A program made the position numbers and the translations under genes. From an uncultured Dehalococcoidia bacterium (GTDB taxonomy: Bacteria > Chloroflexota > Dehalococcoidia > Lucifugimonadales > Australimonadaceae): a stretch of 38,608 bases of DNA. This document shows, piece after piece, positions 1 through 38,608 of this stretch (positions are counted from its first letter, which is position 1; every line of letters starts with the position of its first letter). Under the pieces are notes generated by a model. It did not search any database and was not told where the DNA came from. It saw nothing but the letters and a program-made list of their open reading frames with translations. The stretch is from assembly GCA_964596665.1 (NCBI GenBank), contig CAZQVD010000001.1, positions 1-38,608 of the forward strand, in the 5' to 3' direction.

Positions 1-345
1 GATTGCGACGTCGAAATCGAGGAAGCCGCCCTCGATGCGCTCCACCAGGTCGTCGGCGCCAACCGCCTCGGCGCCGGCTTGACTAGCGGCTCGTGCGCCA
101 TCGCCCTGGGCGAACACCGCCACGCGGACGGTCTTGCCGAGCCCGTGGGGCAGCATCGCGACACCGCGCAGTTGCTGGTCGGCATGGCGCGGGTCGGCGC
201 TGGTGCGGATGTGCAGCTCTACGGTCTCGTCGAACTTGGTGCTGGAGGCTTGCTTGACCAGCTCGACGGCCTCGGCAGGCTCGTACTTGCGATCGCTGTC
301 CACCATCTCTGCGACGGCCTGGAATCGTTTGCTGTGCTTGGCCAT
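1..345 (-). CDS. rplA: 50S ribosomal protein L1 (uL1), 3' end truncated by window edge
   Basis: Minus-strand ORF open to the window edge, so it is absent from the track. ATG at 343-345. Translation MAKHSKRFQAVAEMVDSDRKYEPAEAVELVKQASSTKFDETVELHIRTSADPRHADQQLRGVAMLPHGLGK... is typical uL1. It lies directly downstream of rplK, as in the conserved rplKA operon. Confidence 0.93.
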   Translation of the reverse strand, partial: MAKHSKRFQAVAEMVDSDRKYEPAEAVELVKQASSTKFDETVELHIRTSADPRHADQQLRGVAMLPHGLGKTVRVAVFAQGDGARAASQAGAEAVGADDLVERIEGGFLDFDVAI

Positions 346-350
346 TTCCT

Positions 351-776
351 CTAGCCCTCGACGTCGACGCCCATGCTGCGCGCCGTGCCCTCAATGATTT
401 TCATGGCCGCTTCCACTGAGGCGGCGTTCAGGTCCTTCTGCTTCGTCTCGGCAATCTCGCGCAGCGCCGCGCGCTCGATGGTGCCGACCTTCTCGTGGTA
501 GGCGCGGCCACTGCCCTTCTCGACGCCGATCGCCTTGCGAATCAACTCGGGGGCCGGGGGTGTCTTGGTCACGAAGGTGAAGGAGGTGTCTTCGAAGACC
601 GTGATCTCAGCTGGGATGATCGTTCCCGCTTGATTCGCAGTCCGCGCGTTGTATTCCTTCACGAACTGCATGATGTTGACGCCATGCTGACCGAGGGCGG
701 GACCCACTGGCGGGGCGGGAGTGGCCGACCCTGCGGGAAGCTGTAATCTGAGTATCGCTCGGACTCTCTTCGCCAA
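351..776 (-). CDS. rplK: 50S ribosomal protein L11 (uL11)
   Basis: 141-aa track ORF with the L11 hallmark [36 protein letters not shown] start at 774-776, preceded by GGTAGGAGAG. Confidence 0.97.
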
Positions 777-793
777 CGAACTCTCCTACCGTG

Positions 794-1360
794 CTAGGCC
801 TTTTCGACCTGCAGGAAATCCAACTCGACCGGCGTTTCGCGCCCGAAGAACGAGACCAGCACGCGAACCTTGCCCTTGTCCTGATCGACGGAATCCACCG
901 CGCCCATGAACTCGGCGAACGGCCCGCTGCTGATGCGTACGATTTGCCCGGCGGCCAGCCCCACGCGCACCCGGGGCGTCGGGGCGACCATGCGGTTCAT
1001 GATCTGCTCGACCTCGCGAGGCTCCAGCGGCACGGGCTTCGGGCGCCGCTCGCGCTCATCCTCGGCGGACACGAACCCGGTGACCCCGGGTGTGTTCCGT
1101 ACCACGTACCAGCTCTGGTCGTCCATGGTCATCTGGACCATGATGTAGCCGGGGAAGATCTTGCGCTGGACAGACTTGCGCTTGCCTTCCTTAATCTCGA
1201 TCTCTTCTTCGGTGGGAACCACGACATGGTAGATCTTGTCCTTCACGTCCATGGACTCGATCCGCATCTCAAGGTTCTTCTTGACACGCTCTTCCTGGCC
1301 GGAATAGGTGTGGACGATGAACCAGAAGCCTCGCTCGTCTGTGGTGATCTGCTCGGTCAT
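794..1360 (-). CDS. nusG: Transcription termination/antitermination factor NusG
   Basis: 188 aa. NGN domain (WFIVHTYSGQEERVKKNL) plus C-terminal KOW (VRISSGPFAEFMGAVDSVD). Sits in the conserved secE-nusG-rplK order. Confidence 0.96.
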   Translation of the reverse strand: MTEQITTDERGFWFIVHTYSGQEERVKKNLEMRIESMDVKDKIYHVVVPTEEEIEIKEGKRKSVQRKIFPGYIMVQMTMDDQSWYVVRNTPGVTGFVSAEDERERRPKPVPLEPREVEQIMNRMVAPTPRVRVGLAAGQIVRISSGPFAEFMGAVDSVDQDKGKVRVLVSFFGRETPVELDFLQVEKA

Positions 1361-1430
1361 CGATACCTCATTGATCTACAGTGGAAGGGGCCCTCGCCCG
1401 GGGCTCAGTGAGCCACGGGACGGCGCCACC

Positions 1431-1673
1431 CTAGAGGAACAATCCTTCGACGATCTGCTGGAACGCGAAGTCCCAAAGACCCAGGAACACGCCCATCACC
1501 GCGGCAACGATGATGACGAGCCCCGCCAGCCTGGCCGCGTCCTGGCGGTCGGGCCAGGTGACTCTGGTGAGCTCGCTGTAAATCTCGCCGAAGAACTGCA
1601 GCCGGCCCCGCCGCCGCGTCTGGCCGTCTTCCATCATCGAGCGAAGCTGGTTGCCTCCTCGAGCGGCCGCCAT
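1431..1673 (-). CDS. secE: Preprotein translocase subunit SecE
   Basis: 80 aa. Motif FFGEIYSELTRVTWP followed by a single TM helix (LAGLVIIVAAVMGVFLGLW). Canonical position upstream of nusG. Confidence 0.92.
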   Translation of the reverse strand: MAAARGGNQLRSMMEDGQTRRRGRLQFFGEIYSELTRVTWPDRQDAARLAGLVIIVAAVMGVFLGLWDFAFQQIVEGLFL

Positions 1674-1675
1674 GA

Positions 1676-1846
1676 CTAGCGGACCTCACGGTGGAGGGTA
1701 TGATGCCGACAACGCGGGCAGAACTTGTTGAGCTCCATCCGGTTCGGGTCGTTGCGCCGATTCTTCTCCGAGTGGTAGGTCCGCTCACGGCATTCGGCGC
1801 AAGCAAGGTTGATCAGGACGCGGACATCACCGCGTTTCTTTGCCAC
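1676..1846 (-). CDS. rpmG: 50S ribosomal protein L33 (bL33), zinc-ribbon type
   Basis: Not in the track because it is 56 aa. My translation of the reverse complement is [59 protein letters not shown] start at 1844-1846 preceded by GGGAGA; TAG stop at 1676-1678. CxxC...CxxC motif. Sits between tuf and secE. Confidence 0.9.
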
Positions 1847-1855
1847 GATGTCTCC

Positions 1856-3052
1856 CTACTCAACGCCGGTGATGACCCCGGCTCCCACGGTCCGGCCACC
1901 CTCGCGTATGGCGAAGTGGAGGCCTACTTCCATGGCCATGGGATTGATGAGCTTTATGTGCATCTTGATGTTGTCGCCCGGCATGACCATCTCGACGCCC
2001 TCGGGCAGCGCAATCTCGCCAGTGACATCGCTGGTTCGGATGAAGAATTGCGGCTTGTAGCCCGTGAAGAACGGTGTATGACGGCCTCCCTCATCCTTAC
2101 TGAGCACGTATACCTCGGCGTCCGCTTCCAGCAGCGGCTTGATCGACGTTGGCTTGGCCAGCACCTGGCCGCGCTCCACATCGTCGCGCTCGACGCCGCG
2201 TAGCAGTGTGCCGACGGCATCGCCCGGCTCGGCTTCATCGAGCAGCTTGTGGAACATCTCCACGCCGGTGACCACCGTCTTCCGAGTTTCCTTGATACCG
2301 ACGATTTCGATGTCGTCGCCGGGCTTGACGACGCCCCGTTCCACGCGGCCGGTCACGACGGTGCCGCGGCCCTTGATGGAGAAGACGTCCTCCACCGGCA
2401 TCAGGAAAGGCAGGTCGCGCGGGCGATCGGGCACCGGAATGAAGTCGTCGAGAGCGGTCATGAGGTCGAGGATGGCCTTGTTCTCGGGCGCGTCGGCGTC
2501 GCCCTCGGACTCAAGCGCCTGCAGCGCACTCACCCGGATAATCGGGGTGTCGTCGCCGGGGAAGTCGTATTTGGTGAGAAGCTCGCGAATCTCCATCTCG
2601 ACCAGCTCGAGCAGCTCCTCGTCGTCCATCATGTCGACCTTGTTGAGGGCGACGATCATCTTGGGAACTTCCACCTGGCGGGCGAGCAGGATGTGCTCAC
2701 GCGTCTGCGGCATGGGGCCGTCGGGCGCGCTCACTACGAGGATGGCGCCGTCCATTTGGGCGGCTCCCGTAATCATGTTCTTGATGTAGTCGGCGTGACC
2801 CGGACAGTCCACGTGGGCATAGTGCCGATTCGCGGTCTCGTATTCGACGTGGGCGATGTTGATCGTCACGCCCCGGGCTTTCTCCTCCGGTGCGCTGTCG
2901 ATGCTGTCAAAGGCCCGGAAAGAGCCTCCGGCCCCCGCCTTGGAGAGCACCTTGGTGATCGCCGCGGTCAGGGTGGTCTTCCCGTGGTCCACGTGACCGA
3001 TGGTACCCACGTTGAGATGCGGCTTGGATCGCTCGAACTTCTGCTTGGCCAT
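1856..3052 (-). CDS. tuf: Elongation factor Tu
   Basis: 398 aa with G-motifs [13 protein letters not shown] and NKVD. Full-length EF-Tu-like sequence. Confidence 0.99.
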
Positions 3053-3165
3053 TGAACTACGTCCTCCGAGTGGTCAGTTCACCTGTGCGGTGATTCCCGT
3101 GTGTGCTTTGCTTCAGCAATATGGGCCTGGCTCAAGGCCAGGTCTTACGTTCGATGTGGTCCGAG

Positions 3166-3241
3166 TGGAGCCCACAATCGGATTTGAACCGATGACCTCG
3201 TTCTTACCAAGAACGTGCTCTACCTACTGAGCTATGTGGGC
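3166..3241 (-). tRNA. tRNA-Thr (anticodon GGU), CCA encoded
   Basis: Reverse complement is GCCCACATAGCTCAGTAGGTAGAGCACGTTCTTGGTAAGAACGAGGTCATCGGTTCAAATCCGATTGTGGGCTCCA. Hand-folded cloverleaf: 7-bp acceptor, anticodon loop TTGGTAA, T-loop TTCAAAT. Confidence 0.93.
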
Positions 3242-3277
3242 TTAGCGCCGCTTGGCCGAGGATGCTTCCTTATCCAG

Positions 3278-3364
3278 TGGTGGAGGGAGCAGGATTCGAA
3301 CCTGCGTAGCCCGTCGGGCGTCAGATTTACAGTCTGATGGATTTAGCCGCTCTCCCATCCCTCC
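3278..3364 (-). tRNA. tRNA-Tyr (anticodon GUA), long variable arm, CCA encoded
   Basis: Reverse complement is GGAGGGATGGGAGAGCGGCTAAATCCATCAGACTGTAAATCTGACGCCCGACGGGCTACGCAGGTTCGAATCCTGCTCCCTCCACCA. Anticodon loop CTGTAAA; class II variable arm; T-loop TTCGAAT. Confidence 0.92.
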
Positions 3365-3429
3365 GAGTGACCGCAGGCCAGTTTAGCATACGAGAGGCGC
3401 GCTTCGAGCACCTCACGGCCGCCTTGGCG

Positions 3430-3504
3430 TGGAGCCCGAGGCGGGAATTGAACCCACAACCTGCCGATTACAAATCGGCTGCGCTGCCGTTGCGCCACCC
3501 GGGC
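3430..3504 (-). tRNA. tRNA-Thr (anticodon UGU), CCA encoded
   Basis: Reverse complement is GCCCGGGTGGCGCAACGGCAGCGCAGCCGATTTGTAATCGGCAGGTTGTGGGTTCAATTCCCGCCTCGGGCTCCA. Anticodon stem GCCGA/TCGGC with loop TTTGTAA. The order Thr(UGU)-Tyr-Thr(GGU)-tuf recalls E. coli thrU-tyrU-glyT-thrT-tufB, but without the Gly tRNA. Confidence 0.9.
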
Positions 3505-3526
3505 AAACACGGCATGTCGCGTAACC

Positions 3527-3553
3527 AAAAAAGGACGGCCCTATGGCCGGTCC
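3527..3553 (-). terminator. Terminator-like hairpin plus U6 in the tRNA operon leader
   Basis: Minus strand reads GGAC-c-GGCC AUAG GGCC-GUCC followed by UUUUUU. That is an 8-bp GC stem with one bulge and a tetraloop. It lies between the predicted promoter and tRNA-Thr(UGU). Confidence 0.55.
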
Positions 3554-3561
3554 AGCGGCTA

Positions 3562-3591
3562 ATTATAGGAGTCCCTCCCTAATCGAGTCAA
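3562..3591 (-). promoter_or_regulatory. Sigma70-type promoter of the tRNA-tuf cluster
   Basis: Minus strand reads TTGACT (3586-3591), an 18-nt spacer, then TATAAT (3562-3567). A near-consensus match like this is unlikely by chance in GC-rich DNA. Confidence 0.6.
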
Positions 3592-3664
3592 CCCGTGGCC
3601 AGCCTTTGGTCCGACGCGTGCTGGGACCTGTGGCGGCCGACCGCATCTAGATCTCTATATTTGT

Positions 3665-3709
3665 ATGAAAGCTGGCTTTTCAGACTGTTCCCAGAAAGCC
3701 AGCTTTCAT
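3665..3709. repeat. Perfect 15-bp inverted repeat with 15-nt spacer
   Basis: ATGAAAGCTGGCTTT (3665-3679) and AAAGCCAGCTTTCAT (3695-3709) are exact reverse complements. They sit in an AT-rich divergent intergenic region. Confidence 0.8.
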
Positions 3710-3795
3710 GTATGATTTAGTGCAATGTAACAACCGTCTTTTCGCGGTAGGGACCACGTCGCTGGACCTGCTGCGCCGAATCGGATAGGTGGAAA

Positions 3796-4050
3796 ATGCG
3801 ACCAGGCGTTATCTTCGTTGGGCTTTTCGCGCTGCTAATCGCGGTGTACGCATTTCTGGCAAGCACGCTCGGCAGCGTCCTGACGTTCCTTCTGCAAGCC
3901 GCGATCGTCCTCGTGCTGCTGGCCGCCGCGGTATGGTTCCGCAGGCTCCGCACCGCCCAGGTTCGGCATGCGGAGGAGCGCGAGCCCGAGGCGGCACTCA
4001 CCGCCCAAGCGGATACCGAAACCGCCGACCGGATGCAGAAGACCAGCTAG
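3796..4050 (+). CDS. Small membrane protein, two predicted TM helices, unknown function
   Basis: 84 aa. AGGTGGA precedes the ATG. Two hydrophobic segments (VIFVGLFALLIAVYAFLA and VLTFLLQAAIVLVLLAAAVWF) are followed by a charged tail. I recognise no family. Confidence 0.55.
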   Translation: MRPGVIFVGLFALLIAVYAFLASTLGSVLTFLLQAAIVLVLLAAAVWFRRLRTAQVRHAEEREPEAALTAQADTETADRMQKTS

Positions 4051-5528
4051 AAGTCGACCTCCAGCGACGCGACGTCTCCCGTGTCGAGATCCACGGTGCG
4101 GATTACGTGATTGTTCGTGTCCGCGACATAGAGCACGCGCTCCGACACGCTGAGGCCCCCCGGCTCGAAGAAACAAGCCTCGCGCGTCGTCCCGTCCACC
4201 AGGCCCGCTTCCCCCGAACCCGCGACCGTCACGACCCGCCCGGTTTCAATCCCAATGGACCTTATCTTGTGGTTATAGGTGTCCGCGACGTAGATGGTTC
4301 CACCATCTACGTCGACGCCCAGCGGGTGTTGGAGGCGTGCGGTCGGTCCGTCGCCGTCGGCATCGCCAAAGTCGAAGAGCCCCGAGCCCACCAGCGTCCT
4401 CACCTCGTGCATCGTGGTTGTATCCGCGAAGCGGACCGAGCTCGTCTCGCTGTCGGCGAAGTAGAGCACGCCCTCCTCGTCGGCGGCGATGCCGCTCGGT
4501 TGCGCGAGTGCCGCCTCCTCGGGTGGGCCGTCCACCATGCTCTCGGCTCCCGTCCCCACGGTTGCCTGCACCACGTTCGTGTCGAGGTTGAGTGTCCATA
4601 TCTGGTGGCTGCCGGCCATGGCGATGTGCAGGTCTCGCCGCACAAGGCTCAGGTCCCAAGGAGAGCGCAGGTCCACCTCCAGCGCCGCACCGCCCTCCAC
4701 GTACCCGATGCCCTGCTGACCTGTCCCGGCGATCGTCTCGACGGTTGCGGCTTCCAGATCCACAACACGGATCGCGTGATTCGCCGTGTCAGCAACGTAG
4801 AGGGTTTCCCCGAAGCGGGCCATGCCCTGAGGGTGGCTGAACTGCGCCCCCTCCAGCACGCCGTCGGAGAGCCCCTCTTCACCACTCCCAATCACTGTCT
4901 GCACGATGCCGTCCAGGTCGGCAACGATGATGCGGTGGTGGCCGGAGTCGGCGATGAACAGGCGCTCGTTCTCAGGGTCAGCGAGTACTTTGCCAGGGTA
5001 GCTCAGGAGGCTGGCGGGCGGTTGCTCCAGGACCAGCTTTGGTGGCGATGGGCGGAGGGTGCCGGCGGCCTTGAACTCGCCGATCATCTTGTCGATCAGC
5101 TCAGTGCCCTGATCGTAGGTCATCTCGCCCTCGATGCGGCCTATCACTTTGCCGGTGGGATCGACGAACATGAGCGTAGGCCACGCCCGCACGGCGTACG
5201 AGCGCCAGATGGCCATGGTCGCGTCGTTCACGACGGGGTGGCGGATGCCATAGCGCATGACGGCATGCCGGATGTTCTCGGTGGCCCGCTCCTGGTCGTA
5301 CTTGGCAGAGTGCACGCCCACCACCGCGAGGTCGTCCGGGTACCGGCGCTCCAGCTGGCGCAACGTGGGAATCACGTGCATGCAGTTGATGCAGCAGTAC
5401 GCCCAAAAGTCGAGCAGCAGCAGCTTGCCCTTGAAATCGGCGAGGCTGAGCGGCCCTGACGCGTTGACCCAATCGGCTCCAGCCGGGAATTCTGGAGCAT
5501 TCACCTTCCCGGGGTACCTTTCGGTCAC
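4047..5528 (-). CDS. Thioredoxin-fold (CxxC) domain fused to NHL-repeat beta-propeller (NHLRC2-like)
   Basis: 493 aa. The N-terminal redoxin domain carries LLLDFWAYCCINC (CINC redox motif). The C-terminal part has repeated YVADTxNHxIR NHL-type blades. GTG start preceded by GAGGTGG. Confidence 0.85.
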   Translation of the reverse strand: MTERYPGKVNAPEFPAGADWVNASGPLSLADFKGKLLLLDFWAYCCINCMHVIPTLRQLERRYPDDLAVVGVHSAKYDQERATENIRHAVMRYGIRHPVVNDATMAIWRSYAVRAWPTLMFVDPTGKVIGRIEGEMTYDQGTELIDKMIGEFKAAGTLRPSPPKLVLEQPPASLLSYPGKVLADPENERLFIADSGHHRIIVADLDGIVQTVIGSGEEGLSDGVLEGAQFSHPQGMARFGETLYVADTANHAIRVVDLEAATVETIAGTGQQGIGYVEGGAALEVDLRSPWDLSLVRRDLHIAMAGSHQIWTLNLDTNVVQATVGTGAESMVDGPPEEAALAQPSGIAADEEGVLYFADSETSSVRFADTTTMHEVRTLVGSGLFDFGDADGDGPTARLQHPLGVDVDGGTIYVADTYNHKIRSIGIETGRVVTVAGSGEAGLVDGTTREACFFEPGGLSVSERVLYVADTNNHVIRTVDLDTGDVASLEVDF

Positions 5529-5590
5529 GGACCACCTCGCTTGAGCGATTCTAGCAGCGACGGACCCTGCGTTGGACGGGCAGGTGGGAT

Positions 5591-5619
5591 TTGACAGGAG
5601 CGTGGTGGGATGGTTTACT
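5591..5619 (+). promoter_or_regulatory. Orphan sigma70-type promoter upstream of gatB
   Basis: TTGACA (5591-5596), a 17-nt spacer, then TTTACT (5614-5619). Confidence 0.45.
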
Positions 5620-5641
5620 GAGCGCGACTGGAGAGGTTCAG

Positions 5642-5675
5642 CAGTCTCGGTGCCGAAAGGCCCCGAGACTGTTTT
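5642..5675 (+). terminator. Intrinsic-terminator-like hairpin with no upstream ORF
   Basis: CAGUCUCGG (5642-5650) pairs with CCGAGACUG (5663-5671). An inner GCC/GGC helix closes a GAAA tetraloop. UUUU follows at 5672-5675. Confidence 0.5.
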
Positions 5676-5710
5676 GCATAATGGACCTATTGCTGCGACG
5701 CCCCGGCTCG

Positions 5711-5739
5711 TTTACCCCCGGAGAGTCACGCCCTATAAT
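5711..5739 (+). promoter_or_regulatory. gatB promoter giving a leaderless or near-leaderless mRNA
   Basis: TTTACC (5711-5716), a 17-nt spacer, then TATAAT (5734-5739). The ATG is at 5749 and there is no SD in between. Confidence 0.55.
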
Positions 5740-5748
5740 TCTCACTCT

Positions 5749-7227
5749 ATGACCGAGTATGAGCCCGTCATCGGCCTTGAGGTGCATGCCCAGCTGCAGA
5801 CCCGCAGCAAGATGTACTGCACCTGTCCCGCCGACTACCAGGACGCCCCTCCGAACAGCCACGTCTGTCCGGTATGCCTCGGCTTGCCCGGTACGCTGCC
5901 GGTGATCAACCGTGAGGCGATCCAGTCCATCATCATGACGGGCCTGGCCCTGCATTGCGATATCGCCGAGCACACCAAGTTCGACCGCAAGAACTACCCG
6001 TATCCGGACCTGATGAAGGGCTACCAGATTTCCCAATACGACCTGCCCATCTGCCTCGATGGCTATCTGGACGTGCAGGTCGACGGCACGTCGCGGCGCG
6101 TCGGCATCGAGCGCGTGCATATGGAGGAAGACGTAGCGAAGCTGTTCCACCGGACCGATGCGGCCACGGGCGAGGCCTACAGCCTGGTCGACGTCAACCG
6201 CTCGGGCGTGCCGCTCATGGAGATGGTCAGCCGCCCCGACATGCGCTCGGCCGAGGAGGCCCGGCAGTATCTGATGAGCTATCGCTCGATCCTCCAATAC
6301 CTGGGCGTTTCAACGGGCAGCATGGAAGAGGGCTCGTTCCGTTGCGATGCCAACGTGAGTGTGCGGCCCAATGGCACCTCCGCCTTCGGCACGAAGGTGG
6401 AGGTGAAGAACATGAACAGCTTCCGCGCCGTATTCCGGGCCATCGAATTCGAGATCGAACGTCAGTCCAAGGTGCTCGACGCCGGCGATCGCATCGTCAT
6501 GGAGACGCGAGGCTGGGTCGAGGAGCGGGGCGTCACCACCTCCCTACGGTCCAAGGAAGAGGCCAATGACTACCGCTATTTCCCGGAGCCCGACCTACCG
6601 CCGCTCAACGTCAAGCGGTCGTGGGTTGCGCAGATCGCGGAGATGCTGCCGGAGATGCCGGAGGAGCGCCGGGCGCGCTTCGCCAACGACTACGCCCTCT
6701 CGGCCTACAACGCCGCTCAGCTGACGGCATCGTTCAGGCTCGCCGACTACTTCGAGAGCGTGGTGAGCGCCCTAGGCAAAAGGGGCGCCGATACGCACGC
6801 GTCGGCGAAGTCGGCGGCGAACTGGATGCTGACCGACCTCACATCGCTGCTCAACGCGGCTGGTAGTGGCATCGAGGACTCGCCCGTGAGCGCTTCGGCG
6901 CTCGCTGGGCTCATCGCGCTCATCGACAAGGGCACCATCGGCACGCCGCAGGGCAAGCAGGCGATCCAGGCCATGTTCACGACCGGCAAGTCGGCCGAGG
7001 CCGTGGTCGAGGAGCTGGGCCTGGTGCAGATCACCGACAGCGGCGAGATCGGAGCTGCGGTCGCGCAGGCCATCGCGGACAACCCGCAGGCGGTCGACGA
7101 CTACATGAAGGGCAAGGAATCAGCCGCCAAGTTCCTGGTGGGCCAGGTGATGAAGGTCACCAGGGGCAAGGCGAACCCAGGCGTCGTAGGCGGACTCATC
7201 GTCGAACAGCTCGAAGCTATGAAGTAG
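5749..7227 (+). CDS. gatB: Asp-tRNA(Asn)/Glu-tRNA(Gln) amidotransferase subunit B
   Basis: The track ORF opens at 5572, but the GatB homology starts at MTEYEPVIGLEVHAQLQTRSKMYC (ATG 5749). C-terminal YqeY-like tail. The upstream in-frame part contains a promoter and a hairpin, so I treat it as non-coding. Confidence 0.95.
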   Translation: MTEYEPVIGLEVHAQLQTRSKMYCTCPADYQDAPPNSHVCPVCLGLPGTLPVINREAIQSIIMTGLALHCDIAEHTKFDRKNYPYPDLMKGYQISQYDLPICLDGYLDVQVDGTSRRVGIERVHMEEDVAKLFHRTDAATGEAYSLVDVNRSGVPLMEMVSRPDMRSAEEARQYLMSYRSILQYLGVSTGSMEEGSFRCDANVSVRPNGTSAFGTKVEVKNMNSFRAVFRAIEFEIERQSKVLDAGDRIVMETRGWVEERGVTTSLRSKEEANDYRYFPEPDLPPLNVKRSWVAQIAEMLPEMPEERRARFANDYALSAYNAAQLTASFRLADYFESVVSALGKRGADTHASAKSAANWMLTDLTSLLNAAGSGIEDSPVSASALAGLIALIDKGTIGTPQGKQAIQAMFTTGKSAEAVVEELGLVQITDSGEIGAAVAQAIADNPQAVDDYMKGKESAAKFLVGQVMKVTRGKANPGVVGGLIVEQLEAMK

Positions 7228-7238
7228 AGGAGTACCAG

Positions 7239-7454
7239 TTGGACACCTATATCAGCCTGGCCGTGATCCTCATGGTCGTCCTCTTGGTCGCGAGCATCCT
7301 CATGCAGGTGAAGGGCGCGGGCGGCGGTCTGTTCGGCGGCGGAGCGGCCCAGTTCAGGACGCGGCGCGGCGTAGAGAAGACGCTGTTCCAGACCACCATC
7401 GGTCTCGCCGTGATGTTCGTGATTCTTGCGGTCCTGAACCTCACTATCTCGTAA
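7239..7454 (+). CDS. secG: Preprotein translocase subunit SecG
   Basis: 71 aa. Two TM helices flank a Gly-rich loop (KGAGGGLFGGGAAQF). TTG start 6 nt after GAGGAG. Confidence 0.85.
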   Translation: MDTYISLAVILMVVLLVASILMQVKGAGGGLFGGGAAQFRTRRGVEKTLFQTTIGLAVMFVILAVLNLTIS

Positions 7455-7481
7455 CACCACGACCCGTGCTCAGCGCGAAGC

Positions 7482-8405
7482 TCAGGCCTCCTCGGTTTGG
7501 GCGAGCTCGGCGAAGTAATCCGCGATCGTGCGCGAGCCATGCGCCGGTGCTATCAGGTCCGTCATCTGAGCGAATGTGTCGAACTGGGCGACGTCGTAGT
7601 TGTGGCGCCCGCGCAGCCAGGTCACCCGCAAGCCAAGCCCTGTCAGCACCTTGCGCTGGTTGCCTATCTTGGGGTCGGTGCCCAACGCCTCGAAGGCGAG
7701 CTCGGCGATGCGCCTGCGGGTGAGTATCTCCGGACCACCAATCTCTACCTCCTTCTCGTGGCCAACCAGCGCGTCCACGCACGCCGCCGCCAGCTCCTGC
7801 TCATGGATAGGATTCACCTGGGCATCGCCATCCTGGAGGAGCCGCACTTGGCCCTTGGCCGCCCGGCGAAGGACGGACGTGAGCGAGGCGAACACGCTGT
7901 TCGAGCGCACGACTAGAGGGTCGACCTCAGCGCGCCGCAACGCCGCGGAGAAGGATTCATGGGCACGGATGTATTCCATCGATCCCAGCATCTTGCCACC
8001 CGAGACTCCCAGGTAACCGAATCGGCGCACGCCCGCCCGCTCCGCCACCGCCAGCAGGTTCCGGTTGCCGAAGTCGTCGATCTGGGGGAACGAATGCTTG
8101 CTGGCAAATATCCCCACGGGCTTGGGGCTGGCCCCCGCGCACGAGAACACGAAGTCGACGTCGTCGCATACGCCGCGCATGGACACCGGGTTGCGCAGGT
8201 CGGCGACGAAGATCTCGTCCACGTCGGCGGTCATGCCGCGGGGGTCCCTTGTCAGTGCGCGAACCCACCAGCCCCGCGCCATGAACTCGGATACAATCTG
8301 GGTGCCGATGGTGCCTGAGGCCCCCACAACCAGCACGCGTTGGGATCGGGGCGGCCCTTCAGGCTCCCTGGCGCGGGCGGTGCGTCTGCGGCGTCGTGAG
8401 TCCAT
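7482..8405 (-). CDS. NAD(P)-binding protein, atypical SDR/NmrA-like family
   Basis: 307 aa. Rossmann motif VLVVGASGTIGTQIV follows an Arg-rich N-terminus. The start codon is uncertain. Confidence 0.75.
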   Translation of the reverse strand: MDSRRRRRTARAREPEGPPRSQRVLVVGASGTIGTQIVSEFMARGWWVRALTRDPRGMTADVDEIFVADLRNPVSMRGVCDDVDFVFSCAGASPKPVGIFASKHSFPQIDDFGNRNLLAVAERAGVRRFGYLGVSGGKMLGSMEYIRAHESFSAALRRAEVDPLVVRSNSVFASLTSVLRRAAKGQVRLLQDGDAQVNPIHEQELAAACVDALVGHEKEVEIGGPEILTRRRIAELAFEALGTDPKIGNQRKVLTGLGLRVTWLRGRHNYDVAQFDTFAQMTDLIAPAHGSRTIADYFAELAQTEEA

Positions 8406-8424
8406 GGCACGCTCGCTCCGGGTT

Positions 8425-9861
8425 CTACAGCCCCAGCTTGCTGGGGTTCAGGATGCCCTGAGGGTCGACGGCGTGCTTGAGCCCACGAGCCAGGATGAGC
8501 GCGTCGCCCCACTCGCGGGTCGCCCACGAGCCAAGCTTCGTTCCCAGGCCGTGGCAGTACTCCACGCCGCCGCCCATGGCGATGGCCGCATCGAGCATCT
8601 CATCCACCGCCGCCCACAGCGGAGGCTGGGCGAGCTCGGCATGAGCGTCGTCGGGGTCGGCGACGAACAGCGAGAAGAGCCGGGGGTCCGTCCATACTGC
8701 CGCCTCGCGGATCGCCAAGGCACGGCGAGCGGTAACTTGTTCGGCGAACCGTTTGTATTCGAGTACCTTGCCCACGGGCAGCGACACATGCAGGTAGTCG
8801 GCCGAGCGCCATCGGCGCTCACGCCAGCGCTCCGTCGGGCGTAGCGGCCTGGTGCGGTCGCGCCAACGCTCGGCAACGGCGTGGCGCGTATGCCAGTACC
8901 GCTGGGTCGCACCGGGCCCGATATCCACGCCACCGCTTGATGTTGCCTCCATCAGCGCGCGGGTACGCTGTGCGACCACCTCTTCGCGATAGCCTTCGAA
9001 TCCCAGGTACAGCAGGCAAGGGAAGCCTTCGGCGTTCTCGCCGGGCTCCTCCTCCGTCAGGTCAACGAGCGCCGGGACCAGGCCGAGGGCGAAAAGCCGC
9101 GTCACCACCGGATAGCCCGCCTCGAACGACGCGAACCCGACCGTGGCGAAGGCTCGCTCCTCCGGCTCGGCGAAGAGACGGATGGTCGCTTCAGTGATGA
9201 CGCCCATCGTCCCCTCGGCGCCGGCGAACAAGCCGTTCAGCATGGGGCCGCTGCTCTGGCGCGTCAGGGGCCGGGTGCGGACGATCCGGCCATCGCCTAA
9301 GACGACCTCGAGGGCCGCGACCTGCTGACCCATGGAGCCGTACTTGCTCGCGCGATAGCCCACCGAATCGGTGGAGATCGCGCCGCCTACTGTTGCGATG
9401 GGCACGCTCCACGGATCGTGGCCCAGGATCAGCCCATGGCCCCTTGCGGCTCCGTCCAAGTCCGCCAGATAGACGCCGGGCTGGACGACAGCGAGGCGTT
9501 CTTCGCGGCGCACCTCCAGCAAGCGGTTCATGCGGCGCAGATCCAACGCGATCCCCCCCACCAGCGGTATCACCGCGCCCATCACGCCGGTACCTCCTCC
9601 GTAGGGTATGACCGGCACGCCCGAGCCTGCTGCGAGCCGAACCACGTCGGCCACCTGCGCTGTGGTCTCCGGACACACAGCCACCGCTACCCGCGACTCG
9701 ACGGCGGCAGCCTCAGTCATGAGGCGGCGGGGGTCGATAGCGTCGAACGAAAGCCGCTCGAGCGTCTCTTCATCGGTCGATACAGCGTCGACGCCGAGCA
9801 AGGAGCGGAGCGTGTCGAGGAAGCTCTTCGAGGGTGGGGCGGATTCGAGGGTAGGAGGCAC
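8425..9861 (-). CDS. FAD-binding oxidoreductase (FAD-linked oxidase, GlcD-like)
   Basis: 478 aa. PCMH-type FAD-binding N-domain (VIPYGGGTGVMGA) and a C-terminal FAD-oxidase domain ending in LNPSKLGL. GTG start. Confidence 0.85.
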   Translation of the reverse strand: MPPTLESAPPSKSFLDTLRSLLGVDAVSTDEETLERLSFDAIDPRRLMTEAAAVESRVAVAVCPETTAQVADVVRLAAGSGVPVIPYGGGTGVMGAVIPLVGGIALDLRRMNRLLEVRREERLAVVQPGVYLADLDGAARGHGLILGHDPWSVPIATVGGAISTDSVGYRASKYGSMGQQVAALEVVLGDGRIVRTRPLTRQSSGPMLNGLFAGAEGTMGVITEATIRLFAEPEERAFATVGFASFEAGYPVVTRLFALGLVPALVDLTEEEPGENAEGFPCLLYLGFEGYREEVVAQRTRALMEATSSGGVDIGPGATQRYWHTRHAVAERWRDRTRPLRPTERWRERRWRSADYLHVSLPVGKVLEYKRFAEQVTARRALAIREAAVWTDPRLFSLFVADPDDAHAELAQPPLWAAVDEMLDAAIAMGGGVEYCHGLGTKLGSWATREWGDALILARGLKHAVDPQGILNPSKLGL

Positions 9862-9864
9862 GGG

Positions 9865-11238
9865 CTACCCTGAAACGATCCGCCATGTGGTGCCGTCGGC
9901 CGAGTCGGTCAGCTCGACGCCCATGGCGGTGAGCTCGTCGCGCACAGCATCGGCTTCCGCGTAGCTCTTGGCAGAGCGTAGCTCGGTACGGCGCGCCACC
10001 AGATCGGTGATGCGGTCGGCCACGTCGGCGGAGACCTCCGCCTGAAGCTCGCTGAACGTGAGGCCCAGCACCCCACCGCCCAGCTCCGCCAGCGTCCGCT
10101 GCGCCACGGAAACGTCGCGGCCCGCCTCCGACTCACGATTGATGTCACGAGCCAGATCGAATAAGGCGGCGATGGCCTGGGGCGTGTTGAGGTCATCGTC
10201 CATGGCAGCGATGAACCGCTGGCGGTGCGGTGCAGCATCCAGCTCGCCTGCCACGCCTGGGTTGGCCGAGGCGGCGACGGCCTGGCGCACGCGGCTCGCG
10301 GCCCGCTCCGCACCTGCGAGCGCGTCGTCGGAGTAGTAGCCGGGGCCCCGGTAGTGGGCATTCAGCATGCCGAGGCGAATCGCATCGGCCGAGTACCGGC
10401 GGAGCGCATCGCGTATCGTTACCAGGTTACCCAGAGACTTGCTCATCTTCTCCTGGTCCAAGTGCAGCAGACCGTTGTGGACCCAATAGCGCGCGAATGG
10501 CTGCGCGCCAGTGAACGCCTCGCTCTGTGCGATCTCGTTCTCGTGGTGTGGGAAGACCAGGTCCTGACCACCTCCGTGGATGTCGATGGTGTCGCCCAGA
10601 TAGCGCAGCGCCATCGCCGAGCACTCGATGTGCCAACCCGGCCTGCCGGGCCCCCACGGGCTGTCCCAAGCGGGCTCACCTGGCTTGGCTCCTTTCCACA
10701 GGGCGAAATCCATGGGGTGCTCTTTCTCCGCTCCCGCTTCCACGCGAGCACCCGCGCGCATGGTGCCCAGCGAGCGGTGGCTGAGCTTGCCGTACGCGGG
10801 GTCGCGCGTGACCCGGAAGTACACATCGCCGCCCGAGGCGTACGCGAAGTCTATGTCGACGAGACCGGCGATCACCTCGATGATCTTGGGGACCTCCTGC
10901 GTGGCCCGTGGGTAGACGTCCGCCTCGCGCACATTCAGCGCGGCCATGTCACGCATGTATTCGTCGCTGTGCTGATCCGCCAGGGCCTCGACTGTGGTGC
11001 CCTGGGCCTGTGCGCGGTCGATGAGCTTATCGTCGATGTCGGTGAAGTTCTGGACGTGGCGCACCTTGAAGCCGCTGAACTCGAGGTAGCGGTGCAGCAC
11101 ATCGAATACGATGTAGCTCATCGCGTGGCCGACGTGGGCGGTGGCGTACGGCGTGATTCCGCACACGTACATCTTGACTTCGTCGCCGGCGGGGGTGAAT
11201 TCGGTTTTGTCGCCGGTGAGGGTGTCGGAGAGTTTCAT
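9865..11238 (-). CDS. cysS: Cysteine--tRNA ligase
   Basis: 457 aa. Class I signatures HVGH (in TAHVGHAMSY) and KMSKS (in EKMSKSLGN). 4-nt overlap with ispF. Confidence 0.97.
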   Translation of the reverse strand: MKLSDTLTGDKTEFTPAGDEVKMYVCGITPYATAHVGHAMSYIVFDVLHRYLEFSGFKVRHVQNFTDIDDKLIDRAQAQGTTVEALADQHSDEYMRDMAALNVREADVYPRATQEVPKIIEVIAGLVDIDFAYASGGDVYFRVTRDPAYGKLSHRSLGTMRAGARVEAGAEKEHPMDFALWKGAKPGEPAWDSPWGPGRPGWHIECSAMALRYLGDTIDIHGGGQDLVFPHHENEIAQSEAFTGAQPFARYWVHNGLLHLDQEKMSKSLGNLVTIRDALRRYSADAIRLGMLNAHYRGPGYYSDDALAGAERAASRVRQAVAASANPGVAGELDAAPHRQRFIAAMDDDLNTPQAIAALFDLARDINRESEAGRDVSVAQRTLAELGGGVLGLTFSELQAEVSADVADRITDLVARRTELRSAKSYAEADAVRDELTAMGVELTDSADGTTWRIVSG

Positions 11239-11738
11239 CGTGAGCGACCCCCGGTTGAGCCGCGCTCGACGATGCCAGCGACCGCCATGGCAGCGATGCC
11301 GTCGCCCGCCCCGGAGAAACCCAATCCGTCTTCGGTGGTGGCCTTTATGCTGACGTTCTCGATGCCGGTGCCGAGCGCCTGGGAAATGGCGCTGCGCATG
11401 GCCGTTATGTGCTCCGCGAGCCGCGGGAGCTGGGCGACGATTGTAGCATCGACGTTCCCCACCCGCCAGCCGCTGGCCGCGAGCATTGATGCCGTGCGCT
11501 CGAGCAGCGTGATGCTAGCGATGCCCTGAGGCACGGCAGGGTCGTGCGCCTTGAAGTGCGTACCGACGTCGCCCAGCGCGGCCGCGCCAAGCAGGGCGTC
11601 GATGATGGCGTGGGTCGCAACGTCGCCGTCGCTGTGACCCTCCAGCCCACGATCGAAGGGGACCACGATGCCGGCCAACACCAACGACGTTCCGGCGACC
11701 AGCGGGTGGGCGTCGTATCCGATGCCGAAACGCGTCAC
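11235..11738 (-). CDS. ispF: 2-C-methyl-D-erythritol 2,4-cyclodiphosphate synthase
   Basis: 167 aa with GIGYDAHPL...GHSDGDVATHAIIDALLGA. GTG start. Overlaps the ispD stop. Confidence 0.96.
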   Translation of the reverse strand: MTRFGIGYDAHPLVAGTSLVLAGIVVPFDRGLEGHSDGDVATHAIIDALLGAAALGDVGTHFKAHDPAVPQGIASITLLERTASMLAASGWRVGNVDATIVAQLPRLAEHITAMRSAISQALGTGIENVSIKATTEDGLGFSGAGDGIAAMAVAGIVERGSTGGRSR

Positions 11739-12490
11739 GCTGGCGCTCCGTCGGCGTCTTTGCCTGCGGCGACAGCGGCGATCAGCGCTTCGGCGAGTAC
11801 CAGATCCTCGGGGGTGGTGATCTTGATGTTCGTGGTCGCGCCACGGTACACGCGGACCTCGACCCCGATGCGTTCGAGCATCGCGGCATCGTCGGTGGCA
11901 TCCTCGCCCACCTCATTGTGAGCGCGCTCCAGCAGATCCCTGCGGAACACCTGCGGCGTTTGGGCCAGAGCCAGCGTGCGCCGATCCAGCGTCCCCACTA
12001 CGCGGCCGTCATCGGTGACGCGCTTCACCGTGTCCGCGGGCACCACGGCCGCGATGGCTGCACCCGTGGCGGATGCAGCGCGAAGGCCATCACGGATCTC
12101 GCTCTCCGTCACCAGCGGGCGGGCGCCGTCGTGAACGACGACCCACTCGCAGGGTGGCAGCGACCGCAGGCCGATGCGCACAGTATCCTGCCGGCGTTCG
12201 CCGCCCAGGCACACGTGCGCGATTTTCTTCCACCTGTGTTCGCGTGATATCTCCGCAATGGTGCCGAGATTCTTTTGCGCGATCATCAGCACGGCGGTAC
12301 CCACGGCGTCGCAGCGCTCGAATACGCCGACGGTCCTGGCGATCAACGGGGTGCCGGCGAGGTCCGCGAGCGTCTTGTCATCGCCGCCCATGCGCGTGCT
12401 CGCGCCCGCCGCGACGATGATGGCCCCGACCGCTGCCTGATCGGGCAGCACCCGATCAGGCACCGTAGAAGCGAAGGATTCGTTGGTCAT
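11735..12490 (-). CDS. ispD: 2-C-methyl-D-erythritol 4-phosphate cytidylyltransferase
   Basis: Motif AIIVAAGASTRMGGDDKTL. The track ORF extends to 12535. I prefer ATG 12488-12490 (MTNESF...), because the 15 extra residues look non-conserved. Confidence 0.92.
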   Translation of the reverse strand: MTNESFASTVPDRVLPDQAAVGAIIVAAGASTRMGGDDKTLADLAGTPLIARTVGVFERCDAVGTAVLMIAQKNLGTIAEISREHRWKKIAHVCLGGERRQDTVRIGLRSLPPCEWVVVHDGARPLVTESEIRDGLRAASATGAAIAAVVPADTVKRVTDDGRVVGTLDRRTLALAQTPQVFRRDLLERAHNEVGEDATDDAAMLERIGVEVRVYRGATTNIKITTPEDLVLAEALIAAVAAGKDADGAPA

Positions 12491-12573
12491 ACTCGTCCAT
12501 AATAGGGGGCGGAGGAGGCGGGCGCAGCATATCATGCGCGTATCGTGAGATACGCAGACAGGAGAGGCACGGC

Positions 12574-13959
12574 ATGTTCCTCAAGCAGTACTTCCTTGAA
12601 TGCCTCGCTCAATCCTCGTACCTGATCGGCGACGAGGTCAGCGGTCAGGCGGCCGTCGTCGACCCGAGACGGGACGTCGATCAGTACGTCGACGATGCGG
12701 CCGCTCAGGGCCTGCGTATCGCCCACGTAATCCTCACCCACTTCCAGGCCGATTTCATATCTGGCCACCTCGAGCTGCGAGACCGCGTCGGCGCCGAGAT
12801 TCATCTTGGCGCTCGCGGCGAGGCGGAGTATGCGCACACGCCAGTCCACGACGGCGACGTGCTCGACCTCGGCGACGTTGGCATCGTGTTCCGTGAGACG
12901 CCTGGGCACACGGTGGAGAGCATCTGCGCGCTGGTGTTCGACCGGACGCTGAGCGAGACGAAGCCCCATGCGGTGCTCACCGGAGACACCCTGTTCATCG
13001 GCGACGTGGGACGGCCGGACCTGATGGCATCTAAGGGGTACTCCGCCGAGGAACTCGCGGGCTGGCTCTACGACTCGCTCCACGACAAGCTCCTCGGTAT
13101 ACCGGACGAAACGCTAGTCTATCCTGCCCATGGAGCAGGCTCGCTGTGTGGCCGCAACATGAGCACGGACACCTTCTCGACCTTCGGCGTGCAGCGGGCG
13201 TACAACTATGCGCTGCAACCCATGACCCGCGAAGAGTTCATCGAGATTGCCGTCGCGGATCTGCCGCCCTCACCCGCTTACTTCAGCTTGGACGCCGAGC
13301 TGAACCGCAAAGAGCATCCCTTCAGAGCTCACGAGCAGCCTAGCTCGCTGTCGCTGGCCGAAATGCTTTCCATGGCCGACCATGGAGCACAGGTGCTTGA
13401 TGCACGCGACTCGACGGATTTCGCTGCCACGCACATGCACGGCAGCACCAACATCCCCCTAGATGGCCCATTTGCCTTGTGGGCTGGGTCGGTGCTGGAT
13501 TTCGAGCGGCCCATCGTGCTCATCGTCAATCCTGGCGGCGAGGCGGAGGTGGGGATGCGGCTCGCTCGCGTGGGGCTGGAGAATGTGGCCGGGTTCCTCG
13601 ACGGTGGCATGCAGGCCCTACAGGGGCATCCTGACCTGCTGGACCGCACGGAGCGCATCACCGCACGCACGCTGGCGGAGCAGCTCAGCAGCGCCGATCC
13701 ACCGGCGGTGGTCGACGTGCGCCAGCGGGCCGAGTGGGTCGCAGGTCACATCGAGGGCAGTATCAACATACCGTTGGGAGAGCTTGCCGGCCGGGTGAGC
13801 GAGCTGCCGGACCGAGCCTTCGCGCTGCATTGCCTGGCTGCATATCGCTCGTCGATCGCCGCGGGGATCCTGCAAGGTGCGGGGGTCACCCGCTTCACTG
13901 AGCTCATCGGCGGCATAGAGGCGTGGGAGGCATCCAAGCTGCCGACGGTCACCGGCTGA
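12574..13959 (+). CDS. Metallo-beta-lactamase-fold protein fused to two rhodanese domains (persulfide-dioxygenase/rhodanese-type architecture)
   Basis: 461 aa. The N-terminal MBL motif reads THFQADFISGH. The C-terminal rhodanese domain has an active-site-like loop HCLAAYRS; the first rhodanese-like domain has no Cys loop. GGAGAGG precedes the ATG. Confidence 0.85.
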   Translation: MFLKQYFLECLAQSSYLIGDEVSGQAAVVDPRRDVDQYVDDAAAQGLRIAHVILTHFQADFISGHLELRDRVGAEIHLGARGEAEYAHTPVHDGDVLDLGDVGIVFRETPGHTVESICALVFDRTLSETKPHAVLTGDTLFIGDVGRPDLMASKGYSAEELAGWLYDSLHDKLLGIPDETLVYPAHGAGSLCGRNMSTDTFSTFGVQRAYNYALQPMTREEFIEIAVADLPPSPAYFSLDAELNRKEHPFRAHEQPSSLSLAEMLSMADHGAQVLDARDSTDFAATHMHGSTNIPLDGPFALWAGSVLDFERPIVLIVNPGGEAEVGMRLARVGLENVAGFLDGGMQALQGHPDLLDRTERITARTLAEQLSSADPPAVVDVRQRAEWVAGHIEGSINIPLGELAGRVSELPDRAFALHCLAAYRSSIAAGILQGAGVTRFTELIGGIEAWEASKLPTVTG

Positions 13960-13977
13960 GCGGCAGCGAATCGACCG

Positions 13978-14805
13978 TCAACGCCACCACCTCCCCGAGC
14001 GCTTCTCCCCAGCGCCCGCGGTCAGCAACGCATACTGCTCGTCGGTAAGACTCCAGCCCGAGGCACCGCAGTTCTCGTCGATGCGCTCGGCGTGGTTGGT
14101 CGCCGGTATCGTGACCGCCACGGGGGTATGCAGCACCCAGCGTAAGAGTACCTGCGCGGCAGTCTTACCGGTCTCCGAGCACACGCGGCCAATCGCCTCG
14201 GCCAGCCCCGAGCGACGCCGCGTCTCGCGCTCGAAGGCGCCTTGCTCCAGCGAGCTGTAGGCGATGATGGTGATGCCCCGCTCTGTGCAGTAGGGCAGCA
14301 GCTCGTCCGCGAACCCGTGGTCAAACAGGCTGTACTTGATCTGGTTGGAGACCACCCTGCCCTGCCCCAGCGCCGCGTCTGCGTCGCGCAGCTCAGCCAC
14401 CGAGAAGTTGCTGACGCCCACGTAGCGCACCTTGCCCGCCGACACGAGCGCGTCCATGGCTCCCATGGTTTCGGCGATGGGGATGCGCGAGTTGGGCGAG
14501 TGGAGCTGGTACAGGTCGATGGTGTCGACGCCCAGGCGCATCAGGCTCTGATCCGCGGCGTGCAGCACATCCTTGTGGTGGAAGTGCGGAGCCGACACCT
14601 TGGTCGCGATGAAGTAGGCCTCCCTGTTGCCCCGTATCGCACGGCCAACCTGCTCCTCGGTTTCGTACATCTCAGCAGTGTCGATGAGCGACGCGCCGAG
14701 CTCCATCGCGCGATGCACGATGTTGGCATCGCCCTTGTATTTCCAGGTGCCGAGGCCAACCTCCGGGATCTGCACGCCAGTCGCACCGAGCGGCTTCGTG
14801 TTCAT
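13978..14805 (-). CDS. Aldo/keto reductase
   Basis: 275 aa. AKR features GLGTWKY, IDTAEMY and HSPN. Confidence 0.88.
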   Translation of the reverse strand: MNTKPLGATGVQIPEVGLGTWKYKGDANIVHRAMELGASLIDTAEMYETEEQVGRAIRGNREAYFIATKVSAPHFHHKDVLHAADQSLMRLGVDTIDLYQLHSPNSRIPIAETMGAMDALVSAGKVRYVGVSNFSVAELRDADAALGQGRVVSNQIKYSLFDHGFADELLPYCTERGITIIAYSSLEQGAFERETRRRSGLAEAIGRVCSETGKTAAQVLLRWVLHTPVAVTIPATNHAERIDENCGASGWSLTDEQYALLTAGAGEKRSGRWWR

Positions 14806-14817
14806 GTCGACGTCCCG

Positions 14818-17289
14818 CTATGCACCCGCCGCCGCCTTCTCGGGCACCGCCTTCTCGGGGGGTGCCTCCTTGCGGGCAAACGCGAGCTTGTCCTTCACGG
14901 CGTCCACCATCACCGAATCGCCGTTCTTGTATTCGCCCGCCAAGATTCGCTTGGCGATCTCGTTCTCCACGTGGCGCTCGATGGCGCGACGCAACGGGCG
15001 GGCACCGTAGACCGGGTCATAGCCCTCCTCGACCAGCCAATCCTTGGCGGCCTTCGTGAGCTCGACGCCGATGCCGCGGCCGGAGAGGCGCTCGCGCACT
15101 TGGTCGACCATAAGATCGACGATCCGAGCCAGCTCCTCCTGCGTGAGCTGGTGGAAGACGATGAACTCGTCCACCCGGTTCAGGAACTCAGGCTTGAACG
15201 AGGACTTCAGCGCATCCATCACCGCGCGACGGTGCCGCTCCTCGTCGGTGGTCGTCTGGGTGCCCGACTGGAACCCGATGCCCGCTTTGCTGAACTCTGC
15301 CGTACCTATGTTGGAGGTCATGATGATGATGGTGTTGCGGAAGTCCACCGTGCGGCCATGGCCATCGGTGAGGCGACCGTCGTCGAGCACTTGGAGCATC
15401 ACGTTGAAGACGTCCGGGTGCGCCTTCTCGATCTCGTCGAAGAGCACCACGCGATACGGACGGCGGCGAACCGCCTCGGTGAGCTGTCCCGCCTCGTCGT
15501 AGCCGACGTAGCCTGGAGGCGCGCCGATCAGCCGCGAGACGGTATGGCGCTCTCCGTACTCGGACATGTCCACGCGCACCATGTTCTCCTCATCGTCGAA
15601 CAGGTATTCGGCGAGTGCGCGTGCAAGCTCCGTCTTGCCCACACCTGTGGGCCCTAGGAACATGAAGCTGCCGATGGGTCGGTGCTCGTCGCGCAGGCCC
15701 GCCCGAGCGCGGCGGATGGCATCGGCAACGGCGACAAGAGCATCCTGCTGCCCGATGACGCGCTGGTGGAGGCGATCCTCGAGGTGGAGCAGGCGCTGCG
15801 CCTCCTCCTCCAGCAGGCGGTTCGCGGGGATCCCGGTCCACTTGGCGATCAGGTCAGCGATGTCGGACTCCCGCACCACCATGCCGGAGTGGTCACGGCC
15901 CAGGAAATCGTTGCGTTGGACGTCGAACCGCTCCTCCTTCTGGACGCGCTCGGACTTGGTGCGCGCGGCGGCCTCGTAGTCGCCACGTTGGGCGTACGAC
16001 TCCTCTTCGTCTTGCAGGTACTTGATCCGCTGGCTCAGCTCGTTGAGCTCCGTCGGGAGGCTCTCGGCGTCCAGCCGCAGCTTCGAGGCGGCCTCGTCGA
16101 TCAGGTCGACCGCCTTGTCCGGCAGGTGGCGGTCAGAGATGTACCGTGAGCTGAGCCGCGCCGCGGCTTCGAGCGCCGCGTCCTCAAAGGTCACCTTGTG
16201 GTGGGCCTCGTAGCGAGGCTGCAGGCCCCGCAGAATCTCGATGGTCTCCTCCACAGTGGGCTCGTCGAGCCACACGGGCTGGAAGCGCCGCTCAAGCGCC
16301 GCGTCCTTCTCGATGTGCTTGCGATACTCGTCGGGTGTGGTCGCGCCGATCACCTGAAGGTCACCGCGGGCGAGGGCCGGCTTCATGATGTTGGCCGCGT
16401 CGATGCCACCCTCGGCGGCTCCCGCGCCGACCACCGTGTGGAGCTCGTCGATGAACAGGATGACCTCGCGCTGAGCCTCCTTCATCTCGTCGATCACCGA
16501 CTTCAGGCGCTCCTCGAACTCGCCACGGAACTTGGAGCCGGCGACGATGCCGGCCATGTCGAGCGCGAGGACACGCTTGCCGCGCAGCGATTCGGGCACG
16601 TCGTCGGAGATGATGCGCTGTGCCAGGCCCTCGGCGATGGCGGTCTTGCCGATACCGGCGCCACCGATGACTACGGGGTTGTTCTTGGTGCGCCTCGTCA
16701 ACGTCTGCATGACGCGCCGGATCTCCACGGTTCGGCCGATGACCGGGTCGAGCTTGCCCGAACGGGCGAGGTCCGTCAGATCGAGGCTGTACTTGTCAAG
16801 CGCCTGATAGCGGCTCTCGGCGCGGGGATCGGTGACCCGGTGGCCACCGCGGACCTGCTGCAGGCCCTGGTAGACCTTCTCCTTGTCGACGCCGTGGCGA
16901 GCGAGGGTCCTGGCTGAATCGCCGTCCTCGTCGGAGATGGCGGCGACGAACAGGTGCTCGGCACCGATGTACTCGTCATGCAGCCGCGCGACCTCCTCTT
17001 TGGCCAGGTCCAACATGTTCATGGCGCGAGGCGTCGGGTGGATCTGGCTCGGCTGGCTGGCAAGCTTCGGCGTCGCCTCCAGTACCTGCTCGATCTCGGC
17101 GCGCACGGTGTCGACGTTCACGCCCAACTCGCCGAGGAGCTGTGCCGGCACGCCCTTGGGGTTCTCGAGCAGCGCCAGCATCACGTGCTCCACGTCCCAC
17201 TGGGCGTGGTGATACCTGCGGACCACGTCGTAGGACGAGCCGATCGCCTCCTGCGCTTGCTCGGTGAAATCTTCCTGCTTGAAAACCAT
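14818..17289 (-). CDS. clpC: Clp/Hsp100 AAA+ ATPase, ClpC-type (short middle domain, IGF loop)
   Basis: 823 aa with two Walker A motifs ([16 protein letters not shown]). About 90 aa separate KAVDLIDEA from WTGIP, which is ClpC-length and not the roughly 160 aa of ClpB. A GIGF tripeptide loop in NBD2 is typical of ClpP-docking Hsp100s. The segment around [10 protein letters not shown], just upstream of NBD1, is ClpB-like. Confidence 0.85.
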
Positions 17290-17349
17290 GCCCTCCCTCG
17301 ACTTCCTATCCCGTGGCGGAATCGCCCTAGCCGCCTTAACTGGCTCTTT

Positions 17350-17688
17350 CTATCGCTGAGTAAGCTCCTCGACCTGCCGCTCTAGCTCAGCCATCCGCGA
17401 GCTCATGCGAATGATGACGTCGACGCCGGCGAGGTTGATCCCGAGATCGTCTATCAGCGATCTGATCCAGCGCGCGCGTCCGACGTCGTGCGGCGAGTAC
17501 ATGCGTATGTTGCCGCGGGAGCGCGCGGGCGCGACGAGCCCGATGCGCTCGTAGTACCTGAGCGTTTGGGCGTGGACTCCGACCATGCGCGAGGCAACGC
17601 TAATCACGTAGCAGGGCTCGTCCCCGCCGACGCCATCAAACGCGATGCGCGCTTCGAACTCACTCTGAGCGATTCCTCGCTGTGCCAT
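17350..17688 (-). CDS. hspR: MerR-family heat-shock repressor HspR
   Basis: HTH YVISVASRMVGVHAQTLRYYERIGLVAP...GINLAGVDVIIRM matches HspR. I chose ATG 17686-17688 (GGGAG 5 nt upstream) over the track's GTG at 17715, which has no SD. Confidence 0.85.
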   Translation of the reverse strand: MAQRGIAQSEFEARIAFDGVGGDEPCYVISVASRMVGVHAQTLRYYERIGLVAPARSRGNIRMYSPHDVGRARWIRSLIDDLGINLAGVDVIIRMSSRMAELERQVEELTQR

Positions 17689-17743
17689 GCGTGCTCCCTG
17701 TTTCCCAACCACCACGCGTCACTGTCACACCCCGGTCCGGCGC

Positions 17744-18667
17744 TCACGCGCCGGTCTTGCCTATCTCTCTCAGCCGCTCGAAGAGGTCTCGTTCCTCCGA
17801 GCCGATCGCCTCCGGCAGGACCACGCGCACGGTGGCCAGCAGATCTCCGTGGGATGCCGCCCCGCTCTTCTTGCGGGGCATCCCTTTGCCTTTAAGCCGG
17901 AACACCTTGCCGTTCTGCGTTTCCGCGGGCACCTTAAGCGCCACACGCTTGCCTTCGATCGTCTCGACCTCCACCTCGCCACCGAGCATCGCGTCCACGA
18001 GTGGAACTGGAACCGCAAGGAGGAGGTCGTCACCCTTGCGCTCGAAGAGCCGGTGCGGCGCCACCGTGATCGTGAGATACAGATCGACGCCGAGGCCGCC
18101 TTTGGCCTGCGCTCCCCCATGTACCTTGGAGCCGGACTGTACTCCGGCCGGAATCTTCACCTCCAGCCGTTTCCCCTTCTCTCCGGTGAGCAGCTGTGGC
18201 GGTGTTTGCACCATGCGGGCCGCGCCCGCGAAGGCCTCCTCAAGGGTGATCGTCACCGCAACGTCGGCGCGCTGGGGGCCGAGGTTCTCCTCGAACGTCG
18301 TCCGCCGCTCGGAGCCGAAGATGTCGCCGAATATGTCGCTCATCGAGCCGAAGCCTCCATCACCGCTCCGTCTACCACGCCGCGCTCTGGTGAACCAGGA
18401 GTAAGGGGAATCTCCACCCCCTCCACCAGACCGCATGTGGTCGGCATTCCGCCAGTTGGCTCCGAATTGGTCGTATTTCTTACGGCTCTCTCCGTCGGAG
18501 ATCACCTGATACGCTTCGTTCAGCTCCTTGAAGCGAGTTTCGGCATCCTTGTCACCCTGGTTCACGTCCGGGTGGTACTTGCGGGCCAGCCGGCGGTACG
18601 CCGAGCGAACCTCCTTCCCGGAGGCCCCGCGCTCGACGCCCAGGATGTCGTAGTAGCTCTTCGCCAT
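17744..18667 (-). CDS. cbpA: J-domain co-chaperone without Zn finger (CbpA/type II DnaJ-like)
   Basis: 307 aa. J domain YYDILGV...KYHPD, a G/F-rich linker and C-terminal substrate-binding domains. No Cys residues, so no CxxCxGxG zinc centre. Confidence 0.88.
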   Translation of the reverse strand: MAKSYYDILGVERGASGKEVRSAYRRLARKYHPDVNQGDKDAETRFKELNEAYQVISDGESRKKYDQFGANWRNADHMRSGGGGGDSPYSWFTRARRGRRSGDGGFGSMSDIFGDIFGSERRTTFEENLGPQRADVAVTITLEEAFAGAARMVQTPPQLLTGEKGKRLEVKIPAGVQSGSKVHGGAQAKGGLGVDLYLTITVAPHRLFERKGDDLLLAVPVPLVDAMLGGEVEVETIEGKRVALKVPAETQNGKVFRLKGKGMPRKKSGAASHGDLLATVRVVLPEAIGSEERDLFERLREIGKTGA

Positions 18668-18739
18668 CGTTCTCTCTTGCCGTGGGCCTTCTGCAACCGA
18701 GGCTACGGCCCCGACACCCGGTCAAAGGTACCGCGTGGA

Positions 18740-18758
18740 TTGAGCGGTGCGCGCTCAA
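18740..18758. promoter_or_regulatory. HAIR-like operator (HspR-associated inverted repeat)
   Basis: TTGAGC (18740-18745), a 7-nt spacer, then GCTCAA (18753-18758), located 73 nt upstream of the cbpA ATG. The HAIR consensus is CTTGAGT-N7-ACTCAAG. Confidence 0.6.
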
Positions 18759-18933
18759 CCATGGTGAGTTCGCTCGGGTATCCGAGCCACATGTCTAACA
18801 ATACATATCTTAACGTACTTTAGTGTCACACTATCAATCCCGTCGGGCCGGTGCCTAGGATCCGGCCTGCGTGCAGGTCGCTAATCGAAACGCCGGAACC
18901 GCACCACGAAGCCGTGGAGCACCTTCGGTAGCA

Positions 18934-18963
18934 TTGACCGGTCGCCCCGCTGCGGGATATGAT
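18934..18963 (+). promoter_or_regulatory. Promoter of the ThrC-like/NIL/MoaD cassette
   Basis: TTGACC (18934-18939), an 18-nt spacer, then TATGAT (18958-18963). This would leave a leader of about 100 nt before ATG 19074. Confidence 0.5.
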
Positions 18964-19073
18964 GGCGGTTCGAGGTGGGCCGCCCGGACACGTCTTGTGG
19001 ACCGGGGGCCGGTGCAGCGCGGAGTAGGCGAACCGCCGCGCGCACGCCGGGTTGTTGGAACAAGGGGGTTGCC

Positions 19074-20303
19074 ATGTCTTACGTTTCCTCGATGCGATGC
19101 AAGGAATGCTCACGGGAATATCCGGTGGGCGCGTTCAATGTGTGCGATTTTTGCTTCGGTCCATTGGAGGTCGTCTACGACTACAATGCCATCGCGGAGG
19201 TCACCTCGCGAGAGCGCATCATGAGCGGCCCGCACTCGCTGTGGCGCTACGCGGACTTCCTTCCGGCCGACTACAACCCGGATGTGGACATCAACGCGGG
19301 CTTCACGCCGCTGATCCGATCCAAGGGTCTCGCGGAGCATCTGGGGTTGAACGAGCTCTGGATCAAGAACGACAGTGTGAATCCGTCCTACTCATTCAAG
19401 GACCGCGTCGTCGCGGTCGCGGCGGCCAAGGCGCTCGAGCTGGGTTTCGACACGATCGCATGCGCGTCGACGGGGAATCTGGCGTGTGCGGTCGCGGCCC
19501 ACGCCGCGCGGGGCGGGCTGAAGGCGTACGTGTTCATCCCGTCGGACCTAGAAGCGGGTAAGGTGCTGGGAGCTGCGATCTACGGCCCGACGATGATCGC
19601 GATTGACGGCACCTACGACGACGTGAATCGGCTCTGCAGCGAGCTCGCGGAGGAACACCCGTGGGCGTTCGTGAACATCAACGTCCGCCCCTTCTACGCC
19701 GACGGCAGCAAGACACTCGGCTTCGAGGTGGCGGAGCAACTTGGCTGGCGCGCCCCGATGCATGCAGTGGTGCCGTCGGCATCGGGTGCCATGTTCACGA
19801 AGATCTACCAAGGGCTGAAGGAGTTCGAGAGGACCGGGTTGATCGACTCCGTGCAAACCAAGATGCACAGTACGCAGCCGCGTGGCTGCTGCCCTATCGC
19901 GACGGCTTACGAAGAGGGTCGATTCGTGATCCGGCCGATCAAGGCGAGCAGCCTGGCGACGTCGCTTGCAATCGGGAATCCGGCAGACGGCTATTATGCC
20001 CTGAAGACCATCGAGGCCTCGGGCGGCTCCGCCGTCATCGCCGAGGAGCATGAGGTGGCGCAGGGCGTGAAGCTGCTGGCTGAGACGGAGGGCATCTTCA
20101 CCGAGGGCGCGGGCGGCGTGGCGGTCATGGGCCTGAAGCACCTCGTGGAGCTGGGCCGCATCCAACCCGACGAATCGACCGTGGTCTACATTACCGGCAA
20201 CGGGCTGAAGACCACCGAACTGGTGGCAGATGTGGTGCACCCTCTGCACATCGAGCCCACGGTGGAAGCGTTCGAGCAGGCGATAGCAGCGAGCACCGGC
20301 TGA
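19074..20303 (+). CDS. thrC: Threonine synthase-family PLP enzyme with N-terminal Zn-ribbon
   Basis: The track ORF starts at 18975. I prefer ATG 19074 (AAGGGGG upstream), giving MSYVSSMRCKECSREYPVGAFNVCDFC. That N-terminus has a CxxC...CxxC ribbon. The PLP-lysine motif is NPSYSFKDR. It may not be a true ThrC (see findings). Confidence 0.85.
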   Translation: MSYVSSMRCKECSREYPVGAFNVCDFCFGPLEVVYDYNAIAEVTSRERIMSGPHSLWRYADFLPADYNPDVDINAGFTPLIRSKGLAEHLGLNELWIKNDSVNPSYSFKDRVVAVAAAKALELGFDTIACASTGNLACAVAAHAARGGLKAYVFIPSDLEAGKVLGAAIYGPTMIAIDGTYDDVNRLCSELAEEHPWAFVNINVRPFYADGSKTLGFEVAEQLGWRAPMHAVVPSASGAMFTKIYQGLKEFERTGLIDSVQTKMHSTQPRGCCPIATAYEEGRFVIRPIKASSLATSLAIGNPADGYYALKTIEASGGSAVIAEEHEVAQGVKLLAETEGIFTEGAGGVAVMGLKHLVELGRIQPDESTVVYITGNGLKTTELVADVVHPLHIEPTVEAFEQAIAASTG

Positions 20304-20324
20304 ACGGAAGACGGAGGTCGAGCG

Positions 20325-20561
20325 ATGCAGCGCGTTCGGTTCACGTTCTTGGACCGGCTCATCAAAGAACCGGTGATCTACCAAATGGGGCACGACTTCG
20401 GCGTGGTGACGAATATCCGGCGAGCCGACATCCAAGAGGGCATCGGTTGGGTGCTGCTCGAGCTGGAGGGTGAGGACGACGAGATCGAGCGCGCGCTCAA
20501 GTGGGTTCGCTCGTTAGGAGTCCGCGTTGACCCGGCGGTCAGCGACGTAGTAGAAGGCTAG
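20325..20561 (+). CDS. Stand-alone NIL-domain protein
   Basis: 78 aa. FLDRLIKEPVIYQMGHDFGVVTNIRRADIQEGIGWVLLELEG resembles the NIL domain found at the C-terminus of MetN-type ABC ATPases. GGAGG upstream of the start. Confidence 0.7.
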   Translation: MQRVRFTFLDRLIKEPVIYQMGHDFGVVTNIRRADIQEGIGWVLLELEGEDDEIERALKWVRSLGVRVDPAVSDVVEG

Positions 20562-20594
20562 GTAAGCTAGTCCTGCCATATCAGGGAGCGAAAC

Positions 20595-20870
20595 ATGAGC
20601 GTCACGGTACGCATACCCGGTCCGCTGCGGCGGATCACCAACGGCGAGAACAAAGTGGAGGTCGAGGGAGAGAACCTCGGCGGACTGATTAGCGCCCTCG
20701 AGGACCAGTACCCCGGGATGAGGGAGCGCCTGCTGGACGAGGAGGGCAAGCTCCGCTACTTCGTCAACCTCTACCTGAACAACGAGGACGTGCGGTTCCT
20801 CGAGGGTCTCGAGACCGCGCTCAAGGCAGGCGACGAAGTCAGCATCGTTCCTGCGGTCGCTGGGGGCTAG
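20595..20870 (+). CDS. MoaD/ThiS-family sulfur-carrier protein, C-terminal GG
   Basis: 91 aa. The sequence suggests a beta-grasp-type fold and ends in ...[19 protein letters not shown] upstream of the start. Confidence 0.85.
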
Positions 20871-20881
20871 CCCCCACTCCC

Positions 20882-21589
20882 TTGCAACAGATTCCGGACG
20901 ACGACGAGCTCGAGGGACTCGAAGAGTTCCATGAGCGCCAATTGGATGAGTTCGAAGAGCTCAACGCGTCCACGGCCTCGGCCACATTCCTCGACCAGCG
21001 CTGGTGGAAGTGGGCGGGCCTTGCAATAGCCGGCCTGATCCTGCTCACGTTCATGCTGCCGCTGCTCTCGCCTTTCTTTGACCGCAGTCCCGCCCCCAGC
21101 GCAGCCGAGCCGGACATCGTCACGCTGCCCGACTTCGTGCTGCCGACCGCCTACGGAACGAACCTTCGCCTCTCCGACGAGCTGCGCTCGAACGACGTGG
21201 TCGTGCTCGTGTTCTACCGAGGTTTCTTCTGAGGGATCTGCCGCGATCAGCTCGTCGAGCTACAAGACGCCTACGCAAGCATCAGGGCCGAGGATGCCCA
21301 GCTCATCGCCATCAGCATCGATGACGTCGATGACGCCCGCCGGATGGCGGAGCACGCGAGGGCCAGCTTCCCGATCCTCGCCGACGAGGGCCACGCCGTC
21401 ACCAGCTCTTACGGCTTGTACGACCTACTCGGCGATGGAGTGTCGGTCCCGGCTGCATTGTTCCTGAACAGCGATAGCGAGCTGCTGGGAGCCTACGTGG
21501 GAGAATCGATCGGCGACCGCTTGCCGACAGACGCAATCATCGACTTGCTGCGCCGCGCCAACGGCACGGCGGCGGGCACCGACAGCTAG
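20882..21589 (+). CDS. Membrane-anchored AhpC/TSA-redoxin family protein with in-frame TGA (candidate selenocysteine, UxxC) at 21230-21232
   Basis: Track ORFs 20882..21232 and 21344..21589 share a frame. The intervening 111 nt are stop-free and encode conserved redoxin sequence. The motif reads VLVFYRGFF-TGA-GIC. The start codon is uncertain (TTG 20882). Confidence 0.65.
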
Positions 21590-21593
21590 ACGC

Positions 21594-23258
21594 CTACTCG
21601 GCCAGCTCCGCGATCACCTGCGCGACCAAATCTGGCGGCACGCGCCGATGAAGGCTCGCACGCCCAATCGCCTCGAGAAACACCCACGATACGTCTCCCG
21701 CGACCGATTTCTTGTCGCGGGTCATCGCTTCGAGGATCGCATCGCGGCCGACGCCGGCATACGACGTGGGCAGGCCGAAGCGGCGCAGCAGGGCAGCTTG
21801 TCGCTCCACGAGCTCGGCCGGCGTAACGCCATGGGCCATGCCGAGCCGCGCCGCGCCGACCATGCCGACGGCCACGGCCTCGCCATGCAGGTAGCCCTCG
21901 TACCCCGCCGCAGTCTCCAGGCCGTGCCCGATGGTGTGCCCGTAGTTGAGCAGCGAGCGAGCGCCACTGGTTTCCCGCTCGTCCTCCGTGACGATGCGTG
22001 CCTTCACGGCGGCGTTGCGCGCAACGATCTCAGTAGTCAGCTCGGGGTCGATGGCCAGCAGCGCCTCGGCCTTCGACTCGTAGACGTCGACCAGCCCCGC
22101 TTCGAGCGCCAGGCCATGCTTCAGCGCCTCGGCCCACCCTTCGCGCAGGGCGCGGCCCGGGAGCGTGCGCAATGCGGAGACATCCGTCAACACGAATGCC
22201 GGATGGTAGAAGGCACCAACCAGATTCTTCGCGACGGGCAGGTCGACCGCCGTCTTGCCCCCGATGCTCGAATCCACCATAGCAGTGAGCGACGTGGGCA
22301 CGTGCACGAGCCGGATGCCACGCAGATACGTCGCAGCGACGAAGCCTGCCAGGTCGCCGACGACACCACCCCCGACGGCCACGATGGCATCGCGGCGCTC
22401 GACGCGCTGCTCGGCCAGCCAGTCGTAGAGCGCAGCCGCGCTGGCAAGCGTCTTGCTGGCCTCACCGGGCGGCACGGTGAACACGCCCATCTCGATGCCT
22501 GCGCGATGGAGGGAACGCTGTGCCGAGCGTCCGTAGTTGTTCAGCACGTTGCTGTCGGAGACGATGAAGGCGCGTCCCGAGAAGCCGGTGTCCGAGAGGC
22601 GCTGGCCCAATTCGGCTTCGAGCACGTCCCAGCCGACGTAGATCGGGTAGGCTCCTGAATCGGCGATGACGGTGGCAGCGTGGAGCGGGTCGCCATGCCA
22701 CGTATGCGGTGCGCCGATGCGGCGCCATGCGCGGATCACCTCGTGCGCCGCCTGCTCCACGGTGAGGCCGTCGGTGACTACCGGTAGGTGGGCAAGCGCG
22801 TAGGCCCACTGCCGCTCCCGCTTCAGCGATTCGACGACCTCCAGCGGGTCGCGGCCCTCCGCGCTCAGCATCGGACGGACCATGGACTCGGCAGACTCTC
22901 CCTGCGGCACCGAGGACAGGCGAGCGTAGATCGTCTCCGGGCGCGCGTCGAGGGTTACGACCAGACCCGCGTCCAGCATCTGCGAGCGACAGGTATCCTG
23001 CACTATGGTTCCGCCTCCCATGGATGCGACGCTGCGCTCCCGAGCCGCAAGCTCCGTCACCACCGCGCGTTCGACCGCCCTGAAGCCATCCTCGCCATCC
23101 TCGGCGAAGATGCGCTCGACCGGCTTGCCGGCGCGCTCGACGATCAGCTCGTCGGCGTCCACGAAGTCCCAGCCGAGCAGGCGCGCGACGCGGCGGCCAA
23201 CGGCGCTCTTGCCGGTGCCGGAGAAGCCAACGAGGAATATGCGCTCGCGGTCGGTCAT
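21594..23258 (-). CDS. aroKB: Bifunctional shikimate kinase / 3-dehydroquinate synthase (AroK-AroB fusion)
   Basis: 554 aa. The N-terminal part is AroK-like (IFLVGFSGTGKSAVGR P-loop). The C-terminal part is AroB-like (GGGVVGDLAGF, NYGHTIGHGLE). Confidence 0.92.
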   Translation of the reverse strand: MTDRERIFLVGFSGTGKSAVGRRVARLLGWDFVDADELIVERAGKPVERIFAEDGEDGFRAVERAVVTELAARERSVASMGGGTIVQDTCRSQMLDAGLVVTLDARPETIYARLSSVPQGESAESMVRPMLSAEGRDPLEVVESLKRERQWAYALAHLPVVTDGLTVEQAAHEVIRAWRRIGAPHTWHGDPLHAATVIADSGAYPIYVGWDVLEAELGQRLSDTGFSGRAFIVSDSNVLNNYGRSAQRSLHRAGIEMGVFTVPPGEASKTLASAAALYDWLAEQRVERRDAIVAVGGGVVGDLAGFVAATYLRGIRLVHVPTSLTAMVDSSIGGKTAVDLPVAKNLVGAFYHPAFVLTDVSALRTLPGRALREGWAEALKHGLALEAGLVDVYESKAEALLAIDPELTTEIVARNAAVKARIVTEDERETSGARSLLNYGHTIGHGLETAAGYEGYLHGEAVAVGMVGAARLGMAHGVTPAELVERQAALLRRFGLPTSYAGVGRDAILEAMTRDKKSVAGDVSWVFLEAIGRASLHRRVPPDLVAQVIAELAE

Positions 23259-23280
23259 GGGAAAGACGCCAGCCGGTGGC

Positions 23281-23922
23281 TCATGGCCGCGGTGGCCGGG
23301 TCCGTACTGTGCCGTCCCACTCGTCCAGAGGCGCGCAGTGCCAGTACCAGTTGTCTCCCACCGGAGGTCGGTCCGGCAGGGCCAGGCGGCCGGTCGCCCA
23401 CCGCAACGCCTCCCAGGGCTGGCGTATGTCGGCCACCCACGGGAAGAGACGGGCCAGTATCCGCGCGCTCAGCTCGTCTGGAGGATGGAACGCGAGTCCG
23501 AGGCCACCGGCGATGTCGGAGGTATGGAGCAGCAGCTCGGTGCAGGCCATGGCGGAATAGCCCGAGACGTCGGCCATCCCGGCCGGATGGAACGTTCGCG
23601 CATCCGGCGGCACGCTCCGCAGGATGGCGGCGACGATGTGCGCCATGGTGCCCACGACCGATATCAGATCGTCAACGGATTTCTTGGCGTCGCCGGCACG
23701 CACCGACGGGGAACGGGTCTGCGCTCGGCTCGCAAGCTGGCCCGCGTAGAAAGCGAGCCCATCGGCCATGTGGTCCAACGTGCGGCGGCAGTCCCAGTCC
23801 AAGCCCTGGGCGGGTTCGGACCAATCGAACTCGGCGGCGCCGGCCAGCGCTGCGCGCGCGAGCGCTCCTGCCTCGGCGACGTCATCCGGTCCAAGCGGCC
23901 GGGACTCGATCTGACTCGCCAT
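23281..23922 (-). CDS. DinB-like / maleylpyruvate-isomerase N-terminal domain family protein
   Basis: 213 aa. The His-containing helical pattern (TLDHMADGLAFYA..., ELLLHTSD) resembles the DinB/MDMPI_N superfamily. The assignment rests on family resemblance only. Confidence 0.6.
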   Translation of the reverse strand: MASQIESRPLGPDDVAEAGALARAALAGAAEFDWSEPAQGLDWDCRRTLDHMADGLAFYAGQLASRAQTRSPSVRAGDAKKSVDDLISVVGTMAHIVAAILRSVPPDARTFHPAGMADVSGYSAMACTELLLHTSDIAGGLGLAFHPPDELSARILARLFPWVADIRQPWEALRWATGRLALPDRPPVGDNWYWHCAPLDEWDGTVRTRPPRP

Positions 23923-23924
23923 GC

Positions 23925-25154
23925 CTAGCCCTCCGCGCCCGCGCCCACCGACTTCGGTCCGAGGCTCGCGACGTAGGACGCATGGTTGCGCTTCGTTTCG
24001 TCGATGTAGTCTCCGCCGAACTTCTCGAGGAACGCCTCGGCCAGCGTGATCAGCGTCATCGCCTCGGCGATGACGCCGCAGGTGGGCACGAAGGTGATGT
24101 CGCTGCGCTCATAGTGAGCCTGCTCCAGCTCCCCGGTCGTTAGGTCGACCGATGGCAGCGGATTGATGATGGTCGCGATGGGTTTCACGACGGCGCGCAC
24201 CACCAAGGGCTCACCCGTGGTCATGCCGCCCTCGAGCCCGCCGGCGTTGTTGGTCCGGCGTGGCCAGGGCTGCACCCACGTGCCGTCCGCCGCCTGCTCC
24301 CATTCGCCGATGGGCTTGATGACGTCGTGGACCTTGGATCCGCGAAGGTCGGCCAGGTCGAACCCCACGCCGAACTCGACGCCTTTCACCGCGTTGACGC
24401 TGCTCACGGCCGCAGCCAGCTTCGTACTGAGCTTGCGATCCCACTGGGTGTGCGACCCGAGGCCGATGGGCAATCCGGTGGCCACCACCTCAATCAGCCC
24501 GCCCAAGCTGTCGCCGTCCTGGCGCGCCTGGTCGATGGCCTGCTTCATCGCCTCGGTCGCCCGGGCGTCCGCGCTGCGCACCTCAGATGCCTCCACCGCG
24601 TCCCAGTCTATGACCTCTGGCGGGTGCGCCTGAACGCCGCCTATGTTCAGGACGTGGCTGTGCACCGCGACGCCGAACTCGGCGAGGAACGCACGGCAGA
24701 CGGCGCCCGCGGCCACGCGCGCCGTGCTCTCGCGTGCGCTGGAGCGCTCGAGGATGTCCCGAGCGTCGTCGGTCTGATACTTATTGATGCCTGGGGTGTC
24801 CGCGTGACCGGGCCGGAGGCGGTGAATCGGCGAGACCTCTCCCTCGACCGCCTCTTTGCTCATGGTATGCGTCCACGGCTGGCCATCCGGGCCGTTACCA
24901 GTGGTGTGGTCGCGGTTCTCGATCAGCATGGCGATGGGCGCTCCGCCCATGGTTTGGCCGTGCCGCACGCCAGTCTGGATGACAGCGTAGTCGGTCTCAA
25001 TCTGCATGCGTCCGCCACGGCCGTACCCTGCTTGCCGGCGCGCCAAGTCCTGACGGATGTAGGCCTCGGTGATGGGTATACCGGCGGGCAACCCCTCGAT
25101 GTAAGCGACGAGTCCGGGGCCGTGAGACTCGCCTGCGGTAACGAACCGGAACAT
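23925..25154 (-). CDS. aroC: Chorismate synthase
   Basis: 409 aa. MFRFVTAGESHGPGL..., GRSSARETA-type motif (SSARESTARV). Confidence 0.96.
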   Translation of the reverse strand: MFRFVTAGESHGPGLVAYIEGLPAGIPITEAYIRQDLARRQAGYGRGGRMQIETDYAVIQTGVRHGQTMGGAPIAMLIENRDHTTGNGPDGQPWTHTMSKEAVEGEVSPIHRLRPGHADTPGINKYQTDDARDILERSSARESTARVAAGAVCRAFLAEFGVAVHSHVLNIGGVQAHPPEVIDWDAVEASEVRSADARATEAMKQAIDQARQDGDSLGGLIEVVATGLPIGLGSHTQWDRKLSTKLAAAVSSVNAVKGVEFGVGFDLADLRGSKVHDVIKPIGEWEQAADGTWVQPWPRRTNNAGGLEGGMTTGEPLVVRAVVKPIATIINPLPSVDLTTGELEQAHYERSDITFVPTCGVIAEAMTLITLAEAFLEKFGGDYIDETKRNHASYVASLGPKSVGAGAEG

Positions 25155-25257
25155 CTTTGGGCTCTCCTCCCGGCCGCGATGCGGCCATGACCAATCTTAC
25201 CATCTGCTCCCATCCCCTCAGGTTCTGTTCCACACGCATACGGGCTATACTTGCCGC

Positions 25258-26592
25258 ATGCTGTCGACCGCCGACAATGAGCTGCTGACCCGGGTCGGTT
25301 CGGGTACGCCCATGGGCGAGCTCATGCGCCGCTACTGGATACCCGCGGTGCTCTCCCGCGAAGTCGTAGCAGACGGTGTGCCGCACCGTACGCGGCTGCT
25401 GGGGGAAGACCTGTTGGTCTTTCGCGTCACCAGCGGCAGGGTCGGCACCATGCACCCGCTGTGTCCCCACCGGGGTGCGGGCCTCTTCTTCGCCCGCAAC
25501 GAGGAGGAAGGCATTCGGTGCGCGTACCACGGGTGGAAGTTCGACGTGGACGGCGCCTGCCTCGACATGCCCAGCGAGCCGCCGGAGAGCAACTTCCACA
25601 CGAAGGTGAAGCTCAAAACCTACCGGACCGAGGAGCGCAGAGGGCTGATCTGGATCTACCTGGGGCCGAACCAGGACGCGCCTCCTCCGCTGCCGGCGCT
25701 CGAGTGGAACATGGTCCCAGAGGAGCACTGCTACATCACCAAACGGGTGGTCCAGAACAACTACGTGCAGGCGATGGAAGGTGAGATCGACTCATCCCAC
25801 AGCAGCTTCCTGCACTCGAGCTTCAAGGATCCTCATCGTCTGTCGACGAAGCAGGAACAGGGGATGGTATACAAGATGAGGGACCGCCACCCGCGGTTCG
25901 AGGTGGTGGATACGGACTACGGCGTGCTGATCGGCGCCCGCCGCAACGCAGAGGCGGACTCCTACTACTGGCGCGTCACGCAGTTCCTCCTGCCCTTCCA
26001 CACCATCATCCCTCCGTATGGGGCCGACCCGAACTTCAGTGGCCACGCCTGGATACCCATGGACGACACGCACCTAATCGCCATGTGCTTCACCTACAAC
26101 CCGGTGCGCCCGCTGACCGAGCAGGAGATTGAGTTCCTGAAGCACAACCGTGATGGGCAGCAAGGCCTGCACCCGACAGTCGATGGATTCCTGTCGCATA
26201 TCGCCAATCGCCCCGAAGGTGACTGGTGGCCGAAGAATCACATCGATGTGGACTTCAACGTGGACTGGGATCTGCAACGCGCGACGCAGTACTCGGGGTT
26301 GCCCGGCATCTGGGTTCAGGATTCAGGGATGCAGGAGACGATGGGGTCCATAGTGGACCGCACCAGCGAGCACCTGGGGATCAGCGACAGCGCCATCATC
26401 CGCACCCGGCGCAGCCTGATTAGAGCAGCCCGCACGCTGGACGAGCACGGCATCGAGCCGGCGACCGTTCGTGACGCATCGCTGTTCAACATACGGTCGG
26501 CCACGGCCGTCCTACCGAGGGCGGAAGGCTGGGTCGAGGGCACCGAGAAGTTTCGCGAGTGTCTGGCGGGCGTGAACTTCGCGGCGGTCTGA
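25258..26592 (+). CDS. Rieske [2Fe-2S] non-heme-iron oxygenase, alpha-subunit type
   Basis: 444 aa. Rieske motif CPHRG...CAYHGW. Mononuclear iron motif EGEIDSSHSSFLH (D-x2-H-x4-H). TATACT lies 6 nt upstream of the ATG with no SD. Confidence 0.88.
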   Translation: MLSTADNELLTRVGSGTPMGELMRRYWIPAVLSREVVADGVPHRTRLLGEDLLVFRVTSGRVGTMHPLCPHRGAGLFFARNEEEGIRCAYHGWKFDVDGACLDMPSEPPESNFHTKVKLKTYRTEERRGLIWIYLGPNQDAPPPLPALEWNMVPEEHCYITKRVVQNNYVQAMEGEIDSSHSSFLHSSFKDPHRLSTKQEQGMVYKMRDRHPRFEVVDTDYGVLIGARRNAEADSYYWRVTQFLLPFHTIIPPYGADPNFSGHAWIPMDDTHLIAMCFTYNPVRPLTEQEIEFLKHNRDGQQGLHPTVDGFLSHIANRPEGDWWPKNHIDVDFNVDWDLQRATQYSGLPGIWVQDSGMQETMGSIVDRTSEHLGISDSAIIRTRRSLIRAARTLDEHGIEPATVRDASLFNIRSATAVLPRAEGWVEGTEKFRECLAGVNFAAV

Positions 26593-26618
26593 GGACCGCG
26601 CACCGGTACCTGGACCCG

Positions 26619-27482
26619 CTAGACGGGCACCACGAGGTCCGCTCGCTCGTCCGGCTCGTGAGGCTCTGCAAGCTGTACGACATACCCTTCTCGGACCGCT
26701 CCAGTGGCCGCGTCTAACTCCGGAGCGCGTCCCTCGAACGTCACGTCACCGCGCGTAAAGGCGATGCCCACCCATGCGGCCATCGCCGCGTCTAGCTGGT
26801 CCACGGAGGGCAGGTCGGACGAGTCGAACGTCAGATCCAACGACTGGAGCAGCTCGAACCGAGCGCGCCGGCCGTCAAGCGTTCGTTTCGGCGGCAACGG
26901 ATGCTCGGAGATGCGCTTCCACGCGGACCCGGGAAAAACCTCGATCAGGTTCGCGTCGGTGGGCACGACCCCTTCCAGCCCCAGCAATCGGAATCGGCTG
27001 CCGTTCATCACCAACTGATGAAACAGCTTTACGCTGCCGGTAATCAGCCCGGTGTACGGGCGCCCATCCGTCGGCAGAGCATAGGGCGTGTGCCCCGGTG
27101 CGTTGACCAGGCGTTCGGAGATGCGCATCGTCGCACCGGGCTCGCCAGCGAGCCCCTGAGGGCCGTCAATCGCCAGGATGAAGGAGCGGCCTAGCGCCCG
27201 CAGGGGCACGATGCCGCTGCCGTCCTCTTTGTAGTTCCAGCTGTCGAACGTGCAATGCAGCGACGGGTCGATCACGGCCGCATCGCAAGGCCGAGGCTTC
27301 TTCACGGTCGGATCGGAGAGGTCCAGGCCGATACAATAGCGGCCCAGCGATGCCTCTCGGTCGCCCTGACCTGCACGTCGCAGCGACCGGCGCCGCCGCC
27401 ACTTGGCGACGTATCTCGCTGTCACCGCGGCCGCCACGAGAGAGGCGCCCGCTGCACCGTACCAGCGCGTCGAGATATTCAT
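26619..27482 (-). CDS. DUF429/COG2410-like predicted RNase H-fold nuclease with N-terminal TM anchor
   Basis: 287 aa. Motifs CIGLDLS, ILAIDGPQGL, EVFPGSAWKRI and DQLDAAMAAW fit the DUF429 pattern as I remember it. The N-terminal hydrophobic segment GAAGASLVAAAVTARYVA is followed by RRRR. Confidence 0.6.
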   Translation of the reverse strand: MNISTRWYGAAGASLVAAAVTARYVAKWRRRRSLRRAGQGDREASLGRYCIGLDLSDPTVKKPRPCDAAVIDPSLHCTFDSWNYKEDGSGIVPLRALGRSFILAIDGPQGLAGEPGATMRISERLVNAPGHTPYALPTDGRPYTGLITGSVKLFHQLVMNGSRFRLLGLEGVVPTDANLIEVFPGSAWKRISEHPLPPKRTLDGRRARFELLQSLDLTFDSSDLPSVDQLDAAMAAWVGIAFTRGDVTFEGRAPELDAATGAVREGYVVQLAEPHEPDERADLVVPV

Positions 27483-27563
27483 GGGAACATTCTACGAGAG
27501 CGCGGGCCCTCAGCCATACCGCCCTGCTGCGAGATCGCGCCAATCCACCGTGCGGCGGCGCGC

Positions 27564-28010
27564 CTAGCCGTGCTGCGCGTCCAACCAGGCCTGGAGGATG
27601 ACCGCTGCAGCGGCAGCATCGATAGCGCCTTTCGGGGCTCGCTTGCCCTTCGCTCTGCCCCGTTGGCCTCGTCGTTGCTGCCCTGGGACCTCCCGCATGA
27701 GACGCCCCGCCTCCACCGTCGTCAGCCGCTCGTCCATGGTCACGATGGGCATGATGGTGTGGGAGCGCAGGCGAATAATGAAGGCAGCAACCGACTCCGC
27801 CTGCGGGCCCTTGCGGCCGTTCATGGACAGCGGCATACCAACCACCAGTGTCTCGGCGCCGTGCGACTCGGCCTCATCGAGGACCGCCCGCCAGTCCACG
27901 TCCGACCCGGTGCGATCGAGGACGCCGATGGGCACGGCGACACGGCTTTCGGAGTCGCCCACGGCCAAGCCGATACGCCGGTCGCCAACGTCGAGGCCTA
28001 TGGCGCGCAT
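27564..28010 (-). CDS. ruvX: Putative pre-16S rRNA nuclease / Holliday-junction-resolvase-like YqgF
   Basis: 148 aa. MRAIGLDVGDRRIGLAVGD..., GMPLSMNG. Conserved position directly after alaS. Confidence 0.92.
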   Translation of the reverse strand: MRAIGLDVGDRRIGLAVGDSESRVAVPIGVLDRTGSDVDWRAVLDEAESHGAETLVVGMPLSMNGRKGPQAESVAAFIIRLRSHTIMPIVTMDERLTTVEAGRLMREVPGQQRRGQRGRAKGKRAPKGAIDAAAAAVILQAWLDAQHG

Positions 28011-28013
28011 GGC

Positions 28014-30659
28014 CTAGCTTCCCTGCTCGCGCACTACGGTCACGGCCGTCTCCAGCGCCTCGTCGAGCTTGGAGGCGTCCTTGCCACCCGCCTGGGCAAG
28101 CTGTGGCCTGCCGCCACCGCGACCGCCTATGGGGCCGGCGGCCGCCTTGACGATGTCTCCGGCGCTGTAGCCGCGGGCGACCAGATCCTGCGTGACCATG
28201 GTGAGCACCGTGGGGCGGTCGCCGTCCTTACCGGATACGACGGCGCCAAGCACCACGATGGCACTGCCGAGCTTGTCGCGCAGCCAATCCCCGGTCTCGC
28301 GGAGCGTTTCGGAGTCGTTCGCGGAGGACCGGGCGGCGAGCACCGTCACTCCGTTCACCTCATGGGCCTTCTCCAGGAGGCCTTCCGCCTCGTCGCGGGA
28401 GGCCTCCCGCTGCCCGGCCGATGCTGTCTTACGCGCCTCCTCGGCCTGCGCCAGCAGCGCGTCGACCCGCTGGGCAGCCTCGGCGGGGGCGACATGCAAC
28501 TTGGCAGCGACTTCGTCGAGCATCGCGAGGCGTTGGGCGACCCAGACGTCGGCGCCGCGACCGGTGACCGCTTCGATGCGGCGGACTCCCGTGCCGACGC
28601 TGCCCTCGGCGATCACGCGGAAGGTGCCGATCTGCCCGGTGCGGTCGAGGTGCGTGCCGCCGCAGAGCTCGAAGCTGACGGGCGAATCCTCGCCGATCTG
28701 GATAGTGCGCACCGTCTCGCCGTAGCGCTCGCCGAAAAAGGCGAGTGCTCCGCGGGCGACGGCTTCGCGATGCGACTCCTCGCGCTTGACCAGCGCCAGG
28801 TCGCCTCGCACCTCATCGTTCACGGTACGCTCGATCCGCGTGAGCTCTTCCGGGTCCACCGCGGCCACGTGGGTGAAGTCGAACCGCAGCCGGTCGGGCG
28901 CGACCAGCGAGCCGGCCTGGCGCACGTGCGTGCCGAGCACATCGCGCAGCACCGCATGCAGCAGATGTGTCGCGGTGTGATTGCGCATGATGTCCAGTCG
29001 GCGGCCGGCGTCGACCGCGACGTGGACCGCCTCGCCGACGGACAACGTGCCGTTGACGATCGTCACGCGGTGCGAGATCAGATCGCCCACCGGACGCTGG
29101 GTGTCAGTGATGCTCGCCTCGGCGCCGGCTGATCCCGTCATGGCACCGGCATCGCCCACCTGCCCTCCACCCTCGGCATAGAAGGGGGTGCGGTCAAGCA
29201 CGATTTCCACCTCGTCGCCGACGCTTGCGGTCTGCGCCAGCTCGCCGTCCTTCAGCATGCCGGCGATGGTGGCGTCGGCCTCCAGCGACTCGTAGCCCAG
29301 AAACTCAGTCGCCGTTGTGTTGAGGGTGCCGTAGAGGCGGTCGAGGTCTCGGCCGGCGCTGAAACGCGCCGCCGACCTTCCACGCTTGCGCTGCGCGTCC
29401 ATCTCGCGCTCGAAGCCTTCGACGTCCACGTCGAGTCCCTGCTCACGCGCGACCTCCTGGGTCAGCTCCAGCGGGAAGCCGTAGGTGTCGTACAGCAAGA
29501 AAGCGTCCTTGCCTGAAACCGGCTGGCCAGCCGCGACCATCCCTTCCAGCAACGGCATGCCAAGGGCGATCGCCTCGGCAAATCGCTCCTCCTCCGATTC
29601 CAGCGAGCGCAGCACGAAGCGACGGTGCTCGACCAACTCTGGGTAGCGCTCGCCCATCCGATCGACGACCGCCTCCGCGACTCTGGTCATGAACGGCTGG
29701 TCGATGCCCAGCTTGCGCGCGAACCGGATGCCGCGGCGGATCACCTTGCGCAGCACGTAGCCACGGCCCTCGTTGGCCGGCACCACGCCGTCGGCGATGA
29801 GGAACGTGGCGCTGCGCGTGTGCTCCGTCACCACGCGAACCGCGAAATCCTTCTCTTCGTCGACGCCATACGTGAGCCCGGAGATCTGCTCCACGCGTTG
29901 GACCACTGGCTTCAGCAGGTCGGTCTCGTAGGCCGACGGTACGCCTTGCACGATGGCGGTGACGCGCTCCAGGCCGAGGCCTGTATCGATGCCGGGCGTG
30001 GGCATGTCGGTGCGCGTGCCGTCCTTGGCCTGGATGAATTGCGGGAAGACGAGGTTCCATATCTCGACGAATCTGCCCACCGGGTCGTCGCAGGGTGTCA
30101 CATCGCCCGCGTCGGGATGGAGGTCGTAGTGGATCTCGCTGGAGGGTCCACATGCGCCCTCGTCTCCCGCTGGCCCCCAGAAGTTGTCCTTGTCGCCGCA
30201 CCGCGTCATACGGCTCTCGGGCACGCCGATGTCGTCGCGCCACATGGCGTAGGCCTCGTCGTCGGTGTGGTGCACCGTGACCCAGAGGCGCTCGGCGGGG
30301 AAATCCATGACGCTGGTGAGGAACTCCCACGCCCAGGCGATCGCCTCGCGCTTGAAGTAGTCGCCGATGCTGAAGTTGCCGAGCATCTCGAACATGGTGT
30401 GATGCGTTCGGTCGCCGACCAGGTCGATGTCGGTGGTGCGGAAGCACTTTTGCGCGGACGTAAGGCGCTTGTTGGGCGGGGTCTCGTCGCCGGCGTAGTA
30501 GGGCTTGAATGGCGCCATGCCGGCGGGCGTGAGCAGGAGCGTCGGATCTTTCGCGGGTATCAGCGAGGCGCTGGGCATGATGAGGTGCCCTCGCTCTTCG
30601 AAGAAGCGCAGGTAGGCGTCGCGGATGTCGTCGCCAGAGGTCGGTCGCTCGGGGCTCAA
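28014..30659 (-). CDS. alaS: Alanine--tRNA ligase
   Basis: 881 aa. FFEERGH, an editing domain with HTATHLLH, and a C-terminal DHHA1-like domain. TTG start. Confidence 0.98.
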   Translation of the reverse strand: MSPERPTSGDDIRDAYLRFFEERGHLIMPSASLIPAKDPTLLLTPAGMAPFKPYYAGDETPPNKRLTSAQKCFRTTDIDLVGDRTHHTMFEMLGNFSIGDYFKREAIAWAWEFLTSVMDFPAERLWVTVHHTDDEAYAMWRDDIGVPESRMTRCGDKDNFWGPAGDEGACGPSSEIHYDLHPDAGDVTPCDDPVGRFVEIWNLVFPQFIQAKDGTRTDMPTPGIDTGLGLERVTAIVQGVPSAYETDLLKPVVQRVEQISGLTYGVDEEKDFAVRVVTEHTRSATFLIADGVVPANEGRGYVLRKVIRRGIRFARKLGIDQPFMTRVAEAVVDRMGERYPELVEHRRFVLRSLESEEERFAEAIALGMPLLEGMVAAGQPVSGKDAFLLYDTYGFPLELTQEVAREQGLDVDVEGFEREMDAQRKRGRSAARFSAGRDLDRLYGTLNTTATEFLGYESLEADATIAGMLKDGELAQTASVGDEVEIVLDRTPFYAEGGGQVGDAGAMTGSAGAEASITDTQRPVGDLISHRVTIVNGTLSVGEAVHVAVDAGRRLDIMRNHTATHLLHAVLRDVLGTHVRQAGSLVAPDRLRFDFTHVAAVDPEELTRIERTVNDEVRGDLALVKREESHREAVARGALAFFGERYGETVRTIQIGEDSPVSFELCGGTHLDRTGQIGTFRVIAEGSVGTGVRRIEAVTGRGADVWVAQRLAMLDEVAAKLHVAPAEAAQRVDALLAQAEEARKTASAGQREASRDEAEGLLEKAHEVNGVTVLAARSSANDSETLRETGDWLRDKLGSAIVVLGAVVSGKDGDRPTVLTMVTQDLVARGYSAGDIVKAAAGPIGGRGGGRPQLAQAGGKDASKLDEALETAVTVVREQGS

Positions 30660-30738
30660 GGGGTGGTGCTCCGCCGGTCCGGGATGCCGTGCACCAGGCC
30701 ACGAAGCGGTTCGTGGGCCATGGGCCCGCTGAGCATAA

Positions 30739-30768
30739 AGTCTACGTTTCGGCCCGAAGAGGTGTCAA
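30739..30768 (-). promoter_or_regulatory. alaS promoter
   Basis: Minus strand reads TTGACA (30763-30768), an 18-nt spacer, then TAGACT (30739-30744). This would leave a leader of about 70 nt. Confidence 0.55.
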
Positions 30769-30837
30769 TCGGACGGAGCGCGGCCGCGGGTGCTGCGTTT
30801 CTGGCTTTCCAGCAGGCCACGGCCTGATAAACAAGGT

Positions 30838-30866
30838 TTGACGCCCCCTTAGGCCTATGGTAGGTT
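30838..30866 (+). promoter_or_regulatory. otsA promoter
   Basis: TTGACG (30838-30843), a 17-nt spacer, then TAGGTT (30861-30866). Back-to-back with the alaS promoter. Confidence 0.45.
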
Positions 30867-31043
30867 GCCCTCACGCTGGGGGCCGGATTGGCGCGCTGCA
30901 AACCCGATGGGAACCTCCCAGTGGCGCGAGTTGATCAGCATGTGGCGGCAAGCCATGGTGAGCTTGCCACCGACCCAGCGTTGCACGTGGCCGCCGCGAG
31001 CCGGCGTTCGCAAGCAGGGAAGGCTGACTTGGCGCAAAGCTCG

Positions 31044-32555
31044 ATGGTGGAGAAGCGGTCCCGCGACTCTCTGTGGGCTCTTACGGACGAGCTTCTCAGC
31101 GACCATCGCCTCATCCTCGTCTCCAACCGGGGCCCCATGGAGTACCACGCCCAGCACAATGGGACCCTGATGCCGCGGCGTGGGTCTGGAGGCGTGGTGA
31201 CCGCGCTCAGCGGACTCACCAATCACGTGGATTTCACCTGGATCGCCTCCGCGATGGGAGAGGGCGACCGTCGTATCGTCGAGGAACACGGCGGCAAATC
31301 GGTGCGCTCGCCGCTGCCGGGCCAGCAGGTGTCCGTGCGGTTCGTACCTACCCCCCGACGGGCCTACCACAAGTACTACAACGTCATCTGCAATCCGCTG
31401 CTGTGGTTCCTCCAGCACTACATGTGGAGCTCCCCTTACACCCCACGGGTCGATGCCACCGTGTACGACGCGTGGGAGAACGGTTACGTTCTGGTGAACC
31501 AAGAGTTCGCCGACGCGGTGCTGGAAGAGGCTGCCCAGTCCACGTTGCAGCCACTGGTGATGGTGCACGACTACCACCTTTACCTGGTGCCGCGCATGGT
31601 GCGCGAGCGCCTGCCCGGTGCCCGGATCCATCACTTCATCCACATACCTTGGCCCGCGTCGAGCTACTGGGAGTTGTTGCCCGCGTTGATGCGGACGTCG
31701 ATCTGCGACAGCCTCTGTGCTGCCGACATCGTCGGCTTCCAGGCCGAGCGCGATGTGCGTGCGTTCCTGGAGAGCTGCGACTCGTTCCTCGATGGCGCGG
31801 AGGTCGACTATCGCGAGCATACGGTCAGCTACCGTGGCCGTGTCGCTCAGGTTCGCTCCTACCCCATCTCCATAGATGTGGACGAGGTCCGGCAAATCGC
31901 GATCTCTCCTCGAGCGGCGGAGTACGAAGTGCGCCTACGGCCGCAGCTCGGCAACCAGACGGTCGTGCGCGTGGACCGCGCAGAGCCCAGCAAGAACATC
32001 GTGCGCGGCTTCATGGCGTACGACATCCTGCTGGAGCGCAACCCCGATCTCATCGGACAGGTGCGCTTCCTGGCGTTCCTCGTGCCCTCCCGCACTCATA
32101 TCCGCCAATACCAGCGCTACATGGAGGAGATCGACGCCTCGGTTAAACACCTGAATGAGAAGTACGGTCGCGACGGCTGGCAGCCGGTACAGTTGTTCTA
32201 CGAGAACAACTACATCCAGGCCATCGCCGGGATGCGCCTCTACGACGTGTTGCTGGTGAACTCGGTGATCGACGGCATGAATCTCGTTGCGAAAGAGGGC
32301 CCAGTGGTCAACAGGCGCGACGGGGTGCTGATCCTCTCGGAGGCGGCGGGCGCCTACGAGCAGCTCCGCGAAGGGGCGCTGCCCGTCGCACCGGCCGACA
32401 TCGAGGGCACCGCGCGCGCACTCGAGCAGGCGCTCAAGATGTCAGCCGACGAACGCGCGTGGCGGGCCAAGAAGATGACCGACCAGATCGAGCAGCACGA
32501 CATCACGAGCTGGCTCTACCGTCAGATCTCGGATCTGAGCACTCTCGCGGCCTAG
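31044..32555 (+). CDS. otsA: Alpha,alpha-trehalose-phosphate synthase (GT20)
   Basis: Homology starts near HRLILVSNRGP and continues through the GT20 core (FIHIPWP, VNSVIDGMNLVAKE). ATG 31044 chosen. An in-frame TTG at 31029, 5 nt after GGGAAGG, is an alternative. The track's 30888 start looks non-coding. Confidence 0.9.
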   Translation: MVEKRSRDSLWALTDELLSDHRLILVSNRGPMEYHAQHNGTLMPRRGSGGVVTALSGLTNHVDFTWIASAMGEGDRRIVEEHGGKSVRSPLPGQQVSVRFVPTPRRAYHKYYNVICNPLLWFLQHYMWSSPYTPRVDATVYDAWENGYVLVNQEFADAVLEEAAQSTLQPLVMVHDYHLYLVPRMVRERLPGARIHHFIHIPWPASSYWELLPALMRTSICDSLCAADIVGFQAERDVRAFLESCDSFLDGAEVDYREHTVSYRGRVAQVRSYPISIDVDEVRQIAISPRAAEYEVRLRPQLGNQTVVRVDRAEPSKNIVRGFMAYDILLERNPDLIGQVRFLAFLVPSRTHIRQYQRYMEEIDASVKHLNEKYGRDGWQPVQLFYENNYIQAIAGMRLYDVLLVNSVIDGMNLVAKEGPVVNRRDGVLILSEAAGAYEQLREGALPVAPADIEGTARALEQALKMSADERAWRAKKMTDQIEQHDITSWLYRQISDLSTLAA

Positions 32556-33370
32556 CCGCCTCCCTCGACGGTATCCGCTGCCCAGTACAGGAACTCCTCC
32601 AGCGCGCCGACACCATCCACGCGATAGTCCGCGGCTGCAGGGACTGCGGCCGGTGTATCGACGCCGGTCACCGCGACGCTCGCGCCCGCGACCTTCCTCG
32701 CATCTCGCAACGTCCTCAATGCGTCGAATGCGTCGACGTCGGTCCGGTCGTCACCGAACATGATCACGGAGCGCAGGCCGCGCGAATCCACCAAGTGAGT
32801 GAGCGCTGTGCCCTTGTCTATCCGCAAGGGTGGGCGAATCTCCACGACCATCTTCCCCTCATGGATAGCGAGATCGTCCCCCATGCCGGGGCCCGTCAGC
32901 AAGGCCAGGATGGAGCGCCTGGATTCGGCGGGTGACGGCGTGCCGCGGTAGTGGATAGAGACCGACGGCCCTTTGTCCTCGATGTAGATCCCTGGAATCA
33001 TCCCCAGCGCATCCGCGGCGAGGCCGACGAGGCGATGCATCCGTTCGACGTAGGGACCAACATCCGGCAGCAGCTCAGCCCGGCCATTCTCCCACCACTC
33101 CGCGCCGTGATTTCCGGCGTAGGCTAGGGCATCTATCGCGACGATGCGGCGAGCCGAAGCCACGTCGCGGCCGGTGAGGATCGCGACCGTGGCCGATGAG
33201 GCCAGCCTGCCCAACACCGCGCGCATCGATGGTGTGACGACGGTCGAGGCCGGATCCTCCACGACAGGGGTCAGCGTGCCGTCGAGATCGAACAGCAATC
33301 CGAGATGCGGGCGAAGCAGCAACTCCCGGATCGCGGGAAGGCTCGCCAGCGGGTCGAGCGGGCCGGTCAT
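32552..33370 (-). CDS. otsB: Trehalose-phosphatase (HAD family)
   Basis: 272 aa. HAD motif I LLFDLDGTL and motif IV FGDDRTD. Its stop overlaps the otsA stop in a shared CTAG. Confidence 0.9.
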   Translation of the reverse strand: MTGPLDPLASLPAIRELLLRPHLGLLFDLDGTLTPVVEDPASTVVTPSMRAVLGRLASSATVAILTGRDVASARRIVAIDALAYAGNHGAEWWENGRAELLPDVGPYVERMHRLVGLAADALGMIPGIYIEDKGPSVSIHYRGTPSPAESRRSILALLTGPGMGDDLAIHEGKMVVEIRPPLRIDKGTALTHLVDSRGLRSVIMFGDDRTDVDAFDALRTLRDARKVAGASVAVTGVDTPAAVPAAADYRVDGVGALEEFLYWAADTVEGGG

Positions 33371-34464
33371 GCCGGCGTAGCATCCGTGATCCCGCTCACG
33401 GGAAGCCCCCTGTTGTCGATGAGTTGGCGAACGGGGTAGTTGATCTGGATCCCCTCGGTCTTGAAGCGAGCGCGCAGGCGCTTGATGAGCTCGTTGGTGA
33501 CCACGAAGCTGCCGAGGCGGTCGCGGGCCTGGAGGAAGAGCCAGAACTTGATGTTGGACTCGCCGAAGCTGTCGAAACCGAAGTAGGCATCCATCGTTTT
33601 CACGGCATCCGGCTGGTCGCGGATCACTTCCCGTGTGACCTCGAGCGCCACCTCCTCCACTCGGTCCAGATCGCTATCGTAGCTGACCCCACTCATGAGC
33701 AATATGTTCATGGCAGGGATGGGGCCGCTGTAATTGGTCACGATCGAATCGGCCATCACCGAATTGGGGATGATCACTAGATTGTTCAGCCACGTCTGAA
33801 TCTTCGTGCTGCGCCAGCCGACCTCTTTGACGTAGCCAGCTGGTCCTCCATTGAGCTCGATATAGTCTCCAACGCCGATAGCACCGTCGGAGAGCACGTA
33901 GGTGCCCGCGAAGAAGTTGCTCAGCGTCGGCTGCACGGCAAGGGCGACGGCCAATCCCGTGATGCCCAGGCCGCCGAGGATCGGACTGATGGATTGCCCA
34001 AGCGCATCGAGCACCAGCAGGCCGGCTATGCCGTAGATCACGATGGTCAGCAGCCGTCTGGCCAGGGGCAGCATGCGGTCGTCGACCTGTGTTGGCGTAC
34101 GTGGCGCGATCGTCACCAGGTACCAGTTGATGGCGGCTGACGTCGTATTCGAGATGGCATGGGCGACCAGGAGAACCGCGACGATGACCCAGATTGTCTC
34201 TATCACGCCGGTCCAAGCTTCGGTCTCCGGTAGCGTCGATAGCGCCAAGAACACGCCAGCTGCGACTACGAAGAGCGTGGCGGAGTTGCGTACCGCGGCG
34301 ACGGTGTCCGGCAGGATGGCGTGGACCGTGGTCCGGCGAAGGGTTCGTCCGGCGAATCTCAACACCGCATAGACGATCGACGCGGCCACCACAGATCCGG
34401 CCAGTAGGCCGGCGGCGATCAGCCGCTGTATGAAGGGGTCATCGCTGATCGACTGGAACGGCAC
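33367..34464 (-). CDS. Mechanosensitive ion channel, MscS family
   Basis: 365 aa. N-terminal TM helices, then the MscS beta-domain signature (VGDYIELNGGPAGYVKEVGWRSTKIQTWLNNLVIIPNS). GTG start. ATGA overlap with the otsB start. Confidence 0.9.
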   Translation of the reverse strand: MPFQSISDDPFIQRLIAAGLLAGSVVAASIVYAVLRFAGRTLRRTTVHAILPDTVAAVRNSATLFVVAAGVFLALSTLPETEAWTGVIETIWVIVAVLLVAHAISNTTSAAINWYLVTIAPRTPTQVDDRMLPLARRLLTIVIYGIAGLLVLDALGQSISPILGGLGITGLAVALAVQPTLSNFFAGTYVLSDGAIGVGDYIELNGGPAGYVKEVGWRSTKIQTWLNNLVIIPNSVMADSIVTNYSGPIPAMNILLMSGVSYDSDLDRVEEVALEVTREVIRDQPDAVKTMDAYFGFDSFGESNIKFWLFLQARDRLGSFVVTNELIKRLRARFKTEGIQINYPVRQLIDNRGLPVSGITDATPA

Positions 34465-34656
34465 GATTCACCTTCGAACGAGCGTTGCACCACTCTACCG
34501 CGGGCGCTGTTAGCGAGGAACGGGCCCGATGTGCGCCGATGCGCGGATTCCAGACCAGCTCCGGTGCCACCTGTGACGCCGGCGTCTGCTACGTTTGGCC
34601 GATGGCCGTGGCCGAATCACCCAGTACGATGGAGCAGATCGCTCCCAAGAGAAACA

Positions 34657-34920
34657 ATGACGATTCCAATCAGCGACCTGCCTGCGTTCGACACCCGTGA
34701 TGTGAACATCTGCATCCTCCCTCACTTGAACGAGCTGCTGGTCGTGGGCTCCAGATCGGTCGGCGATTCAGGCCCCAAAACCTACGTGATGGACACCGCC
34801 GACCTCATGGGCGAGCAATTCCACCAAGAGATCAAGCGGCCGATTGGCGAAGAGCGCACGAGTGCCCGAGAGGAGGGCCGCCAGCTCGCGCACTCCGCCG
34901 TTATGGGCGACCCCCGTTAG
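34657..34920 (+). CDS. Hypothetical protein (87 aa), no recognisable family
   Basis: ATG 34657 lies inside track ORF 34531..34920. The upstream part is Pro/Arg-rich junk-like sequence. Codon third positions are mostly G/C. Weak SD (AAGAGAAAC). Confidence 0.4.
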   Translation: MTIPISDLPAFDTRDVNICILPHLNELLVVGSRSVGDSGPKTYVMDTADLMGEQFHQEIKRPIGEERTSAREEGRQLAHSAVMGDPR

Positions 34921-35041
34921 TTCCTGGCCCTCTGGAGCGCCAACTAACCGCGCGCTGGCGGCGGCATGCGCCCTTGCTCACGATAAGGGGCTGTAGTACC
35001 GTACTCGCCGGTGCACAGCGCACCCGGAGGCCCCTTTCCCC

Positions 35042-35251
35042 TTGTCAGTTCAAAGTGCCCCTGCCGCCAATGCGCGGAGCGTCTACATCCTCGTGATCGT
35101 CTTGGGCCTCGTCGCCGCGGTGACGGCCGCATCGACCATCGGCGTGATCGTGTACAACTACGTGACACGCATCGAGCTGCGCGAGCCGCCTCCCGCTCCG
35201 GAAGCCGAAGGAGCCCATGCGGCTCTGCCCTCTTGGATCACCCGGATCTAA
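35042..35251 (+). CDS. Hypothetical single-TM small protein (69 aa)
   Basis: TTG start with no SD. One clear TM helix (VYILVIVLGLVAAVTAASTIGVIVY). It could be a chance ORF. Confidence 0.25.
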   Translation: MSVQSAPAANARSVYILVIVLGLVAAVTAASTIGVIVYNYVTRIELREPPPAPEAEGAHAALPSWITRI

Positions 35252-35325
35252 CGTCCCCTTCCCCCAGCCCAGGGACCCCTTGATCGAGAGGCCTCTCCCT
35301 TGCCGACGCGCTCGAAACCCTGCGC

Positions 35326-35354
35326 TTGAATCGTCAGGCGGGGCGAACTAGGCT
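35326..35354 (+). promoter_or_regulatory. panE promoter
   Basis: TTGAAT (35326-35331), a 17-nt spacer, then TAGGCT (35349-35354), 27 nt upstream of ATG 35382. Confidence 0.45.
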
Positions 35355-35381
35355 CACCTCAGGAACGCTTGCGAGGTTGCC

Positions 35382-36305
35382 ATGAACGTGCTTGTGATGG
35401 GTGCCGGCGGTGTGGGTGGCTATTTCGGCGCGCTCTTGGCCCGGTTGGGCCATCGCGTCACCGTGATTGCGCGTGGCCCGCACCTCTATGCGATGCAGCG
35501 CAGCGGCCTACGGGTGGAAACCGCCATCGAACCTGCGTTCACGGTGGCCGTCCACGCGTTGTCGGACGCGGAGCCCAACGTCGTGGCCGACCTCGTCCTC
35601 TTCACCGTCAAGTCCTACGATACGGACGAGGGTATCGCGTGCATCAGGCCGGCGGTCGGACCGCGCACAACGATCCTCACGCTTCAGAACGGCGTCGACT
35701 CGGGAGAGAGCCTGGCGGCTGCCTTCGGATGGGAGCGGGTGTTAGAAGGGGTCGTCTACATCGAGAGCCACGTGGGCGCGCCGGGAGTCATCGCGCAGAT
35801 CGGCGGGCCGCGGCGGGTCATATTCGGCCGCCGGGCGGGGAACGGTGAGCGGGAGATCGAGCTGCTGCGCAGCTTCACCGAAGCCGGTTGGAACGCCGAG
35901 CTGTCGGAGGCCATCCTGCGCGATCTATGGACGAAGCTCTGCTTCATTGGCCCCTTCGCCGCCGCCAACACGATCACGGGGCTTTCAGCCGAGCGTATGT
36001 GCCTAGTGGAGCGGTGCGAGCGTCTCGTCCAGATGGTCATGGCCGAGTTCGCCGCCGTGTCTGCCGCAGAGGGTGCGGGGTTGCCTGCGGATGCGGTCGA
36101 GACGGCGATGGACCGGTTCCGCGGATTCAAGGGCATGAGCTCCATGCTGCGCGACCGCGCCGGTGGGAAGCGGCTGGAATCGGAGGCGCTGGTCGGCTCT
36201 GCGGTCCGGCGCGGAACGGCTCGCGGGATCCCAACGCCCGTCACCGAGAGCCTGTACTGCCTACTGGCGCCGATGCGGGACGGTGGCGCGGACCACCTCG
36301 GCTAA
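35382..36305 (+). CDS. panE: 2-dehydropantoate 2-reductase (ApbA/PanE family)
   Basis: 307 aa. MNVLVMGAGGVGGYFGALLARLGHRVTVIAR Rossmann N-domain and a C-terminal ApbA domain. Confidence 0.85.
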   Translation: MNVLVMGAGGVGGYFGALLARLGHRVTVIARGPHLYAMQRSGLRVETAIEPAFTVAVHALSDAEPNVVADLVLFTVKSYDTDEGIACIRPAVGPRTTILTLQNGVDSGESLAAAFGWERVLEGVVYIESHVGAPGVIAQIGGPRRVIFGRRAGNGEREIELLRSFTEAGWNAELSEAILRDLWTKLCFIGPFAAANTITGLSAERMCLVERCERLVQMVMAEFAAVSAAEGAGLPADAVETAMDRFRGFKGMSSMLRDRAGGKRLESEALVGSAVRRGTARGIPTPVTESLYCLLAPMRDGGADHLG

Positions 36306-36844
36306 CAGCCGCCGGCCAGATCCTCGTTGGATCCAAGGATGGGCTCCCCAAGATACGGACCGAACAGCGCAAGGTACTCCGCCACGACCGCATCGGGATC
36401 GTCTTCCGGCATCAGCATGACCTCGGCCTCGAACACGGTGCCCAGGCGCTCGATCGTGTCCAGGTTGAACAGGGTGTCGCCCTTGTGCCAACGCTCTCGC
36501 CGCTTACGCACCACCGCCGACACGCCCAACGCGGTCTCGAGCAGCGGACCGACCGCCGCGCTGTAAACGTCGGCGAGCTGATAGCGGACGCTGCGGAGAC
36601 CACCGTCGTAGCGGTCCTCGTAGTAGATGAGCTGTCGCCGACGGTTCTCGATCCGCAGCTTGAGGCGCCGAGGCTCACCTTCGGGGCCCGGAGGGAGTCG
36701 GAAGAATGTGTCCACCTGGGTCCGGATGTTCAGCCGCGTCGCGCCGATACGCTTGAGGATGCGCCGGATCGGCCGGAAGTCCGCACAGGAGCGTTTGATC
36801 TCGCGATTACGCTGGTACGCATCGTTCGCAGGCATCGTGCTCAT
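36302..36844 (-). CDS. CYTH-domain protein, class IV adenylate cyclase (CyaB)-like
   Basis: RNREIKRS (family pattern RNxEIK), QVDTFF, RLKLR, LIYYEDR and FEAEV are typical of the CYTH fold. I prefer ATG 36842-36844 over the track's 36895. Confidence 0.72.
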   Translation of the reverse strand: MSTMPANDAYQRNREIKRSCADFRPIRRILKRIGATRLNIRTQVDTFFRLPPGPEGEPRRLKLRIENRRRQLIYYEDRYDGGLRSVRYQLADVYSAAVGPLLETALGVSAVVRKRRERWHKGDTLFNLDTIERLGTVFEAEVMLMPEDDPDAVVAEYLALFGPYLGEPILGSNEDLAGGC

Positions 36845-36900
36845 GGCCACAATCATACGGCGCCAACGCACGTATAATCTCCGGCGGAGGAGCACTGCAC

Positions 36901-37665
36901 ATGGCCGACGACGGATTCCGACTGGACGGCAAGGTGGCGCTCGTAACGGGCGGCAGTCAGGGCATCGGCAAAGCGATCAGCCTCGCACTCGCACGCGCTG
37001 GGGCCACGGTGGCGGTCACGAACATCGCCGCGGTCCAAGCCGATGTAAAGGCGTTGTGTGGGGAGATCGCGTCGGCCGGTGGAAAGGCCAGCGGCTACGA
37101 GCTTGACGTGACCGAGACCCGCACGATCGGCCCGATGTTCGATCGCATCGCCTCCGATCTCGGTGGGCTCGACATCCTGGTCAACAACGCGGGCGTGCGG
37201 GTGAAGGTGGAGTCCCTCGACCTTACGGAGCAGGACTGGGATTTCGTGCTGAACGTGAATCTGAAGGGCACGTTCTTCTGCGCCCAGGCCGCCGCGCGCC
37301 TCATGCTGGGCGCCGGTGGCGGTAGGATCATCAACGTGGCGTCTCAGCTCGCAGTCTCGTCGTCGCCGGCTCGTGCGCCCTACATCGCGAGCAAGGGCGG
37401 CATCGTCGCGCTAACGCAGACACTGGCGCTTGAGTGGGTGGGCGATGGCATCACCGTGAACGCGATCGGACCGGGTCCGACGGCCACGCCACTCACCGCG
37501 GACTCGACGCCTGAGAACGAGGCCACGCTGCTCGCGCGCTCCCCCATCGGGCGCCGGCTCGAGCCCGACGAGGTGGCCGGTGCCGTCGTGTTCTTGGCCG
37601 GCCCATCAGCCGGCGCGATCACCGGACATCATCTCTTGATAGACGGCGGCTGGACGGCCGGATAG
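36901..37665 (+). CDS. Short-chain dehydrogenase/reductase (FabG-like)
   Basis: 254 aa. TGGSQGIG cofactor motif, NNAG, and catalytic YxxxK (YIASK). TATAAT at 36873-36878 and GGAGGAG upstream of the start. Confidence 0.9.
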   Translation: MADDGFRLDGKVALVTGGSQGIGKAISLALARAGATVAVTNIAAVQADVKALCGEIASAGGKASGYELDVTETRTIGPMFDRIASDLGGLDILVNNAGVRVKVESLDLTEQDWDFVLNVNLKGTFFCAQAAARLMLGAGGGRIINVASQLAVSSSPARAPYIASKGGIVALTQTLALEWVGDGITVNAIGPGPTATPLTADSTPENEATLLARSPIGRRLEPDEVAGAVVFLAGPSAGAITGHHLLIDGGWTAG

Positions 37666-37682
37666 GCCCGCGAGGAGCACGC

Positions 37683-38608
37683 ATGATCTCGAATCCGCGC
37701 GACCCGGCCACGCAGCTCGAAGCGCTCTACACCGAAATGGCGGCCAACAGCGTCAAGGGGCTGTGGAACGTCACCCGTTCCGGGCCGGACGTGCGCCCGT
37801 ATCTCTGGCCATGGGAGACGATGAAGCGGCTCGTCACCGAGGCAGGCAGGCTCGTCGAGATGGACCGCCCCGGCGAGCGCCGTGCCGTCGCGCTGGTGAA
37901 CCCGGGCCTGGCCGACGGGATCTCCGCGACCCACACGCTATACGCGGCGATCCAACTCGTGCGGCCGGGCGAGGTCGCGCGCGCCCACCGGCACACGCCG
38001 GCGGCATTGCGCTTCATGCTCCAGGGCACCGGAGCATCCACCACGGTCGAGGGAGGCAAGGTGCCCATGCATGCCGGCGATCTGGTGCTCACGCCAAATT
38101 GGCTTTGGCACGAGCATCGCAACGAGGGAGCCGAGGACGTTCTGTGGCTCGACGGCCTCGATTCGCCGTTCGTCTTCTCGCTCGCCGCCGCGATCTACGA
38201 GCCCTATGAGGATGGTTTCCTCCCCGAGTCGAAGCCGCTCGACTATTCCGCGAGGGCGTTCGGGCTGGGCTCCATCCGCCCGCTCGCCGCGGCCGTGCCC
38301 CTGGCCGGCACGCCCCTGCTCGTCTACCGGTGGGAGGCCATCGAGGAGGCGATCGGGCGGCTGGCCGAGGTGGAGGCGGCGAGCCCTCACGACGGCGTGG
38401 CGATCGAGTACGCCAACCAGGCGACCGGCGGGCACACGCTTCCCACGATCTCCTGCCGCATGCAGATGCTACGGCCCGGCGAGCACACGCAGGCCCATCG
38501 CCACACCTACGCCCCTGTGCACCTTGTGCACCGCGGCACGGGCTACACCGTCATCGAGGGCGAGCGCTATGATTGGGCGGCGGGCGACTCGTTCGTGGTG
38601 CCGCCATG
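37683..38608 (+). CDS. Gentisate 1,2-dioxygenase-like bicupin, 3' end truncated by window edge
   Basis: Not in the track because it is open-ended. My translation is MISNPRDPATQLEALYTEMAANSVKGLWNV...GEVARAHRHTPAALRFMLQGTG...HEHRNEG...GEHTQAHRHTYAPVHLV. It shows two cupin HRH metal motifs. GAGGAG lies upstream of ATG 37683. Confidence 0.8.
   Translation, partial: MISNPRDPATQLEALYTEMAANSVKGLWNVTRSGPDVRPYLWPWETMKRLVTEAGRLVEMDRPGERRAVALVNPGLADGISATHTLYAAIQLVRPGEVARAHRHTPAALRFMLQGTGASTTVEGGKVPMHAGDLVLTPNWLWHEHRNEGAEDVLWLDGLDSPFVFSLAAAIYEPYEDGFLPESKPLDYSARAFGLGSIRPLAAAVPLAGTPLLVYRWEAIEEAIGRLAEVEAASPHDGVAIEYANQATGGHTLPTISCRMQMLRPGEHTQAHRHTYAPVHLVHRGTGYTVIEGERYDWAAGDSFVVPP

Follow-up and report, generated by a model that had tools for sequence, protein, structure and literature searches.

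A gene of a marine Chloroflexota genome that carries the annotation of threonine synthase stands at the head of four closely spaced genes, together with a small carrier protein, a free-standing NIL domain and a redoxin, and such company raises the question of what the enzyme makes. The genes were examined within the window, by which is meant the whole stretch of DNA analyzed (38.6 kb). From the comparisons described here, the gene annotated as threonine synthase most likely makes homocysteine by way of a small sulfur-carrier protein.

Between positions 19074 and 21589 there are four genes in one orientation with spacers of 21, 33, and 11 nt, in the order Zn-ribbon ThrC-like PLP enzyme, 78-aa NIL protein, 91-aa carrier ending in GG and TGA-containing redoxin (Table 1). 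This is the cassette that a first-pass annotation of the sequence had described, and all of its elements were recovered. The single promoter that it had predicted corresponds to a promoter-like site, the sole match to the motif in 18600–21800, where 0.3 would be expected from shuffled sequences. TTGAC and TAnnnT boxes with equal spacing recur 5′ of orthologous operons. Since the same gene order is found in relatives with different flanking genes, the arrangement is not due to chance. A Pfam search was conducted on 34 of the 36 ORFs called in the window, with the other two, ClpB and DnaJ, identified from their sequences and from Pfam labels on the orthologs in L002/L003. This survey of the 38.6 kb found no ThiF, MoeB, MoeZ, or JAMM genes, in line with the earlier statement on E1-like adenylyltransferases and JAMM proteases, and no other met genes.

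Table 1. Features of the four-gene locus and its upstream region, with positions counted along the window.
Feature	Position	Strand	Basis
Sigma-70-type promoter-like site, TTGACC-18 nt-TATGAT	18934..18963	+	Motif scan
Conserved 5′ leader, candidate H-type pseudoknot	19011..19073	+	Alignment, covariation
MetM-like enzyme, 409 aa	19074..20303	+	PALP 1.7e-64
Stand-alone NIL protein, 78 aa	20325..20561	+	PF09383 3.3e-16
CysO/MetO-type beta-grasp carrier, 91 aa	20595..20870	+	PF02597 5.7e-17
Membrane-anchored AhpC/TSA-family redoxin, UxxC	20882..21589	+	AhpC-TSA 2.2e-23, TGA read as Cys
In-frame TGA, probably selenocysteine codon, FYRGFF-U-GIC	21230..21232	+	Ortholog comparison
Candidate SECIS-like hairpin CAGCUC-GUC-GAGCU	21248..21262	+	15 nt past UGA

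A precedent for a ThrC homolog of this kind is known from Streptomyces, where MetM and MetO convert O-phosphohomoserine to homocysteine (Hasebe et al., 2024; summarized in the GapMind 2026 preprint and in PMC12172450), a route that the first-pass annotation had described correctly. As given in the preprint, the steps of the pathway are the MetO carrier, Mec, MoeZ, and MetM, with MetM "often misannotated" as threonine synthase. In S. albulus, metM adjoins metO and has a SAM riboswitch at its 5′ side (PMC12172450).

The window enzyme is a fold-type II PLP protein of the ThrC family, with the lysine of its SFKDR motif (K109) invariant. Also invariant in the alignment is the N-terminal CxxC...CxxC ribbon (C9, C12, C24, C27), which is present in 79 of 86 members of the carrier-linked clade and in none of seven canonical ThrCs. 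The enzyme scores above the cutoff of TIGR00260 (thrC; 258.7 vs. 167.1), so that standard annotation yields threonine synthase, and it falls under that of NF006050 (277.7 vs. 303). It lies outside the CysK/CysM family (TIGR01136, 35 bits vs. 344; CysM NF008735, 33 vs. 413), and shares approximately 22–23% identity with the CysM-like paralogs of the same clusters. A phylogeny had been proposed as a check on its identity. In a neighbor-joining (NJ) tree, all carrier-linked Zn-ribbon proteins and the window enzyme formed one clade, apart from the solved ThrCs 2zsj, 6cgq, and 1uim and apart from the second ThrC copies of L032, L038, L046, and L082, loci at which both paralogs coexist, a canonical ThrC lying within ~8 kb of the carrier-linked copy. 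The window enzyme groups with carrier-linked proteins of actinobacteria whose genes have a SAM riboswitch on the 5′ side, and it is 54–60% identical to clade members in other phyla vs. 30–38% to canonical ThrC (35–38% to solved ThrCs), with threonine synthases as its best solved-structure matches. There are 28 positions that discriminate the clade (≥90% conserved) from canonical ThrC (≥85% conserved). Among them are the counterparts of T. thermophilus T88, S155, R160, and N188, which we take to be the phosphate-site residues of ThrC (Omi 2003, Murakawa 2011), replaced here by L136, N203, Y208, and S237, each shared by 95% or more of the carrier-linked clade. The link to S. albulus MetM itself is indirect and runs through a protein of this clade from cyanobacteria, reported to be 51.6% identical to MetM (PMC12172450). 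A cyanobacterial member is also reported to act weakly as a threonine synthase and as a threonine deaminase in vitro and not to behave in a fully MetM-like manner in vivo (PMC12172450).

The carrier terminates in ...SIVPAVAGG with nothing beyond the GG, a C-terminus that is near-invariant across phyla, and it would thus require no C-terminal processing here. Among PDB entries it is most similar to CysO of M. tuberculosis (3dwg_C, 6.1e-24), the carrier of the CysM/CysO pair to which the first-pass annotation had likened the PLP enzyme and its GG-ending partner. It is closer to CysO than to the MoaD of molybdopterin synthase (TIGR01682 moaD, 17 bits vs. 66), and scores 66 bits with NCBIfam SAMP1 (cutoff 60). 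The Urm1-Ahp1 complex is among its structural neighbors, and PDB 1v8c is a solved protein with a carrier-GG-C-terminal-domain layout. Conservation of the linkage had been named as a further check, and the carrier gene was found immediately 3′ of the enzyme gene in 73 of 80 species genomes. At L026, rhodanese-ThiF and JAMM genes lie beside the enzyme and carrier genes, while the order in Nitrospirota is CysM-like, ThiF, enzyme, carrier, NIL, ThiF, and JAMM. A SAM-I riboswitch identified with Rfam abuts the enzyme gene in 6 of 19 loci. When five of these six matches were turned into a covariance model, SAM-I was detected directly 5′ of the enzyme gene in 14 of the 80 genomes, including all eight Actinomycetota, and this apparent control points to methionine. 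The suggestion that the "threonine synthase" may be a homocysteine synthase is thus backed, at the level of sequence comparison, by a separate clade, carrier linkage, SAM-I riboswitches and co-clustering with ThiF and JAMM genes.

Could the enzyme nevertheless be a genuine threonine synthase, as annotated, with the carrier and NIL genes as unrelated neighbors? The TIGR00260 score, the closest solved structures and the weak activity of the cyanobacterial protein (PMC12172450) speak for this. It is made highly improbable by the greater identity to carrier-linked proteins than to canonical ThrC, the separate clade, the four loci that hold a canonical ThrC as well, the substituted phosphate-site equivalents, the adjacent carrier, and the presence 5′ of the gene of a SAM riboswitch, and of no threonine-related control, in those 14 genomes. 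Hardly more probable is that the product of the cassette is not homocysteine but cysteine or some other thiol, formed out of O-phosphoserine as with CysM/CysO. Such a role would suit a carrier whose nearest solved relative is CysO, and O-phosphoserine use has evolved elsewhere in the ThrC family, cysteate synthase being a ThrC-family enzyme that accepts this substrate. However, the enzyme belongs to ThrC and not CysK/CysM by both model scores and identity, SAM riboswitch control indicates methionine, and the Nitrospirota clusters hold a separate CysM-like gene beside the enzyme, implying distinct roles. The published MetM, moreover, uses O-phosphohomoserine according to the summary in the GapMind 2026 preprint. 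A core function of the cassette in homocysteine/methionine synthesis is therefore a reading that we would hold, on sequence grounds, with considerable confidence.

The conserved leader of the window operon contains a hairpin, P1 (19011–19047), with an invariant 13-nt loop, AGUAGGCGAACCG, at 19023–19035. The loop bases GGC.AACC are complementary to an invariant GGUUGCC (19067–19073) located between the Shine-Dalgarno sequence (19062–19068) and the AUG. In an alignment of 19 distinct sequences, six pairs of P1 were changed on both sides and the covariation score was reached by none of 500 shuffles, with RNAalifold independently predicting the same P1. The seven pseudoknot pairs are all invariant in these 19 sequences and hence show no covariation. 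A covariance model recovered the leader at 26 loci, each time flush with the start of the gene, with nothing elsewhere in 0.98 Mb. Searches of Rfam gave no relevant match at E ≤ 5 over 3.1 kb and none at E ≤ 10 over 131 nt. The leader is clade-specific and occupies the position taken by the SAM-I riboswitch in sister lineages. That it is a ligand-sensing riboswitch is quite possible, although we would put this at somewhat less than an even chance, and its presumed ligand is considered below.

The 78-aa NIL protein consists of the NIL domain alone (PF09383, 59.4 bits vs. a gathering score of 24) and has no cysteine. Some databases label it "L-aspartate semialdehyde sulfurtransferase ferredoxin." It is not a MetN protein, as the ABC ATPase domain is missing (TIGR02314, 22 bits vs. 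499.7). Its homologs (n = 2822) are mostly of 78–87 aa. The first-pass annotation had drawn attention to a stand-alone NIL protein next to the carrier and had proposed counting such co-occurrence. It is indeed present, but it is not peculiar to this locus, as NIL adjoins the cassette in 37 of the 80 genomes, from eight phylum-level lineages, and is sometimes fused. Fusions of the form carrier-GG-linker-NIL occur in L026, L061, and L068, and carrier-NIL fusions following the GG form at least 120 protein clusters of 171–179 aa. No enzyme-NIL fusion was found among ten long homologs tested, an absence that is unusual for ACT-type allosteric domains. In the 80-genome set, NIL was absent alongside the cassette from Actinomycetota and Cyanobacteria. 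These two are the phyla in which the pathway or a homolog was studied. From these distributions, NIL is a recurrent third component that stands outside the published pathway list, and its functional tie to the carrier appears likely.

In the AlphaFold model, the half that corresponds to NIL is a match for MetN C2 domains, and N30 of NIL, which is nearly invariant, aligns with MetN N295, a residue whose change in N295A abolishes methionine binding (PMC6233128). NIL occurs alongside a SAM riboswitch in L029 and L033 and so is not simply an alternative regulator. From genomic context and fold we infer its role; that it is specifically a methionine/homocysteine-sensing regulator is possible but doubtful.

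The redoxin has an acidic N-tail and a membrane anchor, with one hydrophobic segment at approximately aa 44–66. Its TGA is found at the same codon in 12 of 12 distinct orthologs (16 loci), never replaced by a Cys codon, and protein conservation persists beyond it, which indicates coding on both sides. The TGA therefore probably encodes selenocysteine, giving a UxxC motif. A candidate SECIS-like hairpin with a 7-bp stem and a 3-nt, G-first loop is present in 10 of the 12 orthologs, its stem varying by a single compensatory change, in L006, and by two G-U wobbles. The window copy of this weakly supported candidate has 5 bp only, and the region folds no better than shuffles. Genes for selA, selB, selD, and tRNA-Sec were not found in the 38.6-kb window. 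Similarity to NCBIfam SelL_rel_redox, WAxxUGC_long, and PrxU is weak, all scores being far under cutoffs, and the protein thus belongs to no named family. As to its standing as a cassette member, the gene is present with its TGA and the enzyme-NIL-carrier-redoxin order is kept in 16 loci (12 distinct redoxin orthologs), but only in the closest clade. It was found in 4 of 33 Chloroflexota species genomes, limited to a clade at ≥75% identity, and given this distribution it probably stands outside the core of the pathway.

For both accessory proteins other roles may be proposed. NIL might be no sensor but a structural partner of the carrier, MoaE-like, which holds the tail, protects the thiocarboxylate or docks the carrier on the enzyme or E1. 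In every fusion NIL follows the GG of the carrier, and none joins it to the enzyme in the ten long homologs; the Nitrospirota NIL gene sits between carrier and ThiF genes; 1v8c offers a comparable layout; and there is a precedent in MoaX, which becomes an active complex on cleavage at the GG (PMC4326299). A retained small-molecule site is, however, suggested by the fold of NIL and by its conserved equivalent of MetN N295, and the Streptomyces system works without NIL, which cannot then be an obligatory docking factor everywhere. We regard this role as rather unlikely. The redoxin, for its part, might work within the pathway by reducing an acyl-persulfide or disulfide of thiocarboxylation or by repairing oxidized carrier, echoing the eukaryotic Urm1-peroxiredoxin (Ahp1) pair. 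The 11-nt spacer implies co-transcription and the gene order is kept, another AhpC/TSA-type redoxin is encoded 5′ of the L026 operon, and the Urm1-Ahp1 complex is a structural neighbor of the carrier, with urmylation of Ahp1 on record. Participation of the redoxin is nonetheless improbable given its narrow distribution; the L026 redoxin has WCxxC, is 23% identical and is non-orthologous, and the single anchor resembles that of extracytoplasmic ResA/TlpA, so that the domain may face outward.

The explanation that fits best, and which we consider fairly probable, is that the cassette carries out, in a Chloroflexota variant, the protein-thiocarboxylate synthesis of homocysteine known from MetM/MetO. 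The carrier would be adenylated and then thiocarboxylated at its free C-terminal Gly-Gly by an E1-like enzyme of MoeZ/ThiF type encoded elsewhere in the genome. For the Zn-ribbon ThrC-like PLP enzyme we infer a substrate and chemistry in which phosphate is eliminated from O-phosphohomoserine and the carrier thiocarboxylate, replacing water, adds to the vinylglycine-type intermediate. Homocysteine would be formed directly or via a carrier-homocysteine adduct that is hydrolyzed later. One promoter would drive the operon, with the pseudoknot leader over the ribosome-binding site probably acting at translation. NIL, whose ACT-like amino-acid-binding fold is that of the C2 domain with which MetN senses methionine, would act together with the carrier; most likely it would bind methionine, homocysteine or a similar ligand so as to tune or escort carrier use. 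The selenocysteine redoxin would be a lineage-specific co-transcribed addition with a putative link to the pathway.

The locus resembles S. albulus MetM/MetO in having a ThrC-homologous PLP enzyme, routinely annotated as threonine synthase, beside a GG-ending ThiS/MoaD-type carrier, and in having actinobacterial clade members with a SAM riboswitch at the 5′ side as in metM. It differs in the NIL gene between enzyme and carrier, which is not among the four steps as published, in a leader that matches no Rfam family and replaces SAM-I, in the added selenocysteine redoxin, and in having no Mec or MoeZ gene nearby. With CysM/CysO/Mec of M. tuberculosis it would share a carrier thiocarboxylate as nucleophile, a fold-type II PLP enzyme and an O-phospho amino acid, in addition to the carrier relationship, but the window enzyme is of the ThrC family, its regulation points to methionine and it has a NIL partner. 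In Wolinella succinogenes, which has HcyS/HcyF/HcyD/MetY, homocysteine sulfur likewise comes from a protein thiocarboxylate. This route, mentioned in PMC5764234, is similar in that sulfur donor for homocysteine but uses the fold-type I O-acetylhomoserine sulfhydrylase MetY, not a ThrC-like enzyme.

Methanogens and Desulfovibrio have a DUF39 and NIL/ferredoxin (plus COG2122) route in which the NIL protein is genetically required for homocysteine (PMC5764234), as the first-pass annotation had rightly noted for methanogens. A NIL domain protein is thus tied to homocysteine synthesis there too, but the window NIL, unlike the MA1822 type, has no ferredoxin domain (no 4Fe-4S) and no cysteine, the window has no DUF39 gene, and the predicted substrate is O-phosphohomoserine here and aspartate semialdehyde there. 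The C2 (NIL) domain of MetN is of the same Pfam family and fold, with N295 aligned to N30, but window-type NIL proteins are free-standing or carrier-fused and do not form the C-terminal part of an ATPase. MoaX (fused MoaD-MoaE) has a carrier joined through GG to its partner and cleaved to activate, as described in PMC4326299; its partner domain and pathway are different, and cleavage of carrier-NIL fusions is hypothetical. The redoxin shares the AhpC/TSA fold and U for the first Cys of CxxC with bacterial UxxC selenoproteins (thiol:disulfide oxidoreductase-like/peroxiredoxin-like), from which it differs in its acidic N-tail, membrane anchor and sulfur-amino-acid operon context.

Taken jointly, and in a form that we think unlikely to hold in every part, NIL would be a dedicated homocysteine/methionine module for sulfur donors in both DUF39 and MetM/MetO systems, in the latter forming a complex with the carrier, released by a JAMM protease from a carrier-GG-NIL precursor in some lineages and coupling carrier use to methionine status; the leader would be a new SAM/SAH/methionine-related riboswitch class; and the UxxC selenoprotein would provide reduction for thiocarboxylation. 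If this were true, one NIL module would be common to two otherwise unrelated non-canonical routes to homocysteine.

The cassette consists of four co-directional ORFs, with spacers of 21, 33 and 11 nt behind one predicted promoter, at exactly the positions given by the first-pass annotation. The window belongs to a marine, Dehalococcoidia-like Chloroflexota genome, has a GC content of ~65%, and its nearest protein relatives are labelled as Chloroflexota or Dehalococcoidia MAGs. Pfam was applied to 34 of the 36 called ORFs, with ClpB and DnaJ being recognised by sequence and by the Pfam labels of their orthologs in L002 and L003 (L-numbers denote homologous loci in the genomes of relatives, in local coordinates). 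The remaining genes are housekeeping ones (L1, L11, NusG, SecE, EF-Tu, GatB, CysS, IspDF, ClpB-HspR-DnaJ, AroKB, AroC, AlaS, OtsAB, and others). This survey found no ThiF/MoeZ-type E1, JAMM protease, selenocysteine machinery or other met gene in the 38.6-kb window, bearing out the earlier remark that E1 and JAMM protease are absent from it.

Features of the window and of related loci (local coordinates for L-numbers)
Feature	Sequence	Position	Strand	Remark
Promoter-like site TTGACC-18-TATGAT	window	18934-18963		sole such site within 18600-21800
Leader hairpin	window	19011-19047
ThrC-like PLP enzyme, 409 aa	window	19074-20303	+	ORF call
NIL protein, 78 aa	window	20325-20561	+	ORF call
ThiS/MoaD carrier, 91 aa, C-terminus AGG	window	20595-20870	+	ORF call
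AhpC/TSA redoxin	window	20882-21589	+	in-frame TGA 21230-21232 in FYRGFF-U-GIC
clpB-hspR-dnaJ operon	window	14818-18667	-
Metallo-beta-lactamase/double-rhodanese protein	window	12574-13959	+
Thioredoxin-like/NHL protein	window	4047-5528	-	493 aa
ARAGORN tRNA-Arg(tct) call, 94 nt	window	23692-23785	-	within ORF 23281-23922
SAM-I riboswitch	L018	2545-2653		upstream of "threonine synthase"
SAM-I riboswitch	L024	7825-7935		upstream of "threonine synthase"
SAM-I riboswitch	L029	2900-3012		upstream of "threonine synthase"
SAM-I riboswitch	L033	7710-7806		upstream of "threonine synthase"
SAM-I riboswitch	L050	1777-1975		upstream of "threonine synthase"
SAM-I riboswitch	L056	7786-7884		upstream of "threonine synthase"
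Carrier-NIL fusion	L026	9288-9803		single ORF
Carrier-NIL fusion	L068	6334-6906		single ORF
Carrier-NIL fusion	L061	3041-3472		single ORF
PALP-carrier-E1-JAMM set	L021	75-2738		Chloroflexota
PALP-carrier-E1-JAMM set	L030	6132-9875		Chloroflexota

The heat-shock operon clpB-hspR-dnaJ is divergent from the cassette, so the 406-nt intergenic region holds two regulatory regions. An SDR gene is inserted at this point in L003 and the upstream context of L004 is wholly different; the leader, a conserved RNA between the cassette promoter and the enzyme start codon, is kept in both. Encoded 5.1 kb upstream of the cassette is a protein that combines a metallo-beta-lactamase fold with a pair of rhodanese domains, an architecture typical of persulfide dioxygenase/sulfurtransferase, with no ORF called at the matching position of L003; it was rejected as an E1, its profile match being due to the rhodanese domains only and the ThiF domain being absent. 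A second redoxin-type protein, combining a thioredoxin-like/AhpC-TSA domain with NHL repeats, has no obvious link to the cassette. The tRNA-Arg called inside a DinB/MDMPI-like ORF gave no match to the Rfam tRNA model and is probably a false positive.

By NCBIfam the enzyme is a threonine synthase, scoring above the cutoff of TIGR00260 and just below that of the full-length Zn-ribbon model NF006050. Three lines of sequence evidence argue against this name, namely a separate clade, the level of identity and a set of diagnostic residues. Exhaustive HMMER searching, combined with a scan in which each species was represented by a single genome, yielded 80 loci at ≥53% identity, spread over Chloroflexota, Cyanobacteria, Nitrospirota, Nitrospinota, Acidimicrobiia, Aquificaceae, Elusimicrobia, Planctomycetia, Methylomirabilota, Omnitrophota and Syntrophaceae. 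In a neighbour-joining tree all these loci formed one clade, which also took in a Micromonosporaceae representative, and the solved ThrCs of Aquifex, Bacillus and Thermus fell outside it together with the second, shorter ThrC copies of L032, L038, L046 and L082. The window enzyme shares 54-60% identity with clade members in other phyla and 30-38% with canonical ThrC, and paralogs within one genome share 34-38%. Clade (≥90% conserved) and canonical ThrC (≥85% conserved) differ at 28 positions, among them the equivalents of T88, S155, R160 and N188 of T. thermophilus ThrC, replaced by L136, N203, Y208 and S237, respectively. We take these four residues to bind, in the Thermus structures, the phosphate of substrate or product by which the addition of water is directed. 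Of 86 clade members, 79 have a four-cysteine ribbon, which no canonical ThrC compared shares. On the other side, a cyanobacterial clade member is reported to act weakly in vitro as a threonine synthase and as a deaminase (PMC12172450).

Other regulatory elaborations of the family were seen in distant ThrC-like relatives among the database protein matches (P0207, P0247 and P0268, ~615 aa; P0226 and P0248, ~495 aa), which align N-terminally like the query at 34-38% identity and carry a C-terminal LeuA_dimer (allosteric) or PadR (DNA-binding) domain. The MetM-like clade also extends to Aquificaceae (L049, where no carrier gene adjoins the enzyme) and Acidimicrobiia (L035, L066, L067, L077, L081, L083, L084); Aquifex and Acidimicrobium have been flagged as being without any known homocysteine route (Price et al., 2018).

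In 73 of the 80 species genomes the gene after that of the enzyme, or soon after it, encodes a carrier with the nearly invariant C-terminus SIVPAVAGG, and the best solved relative of the window carrier is CysO of M. tuberculosis (6.1e-24), not the molybdopterin protein MoaD. In 6 of 19 loci Rfam placed a same-strand SAM-I riboswitch immediately ahead of the enzyme gene. A covariance model trained on five of these six hits showed SAM-I abutting the enzyme start in 14 of 80 genomes (all eight Actinomycetota and six Chloroflexota), as well as in two metagenome loci. As long antisense ORFs made greedy longest-ORF calls unreliable in GC-rich loci, genes were instead located by targeted profile searches whose seeds were ORFs verified with Pfam. 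Gene order in the Syntrophaceae locus L026 is redoxin, Rrf2, enzyme, carrier-NIL fusion, rhodanese-ThiF, JAMM, PALP and Thi4. In Nitrospirota a ThiF-type E1 lies beside the cassette in 7/8 loci and a JAMM gene in 6/8, the full pattern being CysM-like, ThiF, enzyme, carrier, NIL, ThiF and JAMM.

In seven Nitrospirota loci (L034, L040, L047, L052, L059, L074 and L075, at ~6000-11200) two ThiF-type E1 paralogs of ~270 aa each flank enzyme, carrier and NIL, a CysM-like PALP is present too, and five of the seven have a JAMM gene, which suggests a single carrier system for both cysteine and homocysteine synthesis. Extra PALP-carrier-E1-JAMM sets lie near the MetM-like cassette in two Chloroflexota loci; in L021 the carrier may be fused directly to the ThiF-type E1, the post-GG sequence being ...MTPEMVERYSRHL. 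Regulators of the Rrf2 family are a repeated feature of the vicinity (L021, L026, L030 and L068).

The published pathway, as summarised in the GapMind 2026 preprint, comprises the MetO carrier, Mec, MoeZ and MetM, the last "often misannotated" as threonine synthase, and a SAM riboswitch is described upstream of S. albulus metM (PMC12172450). Carrier linkage, SAM-I and clustered E1/JAMM genes match this pathway, the comparison being with its published description. On the strength of that match, together with clade and residues, the core of the earlier reading of the "threonine synthase" as a MetM-type homocysteine synthase is taken as supported; the activity itself is a prediction, and a homocysteine/methionine function is highly probable. 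The cassette core adds a member to a pathway that became known in 2024. New relative to that pathway are the conserved and sometimes fused NIL protein, a leader without an Rfam match and an embedded, probable selenoprotein.

In the proposed scheme, the carrier would be thiocarboxylated by an E1 encoded elsewhere in the genome, trimming not being needed since it already ends in GG. The ThrC-like enzyme would remove phosphate from O-phosphohomoserine by elimination, whereupon the carrier thiocarboxylate instead of water would add to give homocysteine. NIL would join the carrier, probably binding a methionine-related ligand, and translation would be gated by the leader.

We know of no defined biochemical role of the NIL domain outside MetN. 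The first-pass annotation had left the NIL protein unexplained, and it does stand outside the four proteins named in the GapMind pathway description; it is nevertheless a recurrent component, adjoining the cassette in 37 of 80 genomes. It lies between enzyme and carrier in Chloroflexota (23/33) and after the carrier in Nitrospirota (8/8), and is adjacent in the single genomes of Syntrophaceae, Elusimicrobiota, Omnitrophota, Planctomycetota and Methylomirabilota and in one unclassified genome (6/6 together). No adjacent NIL was found in Nitrospinota (0/2), Aquificota (0/1), Actinomycetota (0/8) or Cyanobacteria (0/22), the last two being the phyla from which studies of the pathway or of its homolog come. 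Full-text literature searches returned no paper linking NIL domains to thiocarboxylate carriers. The NIL profile search was conducted with domain envelopes, since natural carrier-NIL fusions draw in carrier sequences. The free NIL family numbers 2822 matches; the 120 listed are all 78-87 aa long, 72-100% identical to the window NIL, and variously mislabelled as MetN ATPase or aspartate-semialdehyde sulfurtransferase ferredoxin.

In three loci carrier and NIL form a single ORF (carrier-AGG-linker-NIL), the natural carrier-GG-NIL fusions spanning 171-190 aa. A fusion-seeded database search recovered at least 120 clusters of 171-179 aa (P0391-P0510) with both Pfam domains, most of them labelled "molybdopterin synthase sulfur carrier subunit". 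In an AlphaFold model of one fusion (mean pLDDT 81.8, pTM 0.61) the first half matched CysO, SAMP1 and Urm1 and the second half MetN C2/NIL domains. Its best whole-length Foldseek match was PDB 1v8c, an uncharacterised T. thermophilus "MoaD related protein" of 168 aa whose sequence runs past PPVAGG into a second domain opening with a similar FPPxL motif, and which possibly represents a relative of the fusion with a known structure. Fusion at the carrier GG implies that NIL is produced 1:1 with the carrier and that release by JAMM-type cleavage would be required; such fusions would need to be cut at GG before carrier activation, comparable to the MoaD-MoaE fusion MoaX and its cleavage as described in PMC4326299.

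Several roles for NIL can be weighed against these data. A sulfur relay is not compatible with the window NIL, which has no cysteine. The ten long enzyme homologs tested held no enzyme-NIL fusion, having LeuA_dimer or PadR domains instead, and this favours a role centred on the carrier; that NIL works with the carrier is, we infer, probable. Retention of an asparagine favours ligand binding: the nearly invariant N30 of NIL aligns with N295 of E. coli MetN, and in the C2 domain the N295A change does away with the binding of methionine (PMC6233128). A methionine/homocysteine sensor is nonetheless a tentative and somewhat doubtful assignment, and NIL may instead simply escort the carrier. The idea that NIL substitutes for the SAM riboswitch was rejected, since only a weak trend was found (riboswitch in 4/10 Chloroflexota loci without NIL versus 2/23 with it) and both occur together in L029 and L033.

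For the redoxin, every one of the 12 distinct orthologs (from 16 loci) has TGA at the first position of UxxC, and the protein is strongly conserved to either side of it; selenocysteine is for these reasons its best reading. A candidate SECIS-like hairpin with a G-first triloop lies 15 nt downstream of the TGA; a single compensatory change and two wobbles support it, but it is small and overlaps the conserved QLVEL codons. In free-energy folding, used as a test for a SECIS, the stability of the 76-nt region did not exceed that of shuffles (z = +1.1). The N-tail of the protein is very acidic (+3/-13), and a single hydrophobic segment covers about residues 44-66. Of the 33 Chloroflexota species genomes four have the gene, all within the closest clade, and it is treated here as a lineage-specific co-transcribed gene. 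A reduction of carrier acyl-disulfides or an Urm1/Ahp1-like relation is possible, and membership of the pathway is improbable. The redoxin upstream of the L026 operon was rejected as an ortholog (23% identity, WCxxC motif).

The leader is common to the clade at ≥80% identity and was found in no other lineage. Six pairs of its hairpin vary on both sides across 19 distinct sequences, a covariation score reached in 0/500 shuffles, with slid controls far lower, and RNAalifold independently predicted the same hairpin. The loop, GGCGAACC, follows the consensus AGU(A/C/U)GGC(G/U)AACCG, invariant save for two single-base positions, and seven of its bases are complementary to an invariant GGUUGCC between the Shine-Dalgarno sequence and AUG. 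The predicted topology is an H-type pseudoknot masking the ribosome-binding site, the evidence for the pseudoknot helix being invariance. A covariance model of the leader matched 26 loci, each match ending at the gene start, and nothing else in 0.98 Mb. No known riboswitch or Rfam family was detected upstream of the window enzyme gene at gathering threshold or permissive E-values. As the leader occupies the SAM-I position of sister lineages, a new SAM/methionine-related riboswitch is plausible; it is put forward as a candidate, with the balance tilting slightly against it.

The leader is accordingly a tractable riboswitch candidate with an obvious ligand shortlist. Adjacency to and fusion with the carrier supply a concrete hypothesis for NIL, which ties together two non-canonical homocysteine pathways, and an upstream SAM-I riboswitch offers an easy way to spot MetM-type genes under a wrong annotation. 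The homocysteine synthase of this recently discovered methionine pathway is probably concealed behind thousands of "threonine synthase" labels, among others in Chloroflexota, Nitrospirota, Cyanobacteria and Acidimicrobiia, which matters when auxotrophies are predicted for uncultured bacteria that abound in the sea and in groundwater.

Follow-up and report, generated by a model that had tools for sequence, protein, structure and literature searches.

The redoxin locus and its surroundings

The gene considered here lies on the forward strand of a stretch of DNA of 38,608 nucleotides, hereafter called the window. The window is a housekeeping region, with genes for L11, NusG, SecE, EF-Tu, tRNAs, GatB, CysRS, IspDF, ClpC and DnaJ, and it also bears AroKB, AroC, RuvX, AlaRS, OtsAB, MscS, PanE and other genes. 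From position 20882 to position 21589, its translation gives one frame of 235 codons in which the TGA at 21230-21232 is the sole internal stop, in agreement with an earlier note, made from the letters of this DNA, that had joined the open reading frames 20882..21232 and 21344..21589 into a single frame split by that TGA only. The TTG start codon of this frame is aligned with the Met of the homologues (alignment A1). The 111 nt that separate the TGA from the next ATG (21233-21343) are open and translate to GICRDQLVELQDAYASIRAEDAQLIAISIDDVDDARR, and the motif around the TGA reads VLVFYRGFF-TGA-GIC. When the stop is replaced by Cys, the read-through product matches the Pfam families AhpC-TSA at 2.2e-23 (82.9 bits for a cut-off of 26) and Redoxin at 5e-17. 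The Pfam match extends over residues 82-198 and crosses the TGA position, which bears out the view that these 111 nt, free of stops, encode the core of a redoxin. The features of the locus are collected in Table 1.

Table 1. Features of the redoxin locus and of the genes immediately upstream, in positions of the window
Feature	Position	Strand	Basis or remark
Upstream neighbours, probably co-transcribed	18975..20870	+	Pfam; order kept in L001, L002, L003, L162, L163, L164 and L165
ThrC-like PLP enzyme (PALP)	18975-20303	+	Pfam
NIL-domain protein	20325-20561	+	Pfam
ThiS-family sulfur carrier	20595-20870	+	Pfam; ends 11 nt upstream of the redoxin start
Redoxin read-through CDS	20882..21589	+	235 codons including the proposed Sec117; TTG start, TAG stop
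Acidic N-terminal tail, 44 residues, net charge -10	20882..21013	+	Alignment A1; charge counts
Predicted single transmembrane helix (signal-anchor), residues 45-63	21014..21070	+	Hydropathy; AlphaFold model of P0005
AhpC/TSA-redoxin (thioredoxin-fold) domain, residues 82-198	21125..21475	+	Pfam; PDB sequence matches; Foldseek
In-frame TGA, proposed Sec117, first (nucleophilic) residue of U-G-I-C	21230..21232	+	Cys column in homologues; TGA recurs in orthologues
TGC, Cys120, second residue of UxxC	21239..21241	+	Invariant in A1; aligned to 2cx3 and 2ywn
SECIS-like stem-loop	21243..21270	+	MFE fold, subgroup conservation, covariation, bSECIS consensus

The domain is preceded by an acidic tail and by one hydrophobic segment, both of which the earlier note had pointed out when it described the protein as membrane-anchored, and both are found again in the homologues. 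The tail carries the conserved motif ELDEFEELNxSTAxxTFLDQRWW immediately N-terminal of the membrane segment (alignment A1). The segment itself, AGLAIAGLILLTFMLPLLS, has a mean Kyte-Doolittle hydropathy of 2.2 in the window protein and of 2.2-2.8 over 19 residues in 9/9 full-length orthologues, and a long transmembrane helix (residues 40-69) is present in the AlphaFold model of P0005, a syntenic orthologue of the Cys form. Each orthologue has one strongly hydrophobic segment, flanked by 2-3 Lys/Arg residues on its N-terminal side and by 0-1 on its C-terminal side. This bias favours a predicted topology with the N-terminus inside and the domain outside, as in ResA/TlpA, an assignment that is kept tentative because the N-terminal tail is very acidic.

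TGA had been taken for an ordinary stop elsewhere in the window, and the three stops cited for this (13957-59, 20301-03 and 26590-92) do end Pfam-supported genes, i.e., those of an MBL-rhodanese protein, of the PALP enzyme and of a Rieske/LigXa protein, respectively. The gene of an aldo-keto reductase on the minus strand (13978-14805) also has a TGA stop and is 275 aa long here as well as in the related loci L001 and L165. In all, TGA is the stop of at least four Pfam-supported genes of the window at lengths that match those of their orthologues, so the genetic code is standard and TGA is not reassigned. Neither selA, selB, selD nor a gene for tRNA-Sec was found within the 38.6-kb window, and the active-site signature of SelD, searched by a regular expression (a weak and uninformative test), had no match in 840 kb of related loci. 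Chloroflexi include Sec decoders and have tRNA-Sec (PMC1794560 Table 2; PMC5389517). A tRNA-Sec of the 8/4 type is reported for this group.

Several other candidates in the window were considered and set aside. A 94-nt “tRNA-Arg(tct)” called by ARAGORN on the minus strand (23692-23785) was considered as a tRNA-Sec for its length; it has an anticodon other than UCA, is situated within a 213-aa MDMPI_N-like ORF and was matched by no tRNA or tRNA-Sec family of Rfam even at E <= 10, and it is a false positive in a coding region. A search of the window for further selenoprotein genes, as TGA-joined frames with high GC3, returned only antisense, low-complexity frames. The PALP and NIL genes stand in a common frame in the window, with a TGA and 7 codons between them, and the TGA is an ordinary stop, because the shared frame is absent in L001 and L165. 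In another gene of thioredoxin-like type (4047-5528, minus strand), likewise checked for a TGA, the motif is an ordinary CCINC.

The TGA and the hairpin behind it in related loci

A search of a protein collection returned relatives of two kinds, namely full-length Cys forms (P0001-P0008) and short proteins devoid of the domain (P0010-P0013). The Cys forms carry the motif FYRG[FY][ADF]-C-xx-C, and one of them, P0008, reads FYRGFFCGIC, i.e., the window motif with Cys at the TGA. In alignment A1 the TGA column holds Cys in 8/8 Cys-form homologues, as was expected of a TGA sitting at the place of the N-terminal redox Cys, and the column of Cys120 is invariant too; Cys120 and Arg121, both invariant, fall within the 37 codons that follow the TGA and lead up to the ATG at 21344. 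The short proteins (130-142 aa, about 40% identity) all terminate exactly at ...VVLVFYRGFF. In the DNA behind them (L001 and L002) the TGA is followed in frame by GICRSQLVELERAYPEIRAEGAELLAISVD..., with a read-through product of 254 codons; these two loci have the same TGA with an open frame behind it, show about 50-51% identity and are syntenic with the window. In a third locus (L003) the same TGA is followed by a frameshift, and the PALP gene is split as well, so the frameshift is attributed most likely to assembly indel noise and not to gene decay. The same TGA was also recovered from other samples, in L075, at 92-98% amino-acid identity, and in L167, a chimeric contig of low coverage in which a segment of 192 nt across the TGA shows 98% nucleotide identity.

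The Sec-form loci (L001-L003) and the Cys-form loci (L162-L165) share the gene order of the window, PALP-NIL-ThiS-redoxin, followed by AroK-AroB and chorismate synthase on the opposite strand, and this common context identifies both as orthologues of the window gene. The Cys-form orthologues (L162-L165) are single polypeptides. Among named genomes, the nearest to possess an orthologue are MAGs of Chloroflexota and Dehalococcoidia, both with Cys forms at 42-46% identity, and the assignment to Chloroflexota/Dehalococcoidia is based on these; the pattern used to scan genome contigs was taken from the protein alignment and contained Cys, so that only Cys forms could be retrieved by it.

The TGA form is widespread in metagenomes. 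The DNA pattern V-F-[YH]-R-G-[FY]-x-TGA-x-x-C-R, in which the TGA is obligatory, matched at least 120 loci of metagenome contigs, where about 2 would be expected by chance (a rough estimate). Among the matches listed, all but one continue in frame for 100-260 codons past the TGA through the redoxin core ...A[IV]S.D, and the residues flanking U distinguish the subfamilies FW-U-PPCRxELRGY, FW-U-P[FY]CR and FF-U-GIC, the last of which includes the window gene. Over the 118 codons that follow the TGA, the dN/dS ratio (Nei-Gojobori) is 0.25-0.33 in six pairs formed by the window with L075, L001, L095, L129, L094 and L043, and these codons are under purifying selection. Such a ratio indicates that these codons are constrained and that translation proceeds in this frame, which speaks against a pseudogene. 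It also contradicts an independent product beginning at 21344, as the 37 codons upstream of that ATG form part of the constrained stretch.

On the 3′ side of the UGA, a stem-loop AGCUC-GUC-GAGCU flanked by GCG/CGC had been placed at 21249-21261 in the earlier note. These coordinates are correct: the upper stem pairs 21249-53 with 21257-61, the apical loop GUC (21254-56) occupies positions +25 to +27, counted from the U of the UGA, and the lower pairs, GCG at 21243-45 with CGC at 21268-70, are formed in the MFE fold. G25-U26 of the loop stand close to the position of G23-U24 in E. coli fdhF. The same note had called the element not convincing as a SECIS, a judgement that holds for the window sequence by itself but not for the family. 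The window hairpin alone has 5 bp and -4.1 kcal/mol, to which it is reduced because its second Leu codon is CUA (a feature found also in L149); it is the weakest of its subgroup and no better than expected from synonymous-codon randomisation (p = 0.36). The folding of 21225-21300 that had been proposed as a check gave a divided answer, in that the hairpin is part of the MFE fold of 21230-21285 (-10.6 kcal/mol), but the folds of 21225-21300 and 21230-21285 (56-76 nt) are no more stable than those of dinucleotide shuffles (z about +1.1 to +1.2). No family of Rfam matched the hairpin region even at E <= 10. Since single-sequence folds lent no support, a comparative analysis was needed.

CAGCUC-NNN-GAGCUG is common to all members of the FF-U-GIC subgroup, and its loop always falls at +25 to +27, counted from the U of the UGA. 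Covariation was counted over a 7-bp helix (18-24/28-34) in 34 different Sec forms that carry [QE]-L-x-[EQ]-L, and this helix is paired in 92.9% of cells, against 85.5% in shuffles (0/500 reach the observed value) and 21-42% in slid registers. Double changes occur in 4/7 pairs, including Gln CAG>CAA with Leu CUG>UUG, which is doubly synonymous, and a Gln>Glu change (C>G) accompanied by Leu CUG>CUC; changes of this kind are not accounted for by the protein. Part of the conservation of the hairpin is forced by the protein, because the hairpin overlaps a conserved peptide. In most Cys-form orthologues that encode this QLxEL peptide, the helix is disrupted by synonymous codons (GAA in L004, L005 and L163/4, CAA in L162); the only Cys form that keeps the hairpin is L161, the one nearest to the FF-U-GIC group, where it is possibly a relic. 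The mean z against synonymous randomisation is -1.43 for the Sec forms and -0.13 for the Cys forms, the latter set being small (n=8). In other subfamilies, different hairpins occur, each at a fixed distance specific to the subfamily and with clear covariation, e.g., GCCNCG-AGUUG-CGN'GGC, in which N:N' is G:C, U:A, A:U or C:G.

The bSECIS consensus calls for a loop of 3-9 nt, an upper stem of 4-16 bp, a G in the first two loop positions (usually G[G|U]), a spacing of 16-37 nt and an MFE <= -7.5 kcal/mol (PMC13188914). The window element lies within all of these limits, with a GUC loop, 5 bp, a spacing of 21 nt and -10.6 kcal/mol for the extended fold that includes GCG/CGC.

Decoding of the UGA: the proposed reading and its rivals

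The candidate UxxC selenoprotein of the earlier note gains support from Cys in the TGA column of all 8 Cys forms, from the retention of the TGA in orthologues and in at least 120 loci, from the downstream dN/dS of 0.25-0.33 and from the covarying hairpin. The marks of a bacterial selenoprotein are found together at the locus, i.e., a Sec/Cys pair, a conserved UGA followed by codons under purifying selection, and a hairpin within the bSECIS limits. On these comparisons of sequence, we consider it probable (about 0.85) that 20882-21589 is one gene, which codes for a membrane-anchored UxxC redoxin and in which the UGA at 21230-21232 is read as Sec.

The product would be a single-pass thiol-disulfide oxidoreductase, laid out as an acidic tail, one transmembrane helix and an AhpC/TSA-redoxin domain. 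With the UGA decoded as selenocysteine, the active site U117-G-I-C120 would stand at the N-terminal end of helix alpha-1, where Sec117 would be the exposed nucleophile that attacks a disulfide, sulfenate or peroxide of the substrate; Cys120 would resolve the intermediate by formation of a selenenylsulfide, and an external thiol reductant would recycle the enzyme. These catalytic roles likely follow those of CxxC thioredoxin-fold enzymes. Recoding would act in cis, through the short hairpin 3′ of the UGA that is embedded in the codons of Q-L-V-E-L and exposes its G-U-C loop at +25 to +27; this hairpin would be the binding site of SelB in complex with Sec-tRNA(Sec). We infer the insertion of Sec, and not of another amino acid, at the UGA, as well as the binding of SelB and the catalytic roles of U117 and C120.

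An ordinary CxxC redoxin would be made if the UGA were instead read through as Cys or another standard amino acid, be it by a selC*-type tRNA-Cys(UCA) or by near-cognate decoding. A tRNA-Cys(UCA) inserts Cys at Sec-type UGA in delta-proteobacteria (PMC5389517), and Cys is functional at the TGA position in orthologues. Yet no suppressor tRNA was found within the window, and a general opal suppressor would be costly because TGA is the normal stop of several neighbouring genes. Moreover, SelB-dependent decoding needs just such a hairpin as is conserved here, at the distance of a SECIS and with G first in the loop, and the protein belongs to a recognised Sec/Cys family (PMC2398784, PMC13188914), so that insertion of a standard amino acid is improbable. 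A pseudogene, i.e., a Cys-form redoxin struck by a nonsense mutation, would require a single change from TGY to TGA, and the frameshift behind the TGA in L003 could be counted in its favour, were it not that the split PALP gene of this locus points to assembly indel errors. The identical TGA persists in at least 120 members of the family and in orthologues in which about one residue in two is different, and the frame downstream combines its low dN/dS with the absence of further stops or frameshifts; this very unlikely explanation is largely refuted by conservation.

Gene callers split the orthologues in two (130-aa and 114-aa products in L001), as would be right if the TGA were a true stop and the locus made two polypeptides, a 116-residue anchored N-terminal piece and a C-terminal piece begun at the ATG 21344 or at an earlier TTG/GTG. 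The 37 codons from the TGA to this ATG are, against this, conserved as protein, including the invariant Cys120 and Arg121, and the called starts vary (+28 nt in L001, +6 nt in L003). A product begun at 21344 would be devoid of the core, as the earlier note had argued, since the active site and about one third of the fold would be missing (Pfam, AlphaFold model), and the Cys-form orthologues are single chains. Production of two polypeptides thus retains very little credence. That the TGA is an error of sequencing or assembly, or that it is reassigned to Trp or Gly, is hardly credible: the same TGA occurs in independent assemblies of different samples (L075, L167, L001 and L002), and at least four Pfam-supported genes of the window end with TGA at the lengths of their orthologues.

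Beyond its decoding, the redoxin may be considered together with its neighbours. The PALP-NIL-ThiS-redoxin arrangement is fixed, apparently co-transcribed and kept in Sec-form as well as Cys-form lineages, which suggests a possible functional link, by which the selenoprotein would serve a sulfur-carrier-protein pathway via its conserved acidic tail or a cytoplasm-facing domain. It may, for example, mediate the reductive release of a ThiS thiocarboxylate or of an acyl-persulfide intermediate. Such a link is doubtful, and unlikely on present grounds; if true, it would give a UxxC selenoprotein a new physiological role.

The value of this case lies mainly in annotation, and knowledge of Sec decoding and of redoxin chemistry is unchanged by it. 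UxxC Prx-like selenoproteins are routinely mis-annotated as two fragments. Indeed, the entries for this gene and its orthologues in public protein databases consist of a domain-less piece of 116-142 residues ending in ...FYRGFF and a redoxin piece without active site, and on the proposed reading this split annotation conceals both a selenoprotein and a dependence on selenium in a marine Chloroflexota-like lineage. The locus also offers a compact case of a minimal SECIS hairpin held within the codons of a conserved peptide (Q-L-x-E-L), for which the Cys-form orthologues act as matched controls.

Comparison with known redoxins and selenoproteins

The AlphaFold model of P0005 has a domain with pLDDT >90 (residues 81-200), in which the CxxC stands at the N-terminal end of helix 118-136. 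In Foldseek, ResA and BCP/AhpE/LsfA (including Bcp1) are equally close (TM about 0.8), and sequence matches in the PDB are to BCP/PrxQ, AhpE, ResA and DsbE. The window protein resembles BCP/PrxQ and AhpE in this fold similarity, in that they are the closest solved sequences (2cx3, 4.6e-9), and in the alignment of Cys120 with the peroxidatic Cys of BCP-type peroxiredoxins (2cx3, 2ywn). Unlike solved BCP/PrxQ, it has neither the Pro nor the Thr/Ser of PxxxT/SxxC, which are replaced by Arg113 and the proposed Sec117. These two columns mark the protein as Prx-like of the CxxC type, as distinct from the canonical peroxiredoxins; the NCBIfam models of the latter score 31 bits for a cut-off of 260 (PrxQ), 38 for 140 (PRK09437) and 30 for 270 (PrxU), and the window protein has no PxxxT/SxxC.

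With ResA, CcmG and TlpA the protein shares a single N-terminal transmembrane anchor followed by a thioredoxin-fold CxxC domain. It differs from them in its motif, FYRGFF-U-GIC-R against W-C-x-x-C, in a score of 34 bits for a cut-off of 170 with NF002854, and in the lack of cytochrome c maturation genes nearby. All NCBIfam models remain far below their cut-offs, and the best is that of the SelL-related redox protein (NF040769, 3.8e-11). Like SelL and SelL-related proteins, the window protein has a Prx-like fold, a motif of CxxC/UxxC type and a second Cys that corresponds to the peroxidatic Cys of Prx; unlike them, it falls outside the curated subfamily (43 bits for a cut-off of 120), and SelL proper is UxxU. 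The CxxC group PRX_like2 (cd02970) stands with the SelL-related proteins in this comparison.

UxxC thioredoxin-fold proteins had been named in the earlier note as a known class of bacterial selenoproteins, and the family of the window protein has been catalogued since 2004-2008. UxxC Prx-like selenoproteins (PF00578) were first predicted by Kryukov and Gladyshev in 2004, and Prx-like 1 was counted 22 times in the Sargasso Sea and 225 times in GOS (PMC1088965, PMC2398784, PMC13188914 Table 1). A 2026 review lists “Prx-like thiol:disulfide oxidoreductase, PF00578, UxxC/UxxU” and “Redoxin family protein, PF08534, UxxC” (PMC13188914). A thioredoxin-like UxxC in place of the TxxU/TxxC of peroxiredoxins is the published description of the family (PMC1088965), and the window protein shows the same substitution (U117-G-I-C120) along with its PF00578 match of 82.9 bits. 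The gene fits the Prx-like 1 UxxC selenoproteins, where it is placed by description and not by alignment to the reference WP_010940744.1. As in Prx-like 1, there is an AhpC/TSA domain, Sec/Cys pairs occur, a SECIS hairpin lies directly 3′ of the UGA, and the family is common in marine metagenomes. What is particular to the clade of the window gene, and sets it apart from Prx-like 1, is the acidic tail with one transmembrane anchor, the fixed PALP-NIL-ThiS neighbourhood and an apparent affiliation with Chloroflexota/Dehalococcoidia in place of Deltaproteobacteria.

Reading frames in and around the redoxin gene

The earlier note had taken the TGA at window positions 20301-20303 for an ordinary stop, and this is borne out by comparison with relatives. 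The upstream genes PALP (a ThrC-like PLP enzyme) and NIL share one frame in the window and are separated by that TGA plus 7 codons; this sharing is absent in L001, a Sec-form locus in which the two genes overlap but are read in separate frames, and likewise in L165, a Cys-form locus in which ~450 nt lie between them. Judged from these arrangements, the shared frame is a coincidence and the TGA an ordinary stop.

Two contigs of relatives carry disrupted genes. On the metagenome contig L167 (coverage 2x), P0009 is a chimera: its first part, of lower GC content, encodes the N-terminus of a sulfatase, and fused to it are 192 nt of redoxin sequence, 98% identical to window 21126-21317; the chimera is most likely a misassembly, and the contig represents an independent instance of the redoxin TGA. 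In L003, a Sec-form locus on a long-read-style contig, frameshifts disrupt PALP as well as the redoxin, and are probably indel errors, not gene decay.

The window also contains a second redoxin, with the motif FWAYCCINC and no in-frame TGA. The ORF overlapping it on the opposite strand is without a Pfam match and is probably not a gene.

Features located in the window and in loci of relatives
Sequence	Coordinates	Strand	Feature
Window	3789-5459	+	556-aa ORF
Window	4047-5528	-	Second redoxin, 493 aa; thioredoxin-like/AhpC-TSA domain fused to NHL repeats
Window	18975-20561	+	PALP and NIL
Window	20882-21013	+	Region containing the redoxin tail motif
Window	23281-23922	-	MDMPI_N-like ORF, 213 aa
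Window	23692-23785	-	ARAGORN call "tRNA-Arg (tct)", 94 nt
L003	219-1446; 2094-2893		Frameshifted PALP gene and redoxin
L006	1525-1623	-	ARAGORN tRNA-SeC prediction, 99 nt, anticodon tca
L007	2333-2431	-	ARAGORN tRNA-SeC prediction, 99 nt, anticodon tca
L089	260-294	-	FW-U-PPCR redoxin
L089	1224-1258	+	FW-U-PPCR redoxin
L161	452-898	+	P0008, Cys-form redoxin
L167	4001-4511		P0009, chimera

Candidate tRNA-Sec genes

The ARAGORN call in the window is almost certainly spurious and not a tRNA-Sec: it lies within the MDMPI_N-like ORF, and neither the tRNA nor the tRNA-Sec family of Rfam matches there at a cut-off as loose as E <= 10. On the Acidobacteriota MAG contigs L006 and L007, a predicted tRNA-SeC directly adjoins the gene of a distantly related Cys-form redoxin, which has the motif CGQC and 28-30% identity. 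The identity of these tRNAs is uncertain because allo-tRNAs with UCA anticodons have also been reported from Acidobacteria (PMC5389517).

N-terminal tail and hairpins in relatives

Besides its acidic character, the N-terminal tail of the redoxin, which may be cytoplasmic, bears the motif E-L-D-E-F-E-E-L-N-x-S-T-A-x-x-T-F-L-D-Q-R-W-[WF]-[KR]-W immediately before the TM helix (alignment A1, columns 40-65), well conserved in all full-length orthologues, which hints at a binding partner.

The Cys form nearest the FF-U-GIC subgroup, P0008 (FYRGFFCGIC, Cys codon TGT), comes from a contig of only 1 kb and is without the N-terminal tail and TM helix. Despite the Cys codon, its locus retains a complete 7-bp hairpin (GCAGCUC-GUG-GAGUUGC), which may be a relic of recent Sec-to-Cys conversion.

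On the 3.5-kb metagenome contig L089, two redoxin genes of the FW-U-PPCR type lie in divergent orientation; each contains a TGA, and both have the identical hairpin GCCGCG-AGUUG-CGCGGC. The FW-U-PPCRxELRGY subfamily (e.g., L049, L057, L081, among metagenome loci L041-L160) has a hairpin of 6 bp, with a loop of 5 nt (AGUUG) from +20, whose fourth pair shows clear covariation (G:C, U:A, A:U, C:G) coupled to amino-acid changes (R/L/H/S); this hairpin is a cleaner SECIS example than that of the window.
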